A stretch of 36,080 nt of DNA from an uncultured Clostridia bacterium (GTDB lineage Bacteria > Bacillota > Dehalobacteriia > UBA4068): the NCBI GenBank assembly GCA_944390435.1, contig CALXQC010000012.1:1-36080 (forward strand), read 5' to 3'. Shown here piece by piece: positions 1 through 36,080 of the stretch; within the stretch, counting starts at the first letter, position 1; each line of letters starts with the position of its first letter. The notes beneath the pieces were generated by a model, which did not search any database, was not told the DNA's origin, and saw nothing but the letters and a program-made list of their open reading frames with translations. The position numbers were made by a program, and so were the translations under genes.

Positions 1-129
1 GCCTGCTGGTGCACGATGAACGGCGTGGTCAACGGCTACGGCAATGATCTGCTGTTGCCGCAGGGCAATGCCACCCGCGCTGAAGCGGCGCAGATGATTA
101 TGACTCTCATCGAGCTGCCGCGTGAATAA
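1..129 (+). CDS. 3' end of a surface protein with an SLH-like C-terminal repeat (partial; start lies outside the window)
   Basis: Frame 1 is open from base 1 to TAA at 127-129. The translation ...NGYGNDLLLPQGNATRAEAAQMIMTLIELPRE resembles the end of an S-layer homology repeat (TRAEAA..M). Confidence 0.45.
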   Translation, partial: ACWCTMNGVVNGYGNDLLLPQGNATRAEAAQMIMTLIELPRE

Positions 130-413
130 GCTGCGGTTGGCTATAAAGAAGTTAATATAGCTGATATAACAGCGGGGCAGCCCTTATGTGGATGCCCCGC
201 TGATTGCTGTCTCCAGGCTCATGGCGCCTGCCTCGCGCGCGGGAGACAGCGCCGCTGCAGCAGATAAGGCTGACCGGCAGGTCACAGCCTGGCCCGACAG
301 AGAGCAGGCGGCAGGCAAGCCCTGCGCCCCGCTAAGCCAAGCGAAAGCTTCTCCGCCAGCCCGAAAGCTGCGCCTGGCGGCGGGACAACGGCGCTGCCGG
401 CGCTAGGTTGAGA

Positions 414-452
414 TAAAAAAATAACGCAGGCCGAAGCCTGCGTTATTTTTTT
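414..452. terminator. Bidirectional rho-independent terminator
   Basis: Stem ataacgcaggc (421-431), loop cgaa, stem gcctgcgttat (436-446). It is flanked by an A7 run on the left and a T7 run on the right, just downstream of the convergent rhodanese gene. Confidence 0.8.
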
Positions 453-481
453 ATCAGTTGTTTTAAGCTGTAGCCGCTAGC

Positions 482-1066
482 TTATTCAGCAGCCAGAGCG
501 CCGGGCTCAGCGCCTTCTACGATGTAGTCGGCAACTTCAGCGTCGTCAGCCCAACCATTATTGCCACCCTCGAGGGTGTAGATCTGTTCAGCAGCTACGC
601 CCATATCCTGGAGCAGAGCGGTAGCGGTCTGGGCATATTTCTGACCGGAGTAGCAGATGAGGATCATGTTGGCGTCGCCGCCGAGAGTATCGCCGGTAGC
701 AGCTTCCAGGGCAGCCTGGAGATTAGCGATAGCAGTGTCATTGTCGGCATTGGAAACAGCAGCGTCGACATCAGCGGAGATGGCGGTTACGATATGGCCA
801 GCTTCATAGTCGGCAACTTTGCGCAGGTCGAGCAGCACATAGCCTTCGGTGCCTTCGTCAATGATAGCTTTGACATCAGCACGGGTGATGTACTGATACT
901 CAGGAGTCTCCTGCCCAGCGTTCGGATCCTGATTCTCTTCAACATTCGGATCATCGTTCGGAGCGGGCTCTTCAGTATTAGCGCAGCCGGCGAATACCAG
1001 AGCGAAGCAGACCAGTACCAGACCCAAAGTCAGCAATAAGCTTTTTTTCATGTTCTTTCCCTCCAA
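482..1066 (-). CDS. Rhodanese-domain lipoprotein (sulfurtransferase-like)
   Basis: 194 aa. Signal peptide with lipobox LVFAG-C. Rhodanese pattern LLDLRKVADYEAGHI ... active-site loop ICYSGQKY ... GGNNGW. GGAGGG RBS upstream. Confidence 0.8.
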   Translation of the reverse strand: MEGKNMKKSLLLTLGLVLVCFALVFAGCANTEEPAPNDDPNVEENQDPNAGQETPEYQYITRADVKAIIDEGTEGYVLLDLRKVADYEAGHIVTAISADVDAAVSNADNDTAIANLQAALEAATGDTLGGDANMILICYSGQKYAQTATALLQDMGVAAEQIYTLEGGNNGWADDAEVADYIVEGAEPGALAAE

Positions 1067-1119
1067 TAAAATTTGGTAAATGATTGCTGCAAGCGGCTTG
1101 CAAGCAACTTGCTATCTAG

Positions 1120-1148
1120 ACTATAGTTGGCAAAAATCGGATAGTCAA
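1120..1148 (-). promoter_or_regulatory. Sigma-A type promoter for the rhodanese lipoprotein gene
   Basis: On the minus strand: TTGACT (1148-1143), 17-nt spacer, TATAGT (1125-1120), about 55 nt upstream of the ATG. Confidence 0.5.
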
Positions 1149-1417
1149 ATAGTTATTTTAGATAGATATCAGCCACTTATCCTAATTTATAATAAATACC
1201 GCTTTTAGGTTATTTTTCGCGGCGAAAGTCAGCAGAGGGGCGGCAAAAAGCAAGGACTTTTCGCCTGTTTTGTCGCTGCCGGCAGCGCGCCTGGAGCGCT
1301 ATTGGAAAAATGCGGCTGCTGTTAACTGGCTGTTTGACGCCTGAGCGGTGGCAGCGCTTAATGTGACGATTTTTTCAGCTTTGACTCCGGCCGCAGGCGG
1401 CCGAAGCGGCAGCGGAT

Positions 1418-1445
1418 AAAAAACGCCCCGGCTCTCGCCGGGACG
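1418..1445 (-). terminator. Rho-independent terminator ending the URO-D/CobW operon
   Basis: Minus-strand hairpin CGUCCCGGC-GAGA-GCCGGGGCG (one G-U pair) followed by U6, about 20 nt after the CobW-like stop. Confidence 0.7.
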
Positions 1446-1467
1446 GTGCAGCGCGGCGCTGCAGCCC

Positions 1468-2376
1468 TTATTCCATTTTGAGAATGCAGTCCGCATAGAC
1501 CTGCATGGCGTGCTTGATGCTTTTGCGGGTCGGCATACCCTTGCCGGCCAGGACGACGATTTTATTGAGTTCTCCGGCGGCCGGGCCGTTGTAGGGGCTG
1601 ACCACTACTGAGCTGCCGACGCAGTCCACCAGCTGCAGCCGGCCGTCTATCCGAACGAAGCCCTTGATGCGGTAGCTGTCGTCGGCAATTAGTTTCAGCA
1701 GCCCCTCCAGCTGGCGCAGCGCAGTCTGCTCACTGATGGTAAGCAGGTATTTTTGTAGGGTGATATCGCGGGCGGCGCTGGCCTCCTCATCGTATTCCTT
1801 CTGCCGGAGATTGAAAATCAGCTCCGGCTGGATCTGGCCATAGCTGGTAAGGATGATTTCCGCTTGGGGATTGACGGAGCGAATGGTTTGCCGGGCAAAT
1901 TCCACCTGTTCCGCGCTGGCGCGGTCGGTTTTATTGATCAGCGCCAGGCTGCTGATGGAGAGTTGTTTTTTGACTACCAGGGCGGTATCTACCACCTTAG
2001 CGAAACGCGGCGCGTCTACCAGGCAGATGCCGCCGCGGTAATCGATGGCGGAGAACTGCTCCTGAGCCATGATTTTGCGGATATTAGTGGGATCAGCCAG
2101 TCCCGAAGTTTCTACCAGAATGATGTCCGGCTGTTCGCGTACTGCCTCTTCCAGCGAGGCTTCAAATTTATCGAGGCGGCAGACGCAGAAAATCGAGCCG
2201 TTGCTGATCTCATCGATGGCTGCGCCCAGCTCCTGCAGCAGCGCTCCGTCGATGCCTTCCTTGCCGAATTCATTGACGATCAGATAGATTTTTTGTCCGT
2301 GCAGGGCCTGGAGGATATTTTTAATCAGCGTGGTCTTGCCGGCGCCTAAAAAGCCGGTGATCAGATACATTTTCAT
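1468..2376 (-). CDS. COG0523/CobW-family G3E GTPase (putative metallochaperone) with a degenerate CxCC motif
   Basis: 302 aa. P-loop GFLGAGKTTLI, ETSGLADP, NKTD, CobW C-terminal domain. At the canonical NGC-x-CC position the sequence reads NGSIFCVC. Confidence 0.85.
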   Translation of the reverse strand: MKMYLITGFLGAGKTTLIKNILQALHGQKIYLIVNEFGKEGIDGALLQELGAAIDEISNGSIFCVCRLDKFEASLEEAVREQPDIILVETSGLADPTNIRKIMAQEQFSAIDYRGGICLVDAPRFAKVVDTALVVKKQLSISSLALINKTDRASAEQVEFARQTIRSVNPQAEIILTSYGQIQPELIFNLRQKEYDEEASAARDITLQKYLLTISEQTALRQLEGLLKLIADDSYRIKGFVRIDGRLQLVDCVGSSVVVSPYNGPAAGELNKIVVLAGKGMPTRKSIKHAMQVYADCILKME

Positions 2377-2405
2377 GCGGCTGCTCCTTGCGGATAGTTA
2401 AATCA

Positions 2406-2438
2406 GCCCCAGCCGCGCTTTTGCTGCACGGCTGGGGC
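2406..2438 (-). promoter_or_regulatory. Strong intercistronic hairpin between the thioredoxin-like ORF end and the CobW-like gene
   Basis: 10-bp perfect stem gccccagccg / cggctggggc with a 13-nt loop. There is no U-tract. The AAGGAG RBS of the next gene follows. Confidence 0.5.
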
Positions 2439-2457
2439 AAGCGGATCAGCGATGAGG

Positions 2458-2874
2458 CTACATTACTTCTTCAATCGCTTTTTCCAGCTCTTCCTTGCTG
2501 GGGATCAGCGAGGAGAATTTCAGCTGGCCGTTGATATAGATCGAGGGCAGATTCTTAACACCCATCTTCATGCAGCGGGCGATATTTTCTTTAATGGTGA
2601 ATTTGTATTCGACCATGTCGATCTTATCGCCATAAGTTTCTTTGGCGACCGTGGCCGCGCCCATCATATAGGTACAGGCGGCGCAGGTGGCGGAGTCAAG
2701 GGTAAAGACCTCCACCAGCGGCTTGGTCAGATGTTCATAGTCCGGCAGCACCACGGCGTCGAGATCAAAGTCTGCGCCTGCGGTATAGTTTTTCACCATT
2801 TCTCTGGTCTCATCGGTATTGAGCGCAGCCTGCGCTACCCCGATCGTATTTTCGATGGGGATTTCGTAAGGCAT
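2458..2874 (-). CDS. Thioredoxin-fold CxxC domain ORF; probably the C-terminal part of one Sec-containing protein together with 2878..3816
   Basis: 138 aa. The first ~20 aa (MPYEIPIENTIGVAQAAL) continue URO-D family homology. After that comes a Trx-like fold: VEVFTLDSATCAACTY (C-A-A-C), VEYKF, cis-Pro-like LPSIYING. It is in the same frame as the upstream ORF and separated from it by TGA-GAC only. Confidence 0.7.
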   Translation of the reverse strand: MPYEIPIENTIGVAQAALNTDETREMVKNYTAGADFDLDAVVLPDYEHLTKPLVEVFTLDSATCAACTYMMGAATVAKETYGDKIDMVEYKFTIKENIARCMKMGVKNLPSIYINGQLKFSSLIPSKEELEKAIEEVM

Positions 2875-2880
2875 GTCTCA
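2812..2880 (-). promoter_or_regulatory. Candidate Sec recoding site: in-frame UGA (2880-2878) plus downstream hairpins (possible SECIS)
   Basis: The mRNA reads UGA GAC AUG CCU UAC GAA AUC CCC AUC GAA AAU ACG AUC GGG GUA GCG CAG GCU GCG CUC AAU ACC GAU. Hairpin A is CCCAUCG-AAAAUA-CGAU(C)GGG (2859-2839). Hairpin B is AUCGG..AGCGCA-GGC-UGCGCU..CCGAU (2844-2812). Neither is a textbook bacterial SECIS. Confidence 0.4.
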
Positions 2881-3816
2881 GCCGGGAGCCAGGACGAAAT
2901 TGCGGTCGGAGTTGACCGCGTCGATCAGATCGACGGCGATCTTCATATTATCCTGCTGCGATCCGTGCAGCATTACGGAAGTCAGCGGGATATTGCCGCC
3001 CATGACGACATTATAGCGGTCGCTGATCTCTTTGGCCGCCACCAGATCGACGTTTTCATCGACATGGATCGAATCAGGATTGGTCTTGCACATCGCCTCG
3101 ATATTGCGGGTGGCGTCGCCGCAGACAAAGAACGAGGAGAAAACGCCTTTTTCGCGGATATAGTCGAATAGCTCGGTGAACGGCTCGGCGAAAAATTCCT
3201 CGAAGTGATTGACCGAGATCTGCGAGACCAGAGGATCGACTACGGCGATCACATCCATGCCGACCTCGACATACATATCGATCATCGCTTTGCCGACCTT
3301 GGTGCAGAAATCGAGCAACTCATGGACATATTCGTCATCGTCGTACATATCCATGAAAATATCGTTGCCGCGCAGATGCGAGGCCAGGGTGAACGGGCCG
3401 CAGAACAGTCCGTAGAGAGCGGTGTCATCGCCGACTGCTTCTTTGACCCGGCGCATTGCCGAGAGCACCAGCGGAATGCGGCCGTCGTCCTTGGTCGGGA
3501 TGGTGCATTCGCAGGGGACGGTCATCGTCTCTTCCAGCGGATGGGTGCTGACCGAGGGCGGACAATCTTTAGCCCAGACTAGATCGCAGCCCAAAATTTC
3601 CGCCTCCAGCTGCAGATCGAAGACGATCGGCATGCCGTCGGGCTTATAAAGCTTATGCACCTCCAGCAGGGCCTTGACCAATAAATCTTCATCAGTCAGC
3701 ACCTGGGTGGCGTCGGCGCCGATCAGCGCTCCGGCATGAACCCCGGCGAAGGGCACCCAAGGCGCGCGCTCGGTCGCTTCATGCCGCAGCGTTTTGAATA
3801 GCAGTTCCTTTGACAT
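2878..3816 (-). CDS. URO-D/MtaA-family methyltransferase domain ORF, ending at a TGA that occupies the conserved Zn-ligand Cys position
   Basis: 312 aa with a URO-D fold pattern. It ends ...NFVLAPG-TGA, whereas the paralog at 8501..9499 has ...IIAVGCDVPPPTSVENM. The upstream HxC motif is F-V-C here (SFFVCGD versus RLHICGD). Confidence 0.8.
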   Translation of the reverse strand: MSKELLFKTLRHEATERAPWVPFAGVHAGALIGADATQVLTDEDLLVKALLEVHKLYKPDGMPIVFDLQLEAEILGCDLVWAKDCPPSVSTHPLEETMTVPCECTIPTKDDGRIPLVLSAMRRVKEAVGDDTALYGLFCGPFTLASHLRGNDIFMDMYDDDEYVHELLDFCTKVGKAMIDMYVEVGMDVIAVVDPLVSQISVNHFEEFFAEPFTELFDYIREKGVFSSFFVCGDATRNIEAMCKTNPDSIHVDENVDLVAAKEISDRYNVVMGGNIPLTSVMLHGSQQDNMKIAVDLIDAVNSDRNFVLAPG

Positions 3817-3968
3817 TAACTTTCCTCCCCCCAGTAATGTAGTTAAACCAAGCTTGCATTGTTATTATAGATAGTATCATCATTATAAAGCACCACTGCC
3901 ATTGGTTTATTGTAAAATTGTTATAAAATTTGTACTTTTTTGAATTTTTTATTTCTCGCTTTTTTGCC

Positions 3969-3996
3969 TTGCTAATTAGTAATTATGTGCTATAGT
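3969..3996 (+). promoter_or_regulatory. Putative promoter of the PocR/AraC regulator within a ~250-bp AT-rich divergent control region (3817-4069)
   Basis: TTGCTA (3969-3974), 16-nt spacer with TGc, then TATAGT (3991-3996). The divergent minus-strand promoter was not resolved. Confidence 0.4.
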
Positions 3997-4069
3997 AATC
4001 ATATAGGGGCAATATAAAATAATATATATAAAAGCTCAGATATATTATCGGACTATTGGGGGTAATCTG

Positions 4070-5353
4070 ATGACATATCAATCGCTAGAGTATGGCCAGC
4101 CGTCCCGCAAGGTGTTTGATACTAAACTGGTGCAGGAATGCGCTAAGGCTTTTGCTTCCGCTACTGGTTTAGGCACGATTGTCTCGACTGCTGAGGGGCA
4201 GGTCGTCTCTGAATTTGGCAGCGGCTGCGCTTCCTGCCGCATTTGCGAACTGGCCGGCCGGCCGAAATCGCTATGCCTGAAAACATATATTAACGGTATG
4301 CGCGAGGCGGAACGCTTCGGCGGCAAGTATATCTATTTTTGCGCTATGGGGCTGACTTGCTTCTCTTCGCCGATCGTGGTCAAGGATATCAATGAGGCGG
4401 AGATCACCGTCGGGCCTTTTCTGATGGTCAACCGCGATGATTATGAGCTCTGCGAGCTGGGCGACCGTTATCATCTGCCGCCGGAACGCCGGCAGAAGGT
4501 GATGAGCGCGCTCACCGATGTGCCTTATATCGCGCCGCGCAAGGTCAATGATCTGGCGACCCTGCTGTTTATGTCGATCAGCTTCATGAATAATATCGGC
4601 GCCGCCAATGATATGCTGGACGCGCAGATGGCGATGGCGATTCAGACGCAGATTTCTTCTTCTATTTATAAGCTCAAGGGCATGGAAGGCCCGACCAGCT
4701 ATCCTTTTGATATTGAGAGCCGCTTGCTGGCAGCGGTAGCTAAAGGCGAGCGCGATAAAGTCGAGAATTATCTCAAGGAGCTGTTCGGTTATATTTTCTT
4801 CTCCAGCGGTTATGTTTTTAGCGTGGCTAAATCCCGCGTCTCAGAGCTGCTGGTGCTGATTTCCCGCACCGCAGTGCATAACGGCGCTGATCCGGACCGC
4901 TGCCTGATGCTTACTCATGATTATCTGTTCACCATCCCCAATATTCAGACCTGGGAGAATCTCTGCGCCTGGCTGATTCGGGCAGCGCATTCTTTCATCG
5001 ATCTTTTCAGCTCCAACACAGTCAAGCATGCCAGCGCTATTCACCAGGCCACGCTCTATATCCGCCAGCATTATGCGGAAAAGATCACTCTCAAGGATAT
5101 TGCCCAGATGGTCTATCTCTCGCCGGCTTATTTCAGCCGGGTGTTCAAGAAGGAGATGGGCGTGACTTTCAACAGCTTTCTCAATGAGGTGCGGATCGAG
5201 AAGAGCAAGTCGCTGCTGCGCAACAATGATTTGAAGATGGTCGATATCGCCCTGATGGTCGGCTTTGAGAGCCAGAGTTACTTCACTAAGGTGTTCAAAA
5301 AAATTACCGGCATTTCGCCGCTGCAATACCGTTATGCGCCGGATATTTTATAA
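4070..5353 (+). CDS. PocR sensory domain / AraC-family HTH transcriptional regulator
   Basis: 427 aa. N-terminal PocR-like domain (GLGTIV..AEGQVV..CASCRICE..YIYFCAMGL). C-terminal AraC double HTH (ITLKDIAQMVYLSPAYFSRVFKK ... GFESQSYFTKVFKK). Confidence 0.85.
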   Translation: MTYQSLEYGQPSRKVFDTKLVQECAKAFASATGLGTIVSTAEGQVVSEFGSGCASCRICELAGRPKSLCLKTYINGMREAERFGGKYIYFCAMGLTCFSSPIVVKDINEAEITVGPFLMVNRDDYELCELGDRYHLPPERRQKVMSALTDVPYIAPRKVNDLATLLFMSISFMNNIGAANDMLDAQMAMAIQTQISSSIYKLKGMEGPTSYPFDIESRLLAAVAKGERDKVENYLKELFGYIFFSSGYVFSVAKSRVSELLVLISRTAVHNGADPDRCLMLTHDYLFTIPNIQTWENLCAWLIRAAHSFIDLFSSNTVKHASAIHQATLYIRQHYAEKITLKDIAQMVYLSPAYFSRVFKKEMGVTFNSFLNEVRIEKSKSLLRNNDLKMVDIALMVGFESQSYFTKVFKKITGISPLQYRYAPDIL

Positions 5354-5384
5354 CTGCGGCAGCCGCAGCAATTAAATTCCCGCA

Positions 5385-5411
5385 ACTCCCGCTGATAGCG
5401 GGAGTTTTTTC
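5385..5411 (+). terminator. Rho-independent terminator after the regulator gene
   Basis: actcccgc-tgata-gcgggagt followed by T6. Confidence 0.75.
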
Positions 5412-5561
5412 TTGCCCGGCGCTTGTTGACGGGCAGAGCATTTATAGTAAAAAATTTACAAATAAATCAATTTTGTAATAGAAATAAACAGGGGTAATTT
5501 TTAAAATATTTATAATATTCAAAATAGATGCTGCAACTGATAATGACGGAGGTGTAAATCA

Positions 5562-6200
5562 ATGGGTATTTTAGAAGATATTTCCCTGTTGCTGCAAAAG
5601 GGCAAAGCAAAAAAGGTTAAAGAGCTGGTACAGCAGGCTATTGATGAAGGAATTGACGCTAAGGTGATCTTGGATGAGGGCTTGCTGGCCGGCATGAACG
5701 CCGTCGGCGATCAATTCCAGGCCGGCGAGATCTTCGTCCCGGAGGTTCTGGTTGCCGCCCGGGCGATGAATGTCGGTACGGATCTGCTGAAGCCGCTGCT
5801 GCAGGCGGGCAAGAGCGAGGTTCAGGGCAAGGTATGCATCGGCAGCATCAAGGGAGATCTGCATGATATCGGCAAAAACTTGGTGCGGATGATGATGGAG
5901 GGCAAGGGCCTGGAAGTTATCGATCTGGGCAATGACGTCGCTCCGGAACGCTATGTGGATACCGCCGTACAGGAGGGCTGCAATATTATTGCCTGCTCCG
6001 CTTTGCTGACCACCACCATGGGCCAGATGCAGAATGTGGTCAACCTGGCTAAAGAAGCCGGGATCCGCGACAAGGTCTATATCATGGTCGGCGGCGCGCC
6101 GGTTACCGAGGCTTTCTGCGAACAAATCGGCGCTGACAAATACACTAATGACGCCACTGCGGCGGCTGAAGCGGCGGTTGCTTATTGCAAATCGCTGTAA
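5562..6200 (+). CDS. Corrinoid (B12-binding) methyl-carrier protein, MtaC/MtbC/MtqC-like
   Basis: 212 aa. N-terminal helical cap plus Rossmann B12 domain with DxHxxG (GDLHDIGKNLV), SALLTTT and MVGGAP motifs. GGAGG RBS. Confidence 0.9.
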   Translation: MGILEDISLLLQKGKAKKVKELVQQAIDEGIDAKVILDEGLLAGMNAVGDQFQAGEIFVPEVLVAARAMNVGTDLLKPLLQAGKSEVQGKVCIGSIKGDLHDIGKNLVRMMMEGKGLEVIDLGNDVAPERYVDTAVQEGCNIIACSALLTTTMGQMQNVVNLAKEAGIRDKVYIMVGGAPVTEAFCEQIGADKYTNDATAAAEAAVAYCKSL

Positions 6201-6233
6201 CAGACAGTTAGTAGCTGAATGATCGATAAGTTT

Positions 6234-6261
6234 CTGCCCCGCAGCGAGAACTGCGGGGCAG
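6234..6261 (+). promoter_or_regulatory. Strong intercistronic hairpin after the corrinoid protein gene
   Basis: 11-bp perfect stem ctgccccgcag / ctgcggggcag with loop cgagaa. No T-tract follows. The RBS of the next gene lies 15 nt downstream. Confidence 0.5.
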
Positions 6262-6286
6262 GATTGGAATTAGGGGAGGCGGACAG

Positions 6287-6856
6287 ATGCCGGCGGAGCA
6301 AGAATTGATCCAGCAATTAACTGATCTGGCTTTGAGCCTGGGCGCAGATAAGGCCCAGGTGATCCGGGTGGCGGATATAAGCTTCTCGGAGGAATTCCGC
6401 CGGCTGTGCGAGATGAATTCCTGCGGGCTGTACGGCCAGTGCTGGATGTGCCCTCCCGACGTCGGGGAGATCAACGAGCTGATGGCCGAGGCGCAGACCT
6501 TCAGCCGCGCGCTGGTTTATCAAACCATCGGCCGACTGGAAGATTCCTTCGATATTGAGGGTATGCTGGCAGCCGGCGAGCGTCATAATGCTCTGGTAGA
6601 GGAGATACGCCGGCAAAGCGCCGCGATCCGCCTGGCCGAGACGCTGCATCTGGGCTCCGGCGGCTGCTCGATCTGCCCGCGCTGCGCTAAACGGGATCAA
6701 CAGCCTTGCCGCTTTCCCGAGCGGGCGGTGGCGTCGCTGGAAGCCTATGGCGTTAATGTTTATGATTTAGCCAACATAAGCGGCATGAAATATATCAACG
6801 GCGAAAATACTGTGACCTATTTCGGCGCGGTATTGTTCAATTTTCGTTCTGAGTGA
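6287..6856 (+). CDS. DUF2284-type Cys-rich metal-binding protein
   Basis: 189 aa. Motifs CEMNSCGLYGQCWMCPP and CSICPRCAKRDQQPCRFP, typical of DUF2284 proteins that co-occur with corrinoid methyltransferase systems. Confidence 0.7.
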   Translation: MPAEQELIQQLTDLALSLGADKAQVIRVADISFSEEFRRLCEMNSCGLYGQCWMCPPDVGEINELMAEAQTFSRALVYQTIGRLEDSFDIEGMLAAGERHNALVEEIRRQSAAIRLAETLHLGSGGCSICPRCAKRDQQPCRFPERAVASLEAYGVNVYDLANISGMKYINGENTVTYFGAVLFNFRSE

Positions 6857-6870
6857 AAGCTGGGAGGATA

Positions 6871-8436
6871 ATGGCGATCCAGGGAGAGAACGGCTGCCGT
6901 GTTCTGCTGGAGGGGCGCACGGTTCAAGCCCGCTCCGGCCAGACCATCAGCCGGCTGCTGCAGGGGCGGCAGCTGGCGGTAGAGCTGCCCTGCGGCGGAA
7001 ATGGTAAATGCGGCAAGTGCAAGGTTCGGGCCAGCGGCTGCCTTTCGCCGCTGAGCCGGGAAGAGCAGGCGCTGCTCACTCCGGCGGAGATTGCGGCGCA
7101 GATCCGTTTGGCCTGCTGCACTATGATAGAAGGCGATTGCCGTATCGAGCTGATACAGGACAGCGAGCTGGCCAAGATTGCCGTGCATGGCGCCGCCGCT
7201 GTGACGGTGCGGCAGCCGCGCTACCGCCGTTATGGCCTGGCGGTTGATATCGGCACTACTACAGTGGCGATGAAATTATTCGACCGGCAGCGCGAACTGG
7301 GGGATCACTCCGGCCGCAATAGCCAGAGCGTTTTCGGCGCCGATGTCATCACCCGTATTGACCAGGCGCTGCACGGCCGCAGCCGCCAGATTCAGCAAGT
7401 CACTGCCGCCGGCCTTAATGAAATGATCAGCAGCCTCTGCTCAGCCTGCTCGATCGGCTCAGAAGAGATTGATCTGGCGGTGATTACCGGCAATACCGCG
7501 ATGCTGTATCTGCTGACTGGTTCTGATCCGGACTGCCTGGCGCATACGCCGTTTATCGCTGACCGGCTGTTTGGTGAGACAGTGCCGCCGGGGCAGCTGG
7601 GTTTGCAGTTAGCTCCCGCGGCGCAGGTGTATCTCACCCGCTGCCTCTCTGCTTATGTCGGCGGGGACATTGCCTCGGCGATTTTGGCCAGCGGCATTAC
7701 CGCTACGCCGGAGACCGCGCTGCTGGCGGATATCGGCACTAATGGCGAGATGGCGCTGTGGCATCAGCAGCGGCTGCTGTGCTGCTCCACCGCAGCCGGA
7801 CCGGCTTTTGAAGGCGCGGAGATCACGATGGGCATGAACGCTGTTCCCGGCGCTATCGACCAGCTATGGATCGCTGACCAGCAGATTGCCTGCCATGTGA
7901 TCGGCGATATTGCCCCGCACGGTTTATGCGGCAGCGGCATTATCGATGCCGTCAGCGTGCTGAGGGAATTGGAGCTGATCCAGCCGAGCGGCGCTTTTGC
8001 CAAGGAAGATTTGGCCGCGCGGCAGTTGGCTGCTGAGCTGAGCGGACAACCGGCCTGCTGTCTGGCAGAGGGGGTTTATCTCAGCCAGCGCGATATCCGC
8101 CAGGTGCAGCTGGCCAAAAGCGCAATCTGCGCCGGGATGCGAACCCTGGCGGCAGTGGCAGGAATCAGCCTCGATGAGGTGCAGACCCTTTATCTGGCTG
8201 GCGGTTTCGGTAATTATCTCAATATCGCCAGCGCAGTCAAGATCGGCTTGCTGCCGCAGCAGCTGGCGGCAAAAACACGGGTGATCGGCAATGCGGCGCT
8301 GCACGGAGCAGCGCTGGCGCTGACAGACGAGCGTTTTAGCGAGCGGGAATTGCTGTCCTCGCTGCCGGTAGAAGTGGTGGATCTGGCGGCAAACCCGGTA
8401 TTTATGAAGCAGTATATCGGCTGTATGGAGTTTTAG
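6871..8436 (+). CDS. Corrinoid reductive activase (RACo/RamA-like): 2Fe-2S ferredoxin domain plus ASKHA ATPase domain
   Basis: N-terminal CGGNGKCGKCKV...C plant-type ferredoxin motif. ASKHA signatures GLAVDIGTTTV and ADIGTNGE. Start placed at ATG 6871, behind a GGGAGG RBS. The ORF track opens at GTG 6853. Confidence 0.85.
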   Translation: MAIQGENGCRVLLEGRTVQARSGQTISRLLQGRQLAVELPCGGNGKCGKCKVRASGCLSPLSREEQALLTPAEIAAQIRLACCTMIEGDCRIELIQDSELAKIAVHGAAAVTVRQPRYRRYGLAVDIGTTTVAMKLFDRQRELGDHSGRNSQSVFGADVITRIDQALHGRSRQIQQVTAAGLNEMISSLCSACSIGSEEIDLAVITGNTAMLYLLTGSDPDCLAHTPFIADRLFGETVPPGQLGLQLAPAAQVYLTRCLSAYVGGDIASAILASGITATPETALLADIGTNGEMALWHQQRLLCCSTAAGPAFEGAEITMGMNAVPGAIDQLWIADQQIACHVIGDIAPHGLCGSGIIDAVSVLRELELIQPSGAFAKEDLAARQLAAELSGQPACCLAEGVYLSQRDIRQVQLAKSAICAGMRTLAAVAGISLDEVQTLYLAGGFGNYLNIASAVKIGLLPQQLAAKTRVIGNAALHGAALALTDERFSERELLSSLPVEVVDLAANPVFMKQYIGCMEF

Positions 8437-8500
8437 CCGCTGCAATATGTTGCTGACAGTATTGATCAGATAAACAAAATCAAGGTAAAGGAGTGTTTAT

Positions 8501-9499
8501 ATGAACGGATATGAAAGAACAGTAAAGTTTCTCGCTGGGGAAAAGGTCGATCGACCGCCTTTTATGCCGCTGGTGATCGACTGGGTATGTATCCAGGAGG
8601 GGCTGAGCCAGGAAGAATTCGTCTATGATCCGATCAAGAGGGCTCAGGCCTATATTCACTGCTGCGACCAATATAATATCGACTGCATCCTGCCAGACTC
8701 GGATTTCCATGAACAGCTGGAGGATTTCGGTCAAAAACCGGTGCTTAGCGACAGCGGCTACCATGCCGACCCGATCCTCGAGGATCCCGCCGATGTGCAT
8801 CAGCTGCCCAAGCCCACCTTTGAGCCGGGCACGCGCATGGGCAACCGCCTGATCACCCTTCAGGAGGTGCTGAAAGCGCGTAAAGAAGAGAAGTTTATCT
8901 TCGGCATCTGCATCGGCCCGTTTACTGAATACTGCAATGCCCGCGGCATGGAGGACGCCCTCTGCGAGCTGCTGGATGATGAAGACGCGACCATGGACGG
9001 GATTAAGTTCTTCTACGAGAACGGCATGAAATTCATCGAAAAGCAGATGGCGCTGGGCATTAACGGCATCCAAATCGTCGAGCCGAACTGCTCGCTGATT
9101 TCTCCGGCGATGTACGAAGAATTCATTATGCCGCTGCATATCGAGATGGTTAAGCTGATCCAGTCCTATGGCGGCGCATCCCGGCTCCATATCTGCGGCG
9201 ATACCAACCGCCTGCTGCCGTATACTCTGGGCACCGGCACCACGATCTTAGACGTAGACTCCGAAGTCGATATGGCGCTGGCTTACTCCAAACTGGCTGA
9301 TAATCAATATCTGTGGGGAAATCTCAGCCCGGCTGAGGATCTTTATCTGGGCAAGCCCGAAGATCTCTTCCCCAAGGTGAAAAAGGTTTATGACGATACC
9401 CATAACCGCACCATCATTGCTGTCGGCTGCGATGTGCCGCCGCCGACCAGCGTCGAGAATATGATCGCCTTCTATGAGGCGGTGGAAGCGCTGAAATAA
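8501..9499 (+). CDS. URO-D/MtaA-family methylcorrinoid methyltransferase (canonical Zn motif)
   Basis: 332 aa. HxC (RLHICGD) and distal Cys (AVGCDVPPPTSVENM) are intact. AGGAG RBS. Confidence 0.85.
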   Translation: MNGYERTVKFLAGEKVDRPPFMPLVIDWVCIQEGLSQEEFVYDPIKRAQAYIHCCDQYNIDCILPDSDFHEQLEDFGQKPVLSDSGYHADPILEDPADVHQLPKPTFEPGTRMGNRLITLQEVLKARKEEKFIFGICIGPFTEYCNARGMEDALCELLDDEDATMDGIKFFYENGMKFIEKQMALGINGIQIVEPNCSLISPAMYEEFIMPLHIEMVKLIQSYGGASRLHICGDTNRLLPYTLGTGTTILDVDSEVDMALAYSKLADNQYLWGNLSPAEDLYLGKPEDLFPKVKKVYDDTHNRTIIAVGCDVPPPTSVENMIAFYEAVEALK

Positions 9500-9530
9500 G
9501 CGCGGCGCTGCAACTGCTCAATAATACCAG

Positions 9531-9568
9531 AAAAAGAGCCTATCGCTAACGATAGGCTCTTTGGTTTT
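9531..9568. terminator. Bidirectional terminator between convergent operons
   Basis: agagcctatcg-ctaa-cgataggctct flanked by A5 on the left and ttggtttt on the right. Confidence 0.75.
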
Positions 9569-9597
9569 AGAGCAGATTTGTGCAGTGCAAAGGTGTG

Positions 9598-9825
9598 TTA
9601 TTCAGCGTTCAGCGGCTCAATTCTCCCTGCCAGTCGATGCCGCTGCAGCAGCTCCTCGATCTGGGGACGCAGCTCTGTGGCAAAGCGCAGCGAAATGCCG
9701 CAGCTGGCGGAAAACTGGCGCGGCACCGGCATCAGCGTGACCGGCAGCACTGCCTTGAGCGTTTTTTCCGCCCGGATCGCATCATGGGTAGAATCAAACA
9801 AAATCACTGAATAAGCTAAACTCAT
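9598..9825 (-). CDS. DUF3343 small protein (putative Se/S carrier-like partner of YedF)
   Basis: 75 aa, MSLAYSVILFDSTHDAIRAEKTLK...CGISLRF. Its ATG overlaps the yedF stop (ATGA), which suggests translational coupling. Confidence 0.7.
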   Translation of the reverse strand: MSLAYSVILFDSTHDAIRAEKTLKAVLPVTLMPVPRQFSASCGISLRFATELRPQIEELLQRHRLAGRIEPLNAE

Positions 9826-10430
9826 AGAGAAATCACCTTGGATGCGGCCTGCATCCGGCTGAGAATATCATACATATTGCTGACGGTGCCGACCTTCAGC
9901 TGATCGCTCAGCTCATAGAAATTGAGGCAAGTGCCGCAAACCAGCAGCTCTACGCCCTTATCAACTAGGGTTTGCAGGTGCTCGATGGTATCGGGATTAT
10001 TGACCGCCAGTTTGACGCCGGCATTCATCAGCAACACCTGCGCCGGCAGATCATCGCTTTCGGCGAGGGTATAGAAGAACATCTTCATCAGTGAGCTGCC
10101 CAGCTCGCGGTCGCCGTCGCCGATCACATCACGGCCGACAAATACCGCCCAGCTGCCGCCGGGAGCGCATTGCTGCGCCGCCTGCACTGCTGCGGTCACT
10201 GCAGCGGCATCGCTGGCGGCGCCGTTGCTGGTGAGGGTGAGGCGGAAACCGCCGGCGATCTCTTCCTGTGCCACATCAAAGGACATAGCACCGGCCAGAC
10301 GGCTGACATTCTGTACGGCTACTGGATTATCGACTTCGACGATCAACTCTTTAGCGCCGGCGTCGATTTCTTTTTTGGTCATGATCACTGGGATAGGACA
10401 ATTTTTGCCTTTGGCATCTACGATTTTCAT
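9822..10430 (-). CDS. yedF: Selenium metabolism protein YedF (TusA/SirA-like N-domain plus DsrE-like C-domain)
   Basis: MKIVDAKGKNCPIPVIMTKKEI (CPxP TusA motif). C-terminal domain with LLVCGTCLNFYEL. Start placed at ATG 10430, behind a GGAGG RBS. The ORF track opens at 10484. Confidence 0.75.
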   Translation of the reverse strand: MKIVDAKGKNCPIPVIMTKKEIDAGAKELIVEVDNPVAVQNVSRLAGAMSFDVAQEEIAGGFRLTLTSNGAASDAAAVTAAVQAAQQCAPGGSWAVFVGRDVIGDGDRELGSSLMKMFFYTLAESDDLPAQVLLMNAGVKLAVNNPDTIEHLQTLVDKGVELLVCGTCLNFYELSDQLKVGTVSNMYDILSRMQAASKVISL

Positions 10431-10512
10431 CTTGGCCTCCTCTAATATTGCGCTGCGCCTATTGCGCATGGCGGACTCAAACAATAGAGCAGCTAACGCC
10501 GCTTATGCTACA

Positions 10513-10541
10513 AGAATATAGCAAGCCGGCGATGATGTCAA
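10513..10541 (-). promoter_or_regulatory. Putative promoter of yedF-DUF3343
   Basis: On the minus strand: TTGACA (10541-10536), 17 nt, TATTCT (10518-10513). Confidence 0.45.
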
Positions 10542-10635
10542 ACCAGCCGGCAGCGTGCTGCCGGCGCGGAGCGTAGGGTTTAGGAGGCATTATAGATGTT
10601 TTCTATTAATCCTGTCTTTGTATTGCAAAATATTA

Positions 10636-10998
10636 TCAATCTGCTGCCCGGCAAAGGGCCTCTTCCCATTGCGCCTGGCGGAAGCCGATCAGCACGGTGT
10701 CCCCATCGATCAGCAGCGGCCGTTTGACCAGCATCCCATCACTAGCCAGCAGCTCCAGCTGCTCATCCTCGCTCATTGCGGGCAGCTTATCCTTGAGCTC
10801 CAGGGCGCGGTACTGCATGCCGCTGGTATTGAAGAATTTCTTCAGCGGCTGACCGCTGAGCTGCTGCCAGCTGCGCAGCTCATCCGCACGGGGGCGGTCT
10901 GTTTTAATATCGCGCAGCGTGTAGGCAAGATTTGCCGCATCCAGCCAAGACTTGGCTTTTTGGCAGGTGCTTCATTTAGGGTAGCAGATAAAAAGCAT
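10636..10998 (-). CDS. ArsC/Spx/YffB-family thiol-redox protein with in-frame TGA (UxxC): predicted selenoprotein
   Basis: ATG 10998 sits behind a GGAGG RBS. Translation: MLFICYPK-[TGA 10974-10972]-STCQKAKSWLDAANLAYTLRDIKTDRP...LLASDGMLVKRPLLIDGDTVLIGF. The TGA occupies the first Cys of the family CxxC. The reading frame is continuous with the 60-aa ORF 10636..10818 (363 nt in total). Confidence 0.75.
10933..10974 (-). promoter_or_regulatory. UGA plus SECIS-like hairpin of the ArsC-family gene
   Basis: The mRNA reads UGA AGC ACC UGCC-AAAA-AGCCAA-GUC-UUGGCU-GGAUGC-GGCA. The apical G-U-C loop lies about 21 nt after the UGA and resembles the GGUC apical loop of the E. coli fdhF SECIS. Confidence 0.6.
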
Positions 10999-11014
10999 GA
11001 GGATACCTCCTTGA

Positions 11015-11047
11015 TAAAAAATCCCGGCCGAGCGCAGCGGCCGGGAT
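11015..11047 (-). terminator. Rho-independent terminator after carB
   Basis: Minus-strand AUCCCGGCCG-CUGCGCU-CGGCCGGGAU followed by U6. The RBS of the ArsC-like gene follows within about 10 nt. Confidence 0.75.
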
Positions 11048-11063
11048 AAGGATTTGGCTAGTC

Positions 11064-14000
11064 TTACAGCTCGATGACGCCTTCAAAGTCCTTGCTGGCG
11101 TCGCCGGTCATCAGCACGCCGTGTGCGGTGCGCTTGATTACCAGATCTCCGCCCTTTTGTTTGACGAAGATATCTTGATCCATCGGGCATAGCTGCTGTT
11201 CAGTCGCTGCCGCGACCACCGCGCAGGCAGAATCGCCGGAGGCCAGGGTCTCGCCGATGCCGCGTTCCCAGGCGCGCATTCTGATCGTGCTCCAATCAGT
11301 CACCGCGGCGAAGGCCACATGAGCGCGGTTGGGGAAGATGGCGGCGTTTTCCAGCAGCGGGCCGACAGTCTGCATATCGATAGCATCGACATCGGGGACG
11401 AAAATCACGCAGTGCGGATTGCCCATTGACAGACAGGTGATGCGGAAATCATAACCGCCGGTAGAGAAGGGCTGGTCGATAACCGGGCCGGCACGGCGTA
11501 CCGGTACGGAAGAGGCGTTGAAGTCCGGCTGCCCCATATCTACAGTAACGGAATTGACTTCATTTTCCTGGATAAAGAGATCCATTTCGCGGACACGGCC
11601 GCCGGTCTCGATACACATCCGTGTTTTCGGCACCCGTCCGCTCTCGTAGAGATACTTGGCGACGCAGCGGATCGCATTGCCGCCGATTTCATCCGGGCTA
11701 CCGTCGGCGTTGAACTTGCGCATAGCGGCGTCGGCCCTCCATGAGGGCTCGATGAGAATAATATTGTCGGCGCCGATGCCACGGCTGCGGCTGGTCAGGC
11801 GCACGGCAAGGGACTCGGGGTTATCGATATCCTGGTCGAAGCAGTCGAAGCAGATACTGTCGCTGCCGCTGCCGCGCATTTTGACGAAGCGCAGCTCCTG
11901 CTTGCTGTTGGGCAGGCGGGCGATGTCGATCAGCTCCATATTGCGCTGATTATAGCCGCTTTCGATAACATCAGCCAGAACATTGGCGGTATCGATGCTG
12001 GTCAGGCAGGGGATACGGCTGGTGACTGCCTTGCGCCGCATCTGCACGCTGTCGCGGTGCGGCATCTGGCCGGACTCCGAGGTGGAGATGACATAATTGA
12101 TTTTGCCGCTTTCCAGCAGGTCGATGATATCATTTTCGCCTTCGTGAATCTTGCCTACCGAGGTGGTAGTGATACCGTTGCGGTTAAGCAGCTCAGCAGT
12201 GCCGGCGGTGGCGTACATCTCAAAGCCATGATTGAAGAAGCGGCGCGCGGTGGAGACGATCTCCGGTTTGTCACGATCCTGCACGGTGATCAGCATACCG
12301 CCCTTGTTGGTCAGGGTATAGCCGGCGGATAGCAGCGCCTTATACATCGCCTCTTCGATAGTGCGGCCGATGCCCAGCACCTCGCCGGTGGATTTCATTT
12401 CCGGACCGAGCGTGGTATCAACGCCGGCCAGCTTCTCGAAGGAGAAGACCGGCGCCTTGACAGCCTTGCAGGCCGCCTCCCGGTACAAACCAGGAGTATA
12501 TCCCATATCGATCAGCCGTTCTCCCAGCATAGCGCGGGTAGCGATTTCGACGATCGGCAGCCCGGTGACCTTGCTCATATAGGGAACGGTACGCGAGGCG
12601 CGCGGATTGGCCTCGATGATATAAACTTTATTATGATGAATGACAAACTGGATATTGATCAGCCCGTGCGTCGCCAGCGCGATCGCCAGGGTGCGGGTGA
12701 TCTCGCATAGCTGACGGATCACCGGACCGGAAAGATTGCGCGGCGGATACATGGCGATGGAGTCGCCGCTGTGGATGCCGGCCCGCTCGACATGCTCCAT
12801 GATGCCGGGGATCAGCACTTCTTCACCGTCGCAGATGGCGTCGACCTCTACTTCCAGGCCCATTAGATATTTATCGACCAGGATCGGGTTTTCGATCGGG
12901 CTGCCGGAGAGGATGATATCCATATAGCGGTCGATCGCCTCATCGGAGAAGGCGATGCTCATATTCTGGCCGCCTAGCACATAGGAGGGGCGTACCAGCA
13001 CCGGGTATTCCAGATCATGGGCGGCGGCCAGGGCTTCTTCCTTGGTGAATACCGAGTGGCCCTGCGGCCGCTGCACACCCAGGCGGCTTAAAATTTCATC
13101 AAAGCGTTCTCTATCCTCGGCAGTATCGATGGAATCCGCCGAGGTGCCGAGGATGCGGATATTGTTTTCCGCCAGCGTACGTGTCAGCTTGATCGCAGTT
13201 TGGCCGCCGAAAGCCACTACCGTGCCGTAGGGCTGCTCGGTGGCAATGATATCCATCACATCTTCGCCGTACAGCGGTTCAAAATAGAGGCGGTCGGCAG
13301 TATCAAAGTCGGTGGAGACCGTCTCAGGGTTATTATTGACCATCACTACTTCATAGCCGAGTTTTTTCAGCGTACGGACGCAGTGGACGGAAGCATAGTC
13401 GAATTCAATGCCCTGGCCGATGCGGATCGGACCGGAACCAAAGACCAGGATCCGTTTTTTACTGCTTTTTTGCTCCTGGAGAAATTCCAGCGCTTCATTT
13501 TCCGTATCATAGGCGGCATAGAAATAAGGGGTCTCGGCCTTAAACTCGCCGGCGCAGGTATCGACCATCTTATAGACCGCCGGAATATGCTCCGGCAGCT
13601 GCTGGCCGCTTAAGCGGGCGATCGCTTTGTCCGGGAAGCCGGCCACTTTGGCTTGATGATACAGCTCCTGGGTCAGCGGGCTGCCGCTCAGCGCGCGTTC
13701 AATCTCTACCAGGTGGATCAGCTTGCCGAGGAACCATTGGTCGATCATCGTCAGCTCATGGATTTTTTCGCTGCTGACGCCGCGTTTCAAGGCCTCGTAG
13801 ACCATGAACAAACGCTCGTCGGTGCTGGTGCTAAGAGCATTAAGCAGCTCTTCGTCGCTGTATTTGGCGAGCTTAGGCTGTGAGAGGGTATCGAGCGAGA
13901 TCTCCGCGCCGCGCACCGCTTTCATCAGCGCCTGCTCAAATGTGGGCGCGATCGACATCACTTCGCCGGTAGCTTTCATCTGCGTGCCTAGTTTGCGGCT

Positions 14001-15104
14001 GGCATAGACGAATTTATCAAAAGGCCATTTCGGCAGTTTAACAACTACATAATCCAGCGTCGGCTCGAAAAAGGCGGTGGTTTTGCCGGTAACGGCATTG
14101 GCGATCTCATCCAGGCGCAGGCCGACAGCGATCTGCGCCGCGACTTTGGCGATCGGGTAGCCGGTCGCCTTGGAAGCCAGCGCAGAGGAGCGGGAGACAC
14201 GGGGGTTAACCTCGATCACCGCGTACTCAAAGCTTTCCGGATGCAGGGCAAACTGGACATTACAGCCGCCTTCTACCTGCAGTTCTTCAATGATCTGCAG
14301 GGCTGCCGAGCGCAGCATCTGATATTCTGGATTAGCCAGGGTTACTGCCGGCGCGATAACGATAGAATCACCGGTATGAACGCCGACTGGGTCAAAGTTT
14401 TCCATTGAGCAGACGGCGATGCTGTTGCCGGCAGCGTCGCGCATCACTTCGAATTCGATTTCTTTCCAGCCGGCGATGCAGCGCTCTACCAGGATCTGCC
14501 CGATCGGCGATTCCTGAATTCCGCCGTGAGCGATCTCGGTCAGCTCCTCCGGATTGTTGGCGATGCCGCCGCCGGAGCCGCCTAGGGTAAAGGCCGGACG
14601 GACAATCACCGGATAGCCGATAGTCTCGGCGAAATCCAACGCCGCTTGTACTTCAGTGACCACTTCGGAAGGCACGCAGGGCTGCCCCAGCTTTTCCATG
14701 GTTTGCTTGAACAGCAGGCGATCCTCGGCCTTATCGATGGTCTCCGGGCCGGCGCCGAGCAGCTCGACGCCTTGTTCCTTGAGGAAGCCGGAGCGGGCCA
14801 GCTTCATCGAGAGAGTCAGGCCGCTTTGGCCGCCCATAGTAGAAATCAGCCCGTCGGGCTTTTCTTTGATAATGATGCGCTGGAGCACGGTTTCGGTGAG
14901 CGGCTCGATATAGATGCGGTCAGCCATCGCCGTGTCGGTCATGATGGTAGCTGGGTTCGGATTGACCAACACTACCTCCAGCCCTAGGGATTTAAGCGCC
15001 CGGCAGGCCTGAGTGCCTGCATAGTCAAATTCAGCTGCCTGGCCGATGACGATAGGGCCGGAGCCGATCAGCATTACTTTTTTGAGATTTTTATTCAGCG
15101 GCAT
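11064..15104 (-). CDS. carB: Carbamoyl-phosphate synthase large subunit fused to a C-terminal DapF-fold (diaminopimelate epimerase-like) domain that lacks both catalytic Cys
   Basis: 1346 aa, uninterrupted. Residues 1 to ~1068 are a typical CarB (two ATP-grasp halves, GSGPIVIGQAAEFDY / GSGPIRIGQGIEFDY, MGS-like domain). Residues ~1071-1346 align with DapF (FVKMRGSGSD, FNADGSPDEIGGNAIRC, SMGNPHCV, ERGIGETLASGDSAC). Confidence 0.85.
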   Translation of the reverse strand: MPLNKNLKKVMLIGSGPIVIGQAAEFDYAGTQACRALKSLGLEVVLVNPNPATIMTDTAMADRIYIEPLTETVLQRIIIKEKPDGLISTMGGQSGLTLSMKLARSGFLKEQGVELLGAGPETIDKAEDRLLFKQTMEKLGQPCVPSEVVTEVQAALDFAETIGYPVIVRPAFTLGGSGGGIANNPEELTEIAHGGIQESPIGQILVERCIAGWKEIEFEVMRDAAGNSIAVCSMENFDPVGVHTGDSIVIAPAVTLANPEYQMLRSAALQIIEELQVEGGCNVQFALHPESFEYAVIEVNPRVSRSSALASKATGYPIAKVAAQIAVGLRLDEIANAVTGKTTAFFEPTLDYVVVKLPKWPFDKFVYASRKLGTQMKATGEVMSIAPTFEQALMKAVRGAEISLDTLSQPKLAKYSDEELLNALSTSTDERLFMVYEALKRGVSSEKIHELTMIDQWFLGKLIHLVEIERALSGSPLTQELYHQAKVAGFPDKAIARLSGQQLPEHIPAVYKMVDTCAGEFKAETPYFYAAYDTENEALEFLQEQKSSKKRILVFGSGPIRIGQGIEFDYASVHCVRTLKKLGYEVVMVNNNPETVSTDFDTADRLYFEPLYGEDVMDIIATEQPYGTVVAFGGQTAIKLTRTLAENNIRILGTSADSIDTAEDRERFDEILSRLGVQRPQGHSVFTKEEALAAAHDLEYPVLVRPSYVLGGQNMSIAFSDEAIDRYMDIILSGSPIENPILVDKYLMGLEVEVDAICDGEEVLIPGIMEHVERAGIHSGDSIAMYPPRNLSGPVIRQLCEITRTLAIALATHGLINIQFVIHHNKVYIIEANPRASRTVPYMSKVTGLPIVEIATRAMLGERLIDMGYTPGLYREAACKAVKAPVFSFEKLAGVDTTLGPEMKSTGEVLGIGRTIEEAMYKALLSAGYTLTNKGGMLITVQDRDKPEIVSTARRFFNHGFEMYATAGTAELLNRNGITTTSVGKIHEGENDIIDLLESGKINYVISTSESGQMPHRDSVQMRRKAVTSRIPCLTSIDTANVLADVIESGYNQRNMELIDIARLPNSKQELRFVKMRGSGSDSICFDCFDQDIDNPESLAVRLTSRSRGIGADNIILIEPSWRADAAMRKFNADGSPDEIGGNAIRCVAKYLYESGRVPKTRMCIETGGRVREMDLFIQENEVNSVTVDMGQPDFNASSVPVRRAGPVIDQPFSTGGYDFRITCLSMGNPHCVIFVPDVDAIDMQTVGPLLENAAIFPNRAHVAFAAVTDWSTIRMRAWERGIGETLASGDSACAVVAAATEQQLCPMDQDIFVKQKGGDLVIKRTAHGVLMTGDASKDFEGVIEL

Positions 15105-15158
15105 GATGATAATCCTTTCTGCAAAAGATTATGGATGGTTGTCTGGCTGCCCCAGGGA

Positions 15159-16232
15159 CTATTGCTCCAGCATCGCGAGGAAGCGGTCGAAGAGGAAAGT
15201 GGTGTCGAGCGGGCCGCCCCTGGCCTCGGGGTGGAACTGTACGGAGAAGGCCGGCGTATTAAGATAGTCAACGCCCTCGCAGGTGAGGTCATTGATATTT
15301 TCAAAGCGCAGTTTTGCCTGCTCCGGCAGGGATTCCACTTCCACGGCGTAGCCGTGATTCTGGCTGGTAATATAAAGACGCCCGGTTCTGGTATCGCGCA
15401 CCGGCTGATTAGCGCCGCGGTGCCCATAGCGCAATTTAGTGGTCTGCGCTCCCTGAGCCAGCGCCATTAGCTGGTGTCCGAGACAAATACCGAAAACCGG
15501 GATCTCCGCCTCCATAGCCCGGCGGATCTCTTTAATGATTGCCGTATTGACCGCCGGGTCGCCGGGGCCGTTGCTGAGCAAAATACCGTCCGGCTGCTGC
15601 GCGGCGATTGCTTCAAAGCTGCTGCCGGCCGGCATTACCGTCACCCGGCAGTTGCGGTTGATCAATTCGGTGGCCATGCCCTTTTTATAGCCGAAGTCCC
15701 ACAGCACGATGTGCTTATTGCCGCCTTCATTGAAGGTCTGCGGCTGCTTGCAGGTCACATGATAGACGTCGGAACTCAGTTCCTTAAGCGCTAGGGTAGC
15801 GGTGAACTGGCCGAGATCTTCCGGCAGACGGGAGACGATAGCGGCGTTCATGACGCCGTATTCGCGGATGATCTTGGTCAGCGTCCGGGTATCGACCCCC
15901 TCTAGGCCGATAATGCCGGAATTGCGCAAATAGCTGTCCAGATCTCCCTCGCTGCGGAAATTAGAGGGGAGATTGCATTTTTCTGTGACGATATAGGCCG
16001 ACAGCCGTGGAGAGTCACTTTCAAAATCAGCCGGTATCACCCCGTAATTGCCGATCAGCGGAAAGGTCTGCACAACCATCTGCCCGTGATAGCTGGGATC
16101 AGTCAGCGTCTCCAAATATCCGGTCATGGCAGTGGTGAAGACCAGCTCCGCAGTGATGTCTCCTTCGGCACCGAAGCGGCGGCCGGTGAAAACGGTTCCG
16201 TTTTGTAACACAAGATAGGCGGTGTTGTTCAC
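15159..16232 (-). CDS. carA: Carbamoyl-phosphate synthase small (glutaminase) subunit
   Basis: 357 aa. GTG start behind a GGGAG RBS. GATase triad region GICLGHQL, and HGYAV / FHPE motifs. Confidence 0.9.
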   Translation of the reverse strand: MNNTAYLVLQNGTVFTGRRFGAEGDITAELVFTTAMTGYLETLTDPSYHGQMVVQTFPLIGNYGVIPADFESDSPRLSAYIVTEKCNLPSNFRSEGDLDSYLRNSGIIGLEGVDTRTLTKIIREYGVMNAAIVSRLPEDLGQFTATLALKELSSDVYHVTCKQPQTFNEGGNKHIVLWDFGYKKGMATELINRNCRVTVMPAGSSFEAIAAQQPDGILLSNGPGDPAVNTAIIKEIRRAMEAEIPVFGICLGHQLMALAQGAQTTKLRYGHRGANQPVRDTRTGRLYITSQNHGYAVEVESLPEQAKLRFENINDLTCEGVDYLNTPAFSVQFHPEARGGPLDTTFLFDRFLAMLEQ

Positions 16233-16310
16233 TTCGATCGCTCCCGATGATTATTTATGTTTTTTCTCTACATAATTATGCGGTCTAACCGCAAGCTACT
16301 TATCATATTA

Positions 16311-16338
16311 ATTATACATAAACAGCCCGTCCTGTCAA
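16311..16338 (-). promoter_or_regulatory. Putative carAB promoter
   Basis: On the minus strand: TTGACA (16338-16333), 16 nt, TATAAT (16316-16311). Confidence 0.5.
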
Positions 16339-16576
16339 GACTGAAACAGGCGTCCAGGCTGGATTTCTGCTTATTTTCCCTGCATGATCAGCCGGATAAA
16401 AATTTTCCTCCGCCCTCTCCGGCGGCTGCAGCCTTTGTCCGGACTCTCCCTGCGGTCTGGGAGCAGATAAGGCGGCGCGGCGGCTCAAAAGAGCCGCCAT
16501 ACCGCTACATATAGTATTAAAGCTACTTTAAGCAGGCTTTTTAGCTTTTGCTGTGCGGAGAAAAATGACAGAGGAC

Positions 16577-16620
16577 TTGACAATAGCCGCGAGATCTTGT
16601 ATTATTGTATACAATAATAC
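16577..16620 (+). promoter_or_regulatory. Promoter of the citrate synthase operon, overlapped by a 22-bp perfect palindrome (operator)
   Basis: TTGACA (16577-16582), 17 nt, TATTAT (16600-16605). The palindrome GTATTATTGTATACAATAATAC spans 16599-16620 and covers the -10 and the start region. Confidence 0.6.
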
Positions 16621-16713
16621 TTGCATACCCGGCGCCGCTGGCGGCCGCCGGCATCTGACAAAGATTTTCCGCAGCTAAGCTGCTGAATAACTTAATTGAA
16701 AGGAGGGGTACTG

Positions 16714-18063
16714 ATGATTGAATTCAGTGACACGAAAAACGTCCTCACCGAGAGTGAGTATAAATATAGTCTCCAGGACGTAGCTGAGCCCAATCTTTAC
16801 CGGGATATGTTTTCGTATTCCGACGTACCCAAATGTGCGTTCAACAACCGCCTGACCCCCCTGGAACCGCCGAGAGAAATCTGGATCACCGATACCACCT
16901 TCCGCGACGGACAGCAGAGCCGCGCGCCCTATACGGTGGATCAGATCGTTACTTTATATAAAATGCTGCATAAGCTTGGCGGACGCAAGGGCAAGATTCG
17001 CCAGTGCGAGTTCTTCCTTTACAGTGACCGCGATAAAGCCGCGCTGTCCCGCTGCCAGGATCTGGGCTATTATTTCCCGGAGATTACCGGCTGGATTCGC
17101 GCTTCCAAAAAAGACTTTCAGCTGGCGAAAAACATGGGCTTGAAAGAATGCGGCATCCTGGTCAGCTGCTCTGATTATCATATTTTCAAGAAGCTGAAGA
17201 AGACCCGCCGCCAGGCGATGGAGGATTATCTGGCGGTTATTTCCGAGGCCCTGGAAGTAGGGATCGTGCCCCGCTGCCATTTCGAGGACATTACCCGCGC
17301 CGATTTTTACGGCTTTGTCATCCCCTTTGCCCTGGAGCTGAACAACCTGATGAAGGAAAGCGGCATCCCGATCAAGATCCGCGCCTGCGACACCATGGGC
17401 TACGGCATTTCTTATCCCGGCGCTTCCCTGCCGCGCAGCGTCCCCGGCATCATCTACGGCCTGCGCAATTACGCTGGCTTCCCCTCGCATCTGATCGAGT
17501 GGCATGGACATAATGATTTTTATAAATCAGTAATCAATTCCGGCACCGCTTGGCTCTACGGGGCGTCTTCGGTCAACTGCTCGCTGCTGGGTATCGGCGA
17601 ACGCACCGGCAATACGCCGCTGGAGGCGATGGTATTTGAATACGCCCAGCTGCGCGGCACTTTAGACGGTATGGAAACTACGGTGATCCGTGATATTGCC
17701 GATTTTTATGAGAAGGATATCGGCTATAAGATTCCGCCGAATACGCCTTTTGTCGGCAGCAATTTCAATATTACTCAGGCTGGTATTCATGCTGACGGTA
17801 TGCTCAAGGACGAGGAGATCTACAATATCTTTGATACTACCGCCCTGCTGAAGAGCCCGCCCGGCGTAGCGATCACCCAAACTTCCGGCCAGGCCGGCAT
17901 CGCCATGTGGCTGTCAAGCTATCTCAAAGAGGATATCGATAAAAACGACCACCGCGTGGTCAAGCTTAAGGAATGGGTCGACGCTCAGTATGACGGCGGC
18001 CGCATCACCACCATCGGTTTTGAAGAACTGGAGCAGGTAGCTATGGGGCTGCATCTTTGCTAA
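16714..18063 (+). CDS. HMGL-family synthase of the Re-citrate synthase / homocitrate synthase type
   Basis: ITDTTFRDGQQ, HGHNDF and other IPMS/homocitrate-synthase-like motifs, ~450 aa, first gene of an aconitase-IDH operon as described for clostridial Re-citrate synthase. ATG 16714 sits behind AAAGGAGGGG. Confidence 0.7.
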   Translation: MIEFSDTKNVLTESEYKYSLQDVAEPNLYRDMFSYSDVPKCAFNNRLTPLEPPREIWITDTTFRDGQQSRAPYTVDQIVTLYKMLHKLGGRKGKIRQCEFFLYSDRDKAALSRCQDLGYYFPEITGWIRASKKDFQLAKNMGLKECGILVSCSDYHIFKKLKKTRRQAMEDYLAVISEALEVGIVPRCHFEDITRADFYGFVIPFALELNNLMKESGIPIKIRACDTMGYGISYPGASLPRSVPGIIYGLRNYAGFPSHLIEWHGHNDFYKSVINSGTAWLYGASSVNCSLLGIGERTGNTPLEAMVFEYAQLRGTLDGMETTVIRDIADFYEKDIGYKIPPNTPFVGSNFNITQAGIHADGMLKDEEIYNIFDTTALLKSPPGVAITQTSGQAGIAMWLSSYLKEDIDKNDHRVVKLKEWVDAQYDGGRITTIGFEELEQVAMGLHLC

Positions 18064-18136
18064 TACCTCCGGCTGCCGCTGCTGCGAGCGCCGGGAAATA
18101 CATCATTAAAATCTGCTGATTGCTAAGGAGATTATC

Positions 18137-20071
18137 ATGAGTCAGAATATCGCGCAAAAAATCATCGCCCGCCATCTGCTGAGCGGGGAAATGAAAGCAG
18201 GAGAAGAGATCTCGCTGCGTATCGACCAGACCTTGACCCAGGACTCGACCGGCACTATGACTTATCTGCAGTTCGAGGCTATGGGTATCGATAAGGTCAA
18301 AACCGATAAATCAGTCGCTTATATCGACCACAATACGCTGCAGGCCGGCTTTGAAAACGCTGACGATCATAAGTATATCCAGACCGTGACCAAGAAGCAC
18401 GGCGTCTATTTCTCCCGTCCCGGCAACGGCATCTGCCATCAGGTGCATCTGGAGCGCTTCGGCAAACCCGGCGCGACCCTGTTGGGCTCGGATAGCCATA
18501 CGCCGACCGGCGGCGGCTTGGGTATGCTGGCGATCGGTGCCGGCGGACTCGACGTCGCGGTGGCGATGGGCGGCGGCCCCTACTATCTGATGATGCCGAA
18601 GATTTGCCGCATTGAGCTGGTGGGCAAATTACAGCCGATGGTTACCGCCAAGGACATTATTCTTGAAGTGCTGCGTCAGCTCAGCGTCAAGGGCGGAGTC
18701 GGCAAGATCATGGAATATGCCGGAGAGGGCGTCAAAACTCTCTCTGTTCCCGAACGCGCCACTATCACCAATATGGGCGCGGAGCTGGGCGCTACTACCT
18801 CGATTTTCCCCAGTGACGAAGTAACCCGCCAGTTCCTGCGCGCTCAGGGCCGCGAGGAGGATTGGCAGGAGGTGGTGGCCGATGCGGACGCCGTCTATGA
18901 CGAAAGCCTGACCATTGATCTTTCGCAGCTGGTGCCGCTGGCAGCGCAGCCGTCCAGCCCGGACAATGTCGCGCCGATCAGCGAGATCGCCGGCATCACC
19001 GTTAACCAGGTGGCGATCGGCAGCTGCACGAATTCCTCTTTTGCTGATATGATGAAGGTCGCCGCCATTCTTGAGGGCAAAACCGTGGCGGAGAATGTCA
19101 GCTTGGTCATCGCGCCCGGCTCCAAACAGGTGCTGTCGATGCTGGCCGCCAATGGGGCGCTGGCCAAGATGGTCGCTGCCGGCGCGCGTATCCTGGAGAG
19201 CGCCTGCGGCCCCTGCATCGGCATGGGCCAGGCTCCGGCTACCGATGCTGTTTCCCTGCGTACCTTTAACCGCAATTTTTACGGCCGCAGCGGCACCGCC
19301 TCGGCCAAGGTTTATCTGGTCAGCCCGGAGACTGCCGCAGTCTCGGCTCTGACCGGCGTGATTACTGATCCGCGCGATTATTCTCCAGTACCGGAGACTT
19401 TGATTCCGGATCATTTCGACTACTGTGATAATATGGTGGTCGCTCCGGCTGAGGACGGCTCGACTGTGGAAGTAGTCCGCGGCCCCAATATTAAGCCTTT
19501 CCCTACCCATCATCCGCTGGCGGAAGAGGTGACTGGCGAGGTGCTGATTAAAACCGGCGATAATATTACCACCGATCATATCATGCCCTCCAATGCCAAG
19601 CTGCTGCCTTATCGTTCCAATATCCCCTATCTGGCGGAATACTGCCTGACCCCCTGCGATCCGGAATTCCCGGCTAAGGCTAAGGCCAAAGGAGGCGGCT
19701 TCATCCTCGGCGGCGATAATTACGGCCAGGGTTCCAGCCGCGAACACGCGGCGCTGGCTCCGCTCTATCTGGGAGTGAAAGCTGTTTTAGCCAAATCCTT
19801 CGCCCGCATCCATGCCGCCAACTTGGTCAATAACGGTATCATCCCGCTGGTTTTTGCCGATGCGGCGGATTATGATAAGATCTCCGAAGGCGACGAGCTG
19901 GTGATCAAGGATGCCCCGGCACAGGTCAAAGCAGCAGTGGCCGGCACGCCTTTCACCGTGACCAATAAGACCCGCGGCTATGATTTCCAGGCGATTGCCA
20001 ATATCTCCGAGCGCCAGGGCGCGATGCTGATCGCCGGCGGCCTGCTCAACTATACCAAGCAGCAGGGCTAA
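18137..20071 (+). CDS. Aconitate hydratase (~640-aa type)
   Basis: 644 aa. Motifs DSHT, IGSCTNS and CGPCIG (Fe-S ligands). Swivel domain with GDNYGQGSSREHAA. Confidence 0.9.
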   Translation: MSQNIAQKIIARHLLSGEMKAGEEISLRIDQTLTQDSTGTMTYLQFEAMGIDKVKTDKSVAYIDHNTLQAGFENADDHKYIQTVTKKHGVYFSRPGNGICHQVHLERFGKPGATLLGSDSHTPTGGGLGMLAIGAGGLDVAVAMGGGPYYLMMPKICRIELVGKLQPMVTAKDIILEVLRQLSVKGGVGKIMEYAGEGVKTLSVPERATITNMGAELGATTSIFPSDEVTRQFLRAQGREEDWQEVVADADAVYDESLTIDLSQLVPLAAQPSSPDNVAPISEIAGITVNQVAIGSCTNSSFADMMKVAAILEGKTVAENVSLVIAPGSKQVLSMLAANGALAKMVAAGARILESACGPCIGMGQAPATDAVSLRTFNRNFYGRSGTASAKVYLVSPETAAVSALTGVITDPRDYSPVPETLIPDHFDYCDNMVVAPAEDGSTVEVVRGPNIKPFPTHHPLAEEVTGEVLIKTGDNITTDHIMPSNAKLLPYRSNIPYLAEYCLTPCDPEFPAKAKAKGGGFILGGDNYGQGSSREHAALAPLYLGVKAVLAKSFARIHAANLVNNGIIPLVFADAADYDKISEGDELVIKDAPAQVKAAVAGTPFTVTNKTRGYDFQAIANISERQGAMLIAGGLLNYTKQQG

Positions 20072-20104
20072 AGCAGCTCAAGAAAATTTAACCGATAAAG
20101 AGGT

Positions 20105-21112
20105 ATGCTTATGTATGATGTAACTTTGATTCCTGGCGACGGCATCGGCCCGGAAGTAGCGGCGGCTGCCCGCCAGGTGATTGACGCCAGCGGCGTTAAG
20201 ATCAACTGGCATATAGAAGAAGCCGGCGCAGCGCAAATTGAAAAATACGGCACTCCGCTGCCGGAGCGGGTGATCGAATCGATCAAAAGCACCGGCGTCG
20301 CTTTGAAAGGCCCGGTTACCACGCCGATCGGCTGCGGTTTCCGCAGCGTCAATGTGGCCTTGCGCAAGGAGCTGGATCTCTATGCCAATCTGCGTCCGGC
20401 GAAAAACTATCCTAATATCCCTTCCCGTTACCAGAATGTCGACCTGGTGATTGTCCGGGAAAACACCGAGGATCTCTATGCCGGCATCGAGCATATGGTG
20501 GGGCGGGATGCGGCCGAGAGCATTAAGCTGTTCACCCGCGAGGGCTGCCGCCGGATTCTCCGCTATGCCTTTGATTACGCAGCGGCCAATGACCGCCATA
20601 AAGTCACGGCAGTGCATAAGGCCAATATCATGAAATGTACCGACGGTATGTTCGTGGAGGAAGCGCGGCTGGTGGCTCAGGATTATCCCGGCATCGAGCT
20701 GGAAGAGATGATCGTTGACGCCATGTGCATGAATCTGGTAATCGCGCCGGAGAAATATGATGTGCTGGTGCTGCCTAATCTTTACGGCGATATTGTCTCT
20801 GATCTGTGCGCCGGCCTGGTCGGCGGCCTGGGCGTAGCGCCTGGCGCTAATATCGGCAAGCAGGCCGCAGTTTTTGAGGCGATTCACGGCAGCGCGCCGG
20901 ATATTGCCGGCAAGGATATGGCTAATCCGACGGCGATCATTCTCTCGGGAGTGATGATGCTGCGCCATCTGGGCGAGAAGGAAGCTGCCAAAGCTATTGA
21001 AAACGCGCTGATCGCAGTAGCGGCCAGCGGCCGGTATTTGACTTTTGATCTGGGAGGTTCTACGGGGACTAAGGCCTTTACTGCCGCCTTGGTCGCTGAG
21101 ATAAATAGGTAG
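20105..21112 (+). CDS. Isocitrate dehydrogenase (isocitrate/isopropylmalate dehydrogenase family)
   Basis: 335 aa. [44 protein letters not shown]. The alternative ATG at 20111 has better RBS spacing. Confidence 0.85.
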
Positions 21113-21817
21113 GTGATGGCGATGAATGCGAACGCCCCTCGTGAAACAGTAGCGGCTAAAAGCTTGCGCAGCCAGGTCTTTCATCAGCTAGAACAGAATA
21201 TTATCAGCGGCAAATACCCGCCGGGCATGGCTTTGAATGAGAAACAGTTATGCCAAGAGCTGGGGGTGAGCCGTACCCCGCTGCGCGAGGCTTTGAGCCA
21301 GCTGGAGGTAGAAGGCTTGATCGAATCCAAGCCGAATAAGGGCTCGGTGGTTTTGGGCATTTCTCCCCAGGATATCGAGGATATTTATACGATCAAACTC
21401 GAGCTGGAGGGTCTGGCTGCGAAATTGGCGGCGGAGCGCATCACTGCCGAGGAGCTCACCGAGCTGGAAGAGACGCTGAGCATGACCGAATTTTATATGA
21501 AAAAAGGCGACATCGATAAAATGGTGGAGCTGGATTCTCGCTTTCATGATATCATCTGCAAAGCCGGCAAAAACCGGCCCCTGCGCGATATGATGAGCAA
21601 TTATCATAACCTGGTCAAGCGCGCCCGCCATAAGTCACTGGTGACCACGCCGGATCGTATCCCGCGGATGCTGACTGAGCATCGCAGTATTATGCAGGCG
21701 ATTGCCGACGGCGATAGCGAGCGCGCCCAGGCATTGGCTGTGGAACATATCAGCAAGGCGCGGGTCAGCATCTCCAAGGCGATTCACGAAAAAGAACAAG
21801 GCAAGGAACAACAATAG
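21113..21817 (+). CDS. GntR-family regulator with FCD (FadR C-terminal) domain
   Basis: 234 aa. Winged HTH LNEKQLCQELGVSRTPLREALSQLEVEGLI followed by a helical FCD domain. Its start abuts the IDH stop. Confidence 0.85.
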   Translation: MMAMNANAPRETVAAKSLRSQVFHQLEQNIISGKYPPGMALNEKQLCQELGVSRTPLREALSQLEVEGLIESKPNKGSVVLGISPQDIEDIYTIKLELEGLAAKLAAERITAEELTELEETLSMTEFYMKKGDIDKMVELDSRFHDIICKAGKNRPLRDMMSNYHNLVKRARHKSLVTTPDRIPRMLTEHRSIMQAIADGDSERAQALAVEHISKARVSISKAIHEKEQGKEQQ

Positions 21818-21850
21818 CAAGGCTTCCAGAACAATTTTGGAAGCCTTGCT
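21816..21850 (+). terminator. Strong hairpin at the operon end (no clear U-tract)
   Basis: 13-bp stem agcaaggcttcca / tggaagccttgct overlapping the TAG stop. Confidence 0.4.
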
Positions 21851-22039
21851 GAGTAAAGAGCCGCCTGCAGATACGGCACAGCGAAACGGGGACACCGGGC
21901 GGATCCATTGCCAACACAGGAGTTGCGCGGTGCAGAAAAAATTTTTTCCCGCTGGCGGAAAACGGGAACAAAGCGGGGGATTTTTAGTCTATAAGGGTAG
22001 AATCAACCATTATAAAATCATTATCAGGGAGGAAAACTA

Positions 22040-22753
22040 ATGAAAAAATTATTGCTTAGCTTGGCTTTGGTATTAAGCTTCGGCCTAGTTGCCGCGGCCT
22101 GCGCTAATAGCGAGGAGCCGCCGGCAGATCCGGATCAGGATATTGTCGAGGACGATGAAAACGGCGCGGATCAGGATATTATCGACGATCAGGAACAGCC
22201 CGATGATCAGCAGGATCAGGAACCGTCCGGTGATAATGACCAGCCTGCCGGTAATCAGGGCGGCAATCAGGGGCAGGACAATGATCAGCCTTCCGGAGGC
22301 AATAACGAACCGGCCGGCGGCTTGAGCGGCGACCCTGCTACTGTGCTCAATACTCTGATCAATTCCTGCGATGTTGAAATGGCCGGCACTATGGATATCG
22401 CTGTCTCCGCGGATAGCGCACAGCGTTATCTGGGCTTAAGCAGCGATCAGTTTAGCCAGTATGTGACCTCCGCCGCGGTTAAGGAAGCCGCGATCAATGC
22501 CCAGGCGCATCTGGTAGCGCTGATCCAGTGCAAGGACGCTTCTGCCGCCGCACAGGTCAAATCGCTGGCAGCATCCGGCTTTGATCCGCTGCGCTGGGTC
22601 TGCGTCACTCCGGAGCAGTGCTTTGTCGTTGACGCCGGCTCATATGTTCTGCTGGCCGCTACTTACGCCGATGTCTCGGCTGCCCTGCAGAGCGCTTTTG
22701 CCGGACTCGCCGGCAGCAGCATGGGCGCGGTAAATGTTTTTTATCCTAATTAA
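22040..22753 (+). CDS. Lipoprotein with an acidic D/Q/N/G-rich linker and a DUF4358-like C-terminal domain
   Basis: 237 aa. Lipobox LVAAAC, a ~75-aa low-complexity linker, then a domain resembling DUF4358. GGGAGG RBS. Confidence 0.65.
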   Translation: MKKLLLSLALVLSFGLVAAACANSEEPPADPDQDIVEDDENGADQDIIDDQEQPDDQQDQEPSGDNDQPAGNQGGNQGQDNDQPSGGNNEPAGGLSGDPATVLNTLINSCDVEMAGTMDIAVSADSAQRYLGLSSDQFSQYVTSAAVKEAAINAQAHLVALIQCKDASAAAQVKSLAASGFDPLRWVCVTPEQCFVVDAGSYVLLAATYADVSAALQSAFAGLAGSSMGAVNVFYPN

Positions 22754-22817
22754 TTTTCCGCATCAGTAAGCGGCGCTGCCGTCAGCCTCCTGCTGTGCGG
22801 CGGCAAAGGTTATTAGA

Positions 22818-22855
22818 GCCGCTCCGGCTTGCCTGGCCGGGGCGGCTATCTTTAT
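22818..22855 (+). terminator. Putative terminator
   Basis: gccgctccggc-ttgcctg-gccggggcggc (one G-U pair) followed by tatctttat. Confidence 0.5.
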
Positions 22856-23004
22856 GCCTGTGTGATTTATCATAAATTATAATAAATCCACTGATACGGC
22901 ATCAGATTATCCTCGGCCGCAGCTGCCAGGGCGTAGAACTGCTGTTCTTGAGGATTAATGCCGGAGACAGCGGCAGGAAATTTTCTGCAAAAAAATGTCG
23001 TATC

Positions 23005-23013
23005 TGCTATAAT
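23005..23013 (+). promoter_or_regulatory. Extended -10 promoter element (TGcTATAAT) upstream of the deacetylase gene
   Basis: TGC TATAAT at 23005-23013. The -35 is weak. A ~120-nt leader follows. Confidence 0.4.
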
Positions 23014-23137
23014 ATAGTTAGATTCTTGCTGCTGATTGGCGGCGTATTGGCCGCACATGGTACGCTTATTTTTGTTTTCCCGGTGCCTACCACGGCCGGA
23101 ATGCCGGCTCATTACCAGAGAGAAAGAGAGATTAGCG

Positions 23138-24103
23138 ATGAAACGAGGTTTATCTTTGTTAGCAATGCTTGTGCTGCTGGGACTGTGTGCCTGCGGTCAT
23201 GCCGCTAATGAGCCGCAGGTCAACGGCTCGGTTTTTCCGCTGAACACAGCTGCTCCGGAGCCGGTAGAGCTGGACGGCAGCCAGTCGGCAGATGGCGCGG
23301 TCACGGTAGATCTGCGTCAGCCCTTCTTCATCAATGCCAGCCTGCTGTTTGATAAGGGACATGCTCAGGTCGCGGCCTGGGATTTCTCTAATCAGACGCA
23401 GCAGATAGCCGGGGAACGGCCGATCCTGCCGGTGCATACCCCCTCGGCGCTCGATGTGCTGGATCCGCAGGCCATGGCCGCCATTGACCCCGACCGTCCA
23501 GTGATCGCGCTGACCTTCGACGACGGTCCTGGCCCGTATACGCAGCAGCTGCTGAATATTCTTTCCGCTAATAATGCCCGGGCCACGTTCTTTGTCGTGG
23601 GCAACCGGATCAAATCCTACCCCGAGGTGATGCGTGCGATTGCCGCTCAGGGATCGGAAATCGCTAATCATTCCTGGGCGCATGCCGACCTGGCTGACCT
23701 GGACGAGCAGGGAATCCGCGAGCAGCTGCAGTGGACAGTGGACGAGGTGGAAAAATATACCGGCATCCGGCCGAAGCTGATGCGCCCGCCCTATGGCTCG
23801 ATGGATGATCTGGCGGTCTCCGTCACCCGTGACCTGGGCATGCCGATCATCACCTGGTCGCTGGATACCAGGGACTGGCAGACCAAAGACGCTCAGAAAA
23901 CCTATGATGCGATTATCAGCTCAGTGCGCAACGGCACGATTATTCTTTGCCATGATATCCATCAGGCGACGATAGAATCAATGGCCAAGGTAGTGCCGGC
24001 TCTGGTCAAAGCTGGTTATCAGCTGGTCACGGTCTCGCAGCTGCTGACTTTGGTTGACGGCGGCGCCGCAGCGGGACAGGTGTACAACAGCGTGCATTGG
24101 TAA
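23138..24103 (+). CDS. Polysaccharide (peptidoglycan) deacetylase lipoprotein, NodB domain
   Basis: Start at MKRGLSLLAMLVLLGLCAC (lipobox). NodB motifs TFDDGP, HSWAH, RPPYG, LCHD. Confidence 0.85.
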   Translation: MKRGLSLLAMLVLLGLCACGHAANEPQVNGSVFPLNTAAPEPVELDGSQSADGAVTVDLRQPFFINASLLFDKGHAQVAAWDFSNQTQQIAGERPILPVHTPSALDVLDPQAMAAIDPDRPVIALTFDDGPGPYTQQLLNILSANNARATFFVVGNRIKSYPEVMRAIAAQGSEIANHSWAHADLADLDEQGIREQLQWTVDEVEKYTGIRPKLMRPPYGSMDDLAVSVTRDLGMPIITWSLDTRDWQTKDAQKTYDAIISSVRNGTIILCHDIHQATIESMAKVVPALVKAGYQLVTVSQLLTLVDGGAAAGQVYNSVHW

Positions 24104-24108
24104 TCCCG

Positions 24109-25020
24109 ATGGGCAGAACAGAAGCGTCCGCCGCTATTAGCGCTGAGCAGCCGCGGCGGCGCGGTAAAAAAATACTGATCATTCTCATCATAGCGCTGGC
24201 AGCTGTCGCCCTGGCAGCGCTGTTGGTTTACCGGCATAATATCACGGTAACAGTCAGCGAGCTGACCATCCCTGCTGCCGCCCTGCCTGAGGAATGGGAC
24301 GGCTTGACTATCGCCCAAGTCAGCGATTTGCATAACAGCGATTTCGACGGCCATGGCCGGCAGCTGATAGATCTGCTGGCGGCGGCGGAGCCGGATCTGA
24401 TCGCCGTCACCGGCGACCTGCTGGATTCTTATCACCCTGATTTAGAGCTGGCGCTGGCTTTTATCCGCGAGGCGGTGGAGATTGCTCCGGTATATTATGT
24501 CAGCGGTAATCATGAGGCGCGGCTGCCGCAGCTCTACCAGCAGCTCTGTGAGGGCATGACCGAGGCCGGAGCAGTAGTGCTCGATGACCGTTCGCTGCTG
24601 CTGCAGCGCGGAGACAGCAGTATCGAGCTGCTGGGACTGGCTGATCCTAATTTCACCATTTCCGCTGCGATGAGCGAACAGGAGCGGCAGCAGCGGATCA
24701 GCGCGCGGCTGGAGGAGCTGCTCAGCGGCGAGGGAGAGTACAGCATTTTGCTCTCACACCGTCCGGAGCTGGCGGAGCTGTATGCGGAGGCTGGCATCGA
24801 CCTGGTGTTGAGCGGCCATGCTCATGGCGGCCAGATTCGCTTGCCGCTAATCGGCGCGCTGTTTGCGCCTAATCAGGGGCTGTTCCCCAAGTATACCTCT
24901 GGGCTATATCAGCTGGGCGAGACGGCACTGGTAGTCAGCCGCGGTTTGGGAAACAGCCGTTTCCCCTTTAGAATTAATAATCCGCCGGAGCTGCTGATTA
25001 TTACGCTCCAGGCGGATTAG
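24109..25020 (+). CDS. Membrane-anchored metallophosphoesterase (YkuE/YaeI-like)
   Basis: N-terminal TM helix. Motifs SDLH, TGDLLD, GNHE, SGHAHGGQ. Confidence 0.8.
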   Translation: MGRTEASAAISAEQPRRRGKKILIILIIALAAVALAALLVYRHNITVTVSELTIPAAALPEEWDGLTIAQVSDLHNSDFDGHGRQLIDLLAAAEPDLIAVTGDLLDSYHPDLELALAFIREAVEIAPVYYVSGNHEARLPQLYQQLCEGMTEAGAVVLDDRSLLLQRGDSSIELLGLADPNFTISAAMSEQERQQRISARLEELLSGEGEYSILLSHRPELAELYAEAGIDLVLSGHAHGGQIRLPLIGALFAPNQGLFPKYTSGLYQLGETALVVSRGLGNSRFPFRINNPPELLIITLQAD

Positions 25021-25069
25021 AGTTTGCCGGCGGCGCCGGCACGCGCTATGGCTGTAGAAAATTTATGGA

Positions 25070-25095
25070 GGTCAGCTCGCTGAGCTGACCTTTTC
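25070..25095 (+). terminator. Terminator overlapping the 3' end of the convergent MATE gene
   Basis: ggtcagctc-gct-gagctgacc followed by TTTT. Confidence 0.5.
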
Positions 25096-26457
25096 TGTTG
25101 ACGGCGGCTGCGGACGCGGCTCATCCGGCTGGCGCAGCTCGCGGCGGTATTTGAGCAACATCGCCAGCGAGAGCCCGAAGGCGAGCAGCGAAGTTCCGGC
25201 GAAATTGAGCCAGATGCCGGTCAGCCCCAGCGGCCAGAAGATCAGGATCAGCAGCAGCGGGAATACCAGTACGGTGGAGATCGAGATCAGCGACGCGGGG
25301 ATCGTCTTTTCGATCGCCAGCATAAAACTCTGCGAGGCAAAAGAAAACCAGCGTGTGACATAGGTGAAGCTAAAGAGCTGCAAGGCCAGTACCGAAGTGG
25401 CGAGGAATTCGCTGCTGCCGCCCGGCACGAACAGCTCGGAGATTTGCGCCGGGAAGATCAGGATTACTGCGACGAAAATCAGCGCGATCACAGCGCTGGC
25501 GGTAAAGCAGCATTTGCCGATGGCGCGTACCCGCGAATACTGGCGCGCCCCCCAGTTATAGCCGATCGCCGGCTGCAGCGAATCGCACATCCCGTAAAGC
25601 AGCGGCTGGATAAAGCCTTCAACATACATCAGAATACCGTAGATCGAAACAGCCGCTTCGCCGCCCAGCCGCACCAGGATCACATTAAAAACGATTGAGG
25701 TGATGCGTCCGGCGACATTATTGAGAAAAGTCGGCGTACCGCAGGCCAGGATTTGTTTGATCATGCCGACGCTAAAGCGGGGACGGCAGAAACGCAGTAG
25801 CATTTTGCCGCGGAAAAAGGGGATAAAGGCGATCACCACACAGAGGATCATTGCCAGGCAGAAGGACAGCGCCGCCGACCATACTCCCCAATGGAATACC
25901 GAGAGGAAGAGCAATTCCATGCTGGCGCCGGAGACGGCCATCAGGATATTGAGACCCATGCTGCTGCGGATCTTGCCGCAGATCCGCAGATAATTGTCCA
26001 CGGCAAAGATGATAGTAGTCAGCGGCGAGCAGGCGGCGTAGACACGCAGATATTCAACAGCCAGACGGGCAAATTCGCCCTCCGCGCCCATCAGCTCGAT
26101 CAAAGCCGGAGCGATAGCATAGAGCAGCGCGCCGATAATGATGCCGGTGCCGACAATCATCAGGCAGGAACAGGTGAAAATATTGTTGGCGCGGGCTTCT
26201 TCTTTTTGTCCCAGGCTGATAGCGATCGGCACAGACGAGCCGACGCCGATTAAATCGGCCAGGGCAAAATTGATGATGACGAAGGGCATCGCCAGATTGA
26301 TCGCCGCAAAGGCGGTCTCGCCTAAAAACTGGCCGACAAAAATGCCGTCAACCAGGGTATAGATAGCTCCGGCCAGCATCCCGATCGCCCCGGGAATCGA
26401 GGCCATAAAAAACAGCTTGACCGGAGGTGTATTGGCAAATAGGGTATGGGAATTCAT
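25072..26457 (-). CDS. MATE-family efflux transporter
   Basis: Multi-TM protein. N-terminus PVKLFFMASIPGAIGMLAGAIYTLVDGIFVGQFLG is typical of MATE. Start placed at MNSHTL (26457), because the longer ORF would overlap marR. Confidence 0.85.
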   Translation of the reverse strand: MNSHTLFANTPPVKLFFMASIPGAIGMLAGAIYTLVDGIFVGQFLGETAFAAINLAMPFVIINFALADLIGVGSSVPIAISLGQKEEARANNIFTCSCLMIVGTGIIIGALLYAIAPALIELMGAEGEFARLAVEYLRVYAACSPLTTIIFAVDNYLRICGKIRSSMGLNILMAVSGASMELLFLSVFHWGVWSAALSFCLAMILCVVIAFIPFFRGKMLLRFCRPRFSVGMIKQILACGTPTFLNNVAGRITSIVFNVILVRLGGEAAVSIYGILMYVEGFIQPLLYGMCDSLQPAIGYNWGARQYSRVRAIGKCCFTASAVIALIFVAVILIFPAQISELFVPGGSSEFLATSVLALQLFSFTYVTRWFSFASQSFMLAIEKTIPASLISISTVLVFPLLLILIFWPLGLTGIWLNFAGTSLLAFGLSLAMLLKYRRELRQPDEPRPQPPSTEKVSSAS

Positions 26458-26516
26458 CCTGGATAATGATCCTTTCACTGAAGATAACGAGCAGAGGCTC
26501 CCGGTATCCCGGCGGA

Positions 26517-26987
26517 TTATTCTGCCGGCTGCTGGAGCACGGTATGCGCTAATTCCTCGCACAGCGCATTGGAGAGAAACTCAAAGGCATCGACGAATTC
26601 CGCCGGATAACGCTGTAGCGTGCGGGCCAGTGCCTGCTGTTCGGCACGGTTAATATCGCGGAGCACAGAGCGGACATATTGCCGTCCTTGTTCGGTCAGC
26701 ATGATGGCTTTCTCCTTGCCGCCGGGCAAAAAGGTGATCAGCCCTTCCTGCATCATCTCTTTGACAGTGGTGTTGATGGTCGTTTTAGGGATCAGCCATT
26801 CCTCGCTGATTTGTTTTTGGCTATGCGGCTGTCCGTCTTCCAGAGCGTAGATGATAGTTAGGGTGTTTTCCTTGATCCCCAGCTTTTTGCCGCAGAAGTA
26901 ATAGGCTCCGTCCATTTTATTGCAGGCATTGGTGATCCGCCACATGATGTCATGATAGCAGATGCCTTGATCGTTTATAGTTGTCAT
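26517..26987 (-). CDS. MarR-family transcriptional regulator
   Basis: 156 aa. wHTH region SQKQISEEWLIPKTTINTTVKEMMQEGLI. Lies upstream of and co-oriented with the MATE gene. Confidence 0.8.
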   Translation of the reverse strand: MTTINDQGICYHDIMWRITNACNKMDGAYYFCGKKLGIKENTLTIIYALEDGQPHSQKQISEEWLIPKTTINTTVKEMMQEGLITFLPGGKEKAIMLTEQGRQYVRSVLRDINRAEQQALARTLQRYPAEFVDAFEFLSNALCEELAHTVLQQPAE

Positions 26988-27005
26988 GGAGCTCCTCCTA
27001 AAAAA

Positions 27006-27055
27006 TAGTACGAATTCGCATCGATTATTTTAATCCGAATTCGTACTACTGTCAA
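27006..27055 (-). promoter_or_regulatory. marR-MATE promoter with two 13-bp inverted-repeat operator arms
   Basis: On the minus strand: TTGACA (27055-27050), 17 nt, TAAAAT (27032-27027). The arms tagtacgaattcg (27006-27018) and cgaattcgtacta (27036-27048) are perfect inverted repeats. One lies in the spacer and the other lies downstream of the -10. Confidence 0.6.
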
Positions 27056-27125
27056 GAATAAATTTTTATCCCGGGGTTTCGGCGCGGTCCCTGGCGGAGC
27101 TGGCGGCGAGCAGCCTTTTGATGTG

Positions 27126-27608
27126 TTATTTTTCTTTCAGCGCGTCGGCAAAAGCGGCGATCCGCTGATGGTTGACTGTCGAGACATAGCTCTTGCAGCC
27201 GGCGACCAGGCGCATGATGATCCGTTCCGCCAGTGAGCAGACCTGCGGATTATAGACGCCGCCGAGCATTTGCTTGACTACGGCTGCCTCCAGCAGCTGC
27301 GGCGGAAAATTATCGCTGAAATATTTGTTCTCCCCCGTCTCGCTGAGCCCGGAGAGAAATAGCCCCAGCCGCTTATCCAGCAGCTCGTCTTGATGCCGGG
27401 AGATAAAACGCTTCAGCGGACGGCGGATCTGTCCGGCTTCCAGGCTGCTGCCCAGGATCACGCAGTCATAAGCGGCCAGATGCGGCTCGCCGTCTTCAAT
27501 ATCCTTAACGATCGCCTCCGGCAGCTCCTGAGCGATCAGCTTGGCGATCTTGCGGGCGGCGCCGTGATGAGTAGCATAGAGGATCAGGGTGTTCATCGCA
27601 TTCTCCAT
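27126..27608 (-). CDS. Flavodoxin-fold protein
   Basis: MNTLILYATHHGAARKIA... short-chain flavodoxin-like pattern. The alternative start at 27596 has better RBS spacing. Confidence 0.65.
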   Translation of the reverse strand: MENAMNTLILYATHHGAARKIAKLIAQELPEAIVKDIEDGEPHLAAYDCVILGSSLEAGQIRRPLKRFISRHQDELLDKRLGLFLSGLSETGENKYFSDNFPPQLLEAAVVKQMLGGVYNPQVCSLAERIIMRLVAGCKSYVSTVNHQRIAAFADALKEK

Positions 27609-27750
27609 CCTTTATCGAAAAAGTTGCTGGAGCAAGAATATTACTACAGCTGATACTTGTGCATTAATAACATAATAATTATACCATGCGCCAGCCTGTT
27701 TTGGCTAGTTTTTTCTCTGCTGCGGCAGGATTCGCCTTCCGCAAGTTAGA

Positions 27751-27778
27751 AAACATGTTTATGTTATGATTATAACAT
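27751..27778 (+). promoter_or_regulatory. Cluster of ACAT/ATGT palindromes upstream of the RHH gene
   Basis: AAACATGTTT (27751-27760) is a perfect palindrome. It is followed by ATGTTAT-gatt-ATAACAT (27761-27778) and then ATAATT. Confidence 0.4.
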
Positions 27779-27825
27779 ATAATTTTCCTGCTGCTTTCGG
27801 TAAACTAACCTGTGAGGTGACAGCC

Positions 27826-28023
27826 ATGAACGACGATATGCTGCGGATCGCCAAGCGCGACGCCGCCCGCGGCGAGGACGGCTATAAGACTTTTTCCGTT
27901 CGGGTCAAGGAGGAGACTGTGGCTGCTCTAGACGAGCTGGCGCTGCAGAGCAACCGCTCACGCAATGAGCTGATTAATATTATCCTTGATTTCGGCGTCA
28001 CCCATGCTATCGTTGAGGAATAA
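27826..28023 (+). CDS. Ribbon-helix-helix (CopG/Arc-like) DNA-binding protein
   Basis: 65 aa. KTFSVRVKEETVAALDELALQSNRSRNELINIIL fits a beta-strand/helix/helix RHH pattern. GAGGTG RBS. Confidence 0.6.
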   Translation: MNDDMLRIAKRDAARGEDGYKTFSVRVKEETVAALDELALQSNRSRNELINIILDFGVTHAIVEE

Positions 28024-28045
28024 AATAATAACCACGGCCCTCTTT

Positions 28046-28067
28046 GCCGCTGGCAGCGGCTTTTTTT
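28046..28067 (+). terminator. Rho-independent terminator between the RHH gene and cysK
   Basis: gccgct-ggc-agcggc followed by T7. Confidence 0.6.
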
Positions 28068-28109
28068 ATGGCTGCGGAGAGGGCGATACTTGCTAAAGGA
28101 GTAAGCTGC

Positions 28110-29036
28110 ATGATCTATAATAATGTTTTGGAAGCTATCGGCAATACGCCGCTGATCCGGCTCAATCGGATGACCGGTCCGGATGACGCGGAGATTTTGG
28201 TGAAGTTTGAGGCAGTCAATATCGGCGGTTCGGTCAAAACCCGCACTGCCTACAATATGATTCTCGATGCAGAGCGCCAGGGCTTGATCGGCCCGGATAC
28301 CATTATCTGCGAGCCTACCAGCGGCAATCAAGGCATCGGCCTGGCGCTGGTCGCTGCGGTGCGCGGCTATAAGACAGTGATCGTGATGCCCTCCTCAGTC
28401 AGCGAAGAGCGGCGCAAGCTGCTCCGCAATTACGGCGCGGAGGTTATTATCGTTGAAGACAAGGGCGATATCGGCGCGGCTATCGAGGAATGTATGCAGA
28501 CCGCCCAGCAGATGGCTGATGCTGATCCGCGGGTATTCCTGCCGCGGCAGTTTGAGAACCCGGCTAATCCAGAGGCGCATCGTCTCCATACCGCGCCGGA
28601 AATCCTGGAACAAGCCGGCAAGCCGATTCATGGCTTTTGCGCCGGCATCGGCACCGGCGGCAGCCTCTCCGGTATCGGCGAGGTGCTCAAGGCGGTCAAT
28701 CCGCAGATTGAGATCTGGGCTTTGGAGCCGAAGAACGCCGCGATTCTCTCCGGCGGCAGCATTACCACCCATATCCAGATGGGTATCGGCGACGGCCTGA
28801 TTCCGGCTAATCTGAATGTCGATATCTATGACCATGTGGAGATTATCTCTGATGAAGAGGCGGTGCAGACCACCAAAGACTTGGCGCGCCTGGAAGGACT
28901 GATGTGCGGCCTGTCCAGCGGCACTAATGTCGCAGGCGCATTAAAGCTGGCGCGTAAGCTCGGCCGGGGCAAGACGGTAGTCACTCTGCTGCCGGATACG
29001 GCGGAGCGTTATTACAGCACGCCGCTGTTTGATTAA
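28110..29036 (+). CDS. cysK: Cysteine synthase A (O-acetylserine sulfhydrylase)
   Basis: MIYNNVLEAIGNTPLIRLN, PLP-Lys region GGSVKTR, TSGNQGIGLA, GIGTGGSLSG. AAAGGAG RBS. Confidence 0.9.
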   Translation: MIYNNVLEAIGNTPLIRLNRMTGPDDAEILVKFEAVNIGGSVKTRTAYNMILDAERQGLIGPDTIICEPTSGNQGIGLALVAAVRGYKTVIVMPSSVSEERRKLLRNYGAEVIIVEDKGDIGAAIEECMQTAQQMADADPRVFLPRQFENPANPEAHRLHTAPEILEQAGKPIHGFCAGIGTGGSLSGIGEVLKAVNPQIEIWALEPKNAAILSGGSITTHIQMGIGDGLIPANLNVDIYDHVEIISDEEAVQTTKDLARLEGLMCGLSSGTNVAGALKLARKLGRGKTVVTLLPDTAERYYSTPLFD

Positions 29037-29058
29037 TGAACAGGATTAAACAAAATCA

Positions 29059-29090
29059 AACGCCGCTCTCTAGCGGCGTTTTTGCTTTTT
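29059..29090 (+). terminator. Rho-independent terminator after cysK
   Basis: aacgccgct-ctct-agcggcgtt followed by a T-rich tract. Confidence 0.75.
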
Positions 29091-29198
29091 ATGGGAGCAG
29101 TAGCGCCGCTGCGTTTACTTCCCGGCCGGAAATTGGTATAATATAAGCAGCAGGAACAAGCGGTTAGTAGCCCTCTAGTCAGTAAGGAGGCTGATGGC

Positions 29199-30113
29199 AT
29201 GACTATGCTGGATAAAGATTTAAGCTATAAACTCTACAGTGATGAGATTATCTACCGTCCGCCGCCGGAGAGCGAGAGCATCCTGCTGCAGGTTGCCGTA
29301 GGCTGCTCGTATTCGGAATGTACTTTCTGCCGCGAGCAGGCGCATCACCGCTTCAAAGCCTATCCTCTGGGCGAGGTGGAGGAGAAAATCGCTATTCTTG
29401 CCTCTCTGCCGGAAAATAAGCATAAGACCGAGCTGTTTTTTGTCGGCGAGAACTGTATGGTGCTGCCGACGCAGCATTTGGTAGCGATCTTGCAGGCAGT
29501 GCATGAGCTGCTGCCGCAGGTGCAGCATATCAATATGTATGCCCGGGCTGTGGAAATCCTTAAAAAAGGCCGCGCTGACCTCTCCTTGCTCCGAGACTTG
29601 GGCGTCAGCAGTCTCTATGTCGGCGTTGAATCCGGCAGCGACCGCATTCTCGAGAACTGCCGCAAAGGCGAGACTGTCGCGCAGATGCTCGAGGCGCTGC
29701 AGCTGCTCGATCAGCTGGGTTTGACCTACTCGCTGAGCTCGATTATCGGCTTGGGCGGAGAGGAGCTATCTTGGGAAAACGCCACTAAGACGGCGGAGTT
29801 TTATAATCAGGTGCATCCATGGTCGATCCGGTTGATGACGCTTTCTCCGGAGAAGGGCACCACCATGGCTGCGGATATTGCCGCCGGACGCTTCCATCAG
29901 CTGCCGCCGTGGAAAACTATTCTTGAGGAGCGCTTGCTGCTGGAGAAGCTGGAGGTGGAGGATTGTCTGGTCTATGGCAATCATTTCTCTAATCTGCTGC
30001 CGCTGGTAGCTAAATGGCGTCAGGATCAGGAAACAGTGCTGGAGAAGATGGACGAGATCATCTGTTCGCTGCAGCCGGAACTGGTTCACAGCAAGGATTT
30101 TGATCATATGTAA
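29199..30113 (+). CDS. Radical SAM-like protein with a CX4CX2C cluster motif
   Basis: 304 aa. VAVGCSYSECTFCRE (C36, C41, C44), GVESGSD. AAGGAGG RBS. Confidence 0.75.
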   Translation: MTMLDKDLSYKLYSDEIIYRPPPESESILLQVAVGCSYSECTFCREQAHHRFKAYPLGEVEEKIAILASLPENKHKTELFFVGENCMVLPTQHLVAILQAVHELLPQVQHINMYARAVEILKKGRADLSLLRDLGVSSLYVGVESGSDRILENCRKGETVAQMLEALQLLDQLGLTYSLSSIIGLGGEELSWENATKTAEFYNQVHPWSIRLMTLSPEKGTTMAADIAAGRFHQLPPWKTILEERLLLEKLEVEDCLVYGNHFSNLLPLVAKWRQDQETVLEKMDEIICSLQPELVHSKDFDHM

Positions 30114-30143
30114 AGAGGCGGCGTGTGCTATAAGGCCATAACC

Positions 30144-30178
30144 AAATAAGGACTGCCCGGCGGGCAGTCCTTATTTTA
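30144..30178. terminator. Bidirectional terminator between the radical SAM gene and putP
   Basis: ataaggactgccc-ggc-gggcagtccttat with A/T-rich flanks. Confidence 0.75.
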
Positions 30179-30200
30179 TGCATTGATATGCAGTTGCGCT

Positions 30201-31778
30201 TTAGGCTTCTTCCAGGGTGCAGCCTTTTTTATCGCGGACATCCTCAAATTCCTGGACGATCTCCGGCGCCGGCGGTGCGGTCAGCAGCGAGACGACGACA
30301 ATGAAGATGCAGGAGATGATGAACGCCGGCAGCAGGCAGTAAATACCCCAGACGCCGCCCAGCGGATTGATCAGCAGCTTCCAGACAAAGACCATCACGC
30401 CGCCGGAGATCATGCCGGCGATCGCGCCTTGACGGTTGATCCGTTTCCAGAACAGGGAGAACAGCATCAGCGGGCCGAAGGTGGCGCCGAAGCCGGCCCA
30501 GGCGAAGGAGACGATCTGGAAGATGACGCTCTCCTCGTCGATAGCGATCACGGTAGCGACTACAGTGATCAGCAGCAGAGTCAGACGCGAGACGAACATC
30601 ACCTGCTTATCAGTAGCATCTTTCTTAAAGACATCCTTATAGAGGTTTTTCGCCAGAGCAGAGGCTGCGATCAGCAGATAGGAGTCGGAAGAACTCATAG
30701 TCGCGGCAAGAATGCCCGACATCACTACGCCGGCCAGCAATGCCGGCAGCAGGCTGGTGGACATGATGATGAGAATGTTTTCCGCAGAGGAAGAGGTCAG
30801 CAGCTCGGTGGGGAAGAGCGCTCGGCCGACCAAACCGATGAAAACAGCCGCGGCTAAGGAGATCACTACCCAGACAGTGGCGATGCGGCGGGACATGGTC
30901 AGCTTTTTCTCGCTGTTGATCGCCATGAAGCGCAGCAATACCTGCGGCATACCGAAATAGCCCAGACCCCAGGCCAGCGCCGAGGCGATCGAGATCACGC
31001 TGTATTGCGCGCCTTCGCCGAAGAGCGGCGCCCCGTTGGCCACTACCTGGCTGCCGTTTTCCACCACCGGAGTAGCGATGCCGAAGAAATCCAGGAAGCC
31101 GGGGATATTTTGGGCATTGTCGATCACTGCGCCCACGCCGCCGGCTGCCGCAGTGCCGACAGTAATGATCAGGATCAGCGCGACGATCATTACTATCGCC
31201 TGGAGGAAGTCGGAGGCGCTTTCTGCCAGGAAACCGCCCAGTAGGGTATAGGCAAGGACGAAAATCGCTCCGAGAATCATCATCGTTACATAAGAGGTGC
31301 CGAACAGCGTGCTGAAGAGCTTGCCGCAGGTGACCAGGCAGCTCGCTGCATAGACGGTAAAAAAGATCAGGATGAACACCGCGGCGATGCTCAGGATCAC
31401 CTTATTCTTTTCGCGGAAGCGGTTGGAGAAAAATTCCGGCAGGGTGATCGAGTTATTGGCCTTGATGCTGTAGCGGCGCAATCTTTTAGCTACGATCAGC
31501 CAGTTGACATAAGTACCGATCGCCAGGCCGATCGCGGTCCAGGCGGCGTCGGCGACGCCGCTCCAATAAGCGACGCCGGGGAGTCCCATCAGCAGCCAGC
31601 CGCTCATATCCGAGGCTTCGGCGCTCATCGCCGTGACCCACGGACCGAGACTGCGGCCGCCGAGGAAATAGTTCTCGGTATTGCTATGGGCCCTTCTAGT
31701 GAAATAGACCCCGATCCCCAGGACAATGATCATATAGACGATCATGGCGATGAGGATTTGCACAGAATTGCTATCCAT
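30201..31778 (-). CDS. putP: Sodium:proline symporter (SSF family)
   Basis: FLGGRSLGPWVTAMSAEASDMSGWLLMGLPG is a PutP-type signature. Start at MDSNSV behind a GAGGAGAAGG RBS. Confidence 0.8.
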   Translation of the reverse strand: MDSNSVQILIAMIVYMIIVLGIGVYFTRRAHSNTENYFLGGRSLGPWVTAMSAEASDMSGWLLMGLPGVAYWSGVADAAWTAIGLAIGTYVNWLIVAKRLRRYSIKANNSITLPEFFSNRFREKNKVILSIAAVFILIFFTVYAASCLVTCGKLFSTLFGTSYVTMMILGAIFVLAYTLLGGFLAESASDFLQAIVMIVALILIITVGTAAAGGVGAVIDNAQNIPGFLDFFGIATPVVENGSQVVANGAPLFGEGAQYSVISIASALAWGLGYFGMPQVLLRFMAINSEKKLTMSRRIATVWVVISLAAAVFIGLVGRALFPTELLTSSSAENILIIMSTSLLPALLAGVVMSGILAATMSSSDSYLLIAASALAKNLYKDVFKKDATDKQVMFVSRLTLLLITVVATVIAIDEESVIFQIVSFAWAGFGATFGPLMLFSLFWKRINRQGAIAGMISGGVMVFVWKLLINPLGGVWGIYCLLPAFIISCIFIVVVSLLTAPPAPEIVQEFEDVRDKKGCTLEEA

Positions 31779-31858
31779 AGTCCTTCTCCTCAAATTTCAT
31801 TAGTAGTAATGACGCGTTTGCCGCAGCGGCGGCTGCGTCAGCGGTAACACATTTAATT

Positions 31859-31887
31859 ATGATAAAATAAAATCGTTGAATTGTAAA
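31859..31887 (-). promoter_or_regulatory. Putative putP promoter
   Basis: On the minus strand: TTTACA (31887-31882), 17 nt, TATCAT (31864-31859). Confidence 0.45.
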
Positions 31888-31928
31888 GAGCCGGCAGCGT
31901 TTTTCTCCGCTAAATCGTTCAAATAATT

Positions 31929-31963
31929 GTGGCAGCCGCTCCTCTGAACGGGGCGGCTGCCAC
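31929..31963 (-). terminator. Hairpin terminator after the YeiH-family gene
   Basis: 11-bp stem gtggcagccgc / gcggctgccac with a 13-nt loop. The downstream tract is A/T-rich. Confidence 0.5.
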
Positions 31964-31989
31964 AGAATTTTGCCGAGATGGCTCAAGGC

Positions 31990-32997
31990 CTACCAGATGC
32001 CCAGCAGATGCTGCATCAGCAGACTGACGCCGGCGATGCCGATCCAGCAGCAGAGGCCCATGAAAATCGGCTTTCCGCCGCTTTTGACCAGCTTGACGAT
32101 ATCGGTATTGAGACCGATCGCCGCCATAGCCATGACGATGCAGAATTTGCTCAGCTCCTTTAAGGGCGTGGTGACGGCTGCCGGCAGATTGAAGACGGTC
32201 GTCACTACCGAAGCTAAGACGAAAAAGAGCACGAAAAAGGGAAAGATTTTTTTGACGCTGACCCGGCTGCCTTCCCGGCTCTGTTCCTTTTTGGTGCGGT
32301 AAAAAGCCAGCGCCAGGGTGATGGGAATGATAGCCAGGGTGCGTGTCAGCTTGACGATAGTCGCGGAATCCAGGGTATTGCTGTGATGGATGCCGTCCCA
32401 GGCGGCGGCAGCCGCAGTAACGGAAGAGGTATCGTTGACGGCGGTGCCGGCAAAAAGCCCAAAGCCTTCATTGGACAGCCCCAACATTCCGCCCAGGGTG
32501 GGGAAAATCAGCGCTGCGATGACATTGAAGAGAAAGATGACGGAGATCGACTGCGCGATTTCCTCATCATTAGCGCCGATTACCGGCGCGGTGGCGGCGA
32601 TTGCCGATCCGCCGCAGATTGAAGAGCCGACGCCGATGAGGGTCGAGATTTTGCCAGGCATTTTCAGCGCTTTGTAGAGGGCGAAAGCAATCAATAGCGA
32701 GGTGGCGATCGTCGAGATGATGATCGGCAGCGATTGCTGGCCTTTTTGCAGAATATCTGTCAGGTTCATCCCAAAGCCGAGCAGCACCACAGCAAACTGG
32801 AGAATTTTTTTGGAGGTGAAATTGATGCCGCCTTGCGTATGCGGCTTGTCCTTGAACAGCAGGGTGATAATCATGCCGATGATGATGGCGAAGACCGGTC
32901 CTCCGACCACCGGTACCAGGCGGCCTAAGAACCAGCAGGGAATAGCGACGACCAGGCAGAGCAAGATCCCCCAGCCGTTTTTGCGCAGAAAATTCAT
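31990..32997 (-). CDS. YeiH/UPF0324-family membrane protein (putative sulfate exporter family)
   Basis: Multi-TM protein with the family pattern. Start placed at MNFLRK (32997), behind AAAGGA. The ORF track opens at 33039, where there is no RBS. Confidence 0.75.
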
Positions 32998-33071
32998 TAG
33001 CGGATCCTTTCTTGATGAGTTGTCGTAATACTTGTGCATAGCATGAGCGCTACCATCAAAGAGCGGCAGCT

Positions 33072-33968
33072 TTAGCGGCGCGCCCTCGCTTCATCCAGGG
33101 CTGCCGTTTTGCCCAAGCGGCGGTTGGCCAGCAGATAGATGATCACTGCCGGCCCGATAAAAGCGAAGGTGACTGCCTGGACGATGGTAAATTGCTCATG
33201 ATAGAGCAGCACGCCGACCAGCAGCTCGATGGTAGGATTGATATACATCAGGATGCCGCTGAGATTATACGGCGTGCTTTTAATCCCTTGGCTAAAAAGA
33301 ATCAGCGGCACGCTGGTGACGATGCCGGACAGCGGCAGCAGCAGATATTGCCAGCCGCTTAGGGCGGCCAGCGCCCCCAGCTGCTGTGTTTCCATATAGA
33401 TGATAAAGCCCAGTGCTAATGGGCTCATAATCAGCGTTTCCAGGAAAATCGAGAGGGTGCTGTCGATGGCGACGGTCTTTTTGATCGCGCCGTAAACAGC
33501 AAAGGTAACCGCGATCGACAGGGCGATAAAGGGGAATTGGCCATAATAGGCGATCGGCACGATAACGCCCAGCGCCGCTAAAACCACCGAACACCAATGC
33601 AGCCGGGTCAGCTGCTCGCGGAAACAAAGCGCGCCGATGAAGATGACCAGGATCGGCTCCAGATAATAAGCCAGGCTGGCGTCGATGATATGGTCGGAAT
33701 TGACTGCCCAGATATAGCTGCCCCAGTTGACGGTGATCAGCACGCTGCACAGCGCCAGCTTGCCCAGCAGCCGCCGGTCGCGCAGCAGCGGCTTGAGCTC
33801 GGCCCAGCGGCGGCGCAGCAGTAGCAGCACAGCGCAGAACAGCAACGACCAAAAGATGCGGCAGGCCAGAATATAGAGCGGGTCTAGGCTGTCCAGGGTC
33901 TTCCAAAAGATCGGCAGCAACCCCCAAAACACATAGCATAGCGTTACATAGAGCGGACCCTTGGCCAT
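33072..33968 (-). CDS. rarD: EamA-family transporter RarD
   Basis: 298 aa. [36 protein letters not shown] and related regions align well with E. coli RarD as I recall it. Confidence 0.8.
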
Positions 33969-34265
33969 CAGATGCTCCTTGTCTTGATTTTGGTCAGCCC
34001 GGGCGCAAGGATCGGCGCCGGTAGACAGAACTATATTATAACGATCTGTGGCGCGGAAGACAAGGAATTTCTCGCCAGGGAGCTAAAATAAATATAAGAA
34101 TATTTGACTGCGGCCGGAACATCAGCCCCGGACCGGCAGTATTAAAAATCTTTAACAACGGATTAAAGCTTGTTTAAAGATGATTTTAGCGGAGTGTTTT
34201 TTGCTATAATAGCGGCGGCAGCAGCAATAACGCTGTGCGCAATATGACAGAAAGAGCCTTACTTT

Positions 34266-35156
34266 ATGACGGATAATTTTTCCTTGGCCCCGGAAGATGC
34301 AGCCACAGTTAAAAGGCGGCGCATCGTCAGTATTGTTTCCATCATCATTTTTCTGGCGCTCTCAGCGGCGGTCTTTTGGTTTGTCGGCCGGCCGCTGATC
34401 GAATTCGTCTCTGAGCCGGAACGCTTCCGCTTATGGGTGGACAGCCATGGCTTTGGCGGCCGCTTGGCCTTTATCGGCATTGTGGTGCTGCAGGTGATTA
34501 TCGCCATTATCCCCGGGGAGCCGATCGAAATCGGCGCCGGCTATGCTTTTGGCGCGGTAGAAGGTACGCTGCTGGTCATTATCGGCGCGATGATCGGCAC
34601 TACGGTGATCTTTCTTTTTACCCGTTTTTTCGGCGTCAAGGCGGTCGATTGTTTTTATCCGCGGGAAAAGCTTCTTTCCATGAAGTTTTTCCGCAATAGC
34701 CGCCGGCTGAATTTATTGGTATTCATTCTGTTTTTTATCCCCGGCACGCCTAAGGATATTATGACCTATGTTTTAGGCCTGACCAATATGAAGCTCAGCG
34801 TCTGCCTGCTGCTCACCAGTATTGCCCGTATCCCGTCGGTGATTACCTCCACCATCGGCGGCAATGCCCTGGGGCTGCAGAATTATCAGTTCGCCGTGAT
34901 TGTCTTTATCTTTACGGTGGTGGTCAGCGTGGCCGGCATTCTCGTTTACCGCCATATGAGCAAGCGCCTGAATGAGCAAGAAGAGTCCAAAGAGCAGGCG
35001 GAGCGGCCAGGAACAGCCGCCTCGCAGGAGACGGCGGTCAGTCGGCCGCCGGATGATCCCGCAGCGCGGCATCAAATAACCGAGAAACAAAAACAGCAGT
35101 CCGTTACTCAGCGGACTGCTGTTTTTTTATGCCAAAGTTGGCTTAGTCAAGATTGA
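34266..35156 (+). CDS. TVP38/TMEM64 (DedA-related) family membrane protein with a long polar C-terminal tail
   Basis: VLQVIIAIIPGEPIEIGAGYAFG is the family signature. The last ~20 codons run through a terminator hairpin and overlap the GNAT gene end. Confidence 0.7.
   Translation: MTDNFSLAPEDAATVKRRRIVSIVSIIIFLALSAAVFWFVGRPLIEFVSEPERFRLWVDSHGFGGRLAFIGIVVLQVIIAIIPGEPIEIGAGYAFGAVEGTLLVIIGAMIGTTVIFLFTRFFGVKAVDCFYPREKLLSMKFFRNSRRLNLLVFILFFIPGTPKDIMTYVLGLTNMKLSVCLLLTSIARIPSVITSTIGGNALGLQNYQFAVIVFIFTVVVSVAGILVYRHMSKRLNEQEESKEQAERPGTAASQETAVSRPPDDPAARHQITEKQKQQSVTQRTAVFLCQSWLSQD
35088..35128. terminator. Bidirectional terminator
   Basis: cagcagtccg-ttactcag-cggactgctg flanked by an A-run on the left and T7 on the right. 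Confidence 0.75.
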
Positions 35157-35574
35157 GATCAAAGCCATAACAGCTTTTTTCAAAGCCGTAGATCTCATAG
35201 AAGCGGTGCGCTCCGGTGCGGGGAAAGCCGGAATCCAGCACGATAGCCTTGCAGCCGCGCGCCTTGGCCAGCTCTTTGGCATGATCCATCAGCTTGATGC
35301 CGTTCCCCTGGCCGCGTTCATTTTCATTAGTGATAATGCTGGAGAGATAGCAGGTCATGCCGGAGAGCCAGAAGGTATTGAAATAGGCGCCGTGGCAGAA
35401 ACCGTGGTATTCGTCCCCATCCATGAGGAAAAAGGCGAAGCTGTTGGGATCATTGATGACGTCTTGATAGACCTGACGGATCTGGTCTTTATCATAGGTG
35501 TTGTAGGTCCACAATTTCTCGATGTAATCGAACGCTGCATCATAGTCTTCCATAGTGGCATTTTTGAACTCCAT
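35143..35574 (-). CDS. GNAT-family N-acetyltransferase
   Basis: 143 aa. The acetyl-CoA binding region RGQGNGIKLMDHAKELAKARG fits Q/RxxGxG/A. AAAGGAGG RBS. Confidence 0.8.
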   Translation of the reverse strand: MEFKNATMEDYDAAFDYIEKLWTYNTYDKDQIRQVYQDVINDPNSFAFFLMDGDEYHGFCHGAYFNTFWLSGMTCYLSSIITNENERGQGNGIKLMDHAKELAKARGCKAIVLDSGFPRTGAHRFYEIYGFEKSCYGFDLNLD

Positions 35575-35751
35575 GCTGATTCCTCCTTTAGTAATACTCG
35601 GGACAAAAATTGCCCTATCTGCTACAACTTCATCATATAACTTGCCGCTGCAAATGTAAATACCATTCAGCGTTTTCCGGCGTCCCGCAGCTTTGCGTTG
35701 TGCAGCACCCCATTGAGCAGCATAATGAACGCTCGATAAGCTTTATCCTGC

Positions 35752-35784
35752 AAAAAAGTCGGAACGAGTAAAACTCGTTCCGAC
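35752..35784 (-). terminator. Rho-independent terminator immediately 3' of the tRNA remnant
   Basis: Minus-strand GUCGGAACGAG-UUUUA-CUCGUUCCGAC followed by U6. Confidence 0.75.
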
Positions 35785-35785
35785 G

Positions 35786-35844
35786 TGGCGGAGTGGGTGG
35801 GATTCGAACCCACGTGCCGGTATTACCGGCAAACTGATTTCGAG
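35786..35844 (-). tRNA. 3' fragment (anticodon loop to CCA) of a class II tRNA-Ser(CGA)-like gene; truncated, not a complete tRNA
   Basis: The minus strand reads CUCGAAA-UCAGU-UUGCCGGUAAUACCGGCAC-GUGGGUUCGAAUCCCAC-CCACUCC-G-CCA. A T-arm, a long variable arm and the 3' acceptor strand are present. No matching 5' acceptor strand (GGAGUGG), D-arm or 5' anticodon stem occurs upstream. Confidence 0.6.
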
Positions 35845-36012
35845 TTTTATAAAGTGCGTGTCAGGATCAGTCAGTTTCGTGTTCGTTTCTGCTAGTTTCG
35901 TCCTCGACGCAAAGCCGCATAAATACTGGTTTTTTCAGGCCAAAACCCCGAAAAGCCAGGATTTACGGGCTAGTTCGAATGAACCGAAAAATGTGCCAAA
36001 ACGCGCATTTTT

Positions 36013-36041
36013 GGAAAGAACTACGGAAAGAACGGAAAGAA
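36013..36041 (+). repeat. Three tandem GGAAAGAA(C) direct repeats
   Basis: ggaaagaac (36013-36021), ggaaagaac (36025-36033), ggaaagaa (36034-36041). Confidence 0.5.
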
Positions 36042-36080
36042 TTGAGAGCAATCAGGTAATACACACGGACAGTCACACCG

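What the first reader, a model, noticed from the sequence alone, without database searches (positions are those of the whole stretch)
11067..11894. carB fused in frame to a DapF-fold domain in which both catalytic cysteines are replaced (pseudo-epimerase)
The 1346-aa ORF is a complete CarB, including the MGS-like allosteric domain, and continues without a stop into ~276 residues that align along their whole length with diaminopimelate epimerase as I recall the E. coli sequence. The matches are FSKMHGLGNDF / FVKMRGSGSDS, FNADGSEVAQCGNGARC / FNADGSPDEIGGNAIRC, SMGNPHCV / SMGNPHCV and ERGAGETQACGSGAC / ERGIGETLASGDSAC. The two acid/base cysteines (Cys73 and Cys217 in E. coli numbering) are Gly (codon 11684-11682, GGC) and Ser (codon 11240-11238, TCC) here, and the GNDF motif is GSDS. 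The fold is conserved but two-base epimerase chemistry is not possible. Inference: the domain has been recruited as an extra ligand-sensing or allosteric module on CPSase, or as an interaction domain. I do not know of a described CarB-DapF fusion.
Basis: partly seen in the sequence, partly recalled or inferred. Interest (0 to 1): 0.75.

Follow-up and report, generated by a model that had tools for sequence, protein, structure and literature searches.

The report
CarB fused to dead DapF domain
The large subunit of carbamoyl-phosphate synthetase in this uncultured Clostridia bacterium carries a C-terminal domain derived from the lysine/cell-wall enzyme diaminopimelate epimerase that has lost both catalytic cysteines yet is still tightly conserved, so it probably works as a non-catalytic sensor or scaffold; the fusion itself is common in Clostridia and already sits, unstudied, in databases.

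Summary
ORF 11064-15104 (-) encodes a complete CarB (residues 1-1050) joined in frame to a full-length DapF-fold domain (1072-1346). The two catalytic cysteines are Gly (GGC 11684-11682) and Ser (TCC 11240-11238). It is not an assembly artefact: a 97%-identical 1346-aa product with the same G/S pair is called on 20 independent contigs. The fusion is not new. All 120 best database hits are CarB-DapF fusions of 1291-1355 aa from many Clostridia, and UniRef auto-names two of them 'Multifunctional fusion protein'. What appears undescribed is this: only 42 of 122 fusions keep both cysteines, the cysteines were lost repeatedly, and the loss is tied to the fused context (80/122 fused vs 3/74 standalone). 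The query's clade of uncultured MAGs is the most derived, with its reacting-centre subsite remodelled (N11S, C73G, C217S, T219D) and its distal L-amino-acid subsite mostly kept. The dead domain is under strong purifying selection (omega 0.01 against the nearest relative, 0.12 against deeper ones, like CarB itself). Best reading: a selected non-catalytic module, most likely a ligand sensor and otherwise a dimerising scaffold. That function is inferred, not shown. Whether a separate dapF exists in the genome could not be determined.

The parts
16311..16338 (-). sigma-70-type promoter upstream of carA (TTGACA, 16 nt spacer, TATAAT)
   Evidence: 12 of 12 consensus match. This is a pattern match only.
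15159..16232 (-). carA (CPSase small, glutaminase subunit), 357 aa, first gene of the two-gene operon
   Evidence: ORF. The orthologous 357-aa gene in L002-L005 carries CPSase_sm_chain and GATase.
11064..15104 (-). carB::dapF* fusion ORF, 1346 aa plus stop
   Evidence: A 97%-identical 1346-aa product is called on 20 contigs.
11955..15104 (-). CarB portion, residues 1-1050: two ATP-grasp units, the oligomerisation domain and the MGS-like allosteric domain
   Evidence: NCBIfam PRK05294 1471 bits and TIGR01369 1416 bits; Pfam domains. Residues aligned to E. coli K954, T974, T977, K993, E783 and D791 are conserved, and E892 is Ala (the residue roles are from memory of the E. coli CPS literature).
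12000..12263 (-). MGS-like allosteric domain, residues 948-1035
   Evidence: Pfam PF02142, E 2.3e-18.
11892..11954 (-). Linker, residues 1051-1071, between the last CarB helix and the DapF-like domain
   Evidence: It lies between the NCBIfam CarB and DapF matches and has the lowest pLDDT in the model, 58-73. In C/C fusions the ancestral DapF start Met survives here ('..DINHMRNEK|MKLHFTKM..').
11067..11891 (-). DapF-fold pseudo-epimerase domain, residues 1072-1346
   Evidence: TIGR00652 219.7 bits; PDB DapF hits to E 4e-51; AF2 pLDDT mostly 87-97 over the domain; Foldseek TMt 0.83-0.91; omega 0.010-0.12.
11862..11864 (-). Ser1081 (AGC) at the Asn11 position, which contacts the amine of the reacting centre in DapF
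   Evidence: Ser in 7 of 7 clade members and Asn in all C/C fusions. Residue role from PMC8225329.
11682..11684 (-). Gly1141 (GGC) at the catalytic Cys73 position
11238..11240 (-). Ser1289 (TCC) at the catalytic Cys217 position
11232..11234 (-). Asp1291 (GAT) at the Ser/Thr219 position, which contacts the carboxylate of the reacting centre in DapF
   Evidence: Asp in 6 of 7 clade members and Thr in 90% of C/C fusions. Residue role from PMC8225329.
11021..11047 (-). Intrinsic-terminator-like hairpin (10-bp stem with 8 G-C pairs, then a T-run) about 17 nt after the stop codon
   Evidence: the sequence is visible.

Best explanation
The last 275 codons of carB encode a domain that descends from the housekeeping diaminopimelate epimerase of the DapL lysine/meso-DAP pathway. 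The fusion to the C-terminus of CarB is old and is shared by many Clostridia. In the query's lineage the domain lost Cys73 first, a state shared with a larger S/C and A/C group. It then had its reacting-centre subsite remodelled (N11S, Y13S/N/G, T219D, G220S) and finally lost Cys217. It can no longer carry out two-base epimerisation, but selection maintains it as a non-catalytic module of carbamoyl-phosphate synthetase. The most likely mechanism is ligand sensing. The pocket keeps the subsite that holds the distal L-alpha-amino-acid end of DAP (N64, N157, E208, R209). The other subsite now carries an acidic residue where the substrate carboxylate used to bind. The domain would therefore bind an L-amino acid with a neutral or cationic tail (for example lysine, ornithine or arginine) rather than DAP. 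DapF closes its two lobes on binding ligand, and this closure would be passed through the short linker to the adjacent MGS-like allosteric domain, or to the oligomeric state, to tune CPSase. Shown here: the fusion, the fold, the loss of the catalytic residues, the recurrence of that loss, and purifying selection. Inferred: ligand binding, the ligand's identity, and any effect on CPSase. The confidence of 0.45 is for the ligand-sensor mechanism. The broader claim, a selected non-catalytic module of some kind, I hold at about 0.8.
For: Fusion and fold. Not an artefact. Descent from a real DapF: a genuine standalone C/C dapF (P0051, 301 bits on TIGR00652) sits after the GS and ANTAR genes next to a bona fide dapL (TIGR03542, 535.6 bits). 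A C/C fusion locus has GS-ANTAR-carA-carB::dapF in the equivalent place, and the fusion linker retains the DapF start Met. Loss of catalysis: Gly and Ser at the Cys73 and Cys217 positions; the C73A/C217A mutant is inactive (PMC6061791). Within the clade the two positions vary (G/S/N and S/G/C), as expected once chemistry is no longer selected. Selection: window vs L004 is 83% identical in DNA but differs at only 8 of 275 tail residues, with tail dN 0.017, dS 1.76 and omega 0.010 (CarB 0.017). Against deeper relatives tail omega is 0.12 and CarB 0.09. At matched CarB divergence the Cys-less tails are only about 5-6 identity points less conserved than C/C tails. Evidence for ligand binding rather than a pure scaffold: in the 29-member S/A-S/T clade almost every DAP-contact residue stays invariant despite loss of both cysteines. 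In the query clade the 33 shifted positions include the reacting-centre contacts and the residues flanking Cys73 (positions 69-72), the replacement residues are themselves conserved (S11 7/7, D219 6/7, S220 6/7), and the distal subsite is kept (residue roles from PMC8225329). The canonical CarB effector-site residues are intact, so the domain is an addition and not a replacement.
Against: No binding or kinetic data exist. The conserved pocket residues could be kept for structural reasons alone. Within the clade one member (P0273) has E208A and G218D, and N190 is His in 4 of 7, so the distal subsite is not perfectly fixed. The AF2 model gives no reliable interface between the MGS and DapF-like domains (pTM 0.69, linker pLDDT 58-73). 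I could not show that the genome has another epimerase, so a residual or unusual catalytic role is not formally excluded. dS is near saturation and GC3 differs (0.71 vs 0.56), so the omega values are approximate.
Confidence: 0.45

Rival explanations
1. Structural or oligomerisation module only. The DapF-derived domain no longer binds any small molecule and is kept because it dimerises, as DapF does, or because it has become needed for CarB folding and assembly. It would be entrenched after another enzyme took over epimerisation.
For: E. coli DapF is a tight dimer (Kd 22 nM) that depends on Tyr268 (PMC6061791). The equivalent position is a conserved Phe in 'KDFEG' in all clade members. Asp at position 219, and at 218 in two members, could cap the helix N-terminus in place of the substrate carboxylate. 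Fusion length is remarkably constant at 1335-1355 aa, which suggests a fixed geometry. Purifying selection is spread over the whole domain.
Against: A scaffold would not need the polar pocket residues. Yet almost all DAP contacts are invariant in the S/A clade, and the distal subsite is kept in the query clade.
Confidence: 0.25
2. Neo-enzyme. The remodelled pocket catalyses a different, one-base or base-free reaction on a DAP-like or other amino-acid substrate, as in other members of the DapF/PhzF/proline-racemase superfamily.
For: Foldseek recovers superfamily members that use different chemistry on the same fold: PhzF, trans-3-hydroxy-L-proline dehydratase and methylitaconate isomerase. The clade-specific replacement residues are conserved, and selection is strong.
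Against: No candidate catalytic residue is fixed at either former cysteine position within the clade (G/S/N and S/G/C). There is no genomic context that points to a substrate, only carA upstream and a terminator downstream.
Confidence: 0.12
3. Still a diaminopimelate epimerase that uses Ser1289 and another base or water, so the protein is a true bifunctional CarB/DapF.
For: The tail scores above the curated DapF equivalog cutoff (219.7 vs 114.65 bits). C73S and C217S single mutants were worth crystallising (2q9h and 2q9j) and, from memory of the H. influenzae work, retain some activity. RefSeq already names A/C tails 'diaminopimelate epimerase'.
Against: Position 73 is Gly, which has no side chain. 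N11, which holds the reacting amine, is Ser. T219 is Asp, and G218 is Asp in two relatives, at the site that binds the reacting-centre carboxylate. The C73A/C217A double mutant is dead.
Confidence: 0.05
4. Decaying relic. The domain is a functionless passenger on its way to deletion, or the fusion is an assembly or annotation artefact.
For: Catalytic residues are lost, and 33 of the 136 positions conserved in C/C fusions have changed.
Against: Omega is 0.01-0.12, similar to CarB itself, and only 8 conservative substitutions separate the window's tail from L004's despite 17% DNA divergence. The ORF is intact in at least 4 of the clade's 5 species (a fifth is cut by the contig end) and on 20 contigs. 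The model has high pLDDT.
Confidence: 0.03

Closest known systems
CarB-DapF 'Multifunctional fusion protein' of Clostridia (e.g. UniRef100_A0A1W2CRZ2 Papillibacter cinnamivorans, A0A136WI45 Anaerotignum neopropionicum; RefSeq 'carbamoyl-phosphate synthase large subunit' of about 1345 aa)
   Same: It has the same architecture, length, linker and carA-carB operon. Identity to the query is 63-97% overall.
   Different: About a third of these proteins keep both catalytic cysteines and all DAP contacts. The query clade has lost both cysteines and several reacting-centre contacts. I found no experimental or descriptive paper on any of them.
Diaminopimelate epimerase DapF (EC 5.1.1.7; TIGR00652, PF01678; structures 2otn, 4ijz, 1gqz, 9mro)
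   Same: It shares the fold, full-length alignment at 31-37% identity, and the conserved residues G74, N75, N64, N157, H159, E208, R209 and G218.
   Different: Cys73 is Gly, Cys217 is Ser, N11 is Ser, S/T219 is Asp and N190 is His. The domain is covalently attached to CarB.
E. coli DapF as a non-catalytic activator of RppH (PMC4227774, PMC6061791)
   Same: It is a precedent for a DapF fold regulating another enzyme purely by protein-protein contact.
   Different: That DapF is a free, catalytically active protein acting on an RNA pyrophosphohydrolase. Here the domain is fused, catalytically dead, and the partner is CPSase.
Superfamily members that changed chemistry by replacing a catalytic Cys (trans-3-hydroxy-L-proline dehydratase, PhzF)
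   Same: They share the two-lobed fold and the loss of one or both thiols (Foldseek hits).
   Different: Those enzymes have a fixed alternative catalytic residue. The query clade shows none.
MGS-like allosteric domain of CarB (binds IMP/UMP and, at its interface, ornithine)
   Same: It too is a C-terminal add-on derived from an enzyme fold that serves CPSase as a regulatory ligand-binding domain. This is established knowledge of E. coli CPS.
   Different: It is a different fold. It is still present and apparently intact in this protein, so the DapF-like domain would be a second, additional regulatory layer.

Membership tests
CarB (carbamoyl-phosphate synthase large subunit) | Full-length match to the curated equivalog models | tested here: met
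   PRK05294 1471 bits (cutoff 599) and TIGR01369 1416 bits (cutoff 1027), residues 1-1050.
CarB (carbamoyl-phosphate synthase large subunit) | Two ATP-grasp units, the oligomerisation domain and the MGS-like allosteric domain | tested here: met
   Pfam CPSase_L_D1 and D2 (two stretches each), CPSase_L_D3 and MGS.
CarB (carbamoyl-phosphate synthase large subunit) | Adjacent carA encoding the glutaminase subunit | tested here: met
   A 357-aa ORF lies 54 nt upstream. Its orthologue in L002-L005 carries CPSase_sm_chain and GATase.
DapF (diaminopimelate epimerase, EC 5.1.1.7) | Sequence membership (TIGR00652 / PF01678) | tested here: met
   219.7 bits against a cutoff of 114.65; PF01678 twice, E about 1e-44.
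DapF (diaminopimelate epimerase, EC 5.1.1.7) | Two-lobed pseudo-symmetric DapF fold | tested here: met
   AF2 pLDDT is mostly 87-97 over the domain. Foldseek gives TMt 0.83-0.91 to DapF structures, with rmsd 1.9 A to 9mro_A.
DapF (diaminopimelate epimerase, EC 5.1.1.7) | Catalytic thiol Cys73 | tested here: not met
   Gly1141, codon GGC 11684-11682.
DapF (diaminopimelate epimerase, EC 5.1.1.7) | Catalytic thiol Cys217 | tested here: not met
   Ser1289, codon TCC 11240-11238.
DapF (diaminopimelate epimerase, EC 5.1.1.7) | Reacting-centre contacts N11, G74, N75, G218 and S/T219 | tested here: not met
   N11 is Ser and S/T219 is Asp, while G74, N75 and G218 are kept (residue roles from PMC8225329).
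DapF (diaminopimelate epimerase, EC 5.1.1.7) | Distal-site contacts N64, N157, N190, E208 and R209 | tested here: inconclusive
   N64, N157, E208 and R209 are kept, and N190 is His.
DapF (diaminopimelate epimerase, EC 5.1.1.7) | LL-DAP to meso-DAP epimerase activity | not testable with these tools
   It needs an enzyme assay or complementation. The C73A/C217A E. coli mutant is inactive (PMC6061791).
CarB-DapF fusion family of Clostridia | One ORF of about 1335-1355 aa: CarB, a short linker, then a full DapF domain, preceded by carA | tested here: met
   1346 aa. All 120 best hits share the architecture (119 of them 1335-1355 aa, one 1291 aa) at 63-97% identity. carA lies upstream in every locus examined.
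Pseudoenzyme domain (a homologue of an enzyme that lacks catalytic residues but is retained by selection) | Catalytic residues absent | tested here: met
Pseudoenzyme domain (a homologue of an enzyme that lacks catalytic residues but is retained by selection) | Purifying selection after the loss of the catalytic residues | tested here: met
   Tail omega is 0.010 between two G/S members and 0.08-0.19 among clade members. Only 8 of 275 residues differ at 83% DNA identity.
Pseudoenzyme domain (a homologue of an enzyme that lacks catalytic residues but is retained by selection) | A separate active enzyme, or a bypass, supplies the lost activity in the same genome | not tested
   There is no second dapF in the 36-kb window or within 10 kb in relatives.

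The most novel reading that the evidence does not exclude
The DapF domain fused to CarB across Clostridia is a second allosteric sensor of carbamoyl-phosphate synthetase, and not merely a passenger enzyme. In lineages that keep the DAP contacts but have lost the thiols, such as Dehalobacter and Syntrophomonas, it would sense LL- or meso-DAP. In the query clade it has been re-tuned, through an acidic residue in the former carboxylate subsite, to a basic L-amino acid such as lysine, ornithine or arginine. That would link arginine and pyrimidine precursor supply to lysine or cell-wall status. It would be the first natural DapF pseudoenzyme family and a new class of CPSase regulatory domain. The repeated, fusion-specific loss of the catalytic cysteines would be the evolutionary signature of that second function.
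Probability: 0.33. Interest if true: 0.7.

Novelty: new variant of a known kind. Interest (0 to 1): 0.55.

Why it matters
There are three reasons. First, CPSase allostery is a textbook system, and a conserved extra C-terminal domain present in a large share of Clostridia has apparently never been examined. If it binds a metabolite it adds a regulatory input to arginine and pyrimidine synthesis in gut and digester anaerobes. Second, the family is a clean natural series for studying how an enzyme domain becomes a pseudoenzyme after fusion: C/C, then x/C, then x/x, with at least three clearly separate losses. Third, there is a practical annotation problem. The dead tails still pass the curated DapF equivalog cutoff, and RefSeq names some of them 'diaminopimelate epimerase'. 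Conversely, many standalone DapFs are named 'carbamoyl-phosphate synthase large subunit'. Metabolic reconstructions of lysine and DAP prototrophy in Clostridia can therefore be wrong in both directions.

Tried and rejected
my first residue table used 'mafft --add --keeplength' and misaligned the E. coli reference, so it reported N/A at the cysteine positions for all sequences. I discarded it and redid the table with L-INS-i on extracted tails.

the query's exact product is not in the contig index, so I used the 97%-identical P0270 instead.

Same-genome second dapF. The single genome-contig scan generated very specific patterns and returned only the query clade plus unrelated DapFs. Cluster look-ups gave no assembly-level accessions. 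Literature and supplement searches gave nothing. Matching 'longest contig' lengths between the fused and standalone lists found no shared contig. This question is unresolved.

the exhaustive 50%-cluster search cannot count fusions, because CarB conservation collapses them into a few clusters.

the apparently separate DapF-like genes P0001 and P0023 turned out to be split calls from frameshifted or noisy assemblies of fusions. I did not use them as evidence for standalone Cys-less DapFs.

a single origin of the fusion could not be shown, because standalone C/C DapFs nest among the fused tails in an NJ tree. That fits fission and fusion, as the GS-ANTAR synteny suggests, or weak resolution.

there is no Rfam element in the window, so no PyrR site, T-box or riboswitch leader for the operon.

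the putative SECIS after the in-frame TGA of the neighbouring ArsC-family gene does not fold better than shuffles.
Full report
**1. The observation**

The window carries a 1346-codon ORF on the minus strand, 11064-15104.
- Pfam finds the complete CarB set: CPSase_L_D1 and D2 twice, CPSase_L_D3, and MGS at residues 948-1035. It also finds two DAP_epimerase repeats reaching residue 1337.
- NCBIfam places the CarB equivalog PRK05294 on residues 1-1050 (1471 bits, cutoff 599). It places the DapF equivalog TIGR00652 on residues 1072-1344 (219.7 bits for the tail alone, cutoff 114.65).
- HMMER alignments to solved DapF structures (2otn, 4ijz, 6d13 and others, E 4e-51 to 1e-38) run the full length of the domain. 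They put Gly1141 opposite Cys73, Ser1289 opposite Cys217, and GSDS opposite GNDF.
- An AlphaFold2 model of residues 940-1346 is confident over the DapF-like part (pLDDT mostly 87-97). Foldseek puts DapF structures first, with TM-scores of 0.83-0.91 normalised to the target. The best superposition is on a ligand-bound closed form, 9mro_A, at rmsd 1.9 A.

**2. Not an artefact**

- A 97%-identical 1346-aa product (P0270) with the same G/S pair is called on 20 independently assembled contigs. These come from ENA and Logan assemblies and from NCBI MAG GCA_944393575.1.
- The ORF is uninterrupted in more diverged species (L006 and L010).
- A perfect-consensus promoter precedes carA, and a strong terminator follows the fusion's stop codon. 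So carA-carB::dapF* is a self-contained two-gene operon.
- No Rfam element is present in the window.

**3. The fusion is common and already in databases**

- A search with the full-length protein returned 120 clusters, all with the CarB-DapF architecture, at 63-97% identity (119 of them 1335-1355 aa and one 1291 aa).
- Named members include Anaerotignum, Papillibacter cinnamivorans, Dehalobacter sp. DCM, Syntrophomonas, Christensenellales, Oscillospiraceae and Ca. Avimonas.
- UniRef auto-names the P. cinnamivorans and A. neopropionicum proteins 'Multifunctional fusion protein'. RefSeq calls them 'carbamoyl-phosphate synthase large subunit'.
- I found no paper that describes the fusion or a DapF pseudoenzyme.
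- The query's own clade comprises five GTDB species. All are uncultured Clostridia or Bacillota MAGs from gut and digester samples.

**4. State of the catalytic site across the family**

I aligned the tails of 122 full-length fusions with E. coli DapF. States are written as residue at position 73 / residue at position 217.

| State (73/217) | Number of fusions |
|---|---|
| C/C | 42 |
| S/A | 27 |
| S/C | 17 |
| A/C | 15 |
| G/C | 11 |
| G/S (query, P0270, P0272, P0274) | 4 |
| S/T | 2 |
| G/G, S/S, N/C, A/S | 1 each |

- On an NJ tree of the CarB part alone, parsimony gives about 9 losses of Cys73 and about 4 of Cys217.
- The count is rough, but at least three separate groups are clear. One is the monophyletic S/A-S/T clade with Dehalobacter and Syntrophomonas. 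The second is a large group that lacks Cys73 and contains the query clade. The third is the G/C, A/C and S/C members scattered among the C/C sequences.
- The loss is tied to the fused context. 80 of 122 fusions are non-C/C, against 3 of 74 apparently standalone DapFs (Fisher p = 1e-19).
- Those three exceptions begin with the fusion's linker sequence, so they are probably truncated gene calls. One nominally standalone C/C protein, P0023, is demonstrably a split call from a frameshifted fusion.

**5. Where the fused domain came from**

- A genuine standalone dapF (P0051) keeps both cysteines, scores 301 bits on TIGR00652 and is 70% identical to C/C fused tails. It lies directly after glutamine synthetase and an ANTAR regulator, and is followed by nadE and a bona fide dapL (TIGR03542, 535.6 bits, cutoff 364.7).
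- In a C/C fusion locus the same GS-ANTAR pair is followed by carA-carB::dapF.
- The fusion linker still contains the DapF start methionine ('..DINHMRNEK|MKLHFTKM..').
- The fused domain therefore descends from the housekeeping epimerase of the DapL pathway. The C/C fusions are most simply read as bifunctional enzymes.
- In the tail tree the standalone and fused forms interleave. That fits fusion and fission events, or limited resolution.

**6. What changed in the query clade**

- 136 tail positions are at least 90% conserved in C/C fusions. About 100 of them are retained in the query clade, and 33 are changed in at least 5 of its 7 members.
- PMC8225329, summarising Pillai et al. 2006, gives the contact roles. 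G74, N75, G218 and S219 hold the carboxylate of the reacting centre, and N11 holds its amine. Q44 and E208 hold the distal amine. N64, N157, N190 and R209 hold the distal carboxylate.
- The reacting-centre subsite is remodelled: N11S (7/7), Y13S/N/G, position 44 changed, E69P, G70D/E, M72I, C73G/S/N, C217S/G/C, T219D (6/7) and G220S (6/7). G218 is also Asp in two members.
- The distal subsite is largely kept: N64, N157, H159 and R209 in all seven members and E208 in six. N190 is His in four.
- The former cysteine positions now vary, while several new residues are fixed. That pattern indicates loss of selection for chemistry and gain of selection for something else.
- P0275 still has Cys217 but already has S11 and D219. 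The order was therefore Cys73 lost first, then the pocket remodelled, then Cys217 lost.
- In the S/A clade nearly every DAP contact is invariant (N11, N64, G74, N75, N157, H159, N190, E208, R209 and G218 at 100%) although both thiols are gone. That is hard to explain unless the pocket still binds DAP.

**7. Selection**

| Comparison | Tail dN | Tail dS | Tail omega | CarB omega |
|---|---|---|---|---|
| Window vs L004 (both G/S) | 0.017 | 1.76 | 0.010 | 0.017 |
| Window vs L006 | 0.188 | 1.54 | 0.12 | 0.088 |
| Window vs L010 | 0.219 | 1.88 | 0.117 | 0.087 |

- The window and L004 genes are 83.2% identical in DNA. They differ at 8 of 275 tail residues, and all eight changes are conservative.
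- dS is near saturation and GC3 differs (0.71 vs 0.56), so the ratios are approximate. The qualitative result is robust.
- At matched CarB divergence, Cys-less tails are only about 5-6 identity points less conserved than C/C tails.
- A decaying relic is excluded.

**8. Mechanism**

What is shown:
- This is a real fusion to a DapF-fold domain that lacks both catalytic thiols.
- An E. coli C73A/C217A mutant has no detectable activity (PMC6061791).
- The domain is maintained by selection.
- The residues of CarB's nucleotide effector site, as I recall them from the E. coli CPS literature (K954, T974, T977, K993), are conserved in the alignment. E783 and D791 of the ornithine site are also kept, and E892 is Ala. 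So the DapF-like domain is an addition to the allosteric domain and not a replacement for it.

What is inferred:
- My preferred reading, at about 0.45, is a ligand-sensing module. The retained distal subsite would hold an L-alpha-amino-acid head group.
- The acidified former carboxylate subsite would favour a neutral or cationic tail. Lysine is exactly meso-DAP minus that carboxylate, and ornithine and arginine are the pathway-relevant alternatives.
- DapF's known open-to-closed lobe movement would then be passed through the linker of about 20 residues to the MGS-like allosteric domain, or to the oligomeric state.
- The main rival, at about 0.25, is a purely structural or dimerising role. E. 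coli DapF is a tight dimer that depends on Tyr268, and the equivalent position here is a conserved Phe.
- The remaining alternatives are a new catalytic activity (0.12), residual epimerase activity (0.05) and a relic or artefact (0.03).

**9. What could not be settled**

- I could not determine whether the same genome has a separate active dapF, DapF2 or Ddh.
- There is none in the window or within 10 kb in related loci.
- The question matters because DapF-independent lysine routes are common in gut bacteria. The Ddh variant is present in 643 of 2856 gut genomes, and DapF2 is a non-homologous replacement (PMC9026213; GapMind 2026 preprint).

**10. Verdict**

'Pseudo-epimerase' holds. The ligand-sensor or interaction role is plausible but untested. 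The implied novelty of the fusion does not hold.
- The new element is the recurrent, fusion-specific, selected loss of DapF catalysis, of which this clade is the most derived example. I rate it a new variant of a known kind, with interest 0.55.

Noticed in passing
window 10636-10998 (-); in-frame TGA at 10972-10974: Directly downstream of the fusion's terminator lies a 119-codon ArsC-family ORF (PF03960, E 2.7e-19 with the TGA read as Cys). It has an RBS and ATG and reads 'MLFICYPK-TGA-STCQKAK...'. The in-frame TGA sits at the first Cys of the CxxC motif, which makes it a candidate selenocysteine (UxxC) protein. The TGA, the frame and about 35 nt after it are conserved in L004, although the protein has diverged. 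Gene callers truncate the gene to 89 aa. The next gene is a TusA+DsrE (YedF-like) fusion. The putative SECIS does not fold better than shuffles (z = -0.44).
   Followed up: partly
database proteins P0051, P0071, P0084 and others; P0002, P0074, P0088: Annotation errors propagate in both directions because of the fusion. Many genuine standalone DapFs of about 279 aa are named 'carbamoyl-phosphate synthase large subunit' or 'carB' by JGI and NCBI submitters. MGS+DapF fragments of fusions are named 'diaminopimelate epimerase, partial'.
   Followed up: partly
The 272-aa entry starts at an internal Met of the tail ('MRGSGNDY...') and lacks Cys73 (A/C). A probably inactive domain is thus being counted as the organism's DapF.
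   Followed up: partly
L034-L036 (7001-9789) vs L033 (6897-14041): A standalone C/C dapF sits in a GS-ANTAR-dapF-nadE-dapL arrangement, while a C/C fusion sits in GS-ANTAR-carA-carB::dapF. Fused and unfused forms occupy the same nitrogen-assimilation neighbourhood, which points to fusion or fission by gain or loss of carAB at that site.
   Followed up: partly
window 16696-21817 (+), divergent from carA: This is a cluster of an HMGL-like (citrate or homocitrate synthase-like) gene, aconitase, isocitrate dehydrogenase and a GntR/FCD regulator. It forms an oxidative branch to 2-oxoglutarate next to the CPSase operon. The arrangement is conserved in L002-L005.
   Followed up: no
window 1468-9499: This is a corrinoid-dependent methyltransferase cluster: two URO-D/MtaA-like genes, a B12-binding protein, DUF2284, a RACo-type reductive activase with a Fer2 domain, a PocR-AraC regulator and CobW. 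The window has the RACo gene (6853-8436), which is not called in the syntenic L002-L005 loci.
   Followed up: no
window 11064-15104 vs L004 10001-14041: The two genes encode 97%-identical proteins but are only 83% identical in DNA. GC3 is 0.71 in the window and 0.56 in L004, a marked shift in synonymous composition between close relatives.
   Followed up: partly
L001 5845-10993; L037 3-1543; L038 2-2022: In some assemblies carA, carB and the tail are split into several ORFs by frameshifts. L001 is a long-read contig with many broken genes, and L038 contains a run of X. These splits create spurious 'standalone' Cys-less DapF entries in protein databases.
   Followed up: yes
proteins P0156, P0165, P0179 (about 690 aa) and P0175 (1046 aa): These are other proteins with a C-terminal DapF domain attached to unrelated N-terminal regions of about 400 and 750 residues. 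They suggest that DapF is fused to other partners as well.
   Followed up: no
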